NCBI GenBank assembly: GCA_965279035.1
Contig: OZ257142.1
Coordinates: forward strand, 3,232,001 to 3,296,000
Source: Bacteroidia bacterium
Lineage (GTDB): Bacteria > Bacteroidota > Bacteroidia > M30B66
Length of the DNA: 64,000 nucleotides
Direction: 5' to 3'
Below are positions 1 to 64,000 of the stretch, in pieces. Numbering within the stretch: the stretch's first letter is position 1; each line of letters starts with the position of its first letter. The translations under genes and the position numbers were made by a program. The notes beneath the pieces were generated by a model that saw only the letters and a list, made by a program, of their open reading frames with translations, was not told the origin of the DNA and did not search any database.

Positions 1-1053
1 GAAGCCATGATTGTGAAAGAGACTGGAACTATCTTTTTAGCTGGCTCCTATTTAGTAAAAGCGGCTATTGGAGAAGACATCGACAATGAAACGCTAGGTG
101 GTGCAACAACCCATTGCGAGATTAGTGGAGTAACGGATTATAAATGTGAGAACGATGAAGATTGCCTCACACGCATCCGAAATATTATGGATAAGGTGGG
201 CGCTCCAGATAAAGCTGGATTTGATCGCGTTGAATCCAAGCAACCAAAGAAAGACAGCAAAGAATTGTATAGCATACTTCCCGAAACCCGTGATAAACCG
301 TATGATATTCACGATGTGATTGATCGTTTGGTAGATGATTCGGATTTTGAAGAATACAAAGAAAAGTACGGACAGAGCATTGTTTGTGGACTAGGCCGTA
401 TTGATGGATGGGCTGTTGGAATAGTTGCCAATCAGCGTAAAGTGGTAAAAAGCAAGAAAGGTGAAATGCAGTTTGGTGGTGTGATTTATAGTGATTCGGC
501 CGATAAAGCAGCTCGCTTTATCATGAACTGCAATCAAAAGAAAATACCGCTTTTATTTCTTCAAGATGTAACTGGATTCATGGTTGGATCGCGATCTGAA
601 CAAGGAGGAATTATTAAAGACGGAGCTAAAATGGTGAATGCCATGGCCAACAGTGTGGTTCCTAAATTTACGATTGTATTAGGAAACAGCTATGGTGCAG
701 GTAATTATGCGATGTGTGGAAAAGCCTATGATCCACGGTTGATGTTAGCTTGGCCAACAGCTAAAATTGCGGTGATGGGCGGTGCTCAGGCAGCAAAAGT
801 ACTTTTGCAAATTGAAGTGAGTTCCTTAAAAGCGAAAGGAAAACTCATCACACCGGAAGATGAAAAAGAGTTGTATGATCGGATTTTCAACCATTACGAA
901 GAAACAACTTCCATTTATTATAGCGCCGCGCGCTTGGTGATTGATGCGATTATAGATCCTTTAGATACACGAAAAGCAATTTCAATGGGAATCGAAGCTG
1001 CGAATCATGCTCCTATTGAAAAACGTTATAATGTTGGGGTAATTCAGGTTTAA
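1..1053 (+). CDS. Acyl-CoA (methylcrotonyl/propionyl-CoA type) carboxylase carboxyltransferase beta subunit, 5'-truncated by window edge
   Basis: Carboxyl_trans motifs LGGATTHCEISGVTD, FLQDVTGFMVG, GNSYGAGNYAMCG; frame is open from base 1. Confidence 0.9.
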   Translation, partial: EAMIVKETGTIFLAGSYLVKAAIGEDIDNETLGGATTHCEISGVTDYKCENDEDCLTRIRNIMDKVGAPDKAGFDRVESKQPKKDSKELYSILPETRDKPYDIHDVIDRLVDDSDFEEYKEKYGQSIVCGLGRIDGWAVGIVANQRKVVKSKKGEMQFGGVIYSDSADKAARFIMNCNQKKIPLLFLQDVTGFMVGSRSEQGGIIKDGAKMVNAMANSVVPKFTIVLGNSYGAGNYAMCGKAYDPRLMLAWPTAKIAVMGGAQAAKVLLQIEVSSLKAKGKLITPEDEKELYDRIFNHYEETTSIYYSAARLVIDAIIDPLDTRKAISMGIEAANHAPIEKRYNVGVIQV

Positions 1054-1079
1054 TGGATATCAATTAAAATTTGTAACCC

Positions 1080-2972
1080 TTAGTGAACTAACTGAATAAA
1101 ACCATTGCTCTTAATTCCATCAGGCGATACCAACACATAATAATAAACGCCCTCAATAAGGGATTCCTTGGCTTCTGAGGCTTGATCAGGCTGAAATTTC
1201 CCTGTCCAGTTATTTAAATAATTCTCTGTTCCATATACGATTTTTCCCCAGCGATCGTAAACATGGAAGGTGCTGTTATCTTTCAACCCAATAATTTGAA
1301 AGACATCATTTGATCCATCTCCATTGGGTGAAAACGTATTGGGAATAATCAATGGACACTCTTTTTCAATCTTATAATCAAAAGTCATTGTATTCGTACC
1401 ATCATTATTTGTGACACGAAGTGTTGCTGTTTTATTTCCTTGTGAATTATAACATACAGTAGGATTTTGTTCGGTAGAACTAGCTGGTTGTCCTCCAGGA
1501 AATTCCCATGACCATGACAAAGGATTACAAATACTTTTATCGGTGAACGTGACGCAGCTCAAAGGACAATCTTCGCTGATTTCAAACAATGCATTCGGCA
1601 CGGGAGAATATTTTCCACACAATTCCGAAGTGAGATAAATTAATTGAGCATCTGCCAGTTCAGGTACACTCAAAACTGGTGAAGTATTTTGGATGCTTGG
1701 TGCTTCAGTCCCCGGTGTTAGATCTCCTAAATTATGCTCATAAAAATCAACCCCCATAGTATTGCAAGGCAATTGAAAATAAGTGTCTAAGCGAATTAAT
1801 CCAGCATCACGTACACTGTTATTTCCTGAAAAATCGCCTGTAATGAGCCAACCATTGGAAGATGTTGTAACTAAACTGTAAGGATAGTTTGTATAGGGAT
1901 TTCCATAATCCAATTGCAATGGATCGCCCACGGCACTTGTTGTAGAATTAATCTTTAACCAAAAAATATTTCGATCATCAAAATTTCCAAAATCACCAGC
2001 TAATAATATATCAGAACCACGAACTGCAATTGCACGAAATTTATCGTCTTCCGACATATTGATAAGCACTTGCCCAGTATAGTTTCCAAAAACATTCACT
2101 TTCGCACAGAGTGCATCCCAACCTGAATTTTGCTTGAAAACATATCCGCTTATAAAGCAATAACCAGCAGCATCACTCACTATATCATTCAAATACACAT
2201 CATATGTATCGGTTAAAGATGAAAACCAACGTAGCTCTCCTTGAGTAGAAATGCGCATAACAAACCCATTTCTGAATGTATCATGTCCAGAATAATCACC
2301 ACAGATAACTATTTCGCCATCGGGAGAAAATGTGGCACTTTTCACTTCCAATTCTTTTTGAGGAAGGGATATTTTTTTAGAATTTATGAGATTAAAGTTT
2401 GGATCTAAGTGAGTGACATTGATATTTTCATAATTGACATTGTTATCACCCGTACTTAGCAACCACCAAGATCCATCGGAATCGTGCAAGAAGCGAGCTG
2501 ACAAATCGGATACGCTAATCTGAATAAACTTTATTTGTTGCAAAACTCCATCAGCACTCAAACGAGCAATAAATAATTGTGAGTTTTGTGAAGTTGGAAC
2601 TGCAGAACCATAAACATAATATTCACCATCATATTCCAATGCTTGACTGGTTATCATGGATTCATTATTCGAAGAATACAAATGTTGCCATTGGATTTCA
2701 CCCATGCAATCCGTTTTAATAATTCCAGCTCCAGTAATCGTGTTTAATGGAACATTGGCAGGCGAATTCAATAAGATTAAATACCCTTGATCGGATGTTT
2801 CTATTGCCCAAGTACCATAATCGCTGTTAGATAAACCATATCTTCTAAAAAACGATTTGGTTGAGCTTTGAGCACTTGCATCCACCATGAATAGCAATGC
2901 AGATAAAAAGAATATCTGGAAAGCAATTGCTGAATATCGAATCGAAAAAAAGGTTGGTAGATTACGTATCAA
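1080..2972 (-). CDS. Secreted beta-propeller/PKD protein with T9SS type B (gliding-motility-associated) C-terminal sorting domain
   Basis: Signal peptide ending ASA-Q; PKD motif SWSWEFPGG..STEQNP; CTD IPNTFSPNGDGSNDVF..VYDRWG..GVYYY. Confidence 0.85.
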   Translation of the reverse strand: MIRNLPTFFSIRYSAIAFQIFFLSALLFMVDASAQSSTKSFFRRYGLSNSDYGTWAIETSDQGYLILLNSPANVPLNTITGAGIIKTDCMGEIQWQHLYSSNNESMITSQALEYDGEYYVYGSAVPTSQNSQLFIARLSADGVLQQIKFIQISVSDLSARFLHDSDGSWWLLSTGDNNVNYENINVTHLDPNFNLINSKKISLPQKELEVKSATFSPDGEIVICGDYSGHDTFRNGFVMRISTQGELRWFSSLTDTYDVYLNDIVSDAAGYCFISGYVFKQNSGWDALCAKVNVFGNYTGQVLINMSEDDKFRAIAVRGSDILLAGDFGNFDDRNIFWLKINSTTSAVGDPLQLDYGNPYTNYPYSLVTTSSNGWLITGDFSGNNSVRDAGLIRLDTYFQLPCNTMGVDFYEHNLGDLTPGTEAPSIQNTSPVLSVPELADAQLIYLTSELCGKYSPVPNALFEISEDCPLSCVTFTDKSICNPLSWSWEFPGGQPASSTEQNPTVCYNSQGNKTATLRVTNNDGTNTMTFDYKIEKECPLIIPNTFSPNGDGSNDVFQIIGLKDNSTFHVYDRWGKIVYGTENYLNNWTGKFQPDQASEAKESLIEGVYYYVLVSPDGIKSNGFIQLVH

Positions 2973-3314
2973 TGGAAAATCAAATGAAGAATTGGTTGGG
3001 TATTCAACTGAAATGCAAAGTATTAAATAATTGAAAATGATTAAAATTTATTGCAATGAAAAAAACTTCAATCGATGAAGTTCGTTTTCTTTTCCGATGG
3101 AAAAATACATACTTCTTCCACAATAATTGGCATTTGAATTAGCTACTTGCAAAATTTTCCCTGTAAATCAATCATTCCTTTAGTAAATCTTAATTCTTCC
3201 TAATTTTTCATATTCAATCATCTGCATTAAAGGATTTAATATGTTCTTAAAATTTTGCGCATAATTTTCTTTTCAACTTCCCTCCTGCTTTCATTTTTCA
3301 CTGAAATTTACCCC

Positions 3315-3860
3315 ATGAAAACCACAGCGCTCATTTTAGCAAAAATCACTTTCTTCCTTTTCTGTTTTCTACTTAACGCTAATAGTATCAATGCTGAAAC
3401 AGAAAAAATAAGCGTGAATTTCGATGTCAAGAAATTCAGCCTAAATCTATCTGATCTGCCTATAACAAAGGATTTGACAATTACTAAATACATCGAAAAG
3501 TTTGGAAATACCGATAAAATTTTAGATCGAAAAAGTGGTGAACGGGTTTATTTCTATGAAAAAACAGGCATTACAATTAGTACCTATCAAGAAAAAATAA
3601 AAGGCTTAACGATTACACTCAATAGCAATGGAGATAAGAACTATGTTCAAACAGCTTTTAAAGGAGTCTTTAAATTCGGAAGTGTTGCAATAACAACATC
3701 CACCGTTAAATCGGATTTTAAAAAACTGGATGGATTCTTTACCTGTGGAATGCCGGCCATGTGTAGCTCGAAAAATAAAAAAGCGGCGATCAAAGTATTG
3801 ATTGGTTTTGCAACATCAGATCCAGCTAAAATCACTCAAATCAGTTTCATATTGAACTGA
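3315..3860 (+). CDS. Hypothetical exported protein
   Basis: ATG at 3315 gives MKTTALIL.. with a signal peptide; no recognised domain. Confidence 0.65.
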   Translation: MKTTALILAKITFFLFCFLLNANSINAETEKISVNFDVKKFSLNLSDLPITKDLTITKYIEKFGNTDKILDRKSGERVYFYEKTGITISTYQEKIKGLTITLNSNGDKNYVQTAFKGVFKFGSVAITTSTVKSDFKKLDGFFTCGMPAMCSSKNKKAAIKVLIGFATSDPAKITQISFILN

Positions 3861-3918
3861 ATATAAATCAGTACTTTATAAGATTGAATAAAAATAATCA
3901 TCCATCTGCAAAAACCTC

Positions 3919-4893
3919 ATGAACGAATCCAACGAAACACGACTGAACAAATACATCAGCGAAAGCGGACTTTGTTCCCGAAGACAAGCTGATGCATACA
4001 TTGAAAAAGGTCATGTGTTGATCAACGGACGAAAAGCGCACATTGGCGATAAAGTTCGTTCAGGTGATCGGGTGATGGTGAATGGACAGGAAATAGAAGC
4101 AAAATCGCCCGAAGAAGAAATTCTGATAGCTTTCAATAAACCGGTTGGTGTTGTGTGTACAACCGAAATCGCTATTAAAAACAACATCATTGATTACTTG
4201 AAATTCGGACAGCGTATTTTTCCGATTGGTCGTTTGGACAAGGATTCCCAAGGATTGATTTTCCTTACCAGCAATGGTGATATCGTCAATAAAATTTTAC
4301 GTGCTGGAAATCGTCACGAAAAAGAATACATCGTAACTGTCAACAAGCCAGTAACTGATGCCTTTGTAGATGGAATGAGTCACGGCGTTCCTATTTTGGG
4401 TGTTAACACACGTAAATGTGTGGTTGTAAAAGAAGCACCCTTTGTTTTTCGCATTATTTTGATTCAAGGTTTGAACCGACAAATCCGTCGCATGTGCGAG
4501 CATTTTGGGTATGAAGTAACGAAGTTGGAACGCATTCGCATTATGAATGTCAACTTAAAAAACCTCGGATTAGGAACTTGGCGTGAACTTTCGAAAGTAG
4601 AAATGGCGGGCATTTATGAGATGATTGGAGATTCTAAGGATGTTCCTGAAAAGAAAAAATCGGCCAATAAATCAACTGAGGCATCCACTCAAAATGGACA
4701 TAAAAAAAGCAGCAGCAAGCCAAGAAATTCAAATGCTAAATCAGGAACAGATCGCAAAGGAAAATCGGCAAGCGCCAAACCAGAAACAACAACCGGAGGA
4801 AGAAAAAAACGCAACAGTCCGGGACATAAGCCTTATTTTCCCGGTGCTGCGGGAAGTAAAAAAAGTTCTGGAGGTCGAAGAGGTCGTCGTTGA
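3919..4893 (+). CDS. rluF: 23S rRNA pseudouridine(2604) synthase with Lys/Ser-rich basic C-terminal tail
   Basis: S4 domain [18 protein letters not shown]; catalytic [11 protein letters not shown]; [14 protein letters not shown]. Confidence 0.9.
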
Positions 4894-4917
4894 TTTGAAA
4901 TCCTTGATTAATCATAC

Positions 4918-5706
4918 ATGTTGAAAGTAAGTATTGTTGGTGCTGGTTGGCTTGGGATTGCATTAGCAAAGTCATTGAAAAATAAGCATGTTGGTGTAGC
5001 TGTTTCTTCAACAACAACCGAAAAAGTAAAGTCTTTTATTTCAGAAGGATATCAGGCAGTTGATATTGATCTCGACAAGGCGGAAGAAATCAATCCTGAT
5101 TTTTGGGGCGACATTCTAGTATTGAGTTTTCCACCCGGTAAGAATGGAGATTATTCCAAGTATTTGAAACGAGTGGATTTTCTGCTTAAGTCAAAACCTG
5201 CAAAAGTTCAACGCATCATATTAATTAGCAGTACTTCGGTTTATCCTAAACGCGATGGTGATTGGAAAGAAGACGATGCATTTACTCCAGATACTGAATC
5301 TTCATTCCACATAATAGAAGCCGAAGAAAAAGTGCTGAGTTCCAATTGTAATTCAGTTATTTTGAGATTAGCTGGACTTGTAGGATACGAAAGAAATCCA
5401 GCACGATTTGGATCGAGTCGTTTGGCTGCAAATGAACCGGTAAACATGATTCATCGGGATGATGCGGTAGCGGCGATAGATTATTTTATTCATCACCCGG
5501 AACATCAAGGGATTTATAATCTATGCGCTGCAAATCATCCAAGCAGACTGGCGTTTTATGAAGCAGGTGCAATGGAATTGAAAGTAAAAATACCGATGTT
5601 AGAGAATTCGGAAAAACCGCTTAATCGCACAATCAATTCTGAGAAAATAAGAACTCAAACTGAATTTCAATTCTCGAAAGATGATCCTCTCCTATTTTGG
5701 AAATGA
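4918..5706 (+). CDS. NAD(P)-dependent epimerase/atypical SDR (YeeZ-like)
   Basis: GAGWLG Rossmann motif; ISSTSVY; LRLAGL; VNMIHRDD. Confidence 0.8.
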   Translation: MLKVSIVGAGWLGIALAKSLKNKHVGVAVSSTTTEKVKSFISEGYQAVDIDLDKAEEINPDFWGDILVLSFPPGKNGDYSKYLKRVDFLLKSKPAKVQRIILISSTSVYPKRDGDWKEDDAFTPDTESSFHIIEAEEKVLSSNCNSVILRLAGLVGYERNPARFGSSRLAANEPVNMIHRDDAVAAIDYFIHHPEHQGIYNLCAANHPSRLAFYEAGAMELKVKIPMLENSEKPLNRTINSEKIRTQTEFQFSKDDPLLFWK

Positions 5707-5709
5707 TCC

Positions 5710-6315
5710 TTATTTTTTGATTTTTCGAAATTGATAAGCTCCTTTAACCGCTCCCCAAACTTGACGATCTTCTTTATCATATCCACGATCCCAGCTCGCT
5801 AATAATTTGGGTGTTAAAGTCACAATGGATGTTGCATACGCTGCATTGCGCATATCTGATGGACATTTCTTTTGATCCGTTCCTCCCGAAAATGATTTCT
5901 TTCCCGTTTTTTTCAATAAAACCGAACATCCTTCACGAAGCGATAATGAATCAGGAATTAGTTTCTCAACTAAATCAGCATGTCCAACAAAACGAAGTGG
6001 TGCATTTAAAGTAATTACTGCACTTTCGAAATTTCCCACACTTGGTTCTGTAATTTTATAAACGCGTTGACGATAAGGACGATCTTCTTTGCCAGCAACG
6101 GCTTGCTCAACATACATCCAAAGTGCATCGGTTCTTCCAGTCCAAATGGGTATTATTTTCAAACGAATATCAAAAAAAGCAGAATCGATTTTACTCTGAT
6201 CTTGACTGCTGTATGAACCTTGCATCATAGCAGCCAACTTTTTCAAGTCTTTAGAAAACTGTGCTTGAGAAAGCAGGGGAAATATGAGTAAAATAAGAAT
6301 AAATGCCTTTTTCAT
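5710..6315 (-). CDS. CpcT/CpeT (chromophore lyase)-like exported protein
   Basis: GSYSSQDQ, WMYVEQA, PYRQRVY, SWDRGYD..QVWG motifs; start MKKAF at 6315 follows a TACTTTTG box at 6330-6337. Confidence 0.8.
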   Translation of the reverse strand: MKKAFILILLIFPLLSQAQFSKDLKKLAAMMQGSYSSQDQSKIDSAFFDIRLKIIPIWTGRTDALWMYVEQAVAGKEDRPYRQRVYKITEPSVGNFESAVITLNAPLRFVGHADLVEKLIPDSLSLREGCSVLLKKTGKKSFSGGTDQKKCPSDMRNAAYATSIVTLTPKLLASWDRGYDKEDRQVWGAVKGAYQFRKIKK

Positions 6316-6495
6316 GATGAAATTTTGAGCAAAAGTAATCATTGAAATTGATACCCAAAAAAGGCAGGCGCTTTTAAAAAATTGATTTCCACTTCATTCT
6401 TTTTTCTTTGGTTTCATAGAATTGAAGATTTAACTGTTGATAGAAAACTAGGAAGAAAGAAACCAAGAACTCTGTAACACGTATCTTCGCTAAGC

Positions 6496-7557
6496 ATGAA
6501 GAATGTCCGTAAGCATTTGAAAGAATGGGGAAAAGCTTTTTTCTGGGCTTTTCTTGTTGCATGGCTCATACGAACTTTGCTTATTCAAGGAGCATTTATT
6601 CCGAGTCAGAGCATGGAGCGGACACTACTTCCCGGTGATTTTGTGTTTATCAACAAATGGTCGTACGGTCCACGCATGCCCATTACACCGATTGCGATTC
6701 CGTTCATGCATCAGAATATGCCTTTTAGCAATTCAACGCCAGCATATCTCGATTGGGTGAGCTTGCCCTATTGGAGAATTCCGGGATTTGGTGATATCAA
6801 TCGACAAGATGTGGTGGTGTTTAATTATCCTATGGAATTGGAGCGTCCCATTGATAAACGTACCTATTTTGTAAAACGCTGTGTTGGATTACCGGGTGAT
6901 AGTTTTCAAATTCAAGAAAAACGGGTGATGATCAATGGGCAAGTGATTGAAAACAAATCCGATTTTCAATTTCTTCGACACCTAAAATGTTCAACACCAT
7001 TGGATCAAGCCTGGCTCGATTCCTTAGATGTTACCGAAGGAGGACTTGTTTCGAATATGTTAGATTATGAATTTCCTTTAACTGACTCTCTAGCTAAGTT
7101 TTTTGAAAAACATCCTTTCGTGAATACCTTATCATTACGAATGGAGCAAGCGGGAGATTATCAAGCTTATATTTTTCCACATAGTAGATCATTTCCTTGG
7201 AACAACGATTTTTGGGGACCGATTATCATTCCCGCTGAAGGACAAAAAGTGATGCTCAACGACACCAACATCGCAATTTATGAGCGAATTATTCGAGAAT
7301 ATGAGCATAATAAATTGAGTGTTTCGGGAGGAAAAATTTACATCAATGATGAAGCAACAACGAGTTATGTTTTTCAGCAGGATTATTATTTCATGATGGG
7401 TGATAATCGAGATTATTCGGCCGATTCGAGATCTTGGGGATTTGTACCACGTGATCATATCATTGGAAAAGCCTGGTTAATTTTCTTTTCTTACAACGCA
7501 TTCCGAAGCGGCACATCACATATTCGCTGGAATCGGATTTTTAAATTAATTCATTAA
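6496..7557 (+). CDS. lepB: Signal peptidase I
   Basis: IPSQSMERTL..GDF (Ser); YFVKRCVGLPGD (Lys); GDNRDYSADSRSWG. Confidence 0.92.
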   Translation: MKNVRKHLKEWGKAFFWAFLVAWLIRTLLIQGAFIPSQSMERTLLPGDFVFINKWSYGPRMPITPIAIPFMHQNMPFSNSTPAYLDWVSLPYWRIPGFGDINRQDVVVFNYPMELERPIDKRTYFVKRCVGLPGDSFQIQEKRVMINGQVIENKSDFQFLRHLKCSTPLDQAWLDSLDVTEGGLVSNMLDYEFPLTDSLAKFFEKHPFVNTLSLRMEQAGDYQAYIFPHSRSFPWNNDFWGPIIIPAEGQKVMLNDTNIAIYERIIREYEHNKLSVSGGKIYINDEATTSYVFQQDYYFMMGDNRDYSADSRSWGFVPRDHIIGKAWLIFFSYNAFRSGTSHIRWNRIFKLIH

Positions 7558-7564
7558 CGATTCA

Positions 7565-8227
7565 TTGAAGCCTTTTTTATTTCAACTAAACTACAGTCCA
7601 CTAGTAGATCAAATTGCATTGATGGCAAGTGGAAACAATTGCGTTTTAGAATCGCAGGAAACCTATCAAAAGCAAAGTTTTAGAAATCGTTGTTCAATTT
7701 TAACTTCACAAGGAATCTTGGATTTAGTCATACCTATTGTTCATGCAGGAGGAAATGCAATCCCAATTCAGCAAACACGTATTGATTCTTCAAAACCTTG
7801 GGCAATTCAACATTGGAAAAGCATACATACGGCTTATAATAAATCGGCCTATTTCAGTTATTACAAACATCATTTCGAAATTTTTTATCAATCAACACCT
7901 GAATTTCTGTTTCAATTTAATTTGAATATCCTCCACACTTTTTGTGAAATACTGAAAATTGATTTCCCATCATTCAATTCAAAATGGGAGGAAAATCCTG
8001 AAGATTTCATCGATTTACGTACACTTTTTCAACCCAAAAAAATCTATCCTTTCGATGCTTTTCCTTATTATCAAACATTCGAAACTTCAAAAGAATTTGA
8101 ATCTAATTTAAGTGTGTATGATTTGCTTTTTAATCTAGGACCTGATGCATTTTCCTATTTAATAAAAAGAGGAGAAAATTTGAAGATTGAAATTCAGAAG
8201 AAAAACGCTTCTCCATTCAAATCTTGA
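7565..8227 (+). CDS. WbqC-family protein
   Basis: ETYQKQSFRNRC, HWKSIHTAYNKSAYF, NLSVYDLLFNLG; lepB-wbqC adjacency is typical of Bacteroidota. Confidence 0.8.
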   Translation: MKPFLFQLNYSPLVDQIALMASGNNCVLESQETYQKQSFRNRCSILTSQGILDLVIPIVHAGGNAIPIQQTRIDSSKPWAIQHWKSIHTAYNKSAYFSYYKHHFEIFYQSTPEFLFQFNLNILHTFCEILKIDFPSFNSKWEENPEDFIDLRTLFQPKKIYPFDAFPYYQTFETSKEFESNLSVYDLLFNLGPDAFSYLIKRGENLKIEIQKKNASPFKS

Positions 8228-8466
8228 TAAAATACTTACTTCAATTTATCAAACCAATTCAACTCATTTACTAATTGAATTCTAATCATTCTACCCTTTT
8301 TCAAGGCTTAAGGAATTTCATTCCAATACAAATCATCATCTTCTTACATATGTAAGGAGAATGCCCTGTTTTATTCCTCTCGAAAATCAAATATCTGTCA
8401 TTTTACACGTGTTATTTCTTCAATGAAAATCCAAATGCAAAAAGGAGAAAATGCATGTGAAATGAA

Positions 8467-11400
8467 ATGAATAAAGTTGTTCTTAGGTCAACACCGAACG
8501 GTATTTTATCTGCATCCATGGAGCAGATAGGAATTCGTGCATTTAGGTTGAAGCTAAGTGGTCCATTCGATCAAACAAATCAAAGTTCATTGCTGAATTT
8601 TTTCCATGAACTTTCATTCGAAAACCAAGCAGATCAACTGATCCTCGATTTTGAAGAAATTATTTTTTGCAGAGAATATACATCTCCTTGGATAGTGAGA
8701 AAATTGAGCAATGCGCTCACACATTCAATTATTCAATCAATCGCATTAGTGAATGCACCAAGTTGGTTGAATAAATTTATTCATGCTTTTAGTAAGATTC
8801 GTCCAAACACAGAAATTAGTTTTCACTATTCGAATAAATCTGCATTAGATTATTTACAGAAGGATCATTCAGAACAGAATCCTATTGAATCGTTTAGAAA
8901 CGATAACTTAATACATAATTTATTTCCAAATTCAGGAGGATTACAACAAGCAGTTGATACAAAATCACATTCTGACTGGAAATTCCAAAGTGAATCTGGA
9001 GATTTTGAATGCAGATTTTTTCACTTGAATAATGAAATTCTTTTAGGATTTGTTCGTGGTGTTTTGAATGATGATACGATTGAACATTTTTTAAGGTGTA
9101 AGCGATTATCTATTGCGGAAATGCCTCAAAAACCGTTTAATGCTATTTATCATTTAGTTGATCTCAAAAAAATAACCAAGAATGCTCGAATTATATTAGA
9201 TAATCATGATCATGAAATTCGTTCTTATTATGCCAAATGCTATTGGGTTTTAGGAAAAACTTCATTGCCAATAATGAAGGTGTTTCGCTTTTTCAATCCC
9301 AATTTCTATCCCTATGTTAGTTTTATAAAATCAGTTGATGTTGGATTGAAATTGATTCAGCAAAACAAGCCAAATCAAGAAATAAAACCCATAGAAACAT
9401 CCAATGAAATTGCTGTATTAAAAGCAGAAATTGAACATTTAAAAAACACACAAGAAATTAGAATTAATCAACTGAATCAAATCATTCAAAAAAATTCTGT
9501 TGATTCTGATTCTACTATAGATAAAACGAATATCCCTAAAAATGATCCATTTGCTATTCTTTTCGAAGGTGTAAAACATCTTCAGGAAAATGTAGGTGAA
9601 GAAATGAATCATATTCAATTGGTGAATTCATCGCTCGAATTAACTGTTGATGAACGCTCCGAAGAAGTCATAACAAAAGAATCAAACTTAAGAGCCATTC
9701 TCGATAATACAGACGATGAGATTTATCTACTTAACGATCGGTATGAATTGATTGATTATAACACCAATTTCGAGAATAATTTCTACGCACGTTATGGCGT
9801 ATTCATAGAGAAAGGTCGCGATTTATTTAGCATGATGCCTCCTGAGTATGGCGATTTAATTCGAAAAACAAAAGACCGAATTGATAAAGCCTTACAGGGA
9901 TTTCAACGAACATATTATGATAAATTCCAATTGGGATTTTACGAATCTATATCGGAAGTAAAACTGTACCCGATTCGCTCAAATACACGAAGTATTTCGG
10001 GTGTTTCGGTGTTTGTGAGAGATTGTACCGAACAAAAACGTTCTGAAGATATTATTCATCAAAATCAACTTCTACTCTCTTCGATCAATCGAAATATTAA
10101 GGAAGGACTTTACCGAAGCACCCCTGCAAGAGGAATGATTTACGTTAATCAGGCATTTGTCGAAATGTTTGGTTTTGAGTCCGAAGAAGAAGCGCTCAAA
10201 GCACCTTCGATGAGCTTGTATTCTGAAGCCAATCGTCGTTTAGAATTGGTTCAAATAATTGAACAAAGTGGTTCGTTTACCAACGAAGAAGTTCAATTTC
10301 GTAAAAAAGATGGAACGCCATTTTGGGGATTACTTTCTTCGATGCGTTCGACTGATGCTGAAGGAAATGTTTATTACGATGGAGCCATTCGCGATATTAC
10401 ACACATTAAAGAATACGAACGAGAAATTATTCATTCGAAAGAAATTGCCGAAAATGCGACACGCGCAAAATCCGATTTCTTAGCAACCATGAGCCATGAA
10501 ATTCGTACTCCGATGAATGGCGTTATTGGTATGACTAGTTTATTAGCCGATACACCACTAAATCCTGAACAACGCGATTACGTAGAAACAATTAAAGTAT
10601 CAGGTGATCATTTGTTGAATATCATCAACGATATTCTTGATTTTAGCAAAATTGAAGCAGGACATTTAGAATTAGAAAATACCGTTTTCGATTTGAATTC
10701 GTGTATTGAAGAAGTAATGAATCTCTTCAGCAACAGGGCTTACGAAAAGAATATTGAATTATATTATCGGGTAGAAAATTCAGAAGTATTTCAATTAAAT
10801 GGGGACATTACGCGTTTCCGCCAGGTCATTGTAAACTTAATTGGGAATGCCATTAAATTTACAAATGAAGGAGAAGTGTTGATTGATATAAAACCAATAG
10901 AAAGAAAAAAAGGACAAATTCGATTGCAAGTTTCAGTGAGTGATACTGGAATTGGAATTCCTCAAGAGAAGCAGGAAAAACTGTTCAAACCATTTTCACA
11001 AGTCGATAATTCGACCACACGGAAATATGGAGGAACGGGGCTAGGACTCGCCATTAGCAAGCATTTAGTTGAATTAATGGGCGGCTCTTTAACCATGTTT
11101 AGTGAAGAAGAAAAAGGCACCACATTCGTTTTTGATGTGATGATGAATGAGTCGAAACAAGAATTAAAAAAAGACCAAAATCTTGATGTCTTAAAGGAAA
11201 AACGCATATTGATTGTAGATGATAACATGACCAATCGCAAGATTCTTGAACAATTGTTTAAAACCAATGGGATGATTGTGGAATCGTATAATAATCCACT
11301 GATTGCAATTAATATCATCAAACAAGGGAAGCAATTTGACTTAGGTTTGATTGATATGAAAATGCCTGAAATGGACGGAATCAGTTTTGGAAAAGAAATT

Positions 11401-12021
11401 CAACAGCTTTCATTAAATAGAGAACTTCCCTTGATTTTGTATTCTTCGATTGGTCATATGCTTTCAAGAACTGATATCAATAAATACTTCAAAGCTCATG
11501 TAAATAAGCCAATTCGCCACGATTTATTGCTTCAGAAAATGGGTAATATTTTGGGCGAAGTTCCATTAATTACAGTGAATGAAGAAAGCATTCAAGTAGT
11601 TGAAGATAGCATAGCCTCTCATTATCCAATGCGCATATTATTGGCTGAAGACAATCTCATCAACCAAAAATTAGCAGAACGTGTTCTCGAGATATTCGGT
11701 TATGAAATTGAGATTGCAAACAATGGATTAGAGGCAGTTCAGATGCTCGAAAAAAATAATTACGATCTCATTTTCATGGATGTGATGATGCCCGAAATGG
11801 ATGGTTTGGAAGCAACTGGAACCATTCGTAGAGAATACAAAGGTCATCAACCAGTAATTATCGCAATGACAGCCAATGCACTCAAAGGCGATCGCGAAAT
11901 TTGCATCAATTCGGGAATGAACGATTATGTGAGTAAACCTATCAATACCGAAGTCATTCGAGAACTATTAATTAAATATGGTTCAATGATTCAACAAGGT
12001 GTTGATCCTTATTCAACGTAG
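8467..12021 (+). CDS. Cytoplasmic hybrid sensor histidine kinase (PAS domains, HisKA, HATPase, two receiver domains)
   Basis: [15 protein letters not shown]; [10 protein letters not shown]; DTGIGI; GGTGLGL; receivers ILIVDDN and ILLAEDN..MDVMMP. Confidence 0.92.
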
Positions 12022-13208
12022 TCGGACAAATAGCTAAACCGCTCGGTGAGTTTTCCGTCTTTTGCAATGGTGGCGCGCTTAATCATGGGATGCCCATCGG
12101 CTTGCAATAATCCTCCAATCACATATTTAATTAAATGTTCTCCAAAGCCATAGGAAGCGTCTAAAGGTAATTCGCAAGGGAGATTACTCACCGCCATAAT
12201 ATCAATGGTATTGGATAAATAGGGAGCTTCAACAGTTTCTGAAAGTGGATGAAAACCAAAGGTTGGATCTTCGATGGTGGTGTCTTTCACTGTTGCTGGA
12301 ATAGAACCGTTCACATCGCAACTGATATCAGCAATTACTTTGATTCTAAAGTCGCGCGCTTTCATATCTTCTTTGGAAAAAAAACGTGGAATTCGTTCGT
12401 TCCAGAAAATCGAATTGAGCATCAAATCGCAGCTTTTGGTATAAGGACGAAATGTGGAAACGTAATTTTCAGGATTCTGGTAGAAATCGGCTTTGTCCCA
12501 TTCATCGCCATCCTTATGTGCATAAAAATCTTCTGTCACCAAATGCACATAGGTTGGCACATCAAACGAATCATGAATAAATTCATCGGGTGTTACCTCG
12601 CGGATATTTAAGGCTTTTAGCACTTGCAAACATCCATGAGCAACGCGACCATCACCTGTAAGAGCAATGCGAATTGGAGGTAAATTGATATGTTTATATT
12701 GCTCAAGCATTTCGGCATAATCGCGACACTTCCAAGCAGGTTTTAAATCGAATTGCTTCATTTTTTTCCCCCAAGTGAGGAAACCTTCATGTGTTCCTAC
12801 AATCCCAGCGTAGCGACCAAAACCGAGTACGCGACTTCCATTTTCCCAAACCAAGGTTTCGTAATCAACCATACAGATATTGAGTTCCAAAATCTTACGA
12901 AGAAGTTTTCGGTTGTGTGGTTGTTTTTTGATTGTGTGAGAGAAGAAAAGGTAGGTTTTTCCGGGGATGAGTTCGTCTGTTGGAACTTCTTTTATCCCTA
13001 AAAGGATATCACATTCGGAGAGGTCTTCGCGTAATTCGATGCCGGCTGCAGCATAATCATCATCAGAAATACACCGATGCGGAGAAGGTTGTACGAGTAT
13101 TTGAACATTCGAAAAACGCTCCATTACTTCTTTGCATTGAATGGGAGTAAGTGCTACTCGTTTATCGAATGGTTTTTTTCCTTCTCGAATTAAGCCGATG
13201 GTTCTCAT
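12009..13208 (-). CDS. AlaDH/PNT-family oxidoreductase (saccharopine dehydrogenase/lysine-ketoglutarate reductase-like)
   Basis: IREGKKPFDKRVALTP, GIKEVP, FFSHTIKKQPHN, IADISCDVNGS, SNLPCELP. Confidence 0.8.
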   Translation of the reverse strand: MRTIGLIREGKKPFDKRVALTPIQCKEVMERFSNVQILVQPSPHRCISDDDYAAAGIELREDLSECDILLGIKEVPTDELIPGKTYLFFSHTIKKQPHNRKLLRKILELNICMVDYETLVWENGSRVLGFGRYAGIVGTHEGFLTWGKKMKQFDLKPAWKCRDYAEMLEQYKHINLPPIRIALTGDGRVAHGCLQVLKALNIREVTPDEFIHDSFDVPTYVHLVTEDFYAHKDGDEWDKADFYQNPENYVSTFRPYTKSCDLMLNSIFWNERIPRFFSKEDMKARDFRIKVIADISCDVNGSIPATVKDTTIEDPTFGFHPLSETVEAPYLSNTIDIMAVSNLPCELPLDASYGFGEHLIKYVIGGLLQADGHPMIKRATIAKDGKLTERFSYLSDYVE

Positions 13209-13212
13209 GCGG

Positions 13213-13220
13213 CAAAGTTA
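13213..13220 (-). promoter_or_regulatory. Bacteroidota -7 box (TAACTTTG) for the dehydrogenase, probably a leaderless mRNA
   Basis: TAnnTTTG 4 nt upstream of the ATG at 13208. Confidence 0.6.
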
Positions 13221-13294
13221 AGAAGGCAATTTTAAGAAGGAAGGAGATTCTGTTATTATTACGAATATCCCCTAGAAAGGGCAAAAAACTGATG

Positions 13295-13302
13295 TATCTT
13301 TG
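13295..13302 (+). promoter_or_regulatory. Bacteroidota -7 box (TATCTTTG) for tmRNA
   Basis: Exact TAnnTTTG 20 nt before the tmRNA 5' end. Confidence 0.65.
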
Positions 13303-13322
13303 CCGAAGTTCTTTCATAACAT

Positions 13323-13710
13323 GGGGCCGTCATGGTATCGACAGCGAGTGCAATTGACAAGTAAGCATGCCGGGTGTTGCGAGGTTAACCCGTTAAAACA
13401 ATCCGCGCGCCTATAACTGGCGAAAACAACTACGCACTAGCAGCTTAATCCGATAGGATTAACCACGTTTGCCTTATAGGTAAACACTAGTTGTCTCCCG
13501 GGGAAGTTTTCTCAAGTCGTCCCCGATGAGGCATCGTAAAGTTTGAGATAGGTTTTTCAGGGTCCTGATGAATTACCGAAAACGATCGGGACTAAGAAGA
13601 GGGCTGGTTTGTTCCGTTCCTACCCACTTCCGACAATTGATTCGGAAATAAGCATGTAGAAAGCGTGTGAATTCCTTGTTTGGACGCGGGTTCGACTCCC
13701 GCCGGCTCCA
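13323..13710 (+). ncRNA. ssrA: tmRNA, tag peptide (A)GENNYALAA
   Basis: 5' GGGGCCG pairs with 3' CGGCTCC-A; T-arm GCGGGTTCGACTCCCGC; tag GGC GAA AAC AAC TAC GCA CTA GCA GCT TAA at 13419-13448. Confidence 0.97.
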
Positions 13711-13711
13711 C
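13687..13711 (+). repeat. attL core CGGGTTCGACTCCCGCCGGCTCCAC
   Basis: Identical to 53416-53440; flanking bases differ on both sides. Confidence 0.95.
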
Positions 13712-13716
13712 AATCA

Positions 13717-13747
13717 TAACGCAACTGATATTCAATCAGTTGCGTTA
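13717..13747 (+). terminator. Phage-supplied hairpin right after the reconstituted tmRNA
   Basis: TAACGCAACTGAT-attca-ATCAGTTGCGTTA, perfect 13-bp stem; no clear U-tract. Confidence 0.55.
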
Positions 13748-13759
13748 AAAATTTCTGAG

Positions 13760-14977
13760 ATGATAGTTTCAGCGACACAAAAAGCGACGCATTTTCGCAA
13801 CAATTATATATCGGACTATGTTCCAAGGCTTGTCATTCCTGCAATTGGAAGTAAAGATCAGCGACAGTATATTAAATACAAGGTATGGAATCGCGACCAG
13901 GGCAAATATGTTTGGGTTAAAGATTATGAGGTAAACAAAATTCCTCCATCTAAAAGGGAGAAGTTCATAAAGAATAGAATTCAAGAGTACCAACTATTGC
14001 TAAAAGAAGGATTGCAAAAATCTCCTCTTCAGGAAAAGGCTGATCTTGAAATGGAAATGATCAAGGAAAATGCAATGACCTTGACTATTTCGAAAGCGAT
14101 AGAATATGGATTAAAGGAAAAACAAGGCTTGAAGCTCCGTCAGATTAGAAATTATGAGCATCGATCAAGAATATTCTTAGAATGGCTTAATGATCGGGGA
14201 TATTCGAAGGTACCCGCCTATCTATTCAGATCTGAAAAAATCAAGGAGTTTGTATCTCATTTGAGAAACACTAGAAACTGTGCACCTAGAACGATTAATA
14301 ATTATTTACTGGATCTCTCAACTTTGATAAATGTTAATGTTGAGAATGAACTTCTAGATAGAAATTACTTTCCGGACGTAAAGAAAGATCGTGTTGGGAT
14401 CGGTAAGAATTGGGCCTACACTGTTGAACAGCAAAAAGAAATAATTCAGCATGTTAAGGATAAGCATCCAGAATACTTAATGCTCATTCAGTTCATGTAT
14501 TATACATGTGCTCGAGAGAGAGAATTAAGCTTGATGAAAATTGAAGATATAGGCAAGCGCCATCCTGATCAGATTTGGTTTCCTGAAGACAACACAAAAG
14601 AAATCATGGAGAGAAACATCATGATTCCAACTCAACTTAAGGAGGTTATAAAGGAAAACAAACTCCTTTCACTACCTGGTGATTGGTATGTATTCAGTAA
14701 GAACTTTCGTCCTGGACCTGTATTTTATCATTCAGATAATTGGGGAAAGAGATATGGTAGAATGGTTCGGAACATTAGTCCTGAATATGATTTAAGACAC
14801 ACTCTATATTCCTGGAAGCATACCGGAGTAACTATGCTTCATATAAATGGGACTGAATTAAGTGCTATTCAACAGCATTTAGGTCATAGATCACCTTTTT
14901 CAATATTGAAGTATCTAAAAACATTAGGACTTCATACAAATAGAACTATTGTAGATCAGTTTCCTGATTTGCCTTAA
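13760..14977 (+). CDS. int: Tyrosine integrase (start uncertain, see findings)
   Basis: SAM-like APRTINNYL; catalytic region TCARERE, YSWKHTG, QHLGH, KYL; adjacent to attL. Confidence 0.92.
   Translation: MIVSATQKATHFRNNYISDYVPRLVIPAIGSKDQRQYIKYKVWNRDQGKYVWVKDYEVNKIPPSKREKFIKNRIQEYQLLLKEGLQKSPLQEKADLEMEMIKENAMTLTISKAIEYGLKEKQGLKLRQIRNYEHRSRIFLEWLNDRGYSKVPAYLFRSEKIKEFVSHLRNTRNCAPRTINNYLLDLSTLINVNVENELLDRNYFPDVKKDRVGIGKNWAYTVEQQKEIIQHVKDKHPEYLMLIQFMYYTCARERELSLMKIEDIGKRHPDQIWFPEDNTKEIMERNIMIPTQLKEVIKENKLLSLPGDWYVFSKNFRPGPVFYHSDNWGKRYGRMVRNISPEYDLRHTLYSWKHTGVTMLHINGTELSAIQQHLGHRSPFSILKYLKTLGLHTNRTIVDQFPDLP
13771..13790 (+). repeat. Putative integrase arm-type sites AGCGACAC/AGCGACGC
   Basis: Direct repeats at 13771 and 13783; the same 8-mer occurs twice inside attR (53335, 53367). 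Confidence 0.6.
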
Positions 14978-14998
14978 CTATAAACCAAAACAAAATTT

Positions 14999-15913
14999 AT
15001 GAGTACTAAAACTGTTAGATTTAATTTGTTTTCTGTTGAAATGAACAAATATGATTACAATAAATTTGATTCATTATCGGAAGCATTAAATTCATGTAAT
15101 TCTTCAATCGAATTACCATTAACCAATATCGTTCCACCTGATACTTTAGTTATGCCTATGCAATTGATTTCAAAACTAAACGGTGAAATTGTTGCCGGAG
15201 CTATCGCTTTTAAACAAAGATCAATGATTGAGTTTGTTTATAATAGTGAAACAAAAAAAAATGAAACTATGCCTAATAAATTTAATCCGATGCATAGTAC
15301 TTGCTTTTTATACGATAAAACAACCGGAATTATTATCATTGAATCTGTTCAGCGTGGCAAAGGTCCTGGTGTAAGACAAGTTTGTGATTACCTTTCTTCT
15401 TCGTGTGGATTAAGATCACTAAGTCATTTAACGGTTCCAAATCCAAATGAATTAAAAAAACTTGAAGAAATAAGTGAAATTAGAGGGGTAGAAATTATAC
15501 TTGCGAAGCCAAATCACGACTCAGCTCAAAAACAACCATTAGCAATGAAAGATTGTTCTGATTTAGCAGATGATTGGAATGGTGATAGAATAACAGTTGA
15601 AGTAACTGGAAAAAGAATGAATTATAAAAGAATAATGGATTCAGTTAGGGCTTTCTTAAAATTAGATGATTCAGAAAATAATGAATTAAAAAAATTCAGG
15701 TTATCTGGAGTAAATGGAGATAATGATAGTAGAATTGTAGACATTTTATCTAATAGAATTTTATTAGAAGCTGAAATACCTAGAACAGTTAATAAATCTA
15801 TAGGTACTTTAAATGAAATAATAAATGTTGGATTAAGAAAATACAAAGAAGTTAGGCCTACAATTTTAAAGCAATACTCAGAAACGAAAAGAGATAGATT
15901 CTTTAGCGAATGA
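14999..15913 (+). CDS. Soluble moron protein (DUF6731/DUF4747-like by eye), candidate defence component
   Basis: AT-rich; opposite strand to late genes; ATGA-coupled to the downstream membrane protein. Confidence 0.6.
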   Translation: MSTKTVRFNLFSVEMNKYDYNKFDSLSEALNSCNSSIELPLTNIVPPDTLVMPMQLISKLNGEIVAGAIAFKQRSMIEFVYNSETKKNETMPNKFNPMHSTCFLYDKTTGIIIIESVQRGKGPGVRQVCDYLSSSCGLRSLSHLTVPNPNELKKLEEISEIRGVEIILAKPNHDSAQKQPLAMKDCSDLADDWNGDRITVEVTGKRMNYKRIMDSVRAFLKLDDSENNELKKFRLSGVNGDNDSRIVDILSNRILLEAEIPRTVNKSIGTLNEIINVGLRKYKEVRPTILKQYSETKRDRFFSE

Positions 15914-16395
15914 AAGATCAAACTAAGTTAAATTGGGAAAGATTTAATCCGATTATTTTAAGTGGGATTGGAATTTTTGTGTTTTGGCTTCTTGATAAAT
16001 ATTTTGTAGGAATTTATGATACAATTTACACTTTATCAAATAGCTTGATAGGAGTTAGTTCTACAATGATAGGTTTCTTCTTAACGATATTGACTTTGAT
16101 AGAAACCATTAATACAAATCGCATGAGAGTAGTTAAAAAAACTGGCAATTATCCGAGACTATTTAGATACTTAAAATCAGCTATTAAATTTAATTTGATT
16201 TTTATCGGTATATGTATTTTAGAAATAACTTGTGAAAAGTATATTACAACTTCAAATACAGAAAAATACTTAGCATTATATAGGATTGTACATTATGCTT
16301 TTGTACTAACTTTAATCCTCTCCATTACAACTTCAGTTAGATTTATCTCAATAATATTAAACCTGATGCATGATAAAACAACCACAAATAATTAA
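15910..16395 (+). CDS. Moron membrane protein (~4 TM), candidate defence effector
   Basis: Four hydrophobic stretches; 4-nt overlap with upstream gene. Confidence 0.65.
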   Translation: MKDQTKLNWERFNPIILSGIGIFVFWLLDKYFVGIYDTIYTLSNSLIGVSSTMIGFFLTILTLIETINTNRMRVVKKTGNYPRLFRYLKSAIKFNLIFIGICILEITCEKYITTSNTEKYLALYRIVHYAFVLTLILSITTSVRFISIILNLMHDKTTTNN

Positions 16396-16416
16396 ACAAA
16401 ATTTACCTTATTTATT

Positions 16417-16863
16417 TTAAGATATAATATCCAAAATCGCATTCTTTCGTACAACAGAACCATAAGATTTAGTAGTAAAACCTGAAGTTGTATAATTCCC
16501 CCAAGTACCACCATTTGAGGTCGAAATCCAGAAATAGAGTGTTTCAGAACCAAAGGAGTAATCAATTAAATGATTCCTGGCATCTGTTATAAAGGTTTTG
16601 AAATCAGCATCAGCAAGTTGGCTATTCATGTATGCTGTTAATTCATCGATCTTTTGTTGTCTTGTTTTCACGATCACTTTTATTTCTGATTCTAAAACTT
16701 CTCTAATTGTGTATTCAGGAAATGCCTCTGGAACAAGATCCACTATTTCTGCAGGAGCATAGAATGTTCCATCATTAAGTTCTGTGAACATCACCATGTT
16801 TACACCGCTCCTGAAGCCATTATAAATTGCAGCAATTTGTGCTGTAACAACTGCTCCGTTCAT
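16417..16863 (-). CDS. Phage hypothetical protein (end of tail operon)
   Basis: Coupled to the upstream tail gene; no motif recognised. Confidence 0.65.
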   Translation of the reverse strand: MNGAVVTAQIAAIYNGFRSGVNMVMFTELNDGTFYAPAEIVDLVPEAFPEYTIREVLESEIKVIVKTRQQKIDELTAYMNSQLADADFKTFITDARNHLIDYSFGSETLYFWISTSNGGTWGNYTTSGFTTKSYGSVVRKNAILDIIS

Positions 16864-17684
16864 ACTTGTCTACCTAATATAGTTTGAAATTCTTGAACAA
16901 TTGAATCGAATAATGCAGATTCTGTTGTGCTCATATATGCACCAATTGAGGCAAAAGCACATTCCTGATCAGTATAGATCGCTGGTGTTCCATTAAAATT
17001 TAAAGCAAGAATGAAAATATTTAATGTAAAAGGTTGATTATAGATTGTTGTAGCAGTTTGCTTTAATGAACCGCGATAAAATGTAGTTTGTATATTGGAA
17101 AATCGAGTACCAATAAATAGTCCATCAGTTCTTGAAATAGTATTAAAACCAAGAGCAGTAAAAAATGGGCTTATTCCAGATGAAAATGCACCTTGCCCAG
17201 ATGTAATTATAGCTGTTCCATTATTTGAGCCTGTTGCATATCCACCAATAGAACCCTTTGATCCGGTGCTACCATTTGTTCTAGAATAAAACGAAAGATG
17301 GAAATCTATATAGGATGTATTTGTGCTAGGAATTAATGAAATGTTGCCATATTGATTCACTCCATTACCCTTCACTCCAGTTGGTGCAAATGTTGGTGCA
17401 TTAACCCAAGTTATTTGATGGAGAGAGGTGTTTTTCAAATTTAAGCTGCACGATAATGAAGTGCTGCCAACCATTGGCCAAATGGCCACGATTCGATCCC
17501 ACAGACCATTTACCTTTAAAGAATATACAAGATAATAGATTGCTGCCTTTTCTGTCTCATCTGTGATTCCTGTAGCTAAAACAAACAAATGAGCTTCGCG
17601 ATCAGATATAGCTCTAGTATCTCCCATCTTTCTAGTGGCGAATGATCTTTTAGGAAATGCTTTTTTGGGAAATGAGGAAAACAT
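16860..17684 (-). CDS. Putative tail fibre/receptor-binding protein (helical N-terminus plus lectin-like beta domain)
   Basis: ATGITDETEKAAIYYLVYSLKVNGLW..IWPMVG N-terminus of a type seen in Bacteroidota phage structural proteins; Gly/Thr-rich beta C-terminus. Confidence 0.5.
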   Translation of the reverse strand: MFSSFPKKAFPKRSFATRKMGDTRAISDREAHLFVLATGITDETEKAAIYYLVYSLKVNGLWDRIVAIWPMVGSTSLSCSLNLKNTSLHQITWVNAPTFAPTGVKGNGVNQYGNISLIPSTNTSYIDFHLSFYSRTNGSTGSKGSIGGYATGSNNGTAIITSGQGAFSSGISPFFTALGFNTISRTDGLFIGTRFSNIQTTFYRGSLKQTATTIYNQPFTLNIFILALNFNGTPAIYTDQECAFASIGAYMSTTESALFDSIVQEFQTILGRQV

Positions 17685-18091
17685 CAGAAATCAGAAACTT
17701 GTGCAAAAACATTTATAGGAACTGATCCAGATAAAGCTGTGCAACAAACTTTAATTTTCTGCCCTGCTTTTAGTTGGAAATCATCATCAAGATAAGTACC
17801 TGAAGCAGATTGAACGGTTGCTGAAGGAGTCGCTGCAGCAATTGCAATTTCTCCCATCAAAATTGGATTTGCACCTGAAGTATCTGTGACAAAGATCAAT
17901 ACTAAACAACTAACAGAAGCGCCTGCGGCTTTTGCAATTATTTTAGTGCATTTGGATCCAACGCTGCCCGAGGTTGTTCCTGCAGTAAACAAATCTACTA
18001 GCGTTCCAGCGCCAGTTCGATCAAAGTTTACTGTTGTTATTTGAACTCTTCTTGTTTCAGGAATTAACCCGAATTGTGGTTGTGTAGCCAT
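17684..18091 (-). CDS. Small virion/tail structural protein
   Basis: Ala/Thr/Gly-rich, beta-like, 135 aa; directly after the tape measure gene. Confidence 0.55.
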   Translation of the reverse strand: MATQPQFGLIPETRRVQITTVNFDRTGAGTLVDLFTAGTTSGSVGSKCTKIIAKAAGASVSCLVLIFVTDTSGANPILMGEIAIAAATPSATVQSASGTYLDDDFQLKAGQKIKVCCTALSGSVPINVFAQVSDF

Positions 18092-18093
18092 TT

Positions 18094-21000
18094 TTATACT
18101 GAATAATGATAGTAAAGTGAAAGTCCGTTTCCTTGCGGACCAGTAGCTCCGGTTGCTCCAGTAGCGCCTGATGGTCCAGCTGGACCTTGATTACCCTGCG
18201 GTCCTTGTGGTCCAGTTTCTCCTGTTGCGCCAGTTGCTCCAATTGGCCCTTGTGGTCCTGCCGGTCCTGCAGTAGTTGTTGTGTTCGATTCTGTTATTGC
18301 CTTTGTTTTACCAATATTAGCAAGGTCTCGAACACGATCAATTTCTTCTTTAGTTTCAACGGAATCACGATAAACCATTACTGCTCTTAATGGCTGATTC
18401 ATTCTAGAATTTACTTTTTCTAATGTATTCATTAGAGAATAAACCCATTCAGGTGTTGAAGAAGAGCTGCTTTGAGAAATTATTTGCTGAGTGGTACCTC
18501 CAGAACCAAAAGAGCTGCTAGGTGAAGACATTGTTGATGAGTGTGAAATTCTCATTTGAACAGGACTACCCATCATTTCTGCTGGAGAAATTCTGCGACC
18601 ACCTTCATTCATACTTACATGTAATAAACGATCAATTAGAGAGCCGTTATTTCTATATGTTTTTTTAGAAAGTATCATGTATGGTTCGCCGCCTTCCATT
18701 TCTCCAACCTTTTTTCCCGATTGACTATTTACTAAGTCAATTCCACCACCTTCATGCGAAGGACCTTCAGGAACTCCTCCCACTACTCTATTTCCTGATC
18801 GGTATTGTGGAAATGGAGCTGACCAAATTGCAGCTTCTTGAAGTGCCCCCGATATTCCTGCAGCAATGGCTAATCCAGCACCAACTGGATTTGCCATAGC
18901 CGTGTATTTCATAATTGCTTCTGCTGTACTAATTGCGACCTGGAATGAAGCAGCAACGCGATCGGCGATTGCTTGTTTGCGCTTCATTCTATTTATCTCA
19001 GCATTGGCTTTTTTCTCAATTGCCAATTTGCGCTTCTGATACTGCTCTTCAGTAATTAAACCACGCTCTTTTTCTTTATCAAGGGTTGCAATTTTTTTGT
19101 CAGCTGCAGCTTGTGTCTCATTGATGCTTTTCTCAGCACCATTATTCATAATAGTGAATAATGGTCCTATTGTATTAATGAAAGCATTTCCATACTGATT
19201 AATAGCATTTGCAGCCTCTTCTAGTTGTTGTTTTCTAGATTTTGTTGCAGAAGCATTTGCACCATCAGTAATTGCTTTAATTGCAGCCTCACGAGCTTTT
19301 ACTAATTCAGTTACATCAAAACCATACTTCCTTGCAAGGGCAATTAATTCAGTATAATGTGCTGTTACACGCTCAATTTCTAATTGTTGAGGAGTTTTAA
19401 GCGCATTTGCAATTTGCAGCTCAGCTTCTTTTCTTGCCTGAAGTTTTTTGTTTAACTGATCCTTTTCAGCTTCAAGTGCTTTTCGATCACCTTCTTTGGT
19501 TAGCTCTTCCTCCTGATATAGTAATTCGTTTAGTTTGAGTTTAGCAATCTTCTTTTCTTCATCAGAGCCAAACATGATAATTTGGGCCATCTGAGCCTGA
19601 AGGTCTCGGTTTTGTTCAAGTAAAGCATCGGACTTTGCTCGAGCTTGCTGAACTGCAATTTCTGTATCGGTCTTGTAGAGATCCTCAATTGAGGAATTCA
19701 TCTCATCAAGAGCGGCTTGATATCTTTTAAATTCTGCTATTTTAAAATCTACAGAGCTTTTATCTTTTTTTTCTTTTACAACTTTAGTGGTTGTATTTTT
19801 ATTTAAATTGTTTTCAATAGTTTTTGATTCTGCTGCATTTAAAGCCTCTTCCTTAGCTTTTATTTCAGCTTCTGCAGCAGCTCTAGCTTGTTTAATTTGC
19901 TTATCGAGTGCGGTTCCGTCTAATCTTTCTTTTTCGGCTAACCAACCTTTTTGAACGAATAATAGTTGACGATATTTAGCAATATGTGCATTAACTTCGG
20001 CTTGGGTTGCTTCTCTTGTTCTAGTTGTTCCAGAACCTGATCCAGTTACTGATGTTTCATACTCAACAACACTAAAAGTTCCTTTTTTACGTCTTTCGTC
20101 TTCTTGATTTTGAATAATTTCAAGCTGCTTTGAATTTGCTTTTAAAGCATCATTAATATCCCAAATTGCTTTTGCGTTTACTACTTGAAGTCTTGCTTTT
20201 TCAGCATCAATGTAATCTCGAACTCTTTCTGTATTAATACCAATTGCATTTCCATATTTATCAAATTCCGTTGCTGCATTAGGTAATACAGAAGTGACTT
20301 TTTCGATAATTGACTTCATTTCGTCTTGTTCTTGGACAGAAAGATTTGTTTTCTTCGTCAATTCATCATATCGGCTAATCAATGGTTCAAGCTCTACGGT
20401 TAAAGAAGCTAAATCCTTCATTGCGCTATCAAACTCACTAATTGATTCTGTTGCTCTATTACCTTCTACATCAATAACTCCGAAAAGCTCCCCGACTTTC
20501 ATTATTAAGCCTTCTATACCGTGGGTTAATGCAGAGTCCATAAACCAACCGGTAATCTTTTTACCAACCGTATCTATAACGGCACCTGCAGTTTGATTTT
20601 TTATATTAAATTCATTAAGAACACTAGAGGTTTGACCAATGCTTTTGGTTGCTAAATCAACTTTTTGTTTTACTAAAGAAATATTAGATCCAAATTTTGC
20701 CATTACTTCAGAAGCACCTGCTCCATCGACATCAAGCTCTTGAATAATTTTGGCAAATTCGGTATTGCTTTTCGCAGCATTCTTGCTGCCTTGAGCTACG
20801 GCCATAAAAGCGCCGAATAGATCAGTGTCTAGCATCTTTTTAAACTCCTCAACTGGCTTACCTGCGACTTTAGCAAAGTCCTCAATATTGGTAAGCATTT
20901 TCTGAGTTATCTTAACAATAGCAGTTGAGCCGCGTTCGGATGCGATATTAAGTTCTTGTTGCGCAGCTGCCATTCCTAGCACCTGTCCAGAGGAATATCC

Positions 21001-21903
21001 TGCTTGAATTCCATAACCAGCTATTCTATTAGTATTTTCAGCAATAACAGGTCCGGTAGCAGCTCCATTTGCTGCAAGTTCATTTATCGCATTACCAATA
21101 TGAAGTAAATCTTCATCTACTTTATCAGATTTAATATCGGTCAAAACATTTCTCATTTTACCGAGCTCTTCAGCTACTTGTTGAGCGCCTCCGGTAAATT
21201 CATCTCCTAATGCAACATTTGCTATGTCAACTGAAGAAACAAATTCATCGATTTGATTCTTGGCAATATCCATTTGACCTCCTACGATTGCAATGCCTCT
21301 CAAATCAGAATTCGAAGTTCTGGTTTCCATGTCTTTAAACTCTTTATTGAGTTTCCTGACTTCGGAAGTTGTCATGCCGGTCGTTTTCTTTACATCAGCT
21401 ATTTGATCAGATAACTTTCCAGCACCAGCTATCATTCCTCCCAATGAGTTTAAAATGAAACCGCCGGCAAAAATCCCAACGAGTAACATATTTACTCCCT
21501 TGAGCTGGTCCCAAACACTTTTCCATGCCTGTCCAAATGGTCCTAATCCTGTTTCTACAACCTTCATTCGTTTTTGAACAGCTTCTAAACTATTTTTCAA
21601 TCGATCAAATTCACCAGTGTCAGGTTGAGCCATTTTCCAAGCATTCTTAAGTCGTCTTGATTCTGCCTCAAGTTGACGCATGCTCATTTTATTAATATCG
21701 AAGGATCCAGAAAGCTTATCAATTTCTTTAGTTGTTTCCTGAAGTTCTTTCCTCAATTTTTGACCAAGAGGAGAGTTTTCGCCAACCTGAGAAATTGTTC
21801 TTCCCAACCGCTGAGCGCGTTTTTCTAGTTTATCAATTTCAGCAATACCTGATTGCCCATTGATATACACATTAACCCTGGCCGAATTCGTTACGTCGCT
21901 CAT
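18094..21903 (-). CDS. Tail tape measure protein with C-terminal collagen-like segment
   Basis: TP901-type core ADVKKTTGMT..; long coiled coils; 16 G-X-Y triplets at 18124-18267. Confidence 0.9.
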   Translation of the reverse strand: MSDVTNSARVNVYINGQSGIAEIDKLEKRAQRLGRTISQVGENSPLGQKLRKELQETTKEIDKLSGSFDINKMSMRQLEAESRRLKNAWKMAQPDTGEFDRLKNSLEAVQKRMKVVETGLGPFGQAWKSVWDQLKGVNMLLVGIFAGGFILNSLGGMIAGAGKLSDQIADVKKTTGMTTSEVRKLNKEFKDMETRTSNSDLRGIAIVGGQMDIAKNQIDEFVSSVDIANVALGDEFTGGAQQVAEELGKMRNVLTDIKSDKVDEDLLHIGNAINELAANGAATGPVIAENTNRIAGYGIQAGYSSGQVLGMAAAQQELNIASERGSTAIVKITQKMLTNIEDFAKVAGKPVEEFKKMLDTDLFGAFMAVAQGSKNAAKSNTEFAKIIQELDVDGAGASEVMAKFGSNISLVKQKVDLATKSIGQTSSVLNEFNIKNQTAGAVIDTVGKKITGWFMDSALTHGIEGLIMKVGELFGVIDVEGNRATESISEFDSAMKDLASLTVELEPLISRYDELTKKTNLSVQEQDEMKSIIEKVTSVLPNAATEFDKYGNAIGINTERVRDYIDAEKARLQVVNAKAIWDINDALKANSKQLEIIQNQEDERRKKGTFSVVEYETSVTGSGSGTTRTREATQAEVNAHIAKYRQLLFVQKGWLAEKERLDGTALDKQIKQARAAAEAEIKAKEEALNAAESKTIENNLNKNTTTKVVKEKKDKSSVDFKIAEFKRYQAALDEMNSSIEDLYKTDTEIAVQQARAKSDALLEQNRDLQAQMAQIIMFGSDEEKKIAKLKLNELLYQEEELTKEGDRKALEAEKDQLNKKLQARKEAELQIANALKTPQQLEIERVTAHYTELIALARKYGFDVTELVKAREAAIKAITDGANASATKSRKQQLEEAANAINQYGNAFINTIGPLFTIMNNGAEKSINETQAAADKKIATLDKEKERGLITEEQYQKRKLAIEKKANAEINRMKRKQAIADRVAASFQVAISTAEAIMKYTAMANPVGAGLAIAAGISGALQEAAIWSAPFPQYRSGNRVVGGVPEGPSHEGGGIDLVNSQSGKKVGEMEGGEPYMILSKKTYRNNGSLIDRLLHVSMNEGGRRISPAEMMGSPVQMRISHSSTMSSPSSSFGSGGTTQQIISQSSSSSTPEWVYSLMNTLEKVNSRMNQPLRAVMVYRDSVETKEEIDRVRDLANIGKTKAITESNTTTTAGPAGPQGPIGATGATGETGPQGPQGNQGPAGPSGATGATGATGPQGNGLSLYYHYSV

Positions 21904-22400
21904 CTTTTTAGTCCATTTATGCCGCGAGCGGCTATTTCAATTTTGCTGGCTATTTCCTTACTGGCAACTTTGGCTATTTCAATCGAAACTGTTTTTGTTA
22001 AAATCGGCAGCTGAGATTCCATTACAGGAGTAATCCAATCGGCTGCTTTTCTATTTATTGATCCTGGAGTGGTTCGAACAACTATTCCAGATCCTTCAGG
22101 ATTTACTTTATATACACCTCCAACACCTTTAGCTAAATAAATACCGGTTTTATCGAAAGTAAATCCGGCTCGCTCAACCATTTGATCAACTTTGCGGGTA
22201 TTGTGTTTTAAGCTAGAAAGCAAGCTGTCGCTTGGACTTTTTAAAACGCGTTGAAGGTTTTCGCTCTGAAGTTGCCATGTTCTAACACTCCAGGCTTCAA
22301 CTGCTCTATTAAGACCAATCCAAACATTATTGCTTTTACTGGCCATCTTCTGGATCGAATTGAAAATTGTTTCTATAAAGCTCAATTTCACCTTCTTCAA
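21900..22400 (-). CDS. Phage neck/tail-completion-like protein (start uncertain)
   Basis: Basic protein with GIYLAKGVG..RKAADW; located in the tail operon. Confidence 0.5.
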   Translation of the reverse strand: MKKVKLSFIETIFNSIQKMASKSNNVWIGLNRAVEAWSVRTWQLQSENLQRVLKSPSDSLLSSLKHNTRKVDQMVERAGFTFDKTGIYLAKGVGGVYKVNPEGSGIVVRTTPGSINRKAADWITPVMESQLPILTKTVSIEIAKVASKEIASKIEIAARGINGLKR

Positions 22401-24606
22401 TTCCAGCTTCAGAAATTGTGAAGGTTAATTTACCGGCAACAAAAACACTATTTGATAGTTTTTTTTGTTTCCGAAAAACGTTTTGAATAAATGGCAAATC
22501 GATATATATAATATCACGGATTTTCTCAGTATTACGAATAAAAGATTCCCATTTTTTCCACCATAAATTATAAATTGAGTTTGGTAGTTTTTGATCCCAG
22601 GATAATACATATTTGCCAAGTGGATCTTCTCCGGCAACATTTGAAATGTTCATTGAGGAAGCAACGGGAACAAGACTTGCACTAAACGGTTTAGCAACAA
22701 GTCCTCGATAATAAGAAAGTCGGATTGCAGAGAAGTCGTTGTAATTTAAATCATACCGAGGAAAGTGCATTGATGTTTGAATGTTCGGAGCCAAAGAAGC
22801 ATGAATTCCACCAGCGACAGACATTAATACGGGTGAAAATGAAGGAGGAACTATTTTCTTGGAAGCATCACCTGAAGTCGTGTTAAAAAAAGCATCAGTG
22901 TAAATAGTATAGGTCCTTGATCCATCTTGAGCAACCGAAATTAAAAACGCTTTATTATTTACTCTTGAGATGAATATTTTTCCATCTGCTCCATCAGGAT
23001 ATACTGTGTCGTAATAACCAATGAAATCTTCGGTTTTAATTGCTTTGAAATTATTGTCTATTAGCTTGTCTTCTGCTTTAGAAAAGTCCCAAGAAAAATC
23101 ATATCCTTTAATGTCGGCAGTTCTTGTAGGCAACTCATCTCCAATTCGATCATCAATTGATTCTATTGGCGATTCAAGAGATGTAATACACTTATCTATT
23201 GAAACAGAATTTGTTGTCCAATCAAAATTAAAAGCCAGATTAAATGCCTGTTTTACTCCTTTTAAGAAATCTTCGATTGAAATATTTGGCATGAATTCAG
23301 CCAATTTAAATGGCTCAATTATATCATTACCTGAATAATCTAGATTCACAACTTGAAAAGTGAGAGAATCGATAGAAATAGCAGAACCAGTAGCAATTAT
23401 TGGAATCAGCGCTATTGATGAAAAGTGGTTCGGAGTAAATGCAGGTTCATCAATATTTATATCAAATGAAACAGTATAGGTATTAGTTTCATCTGTAACA
23501 GTTAATCCAGTTGTTATTTGATAAGCAACATCACCATTAATTGCTCCACCTGTCCCATTTAAAGTTAAGCCTACACCAAAGAAACCAATTGCAACAACTC
23601 CTGTTGTTTCTTGGGACATTTTTGCATGAATAACTACCCTGTAATTAGTTCCATCAACAACCTTTACTTTCAATAAATCATGTGGATATTGAACATCCAT
23701 TGTATTATCTATGAAAACTCCAATGGTGCTTTCATAATCTTGGTCCATTGGATCGTGTCCAGCTGGATCATTAAAGCTTGTAATTTTAGGGAAATGCCAA
23801 GGAAAGAATGGGTTTCCTTCATAAGCAGCATCGTAAGTTGAACACGATGCTTGCATTAATTTCCCAGAATCGAGCTGAAATAATTTATTGGAAAAAAATG
23901 ATAGATTTCTTTGTTCTTTATCGTTTATAAATGATCCAGTTACATTGTAGCCAAATTGATTAAATAACGCTTCAAGTACTGAAACAATTCGAATTTTGGG
24001 CGAAGTAAAATAGCGTTTACAATCACTCAATAATGAATTAGAATAAAATGGTGCAAATGATGTTGGATTATTCCATCTATTTAAAATACCATCATAGTAA
24101 TCATTGATAAATGATACATCCTTAATATCATCAAATACAATTTCATTCTTAATTAATGGCCACACAACTGCCTGCTCGATCTCATTAGGATCATTGCACA
24201 ATGCCATCCAATCCAGAGCATCAGAAATTAAATTGAATGTTTTATTGTGTCTTGAAAAGTCAATATCTCGAAGTGTTTTTCCTTGAATGTCTATGTTAAT
24301 TCCATTTAGAATTACTGAACATCTGTAAATATTCTTAGTGTTTTCTAAACGAACAATTTTGCATCGATCAAAATACTCTCCCAATAAATAAAGCTGTCCA
24401 TCGACAGATTTTACACGGGAATAAGTATCAATTAATCTGGCATGCTTAAATATTAAATCGTTTGTTGGTGTTGAAGGAAAATTATTGGGAAATGTTAAGC
24501 TTCCTGGAATAACATCTTCTTCAAAAGCAGAGTGATTTAATTCAAAAACCACTTTGCCATCTGTAGGCATTCCAAACCATAAATCACCAACCTTGATCGC
24601 AAACAT
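22336..24606 (-). CDS. Phage minor tail/baseplate-hub-like protein
   Basis: 756 aa; PGSLTFP near N-terminus and MPNISIEDFLKGVKQAFNL, typical of phage tail proteins. Confidence 0.6.
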   Translation of the reverse strand: MFAIKVGDLWFGMPTDGKVVFELNHSAFEEDVIPGSLTFPNNFPSTPTNDLIFKHARLIDTYSRVKSVDGQLYLLGEYFDRCKIVRLENTKNIYRCSVILNGINIDIQGKTLRDIDFSRHNKTFNLISDALDWMALCNDPNEIEQAVVWPLIKNEIVFDDIKDVSFINDYYDGILNRWNNPTSFAPFYSNSLLSDCKRYFTSPKIRIVSVLEALFNQFGYNVTGSFINDKEQRNLSFFSNKLFQLDSGKLMQASCSTYDAAYEGNPFFPWHFPKITSFNDPAGHDPMDQDYESTIGVFIDNTMDVQYPHDLLKVKVVDGTNYRVVIHAKMSQETTGVVAIGFFGVGLTLNGTGGAINGDVAYQITTGLTVTDETNTYTVSFDINIDEPAFTPNHFSSIALIPIIATGSAISIDSLTFQVVNLDYSGNDIIEPFKLAEFMPNISIEDFLKGVKQAFNLAFNFDWTTNSVSIDKCITSLESPIESIDDRIGDELPTRTADIKGYDFSWDFSKAEDKLIDNNFKAIKTEDFIGYYDTVYPDGADGKIFISRVNNKAFLISVAQDGSRTYTIYTDAFFNTTSGDASKKIVPPSFSPVLMSVAGGIHASLAPNIQTSMHFPRYDLNYNDFSAIRLSYYRGLVAKPFSASLVPVASSMNISNVAGEDPLGKYVLSWDQKLPNSIYNLWWKKWESFIRNTEKIRDIIYIDLPFIQNVFRKQKKLSNSVFVAGKLTFTISEAGIEEGEIELYRNNFQFDPEDGQ

Positions 24607-26234
24607 TAGAATGAATTATTAAGTAAACCTGCGCTGTGTTCTGTGTATGATCTACGGTAGCGAAAAGAAAAACCATAGAGATATTCTCCATCGTTTTTAT
24701 CCTTGGTAATTAGAAATGTTCCAGGTTCTATTTTAATCGAATAACGATATCCATTTAAACCGTTGTAGAAATTGTCTCTAACTATTTCCCAAACATTTTC
24801 GGAAAGAATTAAGTTGATGTATCGATAAACCTCACTTAAAGAAAGGTTGCCGGTTGAACAATCATAAAGCTCTGAGAACTCTATAAGTTTTTGTGATACA
24901 TTTTTTCTTTTCCAATATACTTCCGGAACAGAAAACTGATTGTATTCAGTTTTTGAAATTTCAATGGATTGAGAGTTCTCGCCGGTGCATCGAAATACTT
25001 CAGCTCCACCAATGGATGTTTCACTCAGAAAATATTTCTCACCAAACTTGGAAGGAACAATTTTATAATTTCCAAAACTAGCCTTAGGAGTTTCTGAATA
25101 GAATTCAACTAAGCTCAATGAATAAGAAACAATATCATCTATTGTTTTATCCAATGATGTACAAATTCCAACTATGTCAAGCGATGTTTGAAATAAGCCT
25201 ACTGGAAAAATTACTACTTCATTTATTGGACAATTAAATAAAGCTCTGCTTGCGTTGTAAGATGTGTTGTCTTTAAATACAAGCGTTTGTTCGACGCTTA
25301 TATAAAGATTATCCAAGGTATTAAACCAATACTTGTATTGTTCCTGATATAATGTTACTTCATCAGCTAAACTGTAAGTTAAAACACCTTGGATTTCTCC
25401 AATTACATATTCTTGTAAGTAATCATCCCATGCATCTTGATTCTCCTGGCGACTTCCACCTCTAAGCACATAAGTATTTTCTTTAAATTCAAATTCATTG
25501 ACTGCAGGAGGGTTTCCATATATTTCATAAACGGCTGGAATGAATTTAATGCAATGACCGGTTGCTATTTTCCCACCAATTTGCATTGGATCCGGTGGTG
25601 TAAATTTGGTTAATGAATGAAGTGGATTTTGAATGTCGAATTGAATATCGATTTCAGTAATATTTTCTTGAATTATAATTACAGGAGCAATGTGTTCAGA
25701 AAATAAAACTTTAGTAATTGATTCACCATCAATAAGTCCATTAACGAATTTATAAAGTGATAATCCGACTTGATAATTCAGTTTGTGAGCTGTAATTATA
25801 CCAGAATCTTCATCGGATTCTAAAATATCTAGAGTAACAGTTGTGGATCCATCGCCTAATCTTTGTGCCCAGAATTGAGAGCCAATTTCTTTGGCTTTAA
25901 TTCTAATTTGATCAGGGCTTCCATCAACAAAAACAATGAATGATTTTACGAAATAATAATTCAAATTAAGAGTGGCCATGGCATTGCTTAAACAATCTTC
26001 AGCAGTTGCGCCAATTAGAATTTCATTCCATGCATTTGTTGGGCTTGTTTTCCAAGTAAATAGAATGCTTCCACCAGGCCAAATAAATTTCCACTGATAA
26101 CCATCAGAAGGAATTGCTCCCAACTTCACTACCTGGTAATAGTTTAATAGATAATGATCTTCAAGTCCAGTTGTGATTACTACTGGAGCTTTGTCTTTAG
26201 AAAAATAAATAGAGCGAAAACTACTTGAAACCAT
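24606..26234 (-). CDS. Phage minor tail/distal-tail-like protein
   Basis: 542 aa; C-terminal FLSETSIGGAEVFRCTG..LILSENVW; coupled to neighbours. Confidence 0.55.
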   Translation of the reverse strand: MVSSSFRSIYFSKDKAPVVITTGLEDHYLLNYYQVVKLGAIPSDGYQWKFIWPGGSILFTWKTSPTNAWNEILIGATAEDCLSNAMATLNLNYYFVKSFIVFVDGSPDQIRIKAKEIGSQFWAQRLGDGSTTVTLDILESDEDSGIITAHKLNYQVGLSLYKFVNGLIDGESITKVLFSEHIAPVIIIQENITEIDIQFDIQNPLHSLTKFTPPDPMQIGGKIATGHCIKFIPAVYEIYGNPPAVNEFEFKENTYVLRGGSRQENQDAWDDYLQEYVIGEIQGVLTYSLADEVTLYQEQYKYWFNTLDNLYISVEQTLVFKDNTSYNASRALFNCPINEVVIFPVGLFQTSLDIVGICTSLDKTIDDIVSYSLSLVEFYSETPKASFGNYKIVPSKFGEKYFLSETSIGGAEVFRCTGENSQSIEISKTEYNQFSVPEVYWKRKNVSQKLIEFSELYDCSTGNLSLSEVYRYINLILSENVWEIVRDNFYNGLNGYRYSIKIEPGTFLITKDKNDGEYLYGFSFRYRRSYTEHSAGLLNNSF

Positions 26235-26722
26235 TACAATTCAGTTTTGAAATTCCTTTGTGATCCAATAGGAAATGTGATCATGTATCCAATTCCATTA
26301 TCGAGTGTTGATCCAATCTCATCGTATTTTATTTCTGAAGTATGGAAATGCTGAAGGAGTTGTCCTTTCCCATTGTTTGAATGACGGTATTGGTTTAGCC
26401 TTTCCATTAGTGCCATTCCAATTACAAGGCATTCATCTCGAACTAATCTATTCAATGTAAATTCTTCTCTTTTACCTTGTTTGAGAACAAATATTTTGGC
26501 TTTTTTAATATCCAAATTGTTAGATCCAACTCCACCAGTTTGCGGACCCATAATAATTGCCGGCCAATGAATACTTCGGTTATTACGAGCTGTTTCAGCT
26601 TCTTCATAACTACCGAAGAAATGGTTTTCTGTATCTGATTGTCCTGTTAAAGCAACACAATCAGTACAAACGAGCTTCAGTAGATCATAAAGATCTTGTT
26701 CACTTAGAATTTTGCTCATCAT
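26234..26722 (-). CDS. Phage tail terminator/completion-like protein
   Basis: Position in tail operon; 162 aa. Confidence 0.45.
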   Translation of the reverse strand: MMSKILSEQDLYDLLKLVCTDCVALTGQSDTENHFFGSYEEAETARNNRSIHWPAIIMGPQTGGVGSNNLDIKKAKIFVLKQGKREEFTLNRLVRDECLVIGMALMERLNQYRHSNNGKGQLLQHFHTSEIKYDEIGSTLDNGIGYMITFPIGSQRNFKTEL

Positions 26723-27537
26723 TTTTTGCTTTTAATTTCCTGTTCATGCTGCTCTTTAGCGCGCATGTCTAGATATTTTAAAATATTGTGCACCGGCTCT
26801 TCCTCCGTCTTTTCACGATTTCCAAAAGGTCCTCCTGAAAGGCTAATTGTTAATGCGTGATAGTCAACAGGAGTTTGTTTTTTCGATTTATTAAAATCAT
26901 TTGCTGGATCCTGTTTTTTGTTAGGAAATAAATTCTTGTAGCTACCAATTACACTTGTTCTAAGTGCTCCATAGTGCATTGCAATTGCAACTTTTAATTC
27001 AATTGGTTTCTTTTTCCACATTGGAATAAAGCGATCGGCATTTACATGATTTTGCCAATCATTTCCTTTGTGAGTTAACTTAAATACAAGTGTGTCTTTA
27101 GGAGTATAGATTAATGCGCACAGAGTGTCCAATGATTCGGCATTTCCTCCAATCCAAGAAGTATAAAATGCATCTACTAGGCACCATCTTCCCCAAGAAA
27201 GATTTTTAAAGCTGTCGTCCATTCCGGTAAAACCTCTAACGGTTTTCATCATGATACCTTTTTTCATGATTGGCTTTTCTAACAGCGGCAATAGCAAATT
27301 GGAAACGCACTGAGAATAAAACTCATCACCAGGTAAATGAAGTCCAATCCAAAGCCAGGACAAACCAGCAATTTCTTTGAACATGATTATGTGTCCTTGG
27401 TCTTCAGGAAGATCTTGCACCTTAGCAATACTGATAAGGTGCCGGTCTTTTAGTTCATCCCAATTCTCAGGAAACTTAAATTTTCGGCTGGCCAATACCT
27501 TAGTATCGGTTTCTTTTCGAATGTCGATATCAAGCAT
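26719..27537 (-). CDS. Phage protein, tail-assembly-chaperone-like
   Basis: FPENWDEL motif; start MLDIDIRK at 27537 overlaps the spanin stop. Confidence 0.5.
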   Translation of the reverse strand: MLDIDIRKETDTKVLASRKFKFPENWDELKDRHLISIAKVQDLPEDQGHIIMFKEIAGLSWLWIGLHLPGDEFYSQCVSNLLLPLLEKPIMKKGIMMKTVRGFTGMDDSFKNLSWGRWCLVDAFYTSWIGGNAESLDTLCALIYTPKDTLVFKLTHKGNDWQNHVNADRFIPMWKKKPIELKVAIAMHYGALRTSVIGSYKNLFPNKKQDPANDFNKSKKQTPVDYHALTISLSGGPFGNREKTEEEPVHNILKYLDMRAKEQHEQEIKSKK

Positions 27538-28060
27538 ACGGCTTTCCCTTTCTGTAGTGCTTCCAATAGTAATATCCTCCAACACCAAGGATTACTAAAA
27601 TTGAAATGACAAATAGCATATCAACAATTAAATTCCACTTTGCGGCTTTAATTTGGTCATTACAATCGCAAGGGATGTGCATCCTTTGATTTATAAGTGA
27701 AGATTCGGACTTGTTTGCGCCTTTAATATTTTGGGCCTTAAAAAACGCTTCTAATGCAATATTTCCATTCTTGCCTCTTGATGCCCGAATTTGAGCCTTT
27801 TCATCTTCTGCAATTATGGTTTGCTTTCCATCTGCAGGGAGTTGTTTAAACCAATCGGGGCATGGACCGCTGAGACCGGATAATTTAAATTCAGGAATTG
27901 TAGTGTCTTTTACAATGAGTGAATAATTATGGTCAATTGAAGCCGGAAATCGTTCAATACATCGGCGCTCCAATGATTTGCATCCAAGTGCAAACAAAGT
28001 AATTAGAACTGCAAATAAATACAGCAAAATCGATAAATAAAGTCGGGTGCTTTTTGTCAT
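27530..28060 (-). CDS. Unimolecular spanin (u-spanin) candidate
   Basis: Lipobox LFALG-C after start MTKSTR at 28060; C-terminal TM helix followed by basic tail; follows the endolysin. Confidence 0.65.
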   Translation of the reverse strand: MTKSTRLYLSILLYLFAVLITLFALGCKSLERRCIERFPASIDHNYSLIVKDTTIPEFKLSGLSGPCPDWFKQLPADGKQTIIAEDEKAQIRASRGKNGNIALEAFFKAQNIKGANKSESSLINQRMHIPCDCNDQIKAAKWNLIVDMLFVISILVILGVGGYYYWKHYRKGKPYA

Positions 28061-28085
28061 GGTTTTATTTAGTTTTTCTATATAA

Positions 28086-28676
28086 TTATTTAGAAACTCT
28101 ACATTTTTTGAATCTAGAAACTCCAAATATTTGCTTGATGTGTCGCCATTTTCGAGCGATCATATTTCCATTTCGTGTTGCTTCTCCATAATTAGCATCA
28201 CCGGTATTGGCTTCGACTGTTTCAACCATATTTCCATGTGATTGATGCCAAAATCCAACATGTCCAATTCTATTTAATTTAGAAAACCATAGGCCGATTA
28301 CATCTCCACGTTCAGGAGTTTGAAATGGCAATGATTTATGTTGCCAATAAATGCGATTTGAAGAGGGGAAAAAGAAAGGAGACCATGCGCTGCGAGGTGT
28401 GCAACAAACTCCCGCAGCTCGAAGAATTGAATCAACGAAACTCGCACAATAAGGACTTCCTTTGGCAGATCCTGTTGAACGAATAATTGCTTCGATTACT
28501 GGTCCATCGTTATGACCAGTTGCTTCTTTTATTCCTACAAAACCGAGATATTCCCAAGCAATTGCATTGGGTTTTACCCTGCAAACTGACTGAGAATAAA
28601 CATGAACAGAGCCATATAGGCAAAAAGCAACCATTGCCGCGATGTAGCGGACATTGAAAAAAACTCGTCTGTACAT
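28086..28676 (-). CDS. CHAP-domain endolysin with N-terminal signal/SAR-like segment
   Basis: SPYCASFV (Cys), GHVGF (His), VEANT; hydrophobic N-terminus. Confidence 0.8.
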   Translation of the reverse strand: MYRRVFFNVRYIAAMVAFCLYGSVHVYSQSVCRVKPNAIAWEYLGFVGIKEATGHNDGPVIEAIIRSTGSAKGSPYCASFVDSILRAAGVCCTPRSAWSPFFFPSSNRIYWQHKSLPFQTPERGDVIGLWFSKLNRIGHVGFWHQSHGNMVETVEANTGDANYGEATRNGNMIARKWRHIKQIFGVSRFKKCRVSK

Positions 28677-28990
28677 AAGTCTCGATTTAAAAGGTATTTA
28701 AAAAGCCAGGGGGCTTGAATTCCAATTCCAAGTTGTGCGAGGTCACCACAAATAATTGCAATGAAAATGCTGGAGAAAATGATTTGGAAAAATGAAGCTG
28801 AAAACTCTAATTCATGACCACCTGAAACTTGCTGAGCAAGTGAGTTGATGTAATCAACTGCAGGAAATGAATAGATAAATAAAATGGCAAAAAGAGGGGT
28901 TGCAATTATTGTTGGCCAGTCGATTAAAAACTGGATGATCTTTCGAAAGATTTTCATTGTATTAGTTTTTGAGTTGTTTTTGTAGATCAA
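28574..28990 (-). CDS. Holin-like membrane protein (~3 TM)
   Basis: Three hydrophobic segments; overlaps the endolysin start. Confidence 0.55.
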   Translation of the reverse strand: MIYKNNSKTNTMKIFRKIIQFLIDWPTIIATPLFAILFIYSFPAVDYINSLAQQVSGGHELEFSASFFQIIFSSIFIAIICGDLAQLGIGIQAPWLFKYLLNRDLCTDEFFSMSATSRQWLLFAYMALFMFILSQFAG

Positions 28991-29348
28991 TGACTTGACG
29001 GGTTAATTCAGCAGATTTCTTTTTCTCACTTTCAAGCTCTTTCATCACATTATCATAAGCTTTTTGAAGCGCTTCAAGGCTTTTTCGAGCAACTTCTTCC
29101 CGCTCCTGGACCATTTCCATTTGATGCTGCAGTGATTCAATTTGCTTAGCCTGGCGTTCTGAAATTTGTTGAAAGAGCTGGCTAATTGTTACATCTGCTT
29201 CAGCTTGTATTTTATTTGCTTCTGCCTGTGTTTTTGATGTTTCCGCAGATCGTTTTGCACGATTTTGTGCACCTCGTATAATGGTTACAAGAATGAACGT
29301 AACTCCACCACCAAAACCAAAGCTTCCAAGCATGCTTATGAACTCCAT
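28962..29348 (-). CDS. Membrane-anchored coiled-coil lysis-cassette protein
   Basis: N-terminal TM (GFGGGVTFILV) followed by coiled coil. Confidence 0.55.
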   Translation of the reverse strand: MEFISMLGSFGFGGGVTFILVTIIRGAQNRAKRSAETSKTQAEANKIQAEADVTISQLFQQISERQAKQIESLQHQMEMVQEREEVARKSLEALQKAYDNVMKELESEKKKSAELTRQVIDLQKQLKN

Positions 29349-29353
29349 TTCAA

Positions 29354-30346
29354 TTAAATTAAAGCGTGAACTCCTGAACCATCTTTATTCTTGAATGGTC
29401 CTCCATTATATAATTCTGGTGCAGCGAAAAGCGGATAGTCGCTTGCATTATCAATGATGAACTTTTGAAGCATTGATAATTGTTCGGGACCAAGTTTTCT
29501 GCAGCTGGCAGAAAGATTTGAAATCTTTTGATCAGGTGCTGCTACTTTTCCTCTTGAAACGTTGCTGTTTACGCTGTTTGAAAGCACAGTGATTCCAAGG
29601 TCGCTCCACTCTACTTCACTTAAAGAAATTGCATCGCCTAAAGCACAGTAGGCAACTGCAGGACGAGCAATATCAATTATTGCTTTGTTTGCAACAGAAA
29701 CAGTGTTCGACTGGATCTGATCTAGAATTTCAGAAAGTAAATTTTTGCCAAGAATAGATGCGAGCTGCTGCGTTTCAATTCTTGTTACATGTGGTTTTAT
29801 GAATCGAAATAAACGGCGCGTAACAAGTACACCAGTCACTAATTCTAATTCAGAAGTTGACCGAACAATTGCACGGGAAAATGCAGTGTATTCTTTTGAA
29901 TTGGTCCAGGTGGAGAACTGATCTTTATTTTGTTCTAAGAATTCAAGAGCTTGCTCAATTCCAGTATATGCATCTCGTAAATATGCATCTAGAGCCTGTG
30001 TAGTATCAAAAGGTTTTGCGTCCTTCTCGTTCTCATTTTCTGTTACACGAATTCCTTGGCTATCAAATGTTACTTTATGCTTTGGAGCATATAGGTAAAT
30101 AGAGTAATTTGCCAATGGAGCTCGAAGCATTTTAATTGCTTCCAATTGAATTGCTGAAGGTGTATCATCATTGAATACATCAATCAGTTCTTTCAAGAAT
30201 TCTCGCCCAATTTCTTTAGATATAAATGCATTTTGAGCATTATATATCTGAGCAGGGAGTTTTACAAAAAACGGATCCATTGCTTTTGAAAGCGGAACGA
30301 ATTCTATGAATTCTTCAAAGGTTTTAAAAAGGGTTCTAAAAGCCAT
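29354..30346 (-). CDS. Head-tail adaptor-like protein (DUF6712-like)
   Basis: Follows portal; two internally similar helical halves. Confidence 0.55.
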   Translation of the reverse strand: MAFRTLFKTFEEFIEFVPLSKAMDPFFVKLPAQIYNAQNAFISKEIGREFLKELIDVFNDDTPSAIQLEAIKMLRAPLANYSIYLYAPKHKVTFDSQGIRVTENENEKDAKPFDTTQALDAYLRDAYTGIEQALEFLEQNKDQFSTWTNSKEYTAFSRAIVRSTSELELVTGVLVTRRLFRFIKPHVTRIETQQLASILGKNLLSEILDQIQSNTVSVANKAIIDIARPAVAYCALGDAISLSEVEWSDLGITVLSNSVNSNVSRGKVAAPDQKISNLSASCRKLGPEQLSMLQKFIIDNASDYPLFAAPELYNGGPFKNKDGSGVHALI

Positions 30347-31653
30347 TAGTTCGCAGGTTGAGCGGTTGGTTTACCTGAAGTCATTGAACTCATAAAAGTG
30401 ATTCCGATTTGAAATTCTAAATCTGAATCCCATCCGTTGTAATCTCTAATTACATAAAGAGGTTCCAGCACTAAATCATGATATGGTTTGATGCTGGCCA
30501 TAAATAAATTATAGGAAGCATTAATGTCGCTTCCGGATCCGGCAGTTTGTCCTTTTCCTTGTATGTGTGGGAAAAGCTGCGGGTCAATATCGAGTGCGTT
30601 GCATAAATGAGCAACAGCTTCTGAAGAGTCTTCTACATAAACACCTGATTTAATTTTATCGTCGATGGATGTTACTCTCCAAGCTATGCGCTCTTCTCCG
30701 CTTTTATCATAATAAAACCCAGTTAACAGGGTTTTCATGGCATTTTTCTGTCCGGATAATTGTTTGTTAAAGTCTTCTACAAACGCTGACTTATGAAGCC
30801 TTTGTTCTTCAGCTGTGAAGTTTGCCCATCCATCATACATATTTGGCCAATACTCTTCATTGACTTCCAAATGATACTTCAGACTGATTTGATTTTTCAT
30901 CATCCATGTTTTGAACTCTGGAATCTGAATTGAGTATTCTAGCCATCCGGAAGAAATCGCACCGTTCCATGCGGCTAATTGATAGAAGTGTTTGCCAGGT
31001 GATGGATAGCTTACAGGGTAAACGAAACGAAAACCGTCTTTTCTGTTTTTAAGCTGACCGGCAGCATCCCAATAAGGATCAATAACAGGAACTGTAATCA
31101 AATCAACGTTGGGATCTCGGTCCCAATTTGCACTAAGAAAGCAGTTTTCGACTAAGCCATTTTCAGGATTTTGCCATTCCCAACGGCAATGACAAGCCTC
31201 TTCAATGAATAATTGAACGATTTGATTTCTATCTAGACTTAATATAAGATTTGGATAGAAATTAACGAACCAATATAAATCGCTGAATGCTTCCATAAGG
31301 TAGCGATTCAGGTTGTTTTTACGTTTAAATTCTTCGAAAAGAGGGTACTTTTCGGGTACAAAAACCTCTTTATTATCAATATACTGTTTGCGTCCAATTT
31401 GAATTCCACCGGCATAAGAAAGCCTTGCTTTGCGATCGATTGCAGGTGCTATAACGGTGCTTTTTGAAGCAGCTTCAACTACTCTTTGCGGAAACAAATT
31501 ATCATCTCCCCAAGGCACCCATTTAGTTCCACCATTTTGTTGAGGAACGGTTGAGCGTGGCTCCGGAATTTTACCACCTGGAGTCATAATGATTCCAGAT
31601 TCAGTTGCAATAATTGTTCTGCCGTTATGTGTGAATGACTTTATCATTACCAA
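30346..31653 (-). CDS. Portal protein
   Basis: WVPWGDDNLFPQ; YPSPGKHFYQLAAW; SGQKNAMK; GSGSD. Confidence 0.8.
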   Translation of the reverse strand: MVMIKSFTHNGRTIIATESGIIMTPGGKIPEPRSTVPQQNGGTKWVPWGDDNLFPQRVVEAASKSTVIAPAIDRKARLSYAGGIQIGRKQYIDNKEVFVPEKYPLFEEFKRKNNLNRYLMEAFSDLYWFVNFYPNLILSLDRNQIVQLFIEEACHCRWEWQNPENGLVENCFLSANWDRDPNVDLITVPVIDPYWDAAGQLKNRKDGFRFVYPVSYPSPGKHFYQLAAWNGAISSGWLEYSIQIPEFKTWMMKNQISLKYHLEVNEEYWPNMYDGWANFTAEEQRLHKSAFVEDFNKQLSGQKNAMKTLLTGFYYDKSGEERIAWRVTSIDDKIKSGVYVEDSSEAVAHLCNALDIDPQLFPHIQGKGQTAGSGSDINASYNLFMASIKPYHDLVLEPLYVIRDYNGWDSDLEFQIGITFMSSMTSGKPTAQPAN

Positions 31654-31928
31654 TTAATTGTATGACCAACTTTTCCAAATTCAACACAGAGAATTAATCG
31701 AATGTGAATTGGATTAGGATGTGCGGTATTACCAGGGGCGCTCACGTTGATCATCTGAAGATTCTTTTGATTAGATTTTGATCCAAGCTTTGTGACATTA
31801 TTTAAAGTGATTATTTCACCACCTTTTTTTCTTCCAGAATCGTAGGTCACGTAAGTGATTCCGAAGGTGATTTTATCACCTCGCTCATCACAATCATCCA
31901 TCTTCTGCAGGGCATCACGTAAGATCAT
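31647..31928 (-). CDS. Small protein preceding the portal
   Basis: FGITYVTYD..KGGE..IHIRLI; ATG 4 nt after a promoter box. Confidence 0.65.
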   Translation of the reverse strand: MILRDALQKMDDCDERGDKITFGITYVTYDSGRKKGGEIITLNNVTKLGSKSNQKNLQMINVSAPGNTAHPNPIHIRLILCVEFGKVGHTINW

Positions 31929-31932
31929 GCAG

Positions 31933-31967
31933 CTAATTTGAAACTCATTAGCCGTTTACTAAAGGAC
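31933..31967 (-). promoter_or_regulatory. Putative late promoter GTCCTTT-N20-CAAATTAG (portal/lysis/tail operon)
   Basis: One of four identically spaced copies at operon starts. Confidence 0.65.
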
Positions 31968-31978
31968 ACAACCGGTTG

Positions 31979-32482
31979 CTAGTTATTCTTTAGTAGAGTT
32001 ACTCTACCATAAATGACTTTTTTCTTAAAAACTATTTGCCAGGAATAAACTCCATCAGGAACAATTTCACCTAGATAATTTCCATCCCAATCATTACCAG
32101 AAAAAATCTGTTCTCCCCATCGATTGAAAATCAACATTTGATATTCAAGTGTTGTCACTGGATGAAACCGATCGTTTATTCCATCACCATTTGGAGTGAA
32201 TGAATTTGGAATCCAAACGTCGACTTCACATGGTTCTAATAAAAGCAGAGTATCGGCTTCTGTTTTACATCCGAATTCTGATACAACTACCAGATGAATT
32301 AAAATACTATCTGCTTCGCTTCGGTCAATAATTATTTCGAGACCATCGACGCTGATCACTGGCGATGATGATGTAAAAAAATAAGCGGAAGCACCATTTG
32401 CCTCCGCTATAACCTTTACAAAATCACATTGTCCGTGACATTGAAAAGCCAATGCCAGAAAAATGAAACTTATCAGCTTCAT
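31979..32482 (-). CDS. Small secreted protein with T9SS type B (gliding-motility-associated) CTD
   Basis: Signal peptide ending CHG-Q; IPNSFTPNGDGINDRF..IFNRWGEQIF..WDG..PDGVYSW. Confidence 0.85.
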   Translation of the reverse strand: MKLISFIFLALAFQCHGQCDFVKVIAEANGASAYFFTSSSPVISVDGLEIIIDRSEADSILIHLVVVSEFGCKTEADTLLLLEPCEVDVWIPNSFTPNGDGINDRFHPVTTLEYQMLIFNRWGEQIFSGNDWDGNYLGEIVPDGVYSWQIVFKKKVIYGRVTLLKNN

Positions 32483-32484
32483 GG

Positions 32485-33057
32485 CTATTGTCGCCTAAAT
32501 CCAATTATTACAGGCGCGGGTTCAATGGTGAATGTTCCTGTGGCCGTTGCACTACAACCGCCTGCTCCTGTTATATTATAAGTTAAGTTATAGGTACCCG
32601 GAACACTTAAGTCAACCGAAGTGCCAGCAGAGCCATTTATCAACCAAGTTCCACCTGCAGGAGTTCCGTATGGAAGCAAAGACAATGTTCCAGTGTGTTG
32701 ACAATCATCTGCAGGAGAAGCAATAGTTGCAGTTAGATCAACCACATTATAATACATTGAACAGTCAAGTGGTGGACAAATTGGAGACAAGGCATTTGCT
32801 TGTGCCCGAATTTGATAAACACCAGCTGTGGCGAAAGTCACCGTCATTGATGTATCACTCATGTTCAAAGTAAAAGGAGCTGCAGGAGTTACAGTCAGAA
32901 CTAGACTGGCTAAATTATAATTGCTCGCATCGAAGTGAACTACTTCTTGTGTTCCAGAGCAAATTAGAATTGTATCACCACATGCGGTCGTTTGGGCAGA
33001 ACTTGTGACGGCCGCCATCAAAAAAGATGCGATCGCCAAGATTTTAAACACTTTCAT
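32485..33057 (-). CDS. Secreted Ig/PKD-like protein, no CTD
   Basis: Signal peptide ending SSA-Q; GTPAGGTW..GTYNLTYNITGAGGCSAT Ig-like repeat. Confidence 0.75.
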   Translation of the reverse strand: MKVFKILAIASFLMAAVTSSAQTTACGDTILICSGTQEVVHFDASNYNLASLVLTVTPAAPFTLNMSDTSMTVTFATAGVYQIRAQANALSPICPPLDCSMYYNVVDLTATIASPADDCQHTGTLSLLPYGTPAGGTWLINGSAGTSVDLSVPGTYNLTYNITGAGGCSATATGTFTIEPAPVIIGFRRQ

Positions 33058-33059
33058 TT

Positions 33060-34448
33060 TTATCCTTCTCGATTAAAATGAGGGTTTGGATTGCAACAGG
33101 AAACAACAGGTACAATTGCTTGAACGGTATCGTTATAGCAAGGAAAATGAGCAATCATCGAAACGGTATAAATCCCGGGTGCTGCATAATTCCATGTAAC
33201 TGAATTTCCGGCATTACTATTTCCATCACCAAAAAGCCAAACAATGGGAGTGCTGAAATTTGCACATGCAGGAGCTGCTATTGTTGGAGCTGTTAAATGA
33301 ATGCTTAGGCAATTCACATTGTAAGTAAATGGCTGTAGTATGGGTCGATTATAAAAGGAGGCATAGTTCGGAAGTCCAAATGTGGACGATCGCCCTAATA
33401 AAGAAACTGCACCACTAGTAAAACCACATCCTGATCCAATAACATTTGGATTATTTATAACCGATAGAAATGAATTATTTCTAGAGAGATATATTTTACC
33501 ATCAGGTCCAAGCTGCATTGATCCCATAAATGGACCAGTACTGGCAACCTGGTATCTTGATAATTGGATTTGTGTTTGTGTTCCGGCGCAAAGGTTGAAT
33601 TGAATTAGATTTCCTCCATTTGTGGATGCGTATGCAAGCCTACTATCGGGAGAAAATTCACATCCGTATGCTCCGGTTTCGGATGAGAGTAAAAAACCAC
33701 CAGAGACAACTCCGGTGGTATTTGAAAAATTATGGACTTCAACTTTGTTCGTGCCATTTCCGGCTAAACCATACCAACTGGAAAGTATTCGATTTCCTTC
33801 TAGGTTGGTTTTTAGTTGACCATATTTACTTTGGGCAATTCCTGTAATTACAGATCCAGAATTACTGACAACTGGAGGGGAAATTCCTGCAGAAGTAACT
33901 AACCAGGATCGGAATGCATTAGTGTTCCAGTCGTGGGTTAGAACCCAAACATCGCGGTTGTTGCAATGCCTGATGGCAGTCAATTTTTCGCATGATGGTG
34001 TCTGAAGTAAAACATTCTTTGTGGTAATGGCTCCAAGTCCTGCAGATAATGAAAGATCAACTTCGGAATATCGAATTCCATTGGGTCCAACATCTGCATC
34101 GGAAGTAAATATATACCAACCATTTGCGCTACCAGGCTTATCAATGATGATTGCCGATTGAGTTGATGAGGCGTGCCCAAGCAATCCGGTACCATTAGCC
34201 ATTACAGCGTGTAATCGATTCCAAACCGTAACTCCGTCAGTGTAAAATAACAGATTACCAGAAGCGTCGCACATGGTTGCGCAACCTTCAGTAGTTACGA
34301 GCTGACCATCGGTAAGTGCAACGGGTGGTCCAGAGGCAAAAGTTACACCGGCTTTATTTCCAAAATACCAGATGTTTGATTGCTGAGCGCTTAGCGTCAA
34401 GGCAATCAAGCAGACAAAGCTGCTAAGAAAAATTCTCATGTTTTTCAT
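33060..34448 (-). CDS. Secreted beta-propeller + PKD protein, no CTD
   Basis: Signal peptide ending LSA-Q; NIWYFG..GNLLFYTDG..YGCEFSPD..QLGPDGKIY..GLPN propeller; WLFGDG..PGIYTV PKD. Confidence 0.8.
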   Translation of the reverse strand: MKNMRIFLSSFVCLIALTLSAQQSNIWYFGNKAGVTFASGPPVALTDGQLVTTEGCATMCDASGNLLFYTDGVTVWNRLHAVMANGTGLLGHASSTQSAIIIDKPGSANGWYIFTSDADVGPNGIRYSEVDLSLSAGLGAITTKNVLLQTPSCEKLTAIRHCNNRDVWVLTHDWNTNAFRSWLVTSAGISPPVVSNSGSVITGIAQSKYGQLKTNLEGNRILSSWYGLAGNGTNKVEVHNFSNTTGVVSGGFLLSSETGAYGCEFSPDSRLAYASTNGGNLIQFNLCAGTQTQIQLSRYQVASTGPFMGSMQLGPDGKIYLSRNNSFLSVINNPNVIGSGCGFTSGAVSLLGRSSTFGLPNYASFYNRPILQPFTYNVNCLSIHLTAPTIAAPACANFSTPIVWLFGDGNSNAGNSVTWNYAAPGIYTVSMIAHFPCYNDTVQAIVPVVSCCNPNPHFNREG

Positions 34449-34470
34449 GGGTTTTAATTGGTTTAAAACC

Positions 34471-34505
34471 CAACATTACGCTCATAAAAAAACAGTAGAA
34501 AGGAC
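34471..34505 (-). promoter_or_regulatory. Putative late promoter GTCCTTT-N20-TAATGTTG driving the T9SS cassette
   Basis: Same motif and spacing as the three morphogenesis promoters. Confidence 0.65.
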
Positions 34506-34519
34506 AGAAATTATTCTTC

Positions 34520-34804
34520 TTACTTTATAGTATAACTGAATAACCAACCATAATAATCATCATAACAGAAGCGAAGATTATAAATCGTTTTATCACTTCC
34601 GGAATAGCTTTCAATTTCATAAACATAACCATGAACGGGGCATTGTGGCAATAGCTCAATATTAATTAGTGATATAAGTTTCAATGATATTCCGGTGGAT
34701 GTTTTTGCGATAAAATGGCTCATAAATAAGTTTATAATAGCGGGTTTCTTTTGCTCCTTTTCTTTGACCGAACAAAGAAAAGGAGTCCGGTTGGATTGCT
34801 CCAC
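34520..34804 (-). CDS. Hypothetical protein (start uncertain)
   Basis: Short ORF downstream of the ArdC-like gene. Confidence 0.35.
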   Translation of the reverse strand: MEQSNRTPFLCSVKEKEQKKPAIINLFMSHFIAKTSTGISLKLISLINIELLPQCPVHGYVYEIESYSGSDKTIYNLRFCYDDYYGWLFSYTIK

Positions 34805-34827
34805 CGGATTCCCTCTTGTTTTGGCTT

Positions 34828-35166
34828 TTACTTCTCTCCTATTGGCTTAACTTGCTTGTTTGAGAATAAAAAGCAAAGCGGGAAAAACTGTCTTCCTTCG
34901 GGGTTGGCTTCAATGCCTTGTTCCTCTTGCTGTTTGCTTAGGGGTTTTCCCCAAATGTAAAAGGCTTGCGCTCCTTTGTTGACTTGGAAACCATCGCGTT
35001 TCCATTGGTCGTATGTTTTAAATTCGTTGTTCCCATCGTGGGTGTAAACTTTCAAAAGTATTGCTTCGTTTACGTTTTTAAATTCTCCCGCTTCTACCAG
35101 TGGTCGAACTTTGCTGCTCAATTCTAATAAATGAGCGCGTTTTTCTTTAATGTTTAGGGTTTCCAT
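34828..35166 (-). CDS. ArdC-like N-terminal ssDNA-binding domain protein (standalone)
   Basis: FKTYDQWKRDGFQVNKGAQAFYIWGKP..LFSNKQV. Confidence 0.7.
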   Translation of the reverse strand: METLNIKEKRAHLLELSSKVRPLVEAGEFKNVNEAILLKVYTHDGNNEFKTYDQWKRDGFQVNKGAQAFYIWGKPLSKQQEEQGIEANPEGRQFFPLCFLFSNKQVKPIGEK

Positions 35167-35177
35167 AGTGTTAAGAT

Positions 35178-35624
35178 TTAAAGGATTACTTCGTCTGCGA
35201 ATGAATAGTAACTGTAAGGGGTTACAATTACATGGTCTAGAAGTTGGATGTCGTTGTAATAGGCTGCATGCTTAATGTTTTGGGTTAATTTTATATCTGC
35301 ATCGCTCGGCTGTGTGTTTCCGCTTGGATGATTATGAAGCAGAATAATTGCACAGGCGTTGCCTAAAATTGCAGTTTGCAGAATAATTTTTGTGTCTGCG
35401 ACCGTTCCGGAAATTCCTCCCTGACCTATTTTTTTCCAACCTAAAACCCTGTTGTTTCGATTTAGTATTATCATCATGAATGATTCACAATGTTCTAGTG
35501 TGTCGGGGTTGAAAATCTCACGTATTGCCAAATCATAAATGTCTTTCGAGTTTAGAATTTGCTTGCGTTGGGATGGTGGTATTTTGGGTGACTTATAAAT
35601 AAGTTCTACTTCTGAAATCTGCAT
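35178..35624 (-). CDS. RadC-like JAB domain protein
   Basis: ESFMMIILNRNNRV; GGISGT; HNHPSGNTQPSDAD; LLDHVIV. Confidence 0.9.
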   Translation of the reverse strand: MQISEVELIYKSPKIPPSQRKQILNSKDIYDLAIREIFNPDTLEHCESFMMIILNRNNRVLGWKKIGQGGISGTVADTKIILQTAILGNACAIILLHNHPSGNTQPSDADIKLTQNIKHAAYYNDIQLLDHVIVTPYSYYSFADEVIL

Positions 35625-35626
35625 AA

Positions 35627-35842
35627 CTAACGGGATTTAGGATTAATAATATTTGAAAACGTATCGGTGAAAATTGCCTGAATAAACTCACATATTAGAG
35701 TTCTCCGTTTTTTCTCTTGTCCTAAAGCCGTTGCAGGGCGTTTGATTGAATTGTTTACTTTTGTCATGTTCATTTTATCAAAGGGTGAATAATTGCCTTG
35801 TTGGGGATAGCCGTCCTTGACAAGGTTTTTTCTTTTAGGCAT
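35627..35842 (-). CDS. Hypothetical protein
   Basis: 71-aa basic ORF directly upstream of the RadC-like gene. Confidence 0.4.
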   Translation of the reverse strand: MPKRKNLVKDGYPQQGNYSPFDKMNMTKVNNSIKRPATALGQEKKRRTLICEFIQAIFTDTFSNIINPKSR

Positions 35843-36047
35843 AGTTCGCCCATGCCATTAATGGCGCTTTTGTTCTATCTCATTGATTGTGTGGTTTTTA
35901 GTTTCTAATATTCTATAAATTTAAAGAAATCAAACCGAAAAAACAAATTTTAAACGAATTTAATTAATTGATTATCAGTATATTATAAATATTTATACCC
36001 TTTTTTACCTGTTTTGGTATAGCAAAACAATTTAACTATTTGACTAC

Positions 36048-36089
36048 CAATTTATAAGAAGTTCTATTTTCTGAACTTCTTATAAATTG
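36048..36089. repeat. Perfect 17-bp inverted repeat with 8-bp spacer
   Basis: CAATTTATAAGAAGTTC-tattttct-GAACTTCTTATAAATTG. Confidence 0.85.
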
Positions 36090-36274
36090 CCCCTGTAAAG
36101 GCAGCCACGCCCTGCGGTGTCGCGGCGATCGCCTCGGACGGGTTTTGGCGATATATGGGCGTGCCCCCTATACACACGCCCCCTTACATTGCCCTATTTC
36201 AGGGCATTGCAAGAGGGCAACCGATATGATTGAGTTGTTATTGGGTAGGCGATCGCCAACAGGAGGGAGGCTGG

Positions 36275-37939
36275 CTAGAGAATACCGGCGCTGAATCCAC
36301 TTGTGTTCGCTCCTAGCCTATTTGAATACTTATGGTATAATAATACATCAACACCATCAGATAGATGGGGCGCAAGTGCTTGGTCAATATGCTTGTTACG
36401 CTCTGCGCTTTTATCCTTTTCAAACCCATTGCGTCCTTGCTTGATAGGTGCCATGCGCATAGAGTTGTGTGTTTCTCTGCAGTTATCAGGGTGCATTCTA
36501 AAGCGTGGCAGCTGTGGATCCTTTTCACCTAATATGGCATTCATAAATACATACTTCACATGATGGTTGGGAGCTGCTCCCATGTAGTGCATTATAACCT
36601 TCCATCCGGCTTTGGTAAAACCTGATTGAAACTCATCAGCATAGTTCCATTCAACTAAGCCATCCTTACCAATGGCTGTTTGATCGTACCAGAAGTGTAT
36701 GACTTTGGTGCGGTGTGTTGCCAAGTAGTTCACAGCTTTCTTCACTACATCACGAAATAGATCAGGATGGTAAACCTTCAGACTATTAACAATGCGCTCT
36801 TCATCATCATACTCCTGGCTTAAATGGATGCAATTGAATGATCCTCCAAAGTCAGCTGCTGAATGTATGGGTAATGATGGATTGATGGAAGGCTCGTCGA
36901 TTGCGGTTACCTCCTGCCCTATTTCAATATTATACTGATCAGTATCAATCTTGTAGAAATGATGATCGCCAAGGGCAGGGTAGAAGCCCTGCTCCATCAT
37001 TACCATGATTGAGTTGAGAATTTCAATCTGAAACATCAAATCGCTCATTGAAGCTCTCAGCTGCTTCACATATCTCCAACCTGGTAAATTCTGAATGTTG
37101 TCGAAGATATCAGCATCACAGAAGTAAGTACTAAGCTTCTCTCCGGAAACAGGTATTATATCCGTGTGTTTAAAGAATTTCCATTCCTGTTTCAACTTAT
37201 ATGCTTGCTTCCAGAGCATTTCGATTTTATCAACAGAATCGGAATCAACAATTTCAAGAAGAATGCTAGAAAGGGCAACGCGGTAATCTTGATAGGACCA
37301 TCCATAGTCTTTGTAATAATCGGCTGCATCTAAGAGCCACATTGCTTCAGGAAGAAATGGCATCGAGCTGACAATCAACTCGCTTAAATGATAACGTGAA
37401 TTCGCAAATGGACCATTTGCATTGGCTCGGTTAGCGATCGCGACTTCTGTTTCAATTCGTTCTCGAGAAAGGTTCAACCCTTCATCGCCCATATACGAGT
37501 CGATATTGAAACCGCGAGAGGATCCTTTTCTCTCCTGGCTCACGATATGATACATTGCTCCGTTGGGAAAAGAGATTGTGTGTTTCCAGTTCTGAACTAC
37601 TGGGAAAATTGGTCTTCCCCAACTTTTGGGTGGTTCTTTTCCAATCACGTAGTTCATTCCCTCATGTATTCCGTGCATTGATAAGCCGGCAACGATAGCT
37701 GGAAGTGTTCTGGTAAATGCTTGAATGTAAGTAGCACAAACCAATGCGTTTGCGCTTCCTGGCATTGTGCGAACTACCTCTTTCATGACATAGGCCATGA
37801 AAGTTGTTTTACCGGTACCACGTCCTGCAATGATGCGATTACGGTTGCTGTAATTAATCGTGGCCAGCAACTGCCAACGATTCATTTTCAATGGAATGAA
37901 ATCACTCATTATTTGAAGTCCTTCCTTGCAATAACTCAA
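36275..37939 (-). CDS. terL: Terminase large subunit
   Basis: Walker A AGRGTGKT; Walker B MGDEG; nuclease AADFG..YDQTA..HLSDGVD. Confidence 0.88.
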   Translation of the reverse strand: MSYCKEGLQIMSDFIPLKMNRWQLLATINYSNRNRIIAGRGTGKTTFMAYVMKEVVRTMPGSANALVCATYIQAFTRTLPAIVAGLSMHGIHEGMNYVIGKEPPKSWGRPIFPVVQNWKHTISFPNGAMYHIVSQERKGSSRGFNIDSYMGDEGLNLSRERIETEVAIANRANANGPFANSRYHLSELIVSSMPFLPEAMWLLDAADYYKDYGWSYQDYRVALSSILLEIVDSDSVDKIEMLWKQAYKLKQEWKFFKHTDIIPVSGEKLSTYFCDADIFDNIQNLPGWRYVKQLRASMSDLMFQIEILNSIMVMMEQGFYPALGDHHFYKIDTDQYNIEIGQEVTAIDEPSINPSLPIHSAADFGGSFNCIHLSQEYDDEERIVNSLKVYHPDLFRDVVKKAVNYLATHRTKVIHFWYDQTAIGKDGLVEWNYADEFQSGFTKAGWKVIMHYMGAAPNHHVKYVFMNAILGEKDPQLPRFRMHPDNCRETHNSMRMAPIKQGRNGFEKDKSAERNKHIDQALAPHLSDGVDVLLYHKYSNRLGANTSGFSAGIL

Positions 37940-38525
37940 TAATGTTTTCTGGAATTAGATCTGAATGGATCTGCTGTTCAATGATTTTATATTCACTTTC
38001 GGGTAGTTCATGAATCTTCTCTAAGTCAATATTCTTAGGGCGACCGCCAGTCATTGTCAGATTCAAAATGTAGGTATTGCTCTGTGCCTTGGATGGATCA
38101 AATGGCTCTTCTGTTTGCTCAATCATCTTAAGAAGCTCCATTCGTGTTTTCATCAGTGCATTCCCGTTTTTAGCATCACCTTCTAACATAGCCTTGTCAA
38201 GCATCTGAAGATTCATCGCCAGAAGCAATTGCAAGCCATAGGATTTGTCTAATAGCGATAGAGCGTTAAATAGATACTTTGCAGTTATTAAATCATTCCT
38301 AGCGGTTGATAGAGATATTTCAGGAAACTTCCTTCTGAGAAGTTCAATAACAACGCGGTCAGTTTTGCGAGATCGCAGCTGATCGTCCGCAAAATTTACT
38401 CGATCGAGTATTTTTTTCTCCTGGTCAGAAATCTCAACCGGCTTTCCATGGACATAGTCATAAAGCCGTTCAATTTTAGCGCGGTCTTCAGGAAGAATAT
38501 CGTGCAGCTTCATAATTAAGTTCAA
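37902..38525 (-). CDS. Terminase small subunit candidate
   Basis: HTH-like EISLSTARND; helical; immediately upstream of terL. Confidence 0.6.
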   Translation of the reverse strand: MNLIMKLHDILPEDRAKIERLYDYVHGKPVEISDQEKKILDRVNFADDQLRSRKTDRVVIELLRRKFPEISLSTARNDLITAKYLFNALSLLDKSYGLQLLLAMNLQMLDKAMLEGDAKNGNALMKTRMELLKMIEQTEEPFDPSKAQSNTYILNLTMTGGRPKNIDLEKIHELPESEYKIIEQQIHSDLIPENIIELLQGRTSNNE

Positions 38526-38811
38526 TATCTAGTTGATACTTTTTGATCAATTCAAGGGCATCTTTAATTGCTGGTGTGGATCCAGAAGCTGCAGCAGTAA
38601 TGATTGCTTTTCGCACATCTGCTTTAGCTCGTAATTGCCCCCTATTTACTGCTTTGCTGATATCAGATTCAACATTGAATACCTCACGGGCAAAGCTGTC
38701 AAGGTCAACTTCTAAAATGAGTGCGATTTCAGAAATCGACATCATTGAATAGCTGAATTGCTCTACTTCTTTTAGTTCTGCTTCAGATATCGACATATTT
38801 TGCGAGCTCAT
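38488..38811 (-). CDS. Small helical protein of the packaging operon
   Basis: SISEIALILEV HTH-like; AASGSTPA. Confidence 0.55.
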   Translation of the reverse strand: MSSQNMSISEAELKEVEQFSYSMMSISEIALILEVDLDSFAREVFNVESDISKAVNRGQLRAKADVRKAIITAAASGSTPAIKDALELIKKYQLDIELNYEAARYSS

Positions 38812-39346
38812 TTTCTATCCAGGAAATATGTGAGTTAGCAGCTGAAGAACTTGTATCAATTACGCCAGCTTCAATTCTTTTGATTTTGCTCCAATTTTGA
38901 CTGCCGACAACTGTAATGGACCATGATTCATTCTTAATGATCATTACCTTAGCGTGTATCTCAGCAAGGGCAAGGCGTGTACTATTTAAAGTCAATAATT
39001 GAAGAGCTTCAGGGCAGTTGACTTTTATTCGATTTGAGACAATAGCTGTCAGCTGCTTTATGTATCCTGATCGCTTCAATTCAATTAAGATAGAAGCTGG
39101 AGCTGTGGTTATGCTCCAGGTTGTAAACCATACATCAGCAGGACCGGTTTTCTTTAATAAAAAGCGCAACAAATCGTGAGTGCTCCAACGCTTGTTGTTT
39201 ACATAGTGTTGACTGGTTTCAGGCTTCAATTCAGAGATAAATTCCTTCAGAGAATTTTCGATAAAAATTTGTTCAGTGGATCCACCCAAAAAAACTGAAG
39301 TAACAGAATCAGAAGCCTGGTGTAGTTCATCGCTTTTCAAGAGCAT
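38783..39346 (-). CDS. Single-domain phospholipase D-like (HxK) protein, possible nuclease
   Basis: TTWSI; IHAKVMII..VVGSQNWS..RIEAG. Confidence 0.7.
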   Translation of the reverse strand: MLLKSDELHQASDSVTSVFLGGSTEQIFIENSLKEFISELKPETSQHYVNNKRWSTHDLLRFLLKKTGPADVWFTTWSITTAPASILIELKRSGYIKQLTAIVSNRIKVNCPEALQLLTLNSTRLALAEIHAKVMIIKNESWSITVVGSQNWSKIKRIEAGVIDTSSSAANSHISWIENELAKYVDI

Positions 39347-39974
39347 GCTCTACCTCCTTCCATTTTGCTAGTAATTCATCCGCTTTAATCTTCTTCTCGG
39401 GTAACTTACTTACTTTACTATACTGCTTTTTGATGTTTTCTAGCCTCTTTGCCAGCTCTAAAGCATTTAATTGGGATAAATCCTCAATCTTGTCAACTTC
39501 GCCTTTTTTACGAGAGCCTGTCGCTTGAAATTGCTCTAGTTCAAGCCAGATTTCATCCTGCTCCTTAAAATTCTCGACAATTGTTTTTGCGAGTTGGAAT
39601 CTTTGTTCAATTGTCTTAGCTGATTTGAGATCCTGAAAGCAAGATTTGGAATGCATAAACAAGGCGTTTTTCTGCCTGTTTTTCTCTTTCAAATCATCAG
39701 GAAGAGCATTTACATCAATGTGGATGAATTTGCTTTCTGAAGTGGCTAAAAATTCATTTACTGGAGGAATTTTCTCTTTTGGTGGTGGCGATCGCCTTTC
39801 AACAACAACAGAATTAATTTTGATAAGCTCTTCCTTTAACTTATCTCTTGTGAAGGATGATTCTGTGGTAAAAAGCTTTTTAAGTAGATCGCTTTTCCCA
39901 TGAGTGTTGAATAACTCAACTCCTTTCGAATAATTAAAAGGTGCTCTAAGCCAATCTTCTATTGCGCTGATCAT
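39327..39974 (-). CDS. Phage hypothetical protein, first gene of packaging operon
   Basis: IEDWL..YSKGVELF N-terminus; ATG 4 nt after a promoter box. Confidence 0.65.
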   Translation of the reverse strand: MISAIEDWLRAPFNYSKGVELFNTHGKSDLLKKLFTTESSFTRDKLKEELIKINSVVVERRSPPPKEKIPPVNEFLATSESKFIHIDVNALPDDLKEKNRQKNALFMHSKSCFQDLKSAKTIEQRFQLAKTIVENFKEQDEIWLELEQFQATGSRKKGEVDKIEDLSQLNALELAKRLENIKKQYSKVSKLPEKKIKADELLAKWKEVEHALEKR

Positions 39975-39978
39975 GCTG

Positions 39979-40013
39979 CAATAGTAATAGGCGATCGCCT
40001 TATTCTAAAGGAC
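39979..40013 (-). promoter_or_regulatory. Putative late promoter GTCCTTT-N20-TACTATTG (packaging operon); spacer contains GGCGATCGCC
   Basis: Same motif and spacing as the other three copies. Confidence 0.65.
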
Positions 40014-40293
40014 GATTTCTAACAGGGTAGAGGGTTTCGCCCTCGATGTGACATGGAACAATGGAGCTGTCGTCTAAACAGTCTATAAGATCCTGCATTT
40101 CATAAATAATTCCGGTGCGATTAATTAAGCGGCGAAGTAATTCAGCTGCAGAAAGAAATTCTTCCGCTTCGTCGGCCTCACAGGGCATAAGCTCAAAGAA
40201 AAAATCAATTATACGTTCTTTATTGACGTTGCGATCACTGGCGGCTTTCTTTGTGCGATCGAAAAGAACGATCGGCTTACCATCTTCTTCCAT
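40000..40293 (-). CDS. Small acidic protein behind a structured leader
   Basis: 97 aa; preceded by a long hairpin leader. Confidence 0.6.
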   Translation of the reverse strand: MEEDGKPIVLFDRTKKAASDRNVNKERIIDFFFELMPCEADEAEEFLSAAELLRRLINRTGIIYEMQDLIDCLDDSSIVPCHIEGETLYPVRNRPLE

Positions 40294-40305
40294 ATAAAGA
40301 CGACC

Positions 40306-40400
40306 CCTGGGGAATAAATGTAAGTCGCCAAACGTACAACCACCTCATAGAAGCGTTTCCCCAGGAGCAATATCTCCCGAGGTAGTTGTACGTTTGGCGA
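40306..40400 (-). ncRNA. Structured leader/small regulatory RNA
   Basis: 22-bp stem 40325-40346/40379-40400 (one G-U on the minus strand); loop segment 40357-40365 is complementary to 40306-40314. Confidence 0.6.
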
Positions 40401-40412
40401 TGTAAAAATAAA

Positions 40413-40444
40413 AAATCCCTGTAATCTTTCGACTACAGGGATTT
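40413..40444 (-). terminator. Intrinsic terminator of the capsid/major-tail operon
   Basis: AAATCCCTGTAGTC-GAAA-GATTACAGGGATTT followed by a U-tract. Confidence 0.85.
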
Positions 40445-40465
40445 CAACTATTAAACAACCTGCCT

Positions 40466-41587
40466 TTAGAAGATTTTCTCTAGAGTAGTTGAGATTTCTG
40501 TCATTGTACCTGTTACCGTTGGAACGAGTACTGCTCCATTGAATAACAATCCGCTACCTGCAGGAACAGTTACATTTACCACATTTCCATCATTGACAGC
40601 TGTGAAGCCCATTCCATTGTTGGCAGTGATATCTGCGGCGAGTCCAGCAGCTTCATCAGTTGTAGAGTCACCTCCAACTTTAGTGTAGCTTCCCATTGGG
40701 ATTTCAATTCCATTGAAACCAAGTTTCACTGTAATTGTATCTCCAGTAGCTCCTGCAGCTCCAATAATCACGAGAGCAGTTCCAGTGAATTCATCAGAAG
40801 TGTTGTCAAACCCGAAGCTCCATCCATTGTACATTGATGGGAAAACACCATTAACAACATTACCAGTTGAAGTTGCACTAACACCAGGTAAACCAAGTGC
40901 AGTAATTGCTGCGGCTAATCCAGCTGCAGCATCAACATCTGTTTCACCAGTTAGAGGAACATATCCACCAAGATCAACGATTGCACCGTTAAGGTTCAAT
41001 TGAGCCGTTGTTACAAGGCCAGGAGTTGAGCCAACAATTGCAATAGATCCAATACCACCAGAAATTACTCCTGTAGGAGCAAGTGGAACAGTAGCGCTAT
41101 AAAGAATCGTAGCAACACCATAACTTTTGATCATGATTTTACAACCGGAAACTTCGTCGCCACCTGCTTTTCCTGTACCAGTTTCAACACTGATATAAGC
41201 AGGATAAATACGATCGCCTAATTGAATTTTCTGGCCGTTAGCCGTTTCAACGATCCAAATCATTTCAACGTTCTGAGCCTTGCGAAGCATGGACAGAACT
41301 TCGGCGCGAATACCAGGAATAAAACCTTCAAAAGATTGTTCTTGATAGCGACCGTCAATTCCTCCTTTCATTGAAGACTTTAACTCACCAGATTCAAGTG
41401 AATTGTAAACACCGTAGAATCCTTTACCTGATTTAGGAATGTGAGCAGAAGAGATAGTAACTCCATCTGCACCTGGTACTTGAATAGTTGCGAGATCTCC
41501 TTTTGGAATTCCCCAAATTGTGGTACCAACACCAGGCATGTTATCGGCTCCATCTAAGGAGGCGATATCTGATAATACAACTGACAT
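40466..41587 (-). CDS. Major tail (tube) protein with duplicated C-terminal extension
   Basis: DNMPGVG..GELKS..FEGFIPG..QLGD tube-like N-terminal ~170 aa; two DxAAGLAAxI repeats. Confidence 0.65.
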   Translation of the reverse strand: MSVVLSDIASLDGADNMPGVGTTIWGIPKGDLATIQVPGADGVTISSAHIPKSGKGFYGVYNSLESGELKSSMKGGIDGRYQEQSFEGFIPGIRAEVLSMLRKAQNVEMIWIVETANGQKIQLGDRIYPAYISVETGTGKAGGDEVSGCKIMIKSYGVATILYSATVPLAPTGVISGGIGSIAIVGSTPGLVTTAQLNLNGAIVDLGGYVPLTGETDVDAAAGLAAAITALGLPGVSATSTGNVVNGVFPSMYNGWSFGFDNTSDEFTGTALVIIGAAGATGDTITVKLGFNGIEIPMGSYTKVGGDSTTDEAAGLAADITANNGMGFTAVNDGNVVNVTVPAGSGLLFNGAVLVPTVTGTMTEISTTLEKIF

Positions 41588-42018
41588 TATTTATCCTCCT
41601 CTTTTTTGAATAGACGTAAAACACCTGATTTAGTCTCAAGCAGCTCTTCAACTAGCTTGGGATCATTTTGCACATCATCGGCTGTTTTAACAAGGCCGTT
41701 GATTTTAAACTTCCGGAAGACAATTTGATACATCTCTTCACCATGTTCTACCACAGGAAGATCAGATGTTTTCGCTTTATCTTGTGTTGCAATTTTGCCA
41801 TTGAGTTGATCAATAAGCATATCACGCTCTGCAATCCCTGCTTGAAGGTCCTCAATTAAAACTGAGTTTTCAGAGTCCTTCAAACCATCAAGCTCTTTTT
41901 GAAGTTTTGCTTTTGCTTCTTGCAATTCTTCAATCTCAATTGATTGCTCAGTGATTTTTTCGTTTGCGGTTGCCAGGTCTTTTTCGAGCTGAGCAACCTT
42001 TTCTTCTAATTCTACCAT
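41587..42018 (-). CDS. Coiled-coil protein between capsid and major tail genes
   Basis: Long acidic coiled coil plus small C-terminal domain. Confidence 0.6.
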   Translation of the reverse strand: MVELEEKVAQLEKDLATANEKITEQSIEIEELQEAKAKLQKELDGLKDSENSVLIEDLQAGIAERDMLIDQLNGKIATQDKAKTSDLPVVEHGEEMYQIVFRKFKINGLVKTADDVQNDPKLVEELLETKSGVLRLFKKEEDK

Positions 42019-42027
42019 TTTACAGGA

Positions 42028-42936
42028 TTAGTTTTGGTCGTTTGTAAAAATGGCTTCTGAATCTGCATATTGGAAACCAATAGGCAGCATTACACGCACA
42101 TCAAGGAGATTCAAGCGAACTGTTGGATAGAATTCAACTGAATCTGTGTCCATTCCGCAGTGAAGATTATCACCTGCAGTTAAGATCAAACGTTGAGATG
42201 TTCCCATCCAGCTACGAGCTACGAGACGGCAATTAGTACCATCAAGGGTATATTCACCTTTTTCATTTTTATCGAAAGCAAAACCATTCAAATTACGATA
42301 GTGCTTGCGATACAATGCCAAAACAGCATGAGAGCAAAAAATCACTGACTCTGCTCCTTCTTCTTTCATCCAGCTTGGGGCTGAATCATACATCAATTCA
42401 ACTTTATCAACTGCATTACTTGAAGTGATTGCACCTGTTACGATTGGAACAATGTCAGTATCAGCATCAATCAAAGTTCCAATACCAGTTGCAATTGCAG
42501 CTGTAGTTGAACCAGATGCATTGTAAACACCATCCAAAACAACTTCATCATTGATTTTAGCCAAGTATTGTTTACTGATCTGATCAACGATGTATTGATA
42601 GAATGGAATCTTGTTCGGATCCAAACGACCTTCTTCAACTTGAGCTAGGTAGGTACCACGATACTTCTCAGGATCGATTGGGGGAAAATCCCACTTAGAT
42701 TGATAAACTGTCAATAATCGATCAGAAAACTTGATTGCATTACCTGCAGAATCAACTTGCTCACGATATGGACGAGGCCCCCCTACAATGCTCAATTTTG
42801 GCAAAGGAACGGGTATTTTTACGCGTGTCATCAAAACAAAATCTGTTTTGAAAGTGGCCACATTTACACGCTTGCGGAAGATTTTACCACCGAATTTTGA
42901 AATCGAGGTGGTTATCTCGGTGAGGTCTAATGCCAT
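42028..42936 (-). CDS. Major capsid protein
   Basis: 302 aa directly after the S49 protease; GAITSSNAVD..; GFQY at C-terminus. Confidence 0.75.
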   Translation of the reverse strand: MALDLTEITTSISKFGGKIFRKRVNVATFKTDFVLMTRVKIPVPLPKLSIVGGPRPYREQVDSAGNAIKFSDRLLTVYQSKWDFPPIDPEKYRGTYLAQVEEGRLDPNKIPFYQYIVDQISKQYLAKINDEVVLDGVYNASGSTTAAIATGIGTLIDADTDIVPIVTGAITSSNAVDKVELMYDSAPSWMKEEGAESVIFCSHAVLALYRKHYRNLNGFAFDKNEKGEYTLDGTNCRLVARSWMGTSQRLILTAGDNLHCGMDTDSVEFYPTVRLNLLDVRVMLPIGFQYADSEAIFTNDQN

Positions 42937-42938
42937 GT

Positions 42939-44243
42939 TTATTTAATTGAATTTTTAGCAAGTTCACGAGCTTCAAGATCAACAGAACTCAAACCTTCTT
43001 CAGGTTCTGGTTCATCGATTTTATCAGCAGCTTTTTTAATAGGTGAGTTTGATCCTGCACCAGGTTGATTCTGCAAATCAGCCAATGCTTTTGTAACAGT
43101 TGCAATGGTAGAATCGCGCTCTGTAACTGTTGCCTTAACAGTTTCCAATTCTTGGCTCAGCTGAGCATTCTGAGCAGCAATGCTGTTAAGCTTTGCCAGG
43201 TTTTCTTCAGTAGCATCGAACTCAAGAGTTTCCTGACCGGCTTCTGGTTTTAAACCCAGAATAGCGGCTAAGGCTGCAAGAGTCGCGCTGAACGAGATTT
43301 TCTTCATTTCGTCTTTAGCTTTTGGTTTGGTGGATTTGCTGCTTGGGTTTCCTGCAGCGAAGGAATTGATCACTTCGTCTAAAGTGGCAATGCTATCAAT
43401 CAAGCCTACCTTTAAAGCTTTTTCAGCCATAAAGAGCGCTCCTTTCATGGGATCGCCGGCTTTATAATTCAGTTTTTCTCCTCTATTTTTCTCCACATTG
43501 GCAATGAATTCATCGGCAATTGGATCAAGAATTTCGGTTATAAGCAATTCATCTTTGCCATCAAGAGCTTCACGAACTGGAAGATTTTTCTCTGAAGAGC
43601 GGGAAGAGTAGATACTACGAATTGAGATTCCCTCCTTTTCCTTCATGTATTTTTCAACGTCCATGATCTGGACGAATACACCAATTGAACCTATGCTATC
43701 AGTTTTGGAAGAGGAAACAATTTCAGTGCTTCCAGAAATTGCCCAATAAGCAGCACTAGCTGCCATTCCTGAACTGATAAAAGCTTTGATTGGCTTTTCT
43801 TTAGCAAAATCCTCAATTTCCTGAGAAAGCGTTGAAGTTCCATCGACTTGGCCACCTGGTGAATCGGTTACCATTATAGCGCCAATGATGTTTTCAGAAA
43901 GTCGAGCCTGGCGGATCCAACTTGAAATAGTTTCGGTACCAACAGGACCACAAAACTGATCTTCTTTTAAAAGCGTGCCTTTTAGTGGAATGATTGCAAC
44001 TGAACCATTAGGAGCATCATCAAATCGATTTCCTGATTGTGATGCTGCAGCAGAGATAATAGATGAGCCGGAAATCCCTGCTCCTATTACAGCAAATCTT
44101 GGTTGAAATGCAGCTTTATCGAAAGCCTGTAGCTCTTTCCCAGATAACAGATCTTCAATGAGTCTGATTTGAGATTGGGCGAATGATGGTTCAACCATCC
44201 AAAGGCCGCGGGAAAGTGCATGAAAAAGGGAAATCCGGCTCAT
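42939..44243 (-). CDS. S49 (SppA-like) prohead protease fused to scaffold
   Basis: DSPGG; AASAAYW; GSIGV; A.KVGLID; C-terminal coiled coil after an internal MKKISF. Confidence 0.88.
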   Translation of the reverse strand: MSRISLFHALSRGLWMVEPSFAQSQIRLIEDLLSGKELQAFDKAAFQPRFAVIGAGISGSSIISAAASQSGNRFDDAPNGSVAIIPLKGTLLKEDQFCGPVGTETISSWIRQARLSENIIGAIMVTDSPGGQVDGTSTLSQEIEDFAKEKPIKAFISSGMAASAAYWAISGSTEIVSSSKTDSIGSIGVFVQIMDVEKYMKEKEGISIRSIYSSRSSEKNLPVREALDGKDELLITEILDPIADEFIANVEKNRGEKLNYKAGDPMKGALFMAEKALKVGLIDSIATLDEVINSFAAGNPSSKSTKPKAKDEMKKISFSATLAALAAILGLKPEAGQETLEFDATEENLAKLNSIAAQNAQLSQELETVKATVTERDSTIATVTKALADLQNQPGAGSNSPIKKAADKIDEPEPEEGLSSVDLEARELAKNSIK

Positions 44244-44262
44244 TCTAATAGAAAGGAGGATA

Positions 44263-44297
44263 CAATAATCCCCTTACTATTTGGCTCTAGAAAGGAC
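44263..44297 (-). promoter_or_regulatory. Putative late promoter GTCCTTT-N20-GATTATTG (head operon)
   Basis: Same motif and spacing as the other three copies. Confidence 0.65.
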
Positions 44298-44298
44298 G

Positions 44299-44799
44299 TT
44301 ATTCTTCTGTTACTAAACAGAAAGCTGCTGGATCTTTAGAGGTTTGAATGATAGAAAGCTCATATTGATTTCTATCATCAGGCGTTGGACCATTCGACCT
44401 GTTGAACATTAATACTGCAGGTTCGGTCTTACTTCCGAATACAATCGCATTCTCATTTCTATCAATCAATAGTACAACCGCTCTTTTGTTGTTCCAGGCG
44501 CGAAGTGTTTTAAAAACTTCAAGGCGATCTTTTGAAACAATTCCAGAGATAGACTTCTTGAATGCATCATCTCCTGCAACCATAACAGCATCCTCTTTAA
44601 AAATAAGTGTGTCCATGGTAAATTCGATTTTCTTAAAAATCGAAAGGTGAACAAGGGTATCAGAAATTGAACTTGTATCAAAGTGAGATACAAAATCATC
44701 TTTGATTGTTAAAGCTGGAGCTTCATCAGGTGATACCAAGTAAAGCGTGCGAATAAAGCCGCTGAAGTTATCAAGTCCTTCGTGAATGATATCGTTCAT
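44299..44799 (-). CDS. Phage hypothetical/structural protein
   Basis: DNFSGFI..LLIDRN..FGSK..P; weak resemblance to the tail-tube N-terminus. Confidence 0.6.
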   Translation of the reverse strand: MNDIIHEGLDNFSGFIRTLYLVSPDEAPALTIKDDFVSHFDTSSISDTLVHLSIFKKIEFTMDTLIFKEDAVMVAGDDAFKKSISGIVSKDRLEVFKTLRAWNNKRAVVLLIDRNENAIVFGSKTEPAVLMFNRSNGPTPDDRNQYELSIIQTSKDPAAFCLVTEE

Positions 44800-44838
44800 A
44801 ATTGATATTCAATTGTTTGGAGTGTTTCAGTATCACTC

Positions 44839-44878
44839 AGTGACAACTAGTGACAGTTAGTGACAAGTAGTAACAAAA
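44839..44878. repeat. Four 10-bp phased repeats AGTGACAnnT
   Basis: AGTGACAACT AGTGACAGTT AGTGACAAGT AGTAACAAAA. Confidence 0.85.
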
Positions 44879-44888
44879 GTGCCTGAAA

Positions 44889-45308
44889 TTATTTTTGTTT
44901 TTTTCGGTAACGGAAATAGGCTTGTTTCCACATCTCATAATCAGTAACCAGAGTTAAATTGTATCGTTCCATGAAAGCAAGAATACAGAGTTTTAATTCT
45001 CCCTTGCGTTGAAGTGTAACAGTTAGGTGCATGAAAAGTAGATCCTTCAGATGGCCATTGATAATGTCCTGAGCATACTTTCTGCTTTTTTCAGAAATAA
45101 AGATTCGATTATCATTTACAAATTGATCTGGTAATGTGACTAAAACACCAGTAGGATTGTCAATAAGTATTTCACCTGGTCCAGGTTGTTTGAATTGAGA
45201 AAATATAAATAGTGAAACCTTATCGCTCTGTTTGAAAGTTAAATTATCACGATAAACTTCACGCAAGTATGCATCGGCAACGGGGCCAAATGATATTCTG
45301 ATTTTCAT
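44889..45308 (-). CDS. Putative late-gene transcriptional regulator
   Basis: Sits at the early/late boundary; basic C-terminus YEMWKQAYFRYRKK. Confidence 0.45.
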   Translation of the reverse strand: MKIRISFGPVADAYLREVYRDNLTFKQSDKVSLFIFSQFKQPGPGEILIDNPTGVLVTLPDQFVNDNRIFISEKSRKYAQDIINGHLKDLLFMHLTVTLQRKGELKLCILAFMERYNLTLVTDYEMWKQAYFRYRKKQK

Positions 45309-45391
45309 CCAATAAGGTTAGTAGGTTGTCTTAAGGTGAAAACTAAATTACGAGCTGTGACAACTATTATTTACAAAAGAAAATATAATTG

Positions 45392-45733
45392 TCAACAAGA
45401 ACGAATAAATCTATCATTATCGCCGTTGAATAATTGATTATAAAAAAGCCAAAGGTAAGGCTCTGACTCTGCGAGAGCTGCAAGATTAATTCCATTGGCC
45501 ATTATTCTTAAAGCTGCAAGCTCGTGGGGTTTTAATGAAATTTTTTTATCCTTAAATTTATTAGCAAATTGTAATCTATAAAATCTTAGATTAAGAGAAT
45601 TCAAACTTGCTTCTGTTAAAATTTTAACTTCTGGAATTCTAATTAATGAAATATCGAAATTTACAATCAATGAATAGATTCTATTTGCTTGATTTAGATT
45701 ATTTATTGTAATATAAAGTTTCGGATTTTTCAT
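45392..45733 (-). CDS. Hypothetical protein
   Basis: 113-aa ORF. Confidence 0.55.
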   Translation of the reverse strand: MKNPKLYITINNLNQANRIYSLIVNFDISLIRIPEVKILTEASLNSLNLRFYRLQFANKFKDKKISLKPHELAALRIMANGINLAALAESEPYLWLFYNQLFNGDNDRFIRSC

Positions 45734-46713
45734 AAAACCTTATTCATAATTTTATCAAAATCTGACTTAGATAATCTTGTGAATGTTGATTTAATAATGT
45801 TATTTTCATAACCAATAAAAATTCCATTTCCAAGTTGTTTTAAATCAAAATATCTTACTTTAAAATCTCTTAAAACATTAAAGGCACTTGGAATTAATTT
45901 AATAAACCTATCATCTTCAGTATCTCTTGTTATTATTACAAAATTTACAGAGGTTTTATTTTCATCTGTTTTAAACAAAATAATATCACCATAAACTCTC
46001 TCGTTTTCTTTATTTGTATAAGAAAAAACAATATCATTTTTAATCTTAAAATATTGAATATTCTTCATATTTGTTTCTTTATAATCCGTTTCAACCATCC
46101 AATAATCATTTAGAAATTCAGAATTATGAATGGCTAATTTATTTACATAAAAATTAATGGATTCAGAATAATCTTTTTGAATTTTCGCATTCTCAGTAAA
46201 TAGTTTTTCATAATTATTTCTAAATTCGGTTTCGCGACCAATTGCAGCAACATATTCACTTTTTCGTTTATCAAGAATTTTACGATCCTCAAGCATTACT
46301 TCAATTGGTATAACCAAGCCCTTATCTTTAATATTTTTAGCAATTCTATTATCTCTCAAAAACTTAGCATGTTCAAAAATATAGCCTCTATAACCAATAA
46401 GAATGTATGGGAAGATCACAAATTGATAAAGTGAAGCAATTACAAATGGAAAAAAATATAATCTGCCAAATCCATTATAATTAAGCGCTTCAAACACATA
46501 AGCTATTCTTGAACTACAGCCGCATTTAACAATAAAATAATCACTTTCAATAAATAATGCAGCTATAACATTCCAATTAAGAAATACCCATGATATAAGA
46601 AGAGTTGAAAAAAATGGGTTTTTGAATCTATCTTTCAAATCAATAAAAAAGTCTTTCATATTATACATTTTAGCAATAATAAGTAAATTTTGAACGTAGC
46701 TTGAAAAATTCAA
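45730..46713 (-). CDS. AT-rich membrane + coiled-coil moron protein
   Basis: DRFKNPFFSTLLISWVFLNW, two TM segments, coiled coil, beta-rich C-terminus. Confidence 0.65.
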   Translation of the reverse strand: MNFSSYVQNLLIIAKMYNMKDFFIDLKDRFKNPFFSTLLISWVFLNWNVIAALFIESDYFIVKCGCSSRIAYVFEALNYNGFGRLYFFPFVIASLYQFVIFPYILIGYRGYIFEHAKFLRDNRIAKNIKDKGLVIPIEVMLEDRKILDKRKSEYVAAIGRETEFRNNYEKLFTENAKIQKDYSESINFYVNKLAIHNSEFLNDYWMVETDYKETNMKNIQYFKIKNDIVFSYTNKENERVYGDIILFKTDENKTSVNFVIITRDTEDDRFIKLIPSAFNVLRDFKVRYFDLKQLGNGIFIGYENNIIKSTFTRLSKSDFDKIMNKVL

Positions 46714-46728
46714 TACTCAATTAACTAA

Positions 46729-47154
46729 TCAATTATTCTGAGTTGTATCCGTTGTATGCCCTCCTTCAGTATGATCTGCATCAATTTTACTATCTAGTAG
46801 CTCTGACATTTCCATCAGAGATAAAGAAAGGTGTGTTGATGTTTCTGCAAGCATTCGCATCATATTCGAAGTATTTTGAACTTTGAATATTTGAGCATTT
46901 CTTTTACCTCCAAAATCCTCTTGTAATCGCGCTTTAATTTTAATTTGTTCACCATCAAATTTAGCGCATGAATATGAGGGCGAAAGAGAAAGTAAATATT
47001 CTGTAAATCGAGGCTCATGTAATACTATACATCCAGCTATATCATGCTTTTCAAGGACCTTTTTAATTTCGGCCATTGCTTTTTTTAGTTTAGGAGAATA
47101 TTGCATTTGTTTGTTTTTAGTTGTTTTAATATTAGAAAATATACGATATTTCAT
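46729..47154 (-). CDS. Phage hypothetical protein (likely start MQYSPKL)
   Basis: LKKAMAEIKKVLEKHDIAG..LHEP. Confidence 0.6.
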   Translation of the reverse strand: MKYRIFSNIKTTKNKQMQYSPKLKKAMAEIKKVLEKHDIAGCIVLHEPRFTEYLLSLSPSYSCAKFDGEQIKIKARLQEDFGGKRNAQIFKVQNTSNMMRMLAETSTHLSLSLMEMSELLDSKIDADHTEGGHTTDTTQNN

Positions 47155-47169
47155 TACGTATATTTGTCA

Positions 47170-47481
47170 TTAAAGGGCATTAAACTCAGCAACAGTAGTA
47201 TCTCGTCCTTTTATAATTTCTTCCTTTAAATACGATACTAACACATCACTTAAAACCATTGGTATTGGTTGTTGTTCCCTACCATCTGGACCATCAAACT
47301 CAATGATTAGTCTTGGATTTGTTGAAGCGCCACCATACTCTTTTTCCCACTCAAAGCATCTCAATGTTTGTTGATATTCTTTGATCATTTTATTAAGCTC
47401 ATTGGCTTTTTCTAAAGTAGTTACATCCATTTTAGTTGTATTTAGATTGATTAATTTGTTGAATTCCATCCCTGATATCAA
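47170..47481 (-). CDS. Phage hypothetical protein
   Basis: Early-operon ORF, likely start MDVTTLEKAN. Confidence 0.55.
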   Translation of the reverse strand: MISGMEFNKLINLNTTKMDVTTLEKANELNKMIKEYQQTLRCFEWEKEYGGASTNPRLIIEFDGPDGREQQPIPMVLSDVLVSYLKEEIIKGRDTTVAEFNAL

Positions 47482-47692
47482 GGATTAACTTTCTTGTTTC
47501 ATTTGGTAGCATTAGAAATTTATCCATTGGTAATTCAACCAAGTTTAAATCGATATTAAATTCATTTATTGCTTTACAATAGAAACAAATTGAAATATCA
47601 CCAGCCTTCGGAGTTTTATCGTTTAAAACATCAGTAACACCATCAACTAATCTTTTACATTTTGGGCAGATACTATGTAAATAATGGCTCAT
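47432..47692 (-). CDS. Small zinc-ribbon protein
   Basis: CPKC..PKAGDISICFYC. Confidence 0.6.
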   Translation of the reverse strand: MSHYLHSICPKCKRLVDGVTDVLNDKTPKAGDISICFYCKAINEFNIDLNLVELPMDKFLMLPNETRKLILDIRDGIQQINQSKYN

Positions 47693-48072
47693 GCTGCAGG
47701 TTGTTTTTCGATGAGTGAAAGCAGATGCTGAGCATAGTTTTGAATTCCCTCTGGAAGCTTGTTTAGCCGAACACGATTCCCTTGGAATTTCAAAATCTCA
47801 CAGTGTGGATATGGGCGGCGATTATCATAGAGAATCGCTTGTTGAATCATTCCCAAATTATCTTCTAGGTAATTGAGAAGATCTTGAAGCTGCTCTAGCA
47901 CATTCTCGGATGTTTGCTCGTCAACTCGGAAATCACCACGAATTGTTTGAGGATTACTCAACCGGCGCTCTGCCCAGCGATGCCAGCAGATTCGAACAGT
48001 GAACCAAGCAATGTCTCTGTTTTTCTTGGTTTTGGCTTTTACAGCAGTTGTAAATTCAGTTTGTTGTTTCAT
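47689..48072 (-). CDS. Phage hypothetical protein
   Basis: 127-aa ORF downstream of the putative origin. Confidence 0.6.
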   Translation of the reverse strand: MKQQTEFTTAVKAKTKKNRDIAWFTVRICWHRWAERRLSNPQTIRGDFRVDEQTSENVLEQLQDLLNYLEDNLGMIQQAILYDNRRPYPHCEILKFQGNRVRLNKLPEGIQNYAQHLLSLIEKQPAA

Positions 48073-48176
48073 TTGATTATCAAAGGGTTACGAATTGTTA
48101 ACAGTTCTGAAAGGCGCGCCGCCATTGGATTTGTCAATAAAAAAAGTTTTCAACAGCCCGTTAGTGCTAAGAAGTA

Positions 48177-48208
48177 AGCTTATTAGCTTATTTAGCTTAT
48201 TAGCTTAT
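48177..48208. repeat. Four tandem AGCTTAT(T) repeats, iteron-like
   Basis: AGCTTATT AGCTTATTT AGCTTATT AGCTTAT, just 3' of the rep-like gene. Confidence 0.75.
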
Positions 48209-48273
48209 ATCTAACACTCATCCTGAACATTGCTTGTATCTTCCTATGGGTTGGTGCAAATATTTTCGATTCA

Positions 48274-49089
48274 TTAGAAGGCAGGGCAAATGCGGTCGCA
48301 CAAACGCAGGAAGGTTCGGTTCTTTTTTCTGTTGAAGTTGACGGTACCACAACTCATTTTACGGGCTCGATGTGGGCTCTCAAATGAACGTTTCTCGATA
48401 GAGACAACTCCGAGCTTAGCCAATATTTTCTTTCGATAAGATGGCCCAGAAAGGCTATTCTCGCCATAGCCAAAGAACTTCCTGAGGTAATTGACGCTTA
48501 CTTGATCGTCTGGATTAAGATGAGATAGGGTTGTTACTTCTCCTTCGTTGTAACCGCCACGAACAAAACTCTGAATAACACCCGCAAGATGCTCTTGCGC
48601 AGTGATGGATTGTTTTGAATCAATCCCAAGGATATTTTTCAGTGCAAATTCATGACCCGCATCATCTCTTAATTTTAAGCGATAAGTAGTCATCATTTTC
48701 AATTGGACTTCTTTTATGGCCAGGAACTGGAATATATAGTCCAGTTTGCATTTGATTTTGTCAGCATCATAGTACCAGAATTTTTTACGTGTTTTATCTA
48801 AATCGAATTTGTCAAAGACAAAATCCCAACTACTTAGAATTAAATCAGAACCTTCGATTTTAACGAGACCAGCCAGCTTCATTTCACTGATCCTGGTCTC
48901 TAATGTTCGTGTTGAAATTTTGCAAGCTTCAGCTAGTTCAGAAAGATTCTTGCGGTATGCATTAAATCGTGACGAACTGTCTAGAGATTTAAGTTGAGAA
49001 AAGCATGCAAAAACCCGAATATATCCACGGTGATTCGCAATGGCAGAAGCCAAACCACGGGGTATTTTTATTTTCGGATTTTTTTTCAT
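48274..49089 (-). CDS. Putative replication initiator (tandem winged-helix)
   Basis: LSELAEACKISTRTLETRISEMKLAGLV wHTH and a second HTH-like segment; very basic; adjacent repeats. Confidence 0.6.
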   Translation of the reverse strand: MKKNPKIKIPRGLASAIANHRGYIRVFACFSQLKSLDSSSRFNAYRKNLSELAEACKISTRTLETRISEMKLAGLVKIEGSDLILSSWDFVFDKFDLDKTRKKFWYYDADKIKCKLDYIFQFLAIKEVQLKMMTTYRLKLRDDAGHEFALKNILGIDSKQSITAQEHLAGVIQSFVRGGYNEGEVTTLSHLNPDDQVSVNYLRKFFGYGENSLSGPSYRKKILAKLGVVSIEKRSFESPHRARKMSCGTVNFNRKKNRTFLRLCDRICPAF

Positions 49090-49244
49090 TTTTCCTTAAA
49101 ATAAATTTGGTCGGAAACTGAATTTCATACTATATTTACTTGCCCAAAAACTATTCGCAACACAAATGCATTGCGGGGCAAAAAGAAAAATAACACCCAT
49201 AACGGGCGAAGCATCTAAGAGCCTCGTCAGAGTTATTCTTTCCA

Positions 49245-49538
49245 TCAGATTTGTTTTATGAAGTCTTGGCCGCGAATAGAATCAAAGAGCTCGTCTCGTT
49301 GATTTAAAAGTCTTTTGCGTTGATTGATCAATTCATCAAACTGAATTGATTTGGGGGCCTCTGGAAGTATCTGATCAATTAATGTGATTTTATTTTTCAC
49401 ACAACCGAGGATATCATTTATCTCTTGTGCAGAACAATTAATGTGATAATCGCCCTTATTGCTTGTTATCCTCATGGCTTTAACCTTTTTAGAAGCGAAA
49501 CAATAATTGCCAGGACAACAAGTGGCCAGACTATGCAA
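49245..49538 (-). CDS. Hypothetical protein (likely start MRITSNK)
   Basis: Early-operon ORF. Confidence 0.45.
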   Translation of the reverse strand: MHSLATCCPGNYCFASKKVKAMRITSNKGDYHINCSAQEINDILGCVKNKITLIDQILPEAPKSIQFDELINQRKRLLNQRDELFDSIRGQDFIKQI

Positions 49539-49632
49539 ACGATGGCGATAGAAAAAACAAAATTGTTTTTACCACACAGAAAATAGGATGCAATTAATAG
49601 CGTCAATAAATCGAGATATGAACTAATCCAAT

Positions 49633-50115
49633 TCATAATGGCATCGGTTTAGTGCATGCACTACATAGGTCGTGTTCTACCCATGAGCATGGTTCGCCTG
49701 TACGTTGAATACAATCTCTACAATCATCATCGACGCATCCGCAGCGACGACAAATACCAGGAGTCATTTCAAACTTTACTTGAACATCATAAGTCCTAGA
49801 TTTAAGATCGTATCCTAAAACAAAAACAAATGCTCCAGATTGAATTTGATAGCTTTTACACACAAATTTTGAAGCTTCATAAAATGATTTGTTCTCGGAT
49901 CGATTCATGTAAACTGCAGCATAAGCATTGCAGTGACGCACCAAATTATCACACACATCATCTACACTCATTCGAACACCAATTAGTCGATTAAGCTTTC
50001 GCTCTCCTTCTGCCCAAGTGTGTTTTATAACCTGATTAAAAAATTCAAAATTCGCACCATACTTGGTGTATGAAATTTTCGCAGCTGGAGCAATTGGAGT
50101 TTTAAATGCCATCAT
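49633..50115 (-). CDS. Protein with C-terminal Cys-rich metal-binding domain
   Basis: CRRCGCVDDDCRDC..CSWVEHDLCSAC. Confidence 0.65.
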   Translation of the reverse strand: MMAFKTPIAPAAKISYTKYGANFEFFNQVIKHTWAEGERKLNRLIGVRMSVDDVCDNLVRHCNAYAAVYMNRSENKSFYEASKFVCKSYQIQSGAFVFVLGYDLKSRTYDVQVKFEMTPGICRRCGCVDDDCRDCIQRTGEPCSWVEHDLCSACTKPMPL

Positions 50116-51722
50116 GCTTTCACCGGATTTAATTCGCTCAACTTTTCCTGCAGGCGATTATTTTTCTTTTCGTAAAATCCTCCAACTTCAGATTTAATGG
50201 AGGTAAGATCTACTCCTAATATTTCAGCAATTTGGAAGCGCATTAGTCCCCATTCTTTCAAGCTCCAATCTGAACTGTAATTATTTTCCAGATAGTCATG
50301 AATAAATGAAGCGAGTACAAGATTTACGAAATTTGTATTTCGAATACAGTGATTAACAAGCTCAATGCGAGCTTCCATTTTTTCGTCAGAATATTCATAA
50401 ATAGTGCGGCCATAAACTTTAAAAATTTGAACCTCAGTTGATCGGTTCATTAGATTTAAAGCTAAAATCAATGTGTTTTTTAATATATCTGCAGCATGAT
50501 CACTTATTAATAAAATCTTGCTGTTTTCCGGACTATAAATAAATACCGAAGCTGCTGCTTCTTTAACTTTTTCAGAAATCTTAATTACTTCAAGCTCTTT
50601 ATTGCGCTCCAGTTGAGATTCAATTTGTTTAACTGGATCCCGATCTACTTCTTTTGCTTTAAATGAAGTTTTCTCTTTGCAGCCTTTTCCGTCGCTGCAC
50701 ATAAAACAAATTCTACCTGGCTCTTTATCTAGTGAAATAACATTTGAACACGAATCACACGAGTCCTTTTTGGTCCTCAAATAAGTATGCTGCTCTAGTG
50801 CTTTGGGGAAAATTTTCAACCAGTTCTTATCCTTCCCTGGAGCACTATCACGATTCCAATAAACGGGAATAATGCTTTCCACGTTTTTTTCAAAAAAAGC
50901 TTGCATTTTCAATTGGATACCAGCAATTAGTTTTTCTGAAAAACATTGGCCATCAAAACAGCGATCTACATTTTGAATGTCTGGAAATAGTGTGGTATTA
51001 AATCCTGATCGTTTCGGACAATTCGTACAAGCTCCCGCTGAAGGAATCAATGTTTCGTCTTGCGTTGAAAACGGAGCTTTACTTAAGTTTCGAATAAAAT
51101 TATCCTCGATAGATTTCTGAAGCTGAATTAACGTAGGGATTTCCCCTTGCCATTTAAATTTCGAAAGTTTGTCCTGGTCTTCTTCAGAAAGACGGCAAAT
51201 TTCAAGTGCATGCGTTACCGGCAATTCATTTGACCAGGCGCGCTTTTTAAACTCATTTGAAAGGCTATTTAACTTTAATCTGCGCGCAATATATTCTGGG
51301 CGCTTATTAAGACGCTCAGCAATCATTTGGTGACTCATTGAACGTTGAGTATGCATTACTTCAAAAGCTGCTGCCTCATCCATGTAATGCACGTCTTTTC
51401 GTTGAAGGTTTTCAATGATCTGTATTTCGAAAACTTGTTCATCTGTTAGTTCACGAATTCGGCAAAGAATGAATTCGAGTCCTGCAAACTTGTGAGCTCG
51501 CAGACGGCGATCGCCGACCACCAATTCATAAAAGCTTGATTTGCCTTTCTTAACCGGTCGAACTACAATTGGCTCAATTAAACCATGAGACACAATTGTT
51601 CCAGCAAGCTCCTGAATCTCCTCCTGGTCAAATTGAGATCTAGGGTTTGTCTTAGAATTTACAATGCTTTTAACACTCAGCTTTTCAAGCTTTAGTTCAT
51701 CATCAATCATTAAAATGTCCAT
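50112..51722 (-). CDS. ParB/Spo0J-family protein (PRTRC-ParB-like Cys cluster), no ParA nearby
   Basis: NPRSQFD; GLIEPIVVR; VGDRRLRA; IENLQRKD; HTH; CTNCPKRS..C..C. Confidence 0.85.
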   Translation of the reverse strand: MDILMIDDELKLEKLSVKSIVNSKTNPRSQFDQEEIQELAGTIVSHGLIEPIVVRPVKKGKSSFYELVVGDRRLRAHKFAGLEFILCRIRELTDEQVFEIQIIENLQRKDVHYMDEAAAFEVMHTQRSMSHQMIAERLNKRPEYIARRLKLNSLSNEFKKRAWSNELPVTHALEICRLSEEDQDKLSKFKWQGEIPTLIQLQKSIEDNFIRNLSKAPFSTQDETLIPSAGACTNCPKRSGFNTTLFPDIQNVDRCFDGQCFSEKLIAGIQLKMQAFFEKNVESIIPVYWNRDSAPGKDKNWLKIFPKALEQHTYLRTKKDSCDSCSNVISLDKEPGRICFMCSDGKGCKEKTSFKAKEVDRDPVKQIESQLERNKELEVIKISEKVKEAAASVFIYSPENSKILLISDHAADILKNTLILALNLMNRSTEVQIFKVYGRTIYEYSDEKMEARIELVNHCIRNTNFVNLVLASFIHDYLENNYSSDWSLKEWGLMRFQIAEILGVDLTSIKSEVGGFYEKKNNRLQEKLSELNPVKA

Positions 51723-51743
51723 TATCAAAGGGATTTTAAGTGA

Positions 51744-51771
51744 ATAAAACCGCCCACACTTTGTGGGCGGT
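51744..51771 (-). terminator. Intrinsic terminator between the tRNA region and parB
   Basis: ACCGCCCACA-aag-TGTGGGCGGT followed by TTTAT. Confidence 0.75.
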
Positions 51772-51943
51772 GGCGCTGTTTCTAACAGATGCATCGCTGC
51801 AGCTGCTGGGAGTTTTCGAATATGAGCCTTAACGTTTCAAACTGATGTGTTTGCCAAACCATCAGAGTTATATCCAAGATTTCTGCTCACTCATCCTGGC
51901 CGAAATCGATTCTACTACTCCCCTCTCGTTTTTGGTAGATATG

Positions 51944-52017
51944 TAGCGGGAGCCGGACTCGAACCGGCGACCTTTGGGTTATGAGCCCAACGAGTTGACC
52001 ATCTGCTCCACCCCGCA
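51944..52017 (-). tRNA. Initiator tRNA-fMet (CAT), CCA not encoded
   Basis: TGCGGGG..GGGCTCATAACCC..GGTTCGAGTCC..TCCCGCTA; 1:72 mismatch, A11:U24, three consecutive G:C pairs in the anticodon stem. Confidence 0.93.
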
Positions 52018-52051
52018 TTGTGCGTACTAATAAAGAACGTAAGGGCAGGAA

Positions 52052-52522
52052 TTAACCCTGCCCTTTGGATAATGGGGCGGTTGAAACCCGGATGTTAAAA
52101 ATGTAATCTTCAAACATGGTTGAAGACATAACAGAATTGGACTGGAGATAAAAATCTGCCCTGTTTTCAAGTTCATCACGAACTTCTGACCAGGCAAGTC
52201 GATTGCTTTCGAAATTCATTTCAAGTCGTTGGACTGTTTGTGAATCTTGAAAATCAATTACTGCAGCATTGTATAGTTTCTCAATTTGCTTGTATTGAGC
52301 ATAAAGACTGCGCTCCAAGCTTTCAAGCATTTCAATAGAAAATGCGCTGAAACATTCAGGCTCGCGTTTAAAGTGATTCAATTCCATATCAAAGGGCTTT
52401 GGTTTTGAATTAATTAGGAGTTGCTTGACGACTAGTGCGAGCTCTTCCATGGGCATGACCAAAATCAGATTCCGATTTAGGCTTAACGAGCTTTGCTCTT
52501 TTGGCCAATCGAACGATATCAA
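52052..52522 (-). CDS. Early hypothetical protein (true start probably later, e.g. MPMEEL)
   Basis: Helical ORF downstream of the cro-like gene. Confidence 0.5.
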   Translation of the reverse strand: MISFDWPKEQSSLSLNRNLILVMPMEELALVVKQLLINSKPKPFDMELNHFKREPECFSAFSIEMLESLERSLYAQYKQIEKLYNAAVIDFQDSQTVQRLEMNFESNRLAWSEVRDELENRADFYLQSNSVMSSTMFEDYIFNIRVSTAPLSKGQG

Positions 52523-52730
52523 TTTCGATCAAGTCTTCAATATTGCAAGGGAAATAGGTGTTGAAATATCTAACTGCTTTAACTGCAGCAGAAGCCATCA
52601 TATCTCTTTTGGGATCATTAATCGTTACCCTTACCCAGCTTTCGGATAAACTACAAGCATTGGCCAGTTCTTTAATAACATCAGTACTTTTTTTCGGAAC
52701 CCGATAAACTAAATCAGCGAGATGGTTCAT
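52410..52730 (-). CDS. Cro-like HTH regulator
   Basis: ELANACSLSESWV helix-turn-helix; divergent from cI. Confidence 0.6.
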   Translation of the reverse strand: MNHLADLVYRVPKKSTDVIKELANACSLSESWVRVTINDPKRDMMASAAVKAVRYFNTYFPCNIEDLIEIDIVRLAKRAKLVKPKSESDFGHAHGRARTSRQATPN

Positions 52731-52761
52731 ATAATTTTATACATTCGTTGGTTAAATGTTA

Positions 52762-52813
52762 CAAAAGTAACGCGTTGACACAATTGTAGACAAATGAAAC
52801 ACAATTGTGGACA
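52762..52813. promoter_or_regulatory. Immunity switch: leftward promoter overlapped by two operators ACACAATTGTRGACA
   Basis: -7 TACTTTTG (52762-52769) and -33 TTTG (52791-52794) on the minus strand; repeats at 52778-52792 and 52799-52813 with palindromic ACAATTGT core. Confidence 0.7.
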
Positions 52814-52859
52814 TCCTGCAAGTTTTGTAGCCACTAATTATTAACACATCGTTAATGAA

Positions 52860-53276
52860 ATGAACATTACGCACAAAATCAAAGAGATACAGAGATACTA
52901 TAATCTCAGCATTCGAGAATTAGCAGATCGATCTGGTGTAGGAAGAGGCGCGATTCAAACCTATGTTAAAGAAGGACCTGATAGAAAGCCATCAGCACCA
53001 TCAATAGATGCTGTTTTGAGTATTTTAAAGGCTTTCCCTGAAATTAACACTGATTGGTTTCTTTTTGATGAAGGAGAAATGATTAAAAAGAACAACGTAC
53101 AAGCAATTGATAATAAAACAGAACCTGCTACAATTGTTGACACGTCAGAGTTAAGCAAAAAATACACAACTGTGTTGGAGGATCTCAATGAAGCTCGTAA
53201 GGAGTTAATAGAATGTTTGAAGGGGCATCCTGAAGGACTACCACCATTGAGACCAACTAAGAAAGTGCTTGGCTGA
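52860..53276 (+). CDS. CI-like XRE repressor without S24 peptidase domain
   Basis: LSIRELADRSGVGRGAI HTH; FPEINTDWFLFDEGEM; coiled-coil C-terminus. Confidence 0.82.
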   Translation: MNITHKIKEIQRYYNLSIRELADRSGVGRGAIQTYVKEGPDRKPSAPSIDAVLSILKAFPEINTDWFLFDEGEMIKKNNVQAIDNKTEPATIVDTSELSKKYTTVLEDLNEARKELIECLKGHPEGLPPLRPTKKVLG

Positions 53277-53334
53277 CTGTGCGAGAATGTGGAATGTAAG
53301 TAATTAAAGCGCTAGAAATCAATTAAATATTAAA

Positions 53335-53374
53335 AGCGACACTTTAAGCATAAAAAATAAGTCATTAGCGACAC
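53335..53374 (+). repeat. Putative integrase arm-type sites AGCGACAC x2
   Basis: At 53335-53342 and 53367-53374; match the repeats near attL. Confidence 0.6.
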
Positions 53375-53415
53375 GCTTAAATAACTGATTATCAATTGAA
53401 AAAGAAACTATCCAA

Positions 53416-53440
53416 CGGGTTCGACTCCCGCCGGCTCCAC
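53416..53440 (+). repeat. attR core (duplicated ssrA 3' end)
   Basis: Identical to 13687-13711. Confidence 0.95.
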
Positions 53441-53444
53441 TATT

Positions 53445-53487
53445 AAGACTTGTAATTACTTTTAATCAAGTAATTACAAGTCTTTTT
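53445..53487 (+). terminator. Probable original host ssrA terminator displaced by integration
   Basis: AAGACTTGTAATTACTT-ttaatc-AAGTAATTACAAGTCTT followed by T-tract. Confidence 0.8.
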
Positions 53488-53909
53488 AAATTTATTTTAG
53501 CCCAAATTTAGTCCCCATTTTAAATATTACTCAAAATTTCCTTACTTCAATTCTATACTAAAAACAATCCCACAACACTTTTAACATTTTAGCAAGATTG
53601 TTATCTCAAAATTCACTATGAGATAAGAGGTATTTGAATATTTTCCTGTTTGCTAGATCTCATTTTTCGTGAACAATACGAAATAATAACTTATCAATTT
53701 GAAGTATCAAACAAAAGAACAATTTAAAGGAATTTAGTAAAGTACTACTCAATATAAATTAACAGAGGCTTATAATAACACAGCTGAATCGATATTAGAG
53801 CAATTTGCTAAGTTTAGGTTAATTCCATCATGTTATTTCTGTTTCATTTATCTTTTCCACTAAACAATTCTCTAATCTCAGTTTAATTGTGAAACAATAT
53901 CTTTTGTAT

Positions 53910-53967
53910 AGGTCTTTTTCACGTATGAAACAAGGTCTTTTTCACGTATGAAACAAGGTCTTTTTCA
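53910..53967. repeat. 23-bp tandem repeat, 2.5 copies
   Basis: AGGTCTTTTTCACGTATGAAACA x2 plus AGGTCTTTTTCA. Confidence 0.9.
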
Positions 53968-54559
53968 AGTAATTATATTTAAGAAAAAACACTTCCTTTA
54001 ATGCAATTATTTGTTAATACCAGAATAATCAATTGTAGGATTCAATCAAATGAGTTTGAATGGAAACTGTAATCGTATTACTTATTTAAGGAGGCAAAAA
54101 ATATTGAATCAGAATATGTCACTTGGATGTGGAATGAAGATGAAATCAATGGAGCAAGAATGCTTATTATTTATTTAATGTCTACATCAGGAGTTTAATT
54201 CTAATTTGTGTAAAGTTTATCAATTATACATAATATAGTATTTTGCTATCATTGAAATATTGAAATAAGATAATTAAAATAAAAAATGAATTCTTGTTCC
54301 AATACTTGCATAATATACATTAAAAAGGCTCAACATATATACGTATTTATATACTATATTATTCATACAAATATTATTTATCTATTTCGTCAAGTATTTC
54401 ATATTTCAGCCATTCTATTATGAATGCATTGAATCTATGTAACATACGAAATAAATAATTGAAATTTGATGTGTTAAGAAATAGTAAATTTGTTATTTTG
54501 CACTTGCATATTAAAATTATTATTATTTATTTAGTTTAACATTTCTAAATTATAGTCAC

Positions 54560-55007
54560 ATGAAGAATTTCCTTTATTATTATATTACTGTGTGCTTCAT
54601 TTTTATTTACAACAACAGTTTTAGCGCAAACAAATTCTATTTCTAGAATTCAAATCAGAACACCATTAATATCAACAGATACTGCTAGTGTTCCCTCATC
54701 GAATGGTGGCGATTCTTTAATTGTATCAGAAACTAAAACATTATCCTTCGAAGTTGCAGATACATCAGATATAACTACAATTCAAATAAGACTTGGAAGC
54801 AATCTGAATGGCTCAGATCTATATAATCAATCCTTTTCTTTTAATAGTCTTAGCACTATTTCATCTACCATTTGGTTTAAGCGTAAAGGGATTATTTGCT
54901 CAGCTGGAATAGGCAATTGGGTAAACAGAAGAGATTGCTATTTAATTATCGATGCTAAAAATGCTGCGGGAACAACTGTAGCTCTTTATGCAGGTAAAGC
55001 ATATTGA
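54560..55007 (+). pseudogene. Exported ~148-aa protein gene frameshifted just after its ATG (or using a non-canonical start)
   Basis: ATG frame stops after 28 codons; the +1 frame is open 54564-55007 and encodes RISFIIILLCASFLFTTTVLA-QTNS.. (signal peptide); absent from the ORF track. Confidence 0.6.
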
Positions 55008-55040
55008 AAATTTCAAATTCATTATTTTAAAAATTATCCC

Positions 55041-58000
55041 ATGAAAAATTGCCTACTCCTTCTATTTGCTTTTATTATTAGCCAATGTGCTTTTGCAACA
55101 TCAAAAACATGGACAGGTTCAGTTAGTTCCAATTGGAGTAATTCTTCAAATTGGAGCCCATCATATATACCCAATTTAGGGGACAGTGTTTATATTCACT
55201 CTGCCACTAATACCCCTGTTCTAACTGACAATTCGTATTGTAATACGTTAATATTGACAAGCGGGGCAGTGCTCGATTTAGGTGGTAATAATTTTTCGCA
55301 AAGTGGCAATTTGATTATGAATGATGCCACCATTAAAAATGGAATTTTACAATTAAATGGTTTGATAAATTATCCAACAATTACATTAGTAAACTCAGAA
55401 TTTGATGTTATAATTTCAGGGACTATTGGAACTTTAACTGCTTCAAATAGTGTTTTTAAAAAGTCAAACACATTTAATATCAGAAGCAATTCCCCAAGTT
55501 ATTGTGGAGGAAATACATTTGAAAAACCAACTCATATTTCCAACAATGGTTCAGGTGAATTATTTTTTGGCTTTAATGCACCAGATACATTTCAAGATAG
55601 TGTATTTATTGATGCTCAAGATTTAATTACGAGTTCTACTGGCGATATTCATATGGCCTATAACTCTTCATCTAATGAATTTAATGGGTTTTGTCAATTT
55701 GAATTAAATTCTCAATCTTCAATTTATTTCTGCGAAGGTGCCGATACTGCTTCAGTCGATTTTTTTGCACAGGTATTGATTGGAGTAGCTGTTAATTCTC
55801 AAGCTATTGAATTTTCTAGAAATGCTCACTTTCATTCAGGAGCACCATTGGAACTTTCCAATTTAGGATGGATATCAGGTGAATTACGGTTGATGGGTGT
55901 TACAATGGATGATTCTTTGTCAATTGTTATGGATGAAAATGAAAAAGGTAATTCTATACTTATTGATAATGGAAGTGTTTTTTCCTCTATAGTTAATTGC
56001 ACAGCACAATCGATTTATTTGGGTGAAGCGACTTTTAATGACAGTACAACTTTTGTTAAAACTGGTGATGAAACTAATCAGCCACATTATGGGCATATAA
56101 TAGCTAATGCTCCTTTTTCACTAAGTAATACTGGAACAGGTTCCTTTATTACTTCATACAGCGACTCCTGTTCATTTCGTTCTGATCTTACCTTGATTAA
56201 TACCGACGAAGGTTCCATAGATATTGCAAGTAATGGATTACTAAAAATTGGAGGGGATTTAAAAATTAGCACTTCTGCTGGACGAGTTGCCTTAGGAGAA
56301 TACTCAACTGATACCAATAGTGTTCAAGGAAATATTGATTTGAATTGTAATGGTGGTTTGGTCGTATTGGGGATGATTAAACAAAGTAGTGGTACAATCA
56401 ACACGACTTCATTTGCAAATTCCGAATTAGATCTATTGGGCTTTCGATCAACCAATTCGGATAGTTTAATTTTTACAGGATCCGATAATTCGCGCCTTGT
56501 ATTGAACCAATGCCAAATTCAAGGACCATTCAACGTTGAACTTCCATCAATCGTAACCAATGGAGGAATTTATAATGGAAACACTCTATTTCACAAAACG
56601 GGAAGCGATTATGACCAAGGTGGTGGAAGTATGGTGTTTCATGGAAAAGCTCATTTCAAAACCAGTTCTGATGGATATTTTCTGTTAAATTATGATGCTT
56701 CCAACAACCAATTTTGGGATGATTTAATCATCGAATGTATAGGTGATGGAAAAGTGATGACAGCTAGTGATGGTAGCTCTGATTTATACAAAAATCTTGA
56801 ATTTAGAGGTAGTACAACTCCTGATCTTATTCAAGGAAGTGCTATGAATTTTGTTGGTAGTGAGAATCAACATATTTTGTCAACTGGCTCCATTAGCGAT
56901 TTTTCAATGGCGACTTTACTGGTTGAAAAGCCATTTGGTGAACTAATTATTGAAGTTCCACTTCACATTCAAAATGAATTAAACCTCAGTAAAGGGATTA
57001 TTCAATTAAGTGATTCAAATTCACTCTTTCTTGATTCTTTAACAATCGTTTCCTTTGGTAGTGATTCTTCCTATGTTGAAGGAGCAATAAGTAGAACAGG
57101 AACAAGCGAATTTACTTTTCCTACTGGTGGCAATGGGCAATATGCTCCAATTAGTATTGAAGCAGTTTCAAGCAGTACAACTTTTAAAGCTTCATATATT
57201 GGTAACGACCCTAACAGCTTATATTCAAGATCTAGCAAAGATTCAACATTAGGTTTTGTAAACCGTTGTGGTTATTGGAAACTAGAGCGTATTGCGGGCA
57301 CAGGAACAACCAAAGCCACATTGGGTTGGAGTAATAATCCGTGTTTTAGTTCTAATCCAGTTGATGCTAAAATAGCTCTATGGGATGGAAGCCATTGGAA
57401 AGACAAAGGCAATGGCGCTTACTCAGGCAATAGCACGGCTGGAAATGCTCAAATGAGCAATAGCTTTGCAAGCTATCCGGCGATTATTGATGTAACGGGT
57501 GTATGTGGATTAACGGCAGGTTTAAGTGCTAACAGAGACACGCTCTATTCAGGATATCTTGCCACTATCACTGCAACACCTACTAATCAAAGCAATTATA
57601 AGTTCTATGTCAATAATGTCTTAAAACAAGACAGCTCAATCTCTCAATTTAAAACGCATACACTTGTCAATGGAGATAGTGTAAAATTATTAGTGGCGAA
57701 TATGGATGGGTGTGAAAGTTATCATACAAAATCTATATATTTAATAACTCCTCCACTATTGCTAAATCCTAATTTATTTTCAAATGATTCAATTCAAGTT
57801 TTTGCAAAAGATTCAATATTAAGTGACACATCAATTCATGTCTATATTAGCGGAAATACTTTATCGAAATTCAAAAGTCAAACATGTTATCAATCTCATG
57901 GCTTATTTGATAATGATTTAGTTAATATTTCAAATAAATATGATTCATTGAATTTAATTCAATCAAGAATAAATATTGATAAAGGAATACCAATAGAAGG

Positions 58001-61000
58001 AAGTGATACAACAAATAATTTTACAACAGGTTTGTATTGGGTTGAAAATAGCGGAGATTTACCGAATATTATAAACTTAATTGGTGATAGCAATTCAGTA
58101 TTTATTTTTAATATTCAAGGCAATTTAAATTTAGATTCTTCAATAAAAATTAATTTTATAGGTAGTATTGATGAAAGAAATGTCATTTTTAATGTAAATG
58201 ATACATTATTTCTAAAGGATCCAATTAATGCAACATACATAGCTAGTAGAATTTATTCTAACTATAATTTTTCTAATGAATTAGATTGTATTCTCATCTC
58301 AAAAACTTCAATTTCATTTAAATCAAATCAAAAAATTGGCATTAGAGCTGATTTAAATTGCATTTTCATTGGGTGTAATAGTATAATTAACCCCAATTTT
58401 TATACAGATACTTCTAACTCTCCTTTCGTTGATTTTGGCCACATTTTCGATAATAAAATTGCATTCGAAAGAAACAGGCTTTGCGGATGGGACGACTTTA
58501 CAGGAACACCTGCGGTTTACAGCGAAGTACCAAATGCCAACCCAATAAATTGGAGCGCAATTGTTTGGAGTTCCGGATACCAAGGTGGTGGTTCGGAAGG
58601 TATTATTAGTAAGCCTGGTGGACTTAATGTAAATCCAGAAAAAGTATATGAAATTGAATTTGATTACAGATTAGCAATTAATACTGAAATTGATAATGCA
58701 ACTCAATTTTTAGATCAATTGTTCCTAATATTTGTTGAATCAGGAATTTCAGTACCAAACAATCTACTATTAAATATTGATTCAAAGTCATATCCTGAAT
58801 TGCCTTTTTCAAGCATACCTTCTGCAGGATATATATTCATGAATGATCAAGAATTAAAAAACATAACAAATACTACTTGGAAACATTTTTATGGTACTAT
58901 AAATACTACAGGTTATAATCAAATTAACAGAATGATTATAGCACCACGAACAAACTTAGGTACGAATAATATTCCATATATTCTTATCGATAATTTAAAA
59001 GTAAATGCATGTTGTTCTGGATCTTCGATGAGTATTAATTCAGAGTCAACAATAAACCAAATTCCATTAAATTCTACGAACACAAGTACTTTTTTTACAG
59101 AGGCTTCTGGAAGTACTACTGCTATAATAGAATCTGACTTTGCCACCTATCCGAGTCATATAATAAGTATTAATGGTGATTTAATTGTTGATCAAAATCT
59201 AAATATTACAAATGCAAATATTAAAATGCTTGTTAATTCTAAAATTGTAGTTCAACCAGGGAAAACTTTGAGAATTTTAGATAGCCAAATTAGCTCTTGT
59301 ATACGCATGTGGGATGGAATTGACATTCTACCCGGTGGTATATTAATTATGGATAATTCAATAATATTAGATGCAGATACGGCAGTAAGTTCTTGGGGCG
59401 GTGCTAATTTCAATTTGTCAAATAGTACATTTGAAAACAATGATGTTGGTATTAAATATTGCAGTTACTTATATACATTCCATCCTGGTTATTTAAGAGG
59501 TTGTACTATTAAGGGCAATAATTTATTAAAAAGTCCATTAGAAACTAGATGGTCAAGCGTTGGTGTTTTGATCGAAAGATGTAAAGGTGTACAAGTTGGT
59601 ATAACTGGAATTTCACAAATACACAATACATTTGATAGATTAGTAATTGGAATAGACATTGCCCAAAGTAATGTTACAATTTATAATAATCATTTTTCAA
59701 ATATTGCCAATTCTTCAATTAATTCAAGTCAACCATTTGCTCAATTTTTTGCAATTAGATCTAATGCAATTGGAGGAAACTATACTTTAAGAATTGGAAG
59801 TCCAACTGTTTCTTCAAATGAAAGTAATGATTTTACAAGATGTACAATTGGTATAGCTTCATTTAATGGAAATAATTTTTATGCATATAATAATACCTTT
59901 GATCAAATAGAAACCAGAGCAATCTCTCTGATTTCTAATTCTACACGAATTATTGAGGTGAAGAACAATTACTTTTCTAAATACAATACTGGAATTTACT
60001 TATTTGGTAATGTTAATTCTACAGTTTCTATTAATGATAATAACATGCATATTTTAAATCAATGGCCTCAAGCAAAAGGGATTGATGTTACTGGAAATAT
60101 TTCACCTGCAATTATGCGACTTAATATTTCAGGGAATGATATAAGTTGGGTAAATCAGGGAATTGTTGTAAGAAATGTTATCTCAGGAAATATTAATCCT
60201 TATACTATTGGATATTGTTTTATACATGATAATTTGATAAGAACTACTACATTATCTAATTCATCTACTCGTGGAATATGGGTTTCTAGTTGCACGCGTA
60301 GCAATGTATTTAATAATACAATTACATCATCAAGTGCAAATAATGTGAATGCTAATGGTATTAGATCAGAAAATAGTACTGGATCAGCATTCTGGTGTAA
60401 TGATATTACAGCAAACGGTCACGCTATGTATTTTACTGGTGTTTCTCCTGTTAGTGTTCAGGGTAATAAATTCACTAGCAATTATTCTGGAATTACAATC
60501 GATCATGCAGTAATTGGACCTCAATATGGTATATTTAACGGTTCAACACTTAATAACAAAAAAGCGTCAATGAATTCGTGGTTAGGAACCCACACTCGTC
60601 ACTTTTCTTCCTTAAGTAGTACTGGTTCACTTTCACCTTTTGTTTTAGCTAATGTTACTAACCACCCAGAATATAATCCAGCCGGTTATTCATCTTTTGT
60701 TAATTATTCAAATCCACAAACATCAACAAATGCAATTAATACATCGAATATACTAAGTGTTTCATCATCATCTGGGAATATTGCTTCACTAGTATCTAAT
60801 TTGGAATCATGTGTAATGATTGATTTGGAATATACTGGCGGTGGAGGTGGGGGTGGAGGAACGCACGACATTGTTCAAAATGCACGTTCGTTGTACCAGA
60901 TTTCTAATGAAATAGACTCAATTGATATTTATCATGTTGAAAGCCGTTGGCAAGCAGATCTAGCATTTTATAATTTGGCAAAAAATGATTCTGTTACTTT

Positions 61001-61802
61001 GGTCGACTCTACATTGAATAATTTTTTCTTTCATTTAGATTCAATGTCTACAGGCACTTTGAATAAAATAAGAGAAAATTTCCCAATTTATACTATGAGT
61101 GATACAAATGCTACTGCAGAACAATTGATTGACAGTTTAAATACTTTTGGTTCTGACCTAAGTACAGTATCATCTCAGTTACGCACTTTTGTTTCTTCAA
61201 ATGATGTCCAAACTGCTCAAGTGGCTGTTCTTGATGCTCAAAATTCAATTTCATCTTTTAATAGAATCAAAATAAAACAAATACTCATACTACAATCAGA
61301 TACCATTGATGATTCTTTACAGAATATACAATTGGATAGTCTTAAAAATCTGTCCACTGAGACACCAAATTCGTTACTTGATGAACTATACTCTCTTGCG
61401 CAGGAATGTCCTTACGAAAAAGGATCTGCTGTTTGGTGGGCTCGTGCTTCTTTTCCTGATACAGTTTTTACAAATTCATGTGAAATAATAACAGATTCAA
61501 TAGGTGCACGTATCGGAAATTACAATATTAAAGTCGAAAAACATACGGTCATTGAAAATCCTAGTGTTTATCCCAATCCTGCAATAAATGAGTTTTTTGT
61601 AGTTTTACCTTCGGATATTACAAATGCAGTGTTTGAATTGTACGACATTGCAGGTCAACTAGTTTATAGTACCTTACTATGTCAAACAACTCAGCAAATA
61701 AAAACAAGATCTATTGCCTCAGGTTTGTATCTTTATACTATTAAAGATTTAAATCATAATCTTCTTGGTCATGATAGAATTATCTTAAACAATGAGAAAT
61801 GA
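55041..61802 (+). CDS. Giant (2253 aa) T9SS type A cargo: beta-helical repeats, degenerate DUF3494-like domain, parallel beta-helix
   Basis: Signal peptide; WTGSVSSNWSNSSNW; FPTGGNGQYAP; GDSNSVFIFNIQGNL..NVIFNV; CTD VYPNPA..YDIAGQLV..SGLYLY. Confidence 0.85.
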   Translation: MKNCLLLLFAFIISQCAFATSKTWTGSVSSNWSNSSNWSPSYIPNLGDSVYIHSATNTPVLTDNSYCNTLILTSGAVLDLGGNNFSQSGNLIMNDATIKNGILQLNGLINYPTITLVNSEFDVIISGTIGTLTASNSVFKKSNTFNIRSNSPSYCGGNTFEKPTHISNNGSGELFFGFNAPDTFQDSVFIDAQDLITSSTGDIHMAYNSSSNEFNGFCQFELNSQSSIYFCEGADTASVDFFAQVLIGVAVNSQAIEFSRNAHFHSGAPLELSNLGWISGELRLMGVTMDDSLSIVMDENEKGNSILIDNGSVFSSIVNCTAQSIYLGEATFNDSTTFVKTGDETNQPHYGHIIANAPFSLSNTGTGSFITSYSDSCSFRSDLTLINTDEGSIDIASNGLLKIGGDLKISTSAGRVALGEYSTDTNSVQGNIDLNCNGGLVVLGMIKQSSGTINTTSFANSELDLLGFRSTNSDSLIFTGSDNSRLVLNQCQIQGPFNVELPSIVTNGGIYNGNTLFHKTGSDYDQGGGSMVFHGKAHFKTSSDGYFLLNYDASNNQFWDDLIIECIGDGKVMTASDGSSDLYKNLEFRGSTTPDLIQGSAMNFVGSENQHILSTGSISDFSMATLLVEKPFGELIIEVPLHIQNELNLSKGIIQLSDSNSLFLDSLTIVSFGSDSSYVEGAISRTGTSEFTFPTGGNGQYAPISIEAVSSSTTFKASYIGNDPNSLYSRSSKDSTLGFVNRCGYWKLERIAGTGTTKATLGWSNNPCFSSNPVDAKIALWDGSHWKDKGNGAYSGNSTAGNAQMSNSFASYPAIIDVTGVCGLTAGLSANRDTLYSGYLATITATPTNQSNYKFYVNNVLKQDSSISQFKTHTLVNGDSVKLLVANMDGCESYHTKSIYLITPPLLLNPNLFSNDSIQVFAKDSILSDTSIHVYISGNTLSKFKSQTCYQSHGLFDNDLVNISNKYDSLNLIQSRINIDKGIPIEGSDTTNNFTTGLYWVENSGDLPNIINLIGDSNSVFIFNIQGNLNLDSSIKINFIGSIDERNVIFNVNDTLFLKDPINATYIASRIYSNYNFSNELDCILISKTSISFKSNQKIGIRADLNCIFIGCNSIINPNFYTDTSNSPFVDFGHIFDNKIAFERNRLCGWDDFTGTPAVYSEVPNANPINWSAIVWSSGYQGGGSEGIISKPGGLNVNPEKVYEIEFDYRLAINTEIDNATQFLDQLFLIFVESGISVPNNLLLNIDSKSYPELPFSSIPSAGYIFMNDQELKNITNTTWKHFYGTINTTGYNQINRMIIAPRTNLGTNNIPYILIDNLKVNACCSGSSMSINSESTINQIPLNSTNTSTFFTEASGSTTAIIESDFATYPSHIISINGDLIVDQNLNITNANIKMLVNSKIVVQPGKTLRILDSQISSCIRMWDGIDILPGGILIMDNSIILDADTAVSSWGGANFNLSNSTFENNDVGIKYCSYLYTFHPGYLRGCTIKGNNLLKSPLETRWSSVGVLIERCKGVQVGITGISQIHNTFDRLVIGIDIAQSNVTIYNNHFSNIANSSINSSQPFAQFFAIRSNAIGGNYTLRIGSPTVSSNESNDFTRCTIGIASFNGNNFYAYNNTFDQIETRAISLISNSTRIIEVKNNYFSKYNTGIYLFGNVNSTVSINDNNMHILNQWPQAKGIDVTGNISPAIMRLNISGNDISWVNQGIVVRNVISGNINPYTIGYCFIHDNLIRTTTLSNSSTRGIWVSSCTRSNVFNNTITSSSANNVNANGIRSENSTGSAFWCNDITANGHAMYFTGVSPVSVQGNKFTSNYSGITIDHAVIGPQYGIFNGSTLNNKKASMNSWLGTHTRHFSSLSSTGSLSPFVLANVTNHPEYNPAGYSSFVNYSNPQTSTNAINTSNILSVSSSSGNIASLVSNLESCVMIDLEYTGGGGGGGGTHDIVQNARSLYQISNEIDSIDIYHVESRWQADLAFYNLAKNDSVTLVDSTLNNFFFHLDSMSTGTLNKIRENFPIYTMSDTNATAEQLIDSLNTFGSDLSTVSSQLRTFVSSNDVQTAQVAVLDAQNSISSFNRIKIKQILILQSDTIDDSLQNIQLDSLKNLSTETPNSLLDELYSLAQECPYEKGSAVWWARASFPDTVFTNSCEIITDSIGARIGNYNIKVEKHTVIENPSVYPNPAINEFFVVLPSDITNAVFELYDIAGQLVYSTLLCQTTQQIKTRSIASGLYLYTIKDLNHNLLGHDRIILNNEK

Positions 61803-62734
61803 TTTTTAATTTGAAATTAATTTTTCTTTTGAGCATTGGATTCTACTTTCCTTCTAGCAAAATATTTGGCCAGAACCTAGTTTTAAATCCATCATTTGAG
61901 AATTTGGTGCTTTGTTCAGATAATATTGAAATATTTTCAGCCTCTCATTGGAATAATCCTAACACTGGCACTAGTGATATCTTGAGTTCTTGCAATTATT
62001 CAATACCAAATAGCATCTCAGGCTTTCAATATGCAAAGGATGGAAATTGCTACGCAGGAATGTGTTTATTTGAAGTAAATGATTATAAAGAATACATCCA
62101 AGGTGAATTTAGCCAGATACTAACAAGAAATAAAAAATATAAATTGACTTTTTTTGTTTCATTAGCAGATTCTATTTCATCGGTTTCAATAAGAACATTA
62201 GGATTTTATACTTCTAAAGATAAGATACAAAAAACCGAAAACACTCATTTACCTTATCTGCCTCAAATTGTTGTAGATCCAACAAATAAGAATCTAGTAA
62301 AGGATTGGATTCCTATTGAAGGTTTTTTTATAGCTAATGGTGAAGAAAAATATTTCACAATCGGAAATTTTTCTCCTGATTCATTATCAGATACTACTGC
62401 AATTAACGAAATAAATAATCCTGCATTATTTTACAGAATGTGTTACTTTTATATTGATGATGTTTCTGTAGAAGAAGTAAAATCTGAATTGGACTTAAAA
62501 ATCGTTTCAATTACCAATTCATTATCAAGTGATTTTTTTAGCATTAACTATTTAACTAATATTATACCTTCCCTTGATGTTCAACTATTCGATGGATCAG
62601 GTCGACTAATAAAAGAATTGAACATATACGAAAATATAAACATATCAGTAATTGATTTGTCCCCAGGGATATATTATTGTAGAATATTAAATCAAAATAA
62701 TGTTGTTCTAATAGATAAAATTATTAGAATTTAA
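61799..62734 (+). CDS. Secreted carbohydrate-binding-like (NLVLNPSFE) protein with T9SS type A CTD
   Basis: FG-QNLVLNPSFE..EYIQ..YFTIGNF..YFYIDDVSV; FDGSGRLIK..LSPGIYYC. Confidence 0.8.
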   Translation: MIFNLKLIFLLSIGFYFPSSKIFGQNLVLNPSFENLVLCSDNIEIFSASHWNNPNTGTSDILSSCNYSIPNSISGFQYAKDGNCYAGMCLFEVNDYKEYIQGEFSQILTRNKKYKLTFFVSLADSISSVSIRTLGFYTSKDKIQKTENTHLPYLPQIVVDPTNKNLVKDWIPIEGFFIANGEEKYFTIGNFSPDSLSDTTAINEINNPALFYRMCYFYIDDVSVEEVKSELDLKIVSITNSLSSDFFSINYLTNIIPSLDVQLFDGSGRLIKELNIYENINISVIDLSPGIYYCRILNQNNVVLIDKIIRI

Positions 62735-62960
62735 TATGAATTTACTTTAAAAATGGCACATTTATCTGTAACTTAAAAGAATAATAAAGAGTAAGAAATA
62801 TTTATTTATCCTAATCCAAAAATAAAATATCAGTAAAGCAGTTTATTATTACTCGGAAAATTATAGCATCCAAGCCTAAAGCCAGCTTTTCACGGACATT
62901 CGAGCTCGGACTAGTTTAGAAAATTAACTCATTTAACCCGATTTCTCGATCCACAGTATT

Positions 62961-63523
62961 TTGCTGGTCAGAAATGCAATAGTTTCACTTGATCTATTGA
63001 CCAAGGACGATTCCTTGTATGCGGACTATACTTATCTTACGTTGGAAATAATGGAAGATTCTCTTACTTGGATGCAAATAGCTTCTGTTCAGAAACAGAA
63101 GCTCGAATTTTTGTCTCGATTTCCGTCTAGTATTCAAAGTTACGCCATGGCAGCTAGGCAACTCCGGGGAGATACTATATACCATCGGTATCCCTACATT
63201 GATGTACCATCTGGTGCAAGGCTTGCTGGAACTCAAGTTGAACCCCAACAAAAAAACAAGTAAAGTCTGAAGTAGGAATTTATCCAAATCCGAATAAAGG
63301 TATATTTTCTCTAAATGTGGCTAGCATAACAACAGGTGGACAGACGATTGAAATAGTTGATATTACTGTACGCACATTGCATATCGAATCCTTCGTGAAA
63401 CGGGAAAACAAATACATTGAGAATATACAATTGGATAACTTATCAGTTGGAATTTATTTCTGTAGGGTTTATACTTCTAATAAAGAGTTGCTGGGTATTC
63501 AACGATTTATCATTTCCAAGTAA
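62961..63523 (+). pseudogene. Truncated, frameshifted C-terminal remnant of a large T9SS cargo gene
   Basis: One extra A in the A7 run 63250-63256 joins the two ORFs into ..QQKKQVKSEVGIYPNPNKG..LSVGIYFC; no signal peptide or N-terminus. Confidence 0.65.
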
Positions 63524-64000
63524 TGAAAGAATTTGTCGCATACTTATTTGCTTTTTTAAGTATATCTAGTATTGCACAGGTGCCAACTTTTGCTCGTACA
63601 TACAATGACACGGCAAATTTTGGTGGAAATGCATCTAGACCTGTTGAACTCGACAGCGGCAGTTATTATATTGCTAGCTCTGGATTTAGTTTGGTTGTAG
63701 AAGATGGTGGATTTCAGAGAATTCTTTCTTATGATGACTCTGGCGATATTATCTTGGATAATTTCAGGTATGTTCAATCAAGACGCTTTTTCGATTTCTG
63801 TTCGATGATAAAAAGCAATGACGGAAATCTTCTTTTGTTTAATGCACGAAGTTGGATTAATGATGCAGGAGGAACTCAAATCTTTGTATTAAAACTAAGC
63901 CCGGACTTAACAGATACACTTTGGTCATATTACCATCATGACTCACTGTATTATGATACTCCAGAAGATTTAATTGAAACAACAAGCGGTGAAATTGCAT
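63523..64000 (+). CDS. Secreted beta-propeller-like protein, runs off the window end
   Basis: MKEFVAYLFAFLSISSIA-QVPTFARTY..; open to base 64000; not in the ORF track because there is no stop. Confidence 0.75.
   Translation, partial: MKEFVAYLFAFLSISSIAQVPTFARTYNDTANFGGNASRPVELDSGSYYIASSGFSLVVEDGGFQRILSYDDSGDIILDNFRYVQSRRFFDFCSMIKSNDGNLLLFNARSWINDAGGTQIFVLKLSPDLTDTLWSYYHHDSLYYDTPEDLIETTSGEIA

What the first reader, a model, noticed from the sequence alone, without database searches (positions are those of the whole stretch)
31979..34505. Prophage-encoded split T9SS surface-protein cassette under a phage late-type promoter
Seen: three tightly spaced genes (2-nt gaps) sit between terL and portal. 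Each has its own signal peptide exposing an N-terminal Gln. They encode an NIWYFG beta-propeller+PKD protein (462 aa), an Ig-like protein (190 aa) and a 167-aa protein that is little more than a type B T9SS CTD. Established: host cargo usually carries such domains on one polypeptide ending in the CTD (compare 1080-2972 in this window), and type B CTDs need a PorP/SprF-type partner, which is absent here. Separate signal peptides argue against decay of a single gene. Seen: the cassette is preceded by the same GTCCTTT-N20-box motif as the head, packaging and portal operons. Inference: this is a phage-made modular adhesin or receptor mask. The two CTD-less subunits, which end in short tails (NPHFNREG, PVIIGFRRQ), may piggy-back on the CTD-only carrier through the host T9SS, or the free CTD may jam the T9SS/gliding machinery during lytic growth. 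This is my best candidate for an undescribed system.
Basis: partly seen in the sequence, partly recalled or inferred. Interest (0 to 1): 0.85.

Follow-up and report, generated by a model that had tools for sequence, protein, structure and literature searches.

The report
Phage-borne three-part T9SS surface protein
A prophage carries three small secreted-protein genes (head, stalk, anchor) that together look like one bacterial surface adhesin cut into pieces; the same cut-up set recurs in many uncultured phages, which suggests that phages display a snap-together protein on their host's surface.

Summary
Three minus-strand genes with 2-nt gaps encode A (462 aa, 7-bladed propeller + PKD), B (190 aa, two Ig/PKD-like stalk repeats) and C (167 aa, Ig + type B T9SS CTD). 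Each has a Q-rule-type signal peptide. They lie between terL and portal of a 39.7-kb prophage integrated in the tmRNA gene.

This is not a decayed gene. In 79 bacterial-genome loci, none of 92 propeller ORFs was a complete short form. In 16 viral loci, 15 were short. Across viral and metagenome loci there are 43 distinct adjacent B-C pairs plus one C-A-B locus, in orders A-B-C, B-C-A, C-A-B or other-head-B-C. No short C that had room upstream lacked a B-like ORF.

New here: every CTD-less member ends in a short, lineage-specific C-terminal tail (..SVYTN/..IYTD, ..PINHN/..PIQHN; in this window ..HFNREG/..GFRRQ). In fused phage relatives this tail is colinear with the linker between domains.

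Best reading: a modular phage cell-surface display complex. Tails dock the subunits, and only the anchor carries the secretion and anchoring signal. Assembly, export and the benefit to the phage are inferred. The "late promoter" is not established. New variant of a known kind; interest is fairly high.

The parts
13687..53443 (-). Prophage of about 39.7 kb. It is bounded by 28-nt direct repeats (13687-13714, the 3' end of the tmRNA gene, and 53416-53443; 27 of 28 identical). The integrase is at 13667-14977 (+).
   Evidence: tmRNA, repeat D4; integrase, tape-measure protein, ParB; terL, portal, endolysin.
34449..34519 (-). 71-nt spacer upstream of gene A. It holds GTCCTTT (34499-34505) and, 20 nt downstream, TAATGTTG. 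Possible promoter, unproven.
33060..34448 (-). Gene A, the head: signal peptide (residues 1-21, cleavage ..LSA|QQ), 7-bladed beta-propeller (about 25-365), PKD-like domain (about 372-448), free C-terminal tail ..CCNPNPHFNREG.
   Evidence: AF2 model pLDDT 89 with the tail 455-462 below 50; best PDB match 1L0Q; more than 2300 relatives.
33063..33104 (-). Coding stretch for the last 14 residues of A, the C-terminal tail.
   Evidence: Tail classes in 101 short A proteins. The window's tail is shared with its 85%-identical relative P0002.
32485..33057 (-). Gene B, the stalk: signal peptide (1-21, ..SSA|QT), two Ig/PKD-like domains, tail ..EPAPVIIGFRRQ.
   Evidence: The second domain is the repeat unit of giant adhesins, with up to 74 matched stretches in one protein. 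Family members match PKD_6, PKD_4 and Ig_7.
32488..32514 (-). Coding stretch for the last 9 residues of B, the C-terminal tail.
   Evidence: B tails co-vary with the tails of the neighbouring head proteins.
31979..32482 (-). Gene C, the anchor and carrier: signal peptide (1-17, ..CHG|QC), a six-stranded Ig-like domain (21-81), then a type B T9SS CTD.
   Evidence: AF2 model pLDDT 86.5; tandem-Ig matches in the PDB including the RgpB CTD 5ag8 at rank 22.
31994..32212 (-). Type B CTD of C, residues 91-163.
   Evidence: TIGR04131 42.7 bits (cut-off 35); PF13585 46.2 bits (cut-off 27).
31929..31978 (-). 50-nt spacer downstream of C and upstream of the 93-aa ORF and portal. It holds a second GTCCTTT (31961-31967).
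36275..37939 (-). Large terminase, the upstream landmark.
   Evidence: phrog_2 E 7.3e-6; Walker A GRGTGKT in the translation.
30346..31653 (-). Portal, the downstream landmark.
   Evidence: phrog_11226 E 1.5e-7.

Best explanation
The three genes are one functional module that occurs widely in phages of Bacteroidota. It is a T9SS-addressed cell-surface protein made of separate parts.

Proposed steps:
1. Each part is exported to the periplasm by Sec; the signal peptides are of the Q-rule type.
2. C is the carrier. Its type B CTD is the only T9SS signal, and by analogy with SprB/SprF and PG1035/PorP it would also anchor the product to a host PorP/SprF-type outer-membrane shuttle encoded elsewhere in the host genome.
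3. B supplies two stalk repeats of the kind found in giant gliding adhesins.
4. A supplies an interchangeable head, here a YVTN-like propeller plus PKD.
5. A and B each end in a short conserved tail that descends from the inter-domain linker of fused relatives. I infer that the tail docks onto an Ig domain of the next subunit, in the manner of donor-strand or edge-strand pairing.
6. The folded A-B-C complex would then leave through the T9SS translocon and be displayed on the infected or lysogenic cell.

Likely benefit to the phage: remodelling the host surface, by masking or displacing a receptor adhesin (superinfection exclusion, protection of progeny) or by changing adhesion and gliding.

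What is shown and what is inferred: the genes, domains, signal peptides, CTD, conservation, gene linkage, tail tag and colinearity with fused forms are shown. Docking, co-export, anchoring and the benefit to the phage are inferred.
For: 1. Phage versus host split. In 79 bacterial-genome loci, 92 ORFs carry the propeller. None is a complete ORF under 520 aa; the 4 short ones touch a locus end. Of the 74 complete ORFs, 57 hold a type B CTD in the same ORF, and there is no stand-alone B or C. In 16 IMG/VR loci, 15 propeller ORFs are under 520 aa.

2. Linkage. Viral plus metagenome loci give 43 distinct adjacent B-C pairs and one C-A-B locus. The 43 pairs divide as 17 A-B-C, 2 B-C-A, 14 other-head(tail)-B-C, 1 B-C-other-head, 8 without a strictly matching tailed neighbour and 1 at a contig edge.

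3. An unbiased set. Loci L096-L175 were fetched by C similarity alone. Of 29 distinct short C proteins, 24 have a full B directly upstream, 3 have a partial B-like ORF, 2 sit at an edge, and 0 lack a B-like ORF where there is room.

4. Signal peptides. A crude hydrophobic N-terminus test is met by 42 of 43 B and 43 of 43 C proteins. The Gln after the cleavage site is conserved. For the Q-rule I saw only the search listing and abstract starts of PMC5837995 and PMC10653852.

5. Tail tag. Of 101 short A proteins, the last residue is N, Q or E in 95, position -4 is I or V in 92, and position -3 is Y in 73. Of 49 same-strand neighbours flanking 30 distinct B-C pairs, 22 end in the same tail class as B. 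Among 860 other genes of the same loci, 9 end in any tail class. In this window the tails are A ..HFNREG and B ..GFRRQ.

6. Fused relatives. In fused phage proteins of 734-819 aa, the sequence at the B-to-C junction (for example PQPTLDSISPYNPFYEICEGD) is colinear with the split B tail (SQPVLSPIQHN-stop) followed by the mature C start (QQEIEICGEE).

7. Models. The A tail is unstructured in the monomer model, with pLDDT under 50 for residues 455-462. The N-terminal domain of C shows six strands.

8. Tree. The short forms cluster: the 'short' label needs 3 changes against a shuffled mean of 18.3, and 0 of 500 shuffles are as low.

9. Literature. T9SS moves folded proteins (PMC9251779, passages). 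A type B CTD suffices for secretion and targeting, and orphan CTDs use a shared shuttle (PMC12618676, abstract and sections 10 and 12). Type B cargo is held on PorP-like proteins (PMC9143113, abstract).
Against: - No direct evidence of binding. The only complex job ended without a verdict (see Tried and rejected).
- No expression data.
- No whole genome is held, so a host PorP/SprF shuttle and a core T9SS could not be checked. Only two type A and one type B CTD host proteins in the window show that the host uses T9SS.
- At the head-to-B junction, mature B keeps its own residues before the conserved Cys. There is therefore no obvious missing strand there, and the six-strand count for C rests on DSSP alone.
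- Twelve short A proteins of tail class GPIYK[QE] have no B-C pair in their fetched locus, which reached up to 8-10 kb to each side where the contig allowed. Linkage is therefore not universal.
- Tail co-variation within a phage lineage could reflect shared descent or a host-lineage receptor rather than co-evolution with C.
- 'Viral' status rests on IMG/VR classification. Few hallmark genes were recognised near the modules, and no isolated phage in INPHARED carries A.
Confidence: 0.5

Rival explanations
1. Three independent secreted proteins. Only C uses the T9SS. A and B work in the periplasm, or are released at lysis. Their common tail is a signal read by a host factor (an unknown short C-terminal sorting, retention or protease-protection tag), not by C.
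For: - No binding is shown (one search gave no verdict).
- A proteins of the GPIYK[QE] class occur without a B-C pair in their fetched locus: 12 distinct proteins.
- The tail classes could follow host lineages.
- Mature B keeps its own N-terminal segment before the conserved Cys.
Against: - The tails are colinear with the covalent linkers of fused head-stalk-anchor proteins.
- Heads with matching tails sit next to B-C far more often than chance would give: 22 of 49 neighbours against 9 of 860 background genes.
- Short C is never found without a B-like ORF upstream where there is room: 0 of 29.
- B consists only of stalk repeats typical of surface adhesins. That makes little sense for a free periplasmic protein.
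Confidence: 0.22
2. Decoy or jam. The point of the module is C's CTD, which competes with host type B cargo (for example a SprB-like adhesin that serves as phage receptor) for its PorP/SprF shuttle or for the translocon. A and B are accessory.
For: - Type B CTD and shuttle pairs are specific and few, so they could be saturated (PMC12618676, sections 10 and 12).
- C is small and carries a full CTD.
- L086 and L087 carry C proteins whose CTD motifs look degenerate by eye in the alignment.
Against: - C always comes with B and usually with a head.
- Fused phage versions keep head, stalk and CTD in one protein. That points to display of the head rather than mere blocking.
- The head is strongly conserved, with 46 invariant columns in 70 sequences.
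Confidence: 0.12
3. Decay. A single host-derived T9SS cargo gene, broken by two mutations in this prophage, is on its way to loss.
For: The closest bacterial relatives of A are fused genes of 2000-2620 aa at 55-61% identity. The three parts add up to the domain order of ordinary cargo.
Against: - Each piece has its own start codon and signal peptide with a conserved Gln.
- The same three-gene layout occurs in dozens of divergent loci. A proteins there are 47-61% identical to the window's; the aligned B and C proteins are 17-38% identical to the window's. Three different gene orders occur.
- A relative with 85% (A) and 92% (B) identity keeps the same ORF lengths (459 and 190 aa) and the same tails.
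Confidence: 0.02

Closest known systems
Type B T9SS cargo with PorP/SprF-type shuttles (SprB/SprF, Fjoh_3952/3951, PG1035/PorP)
   Same: A Sec signal peptide plus a C-terminal TIGR04131/PF13585 domain. The stalk is built of the same Ig/PKD-like repeats. The head, stalk and CTD order is the same when the three products are read in series (PMC12618676; PMC9143113).
   Different: Known cargo is one polypeptide. Here the head, stalk and CTD carrier are separate genes, each with its own signal peptide. The CTD-less parts carry a conserved C-terminal tail. The module is encoded by phages, and no shuttle gene lies next to it.
Phage-encoded T9SS cargo of 'Cryophage' (Bellas et al. 2020, PMC7468147; passages read)
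   Same: A phage carries host-like proteins addressed to the host's T9SS. The authors proposed roles in competition or superinfection.
   Different: Those are type A sorting domains on single enzymes or a PA14 protein. No split genes, no type B CTD and no tail tag are described in the passages I read.
Fused phage head-stalk-CTD proteins of 732-819 aa (L103, L141, L142, L170 and others; also in the 634,780-bp 'uncultured phage' record LR745206.1)
   Same: They share B-like and C-like regions over 83-93% of the profiles. They are colinear with split B plus C, and they lie in phage contigs.
   Different: They are one ORF with one signal peptide. The head is a different family (N-terminus QYCPxLGPDQ...). 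The linkers are more variable than the split tails.
Hitch-hiker export (Tat PaoABC) and donor-strand complementation in pili (chaperone-usher pili, type V pili of Bacteroidota)
   Same: As a way of working: partners without a signal ride on one that has it (PMC4273604, abstract start only). A short terminal strand of one subunit completes an Ig-like fold of the next (recalled, not from a call).
   Different: No homology. Neither mechanism has been described for T9SS in the papers my searches found. Strand donation here is inferred only.
Tandem YVTN beta-propeller + PKD of an archaeal S-layer protein (PDB 1L0Q)
   Same: It is the best structural match to the A model (Foldseek E 1.5e-14) and has the same two-domain order.
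   Different: 14% identity and TM-scores of 0.39/0.45. It is a general surface-protein fold and gives no functional assignment.

Membership tests
T9SS type B CTD cargo (TIGR04131 / PF13585 CHU_C) | C-terminal type B sorting domain above the curated cut-off | tested here: met
   C residues 91-163: TIGR04131 42.7 bits (cut-off 35); PF13585 46.2 bits (cut-off 27). A and B have no CTD.
T9SS type B CTD cargo (TIGR04131 / PF13585 CHU_C) | N-terminal Sec signal peptide | tested here: met
   Read from the sequence: a basic residue, a hydrophobic core, and a small residue followed by Gln in A, B and C. The pattern is conserved in relatives. No dedicated predictor was available.
T9SS type B CTD cargo (TIGR04131 / PF13585 CHU_C) | Cognate PorP/SprF-like shuttle, often encoded next to the cargo | tested here: not met
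   No PorP_SprF match in 29 window ORFs or in 10 neighbours of phage modules. The whole genome is not held. Orphan cargo with a distant shuttle is known (PMC12618676), so this does not exclude membership.
T9SS type B CTD cargo (TIGR04131 / PF13585 CHU_C) | T9SS-dependent secretion or surface anchoring | not testable with these tools
   Needs fractionation or surface labelling in wild type against a T9SS mutant.
Integrated temperate phage (prophage) | Integrase, att repeats at a tRNA or tmRNA gene, packaging, tail and lysis genes | tested here: met
   tmRNA 13323-13711; 28-nt repeats at 13687 and 53416; integrase, tape-measure protein and ParB; terL, portal and endolysin.
Phage moron (independently expressed cargo cassette) | Own promoter and terminator; absence from close relatives of the phage | tested here: inconclusive
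   The spacers of 71 and 50 nt carry a shared heptamer, but there is no convincing promoter or terminator. No relatives of the portal or terL were found for comparison.
Donor-strand / strand-complemented Ig assemblies | The acceptor Ig domain lacks a strand, which a short terminal segment of the partner supplies | tested here: inconclusive
   The N-terminal domain of C has six DSSP strands. The tails are unstructured in the monomer model and colinear with linkers of fused forms. No contact information was obtained, and the complex job gave no verdict.
PKD domain (PF18911 / PF00801) in A | Score at or above the Pfam gathering cut-off | tested here: not met
   26.0 against 27 bits, and 22.1 against 23.5. 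Relatives are precomputed as PF18911/PF00801, and the model shows a beta-sandwich after the propeller. It is PKD-like in fold and falls just under the cut-off by score.

The most novel reading that the evidence does not exclude
The T9SS can export non-covalent hetero-oligomers. Phages have exploited this by cutting an adhesin into Sec-exported head, stalk and anchor subunits. The subunits re-join in the periplasm through short, lineage-specific C-terminal docking tails. Only the anchor carries the CTD, and heads of unrelated folds (155-490 aa) can be swapped onto the same stalk-anchor pair. That would be a plug-and-play system by which phages display proteins on the cell surface to mask receptors or re-programme host adhesion. 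It would also be the first hitch-hiker route and the first short docking tag described for type IX secretion.
Probability: 0.35. Interest if true: 0.85.

Novelty: new variant of a known kind. Interest (0 to 1): 0.72.

Why it matters
T9SS cargo is understood as single polypeptides that end in a CTD. A conserved multi-gene cargo in which only one subunit has the CTD would mean either co-export of assembled complexes or a second, tail-based targeting step. Both are directly testable with three small proteins.

For phage biology, it points to a common but unstudied way in which Bacteroidota phages alter the host surface. The carriers range from 40-kb temperate phages to records over 600 kb. Consequences are likely for superinfection, gliding and adhesion, and host range in lakes, soils and sludge.

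The tails together with the stalk-anchor pair could also serve as a small tool for displaying proteins on Bacteroidota.

Tried and rejected
- Complex prediction of mature A+B+C with B as partner: the verdict was 'no answer'. The score was 0.51; with B replaced it was 0.00 twice; with A replaced it was 0.59.
- RNA evidence: no RNA holder was listed. Four DNA-type runs from one study hold the stretch.
- Whole-genome search: no genome is held.
- B alone by word search: only 2 hits.
- B profile against 1.84 billion representatives: the list was swamped by giant repeat proteins, so it gave no list of short B proteins.
I used the C alignment instead.
- Relatives of this prophage through portal and terL: none found. 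Whether the trio is an insertion relative to sister phages therefore stays open.
- A against 50,697 GenBank phage records: no match.
- PHROGs on A, B and C: no family.
- PHROGs and Pfam on neighbours of the modules in other phages: almost nothing recognisable, and no PorP/SprF.
- Sigma-70-type promoter and terminator scan: uninformative for Bacteroidota.
- Comparison with the host type B cargo at 1080-2972: only the CTD aligns, at 34% over 59 aa, and the heads are unrelated.
- Rejected idea, virion component: Sec signal peptides plus a T9SS CTD argue against assembly in the cytoplasm.
- Rejected idea, frameshift or read-through fusion: each downstream gene starts with its own signal peptide.
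- Supplementary files of the papers were not consulted (closed). Supplementary Fig. 4 of PMC12618676 (CTD models) might bear on the motif comparison.
Full report
**What is there.** On the minus strand, three ORFs follow each other with 2-nt gaps, each in a different frame. They are A at 33060-34448 (462 aa), B at 32485-33057 (190 aa) and C at 31979-32482 (167 aa). The junctions read TAA-AA-ATG and TAG-CC-ATG. Each product starts with a basic residue and a hydrophobic core, followed by a small residue and then Gln (..LSA|QQ..SSA|QT..CHG|QC). This is the pattern of the Bacteroidetes Q-rule; for PMC5837995 and PMC10653852 I saw only the search listing and abstract starts. No signal-peptide predictor was available. 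The support is therefore the sequence itself and its conservation: Gln is invariant in 9 of 9 B sequences and nearly invariant in A and C.

**Domains.**
- C matches the type B T9SS sorting domain above both curated cut-offs (PF13585 46.2/27 bits; TIGR04131 42.7/35 bits). Its AF2 model (pLDDT 86.5) has a six-stranded Ig-like domain (residues 21-81) in front of the CTD. PDB matches are tandem Ig modules, including the RgpB CTD at rank 22.
- A models with pLDDT 89 as a propeller plus a beta-sandwich with an unstructured last eight residues. The best PDB match is 1L0Q, a YVTN propeller + PKD from an archaeal S-layer protein.
- B is made of two Ig/PKD-like domains. A profile of B finds 16,749 proteins. 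The top hits are giant proteins of 2-7 thousand residues with up to 74 matched stretches to B's second domain. B-family members match PKD_6, PKD_4 and Ig_7, the 'CHU_C associated' Ig domain.
- Read in series, the three products have the layout head, stalk, Ig, CTD of an ordinary type B adhesin.

**Setting.** The genes lie in a prophage of about 39.7 kb. It is bounded by 28-nt direct repeats at 13687-13714 (the 3' end of the tmRNA gene) and 53416-53443, with an integrase next to the tmRNA. Upstream lie terL (36275-37939), RadC, an ArdC-N-like ORF and a 94-aa ORF. Downstream lie a 93-aa ORF and the portal. The host uses T9SS: the window holds one type B and two type A CTD host proteins. No PorP/SprF-like protein was found among the 29 window ORFs scanned. 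The rest of the genome is not held.

**Is it a broken gene? No.**
- A has more than 2300 relatives in the 254-809 aa range. Of the best 120 listed, 101 are 440-480 aa long and end just after the PKD domain.
- In 79 loci from species-representative bacterial genomes, 92 ORFs contain the propeller. None is a complete short form: the four under 520 aa all touch a locus end. Of the 74 complete ORFs, 57 carry a type B CTD in the same ORF. No stand-alone B or C occurs.
- In 16 IMG/VR loci, 15 propeller ORFs are short.
- Profile mapping shows the three genes together in orders A-B-C (L080-82, L085-87 and many metagenome loci), B-C-A (L083/84, L090, L198, L208) and C-A-B (L220).
- In a tree of the head domain, the 'short' label needs 3 changes against 18.3 for shuffled labels (0 of 500 shuffles as low). 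The window's A sits with its 85% relative in a subclade of five other short forms plus one long-branched fused protein, P0079. That subclade is in an unresolved three-way split with a clade of 14 host proteins of 2000-2620 aa (P0003 and P0010, shorter and one of them partial, also fall in it) and a clade of 17 short forms.
But the split, the starts and the signal peptides are conserved across many divergent phage lineages. That rules out recent decay.

**The core of the module is the B-C pair.**
- Loci fetched only by similarity to C (240 viral stretches matched, 80 kept) hold 62 distinct CTD-bearing ORFs. Twenty-nine are short C proteins. Of these, 24 have a full B directly upstream, 3 have a partial B-like ORF, 2 sit at an edge, and none lacks a B-like ORF where there is room.
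- Over all viral and metagenome loci there are 43 distinct B-C pairs: 17 A-B-C, 2 B-C-A, 14 with a different head upstream, 1 with one downstream, 8 without a strictly matching tailed neighbour and 1 at an edge. There is also one C-A-B locus.
- The 'other heads' are signal-peptide proteins of 155-490 aa that do not match the A profile.
- Sixteen of the 33 long CTD proteins in the same set have a B-like stalk in the same ORF. These are fused versions of 734-819 aa. One of 732 aa lies in the 634,780-bp GenBank 'uncultured phage' record LR745206.1.

**The tails.**
These turn out to be a conserved tag.
- Among 101 short A proteins, the last residue is N, Q or E in 95, position -4 is I or V in 92, and position -3 is Y in 73. 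There are a few discrete classes..S[VI]YTN..GPIYK[QE]..INHN..INL[NQ].
- B tails follow the class of the neighbouring head..SVYTN with ..TIYTD..INHN with ..IEHN..IQHN or ..ISHN..SINLN with ..VIQIN..IITIN with ..TITIN. In this window it is ..HFNREG with ..GFRRQ.
- The unrelated heads carry the same tag, for example ..GPINHN next to ..SPIQHN.
- Of 49 neighbours flanking 30 distinct B-C pairs, 22 share B's tail class. Only 9 of 860 other genes in those loci end in any such class.
- In the fused relatives, the B-to-C linker is colinear with the split B tail plus the mature start of C. The head-to-B linker (..VGPIIYS|DTVCY) is colinear with the head tail.
- The tails are thus former inter-domain linkers that have become strongly conserved free C-termini. 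C, the only member with a CTD, has no such tail.

**How it most likely works.** The reasoning runs in four steps, all of them inference.
1. T9SS substrates cross the outer membrane folded (PMC9251779, passages).
2. [quoted passage not shown] Type B cargo stays bound to PorP-like proteins (PMC9143113, abstract).
3. The simplest reading is therefore that the three Sec-exported parts assemble in the periplasm through their tails, leave through the translocon on C's CTD, and are held on a host SprF-like shuttle with the head displayed.
4. The module occurs both in a temperate phage (this window) and in contigs with replication genes. Those contigs range up to the very large 'uncultured phage' records. 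The benefit is therefore probably not lysogenic conversion alone. Masking or displacing a receptor adhesin, protecting progeny, or changing adhesion and gliding of the infected cell are the candidates. I cannot choose among them.

**What argues against this, and what is open.**
- There is no evidence of binding; the single complex job gave no verdict.
- There are no expression data.
- There is no view of the host's shuttles.
- Mature B keeps residues before its first conserved Cys, so a missing strand is not evident at that junction.
- Twelve short A proteins of one tail class lie without a B-C pair in their fetched locus.
- Tail co-variation could reflect descent or host lineage.
- Viral status rests mostly on IMG/VR. 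Few hallmark genes were recognisable near the modules, and no isolated phage carries A.

**Promoter claim.** GTCCTTT is not enriched overall (10 found, 8.3 expected). Its four minus-strand copies inside the prophage all sit within 60 nt upstream of a start codon: the trio, the 93-aa ORF and portal, and the genes starting at 39974 and 44243. Only two of the four have a TAnnnTTG box 18-20 nt downstream. A shared regulatory element is possible. Calling it a late promoter is not justified.

**Novelty.** Phage-encoded T9SS cargo has been reported once, as fused type A proteins of 'Cryophage' (PMC7468147, passages). P. gingivalis phages were noted to encode Q-rule signal peptides (PMC10367356, passages). 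My full-text searches found no description of split type B cargo, of a C-terminal tail tag, or of hitch-hiker export by the T9SS. These searches cover only the open-access library. I rate the finding as a new variant of a known kind.

Noticed in passing
window 13323-13714 and 53416-53443: The prophage is integrated in the 3' end of the tmRNA (ssrA) gene. The 28-nt att repeats match at 27 of 28 positions, which gives an element of about 39.7 kb. A 39,925-bp metagenome contig carries the closest A (85%) and B (92%) relatives.
   Followed up: partly
window 51943-52017 (-): A tRNA-Met (CAT) gene lies inside the prophage, between the ParB-like gene and the leftward early region.
   Followed up: no
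window, 8 sites (11888, 33029, 36125, 36249, 37434, 39788, 39991, 51507): The palindrome GCGATCGC occurs 8 times against 0.28 expected (0 of 100 shuffles reach 8). Seven of the sites are inside the prophage. It resembles the HIP1 palindrome (recalled) or a restriction/methylation site.
   Followed up: partly
window 34828-35624 (-): RadC-like JAB protein (PF04002, E 2e-35) and a short ArdC-N-like ORF lie between terL and the trio. They are likely anti-restriction or counter-defence cargo in the same insertion-prone interval.
   Followed up: no
window 35843-36274: A 432-nt non-coding stretch lies downstream of terL. It has a GC-rich part with two GCGATCGC sites and an inverted repeat, followed by an AT-rich part. 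Function unknown.
   Followed up: no
window 55041-62734 (+): Host genes for a 2253-aa beta-helix / ice-binding-like protein and a 311-aa protein lie just outside attR. Both have type A T9SS tails (PF18962).
   Followed up: no
L081 13971-14744, L085 13966-14742, L086 12280-13059, L087 10571-11350: A conserved signal-peptide protein of 257-259 aa (N-terminus MKP.N.L...; no Pfam match for the two that were scanned) recurs a few genes downstream of the trio in four phage loci. In L086 and L087 it lies near long fibre-like ORFs.
   Followed up: partly
L080 8048-9128, L082 12537-13601: Tandem paralogous ORFs of about 105-120 aa (N-terminus MDIIVD.PQLVR / MNIQVNKHQLERV) flank the trio in two related phage loci.
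   Followed up: no
L086 5348-5902, L087 3427-3978: In the ..INLN lineage, the C proteins have a CTD whose usual motifs look degenerate by eye (for example YYAANAVVPDGYYN where others have IPNSFTPNGD), although they still match the C profile at full length.
   Followed up: no
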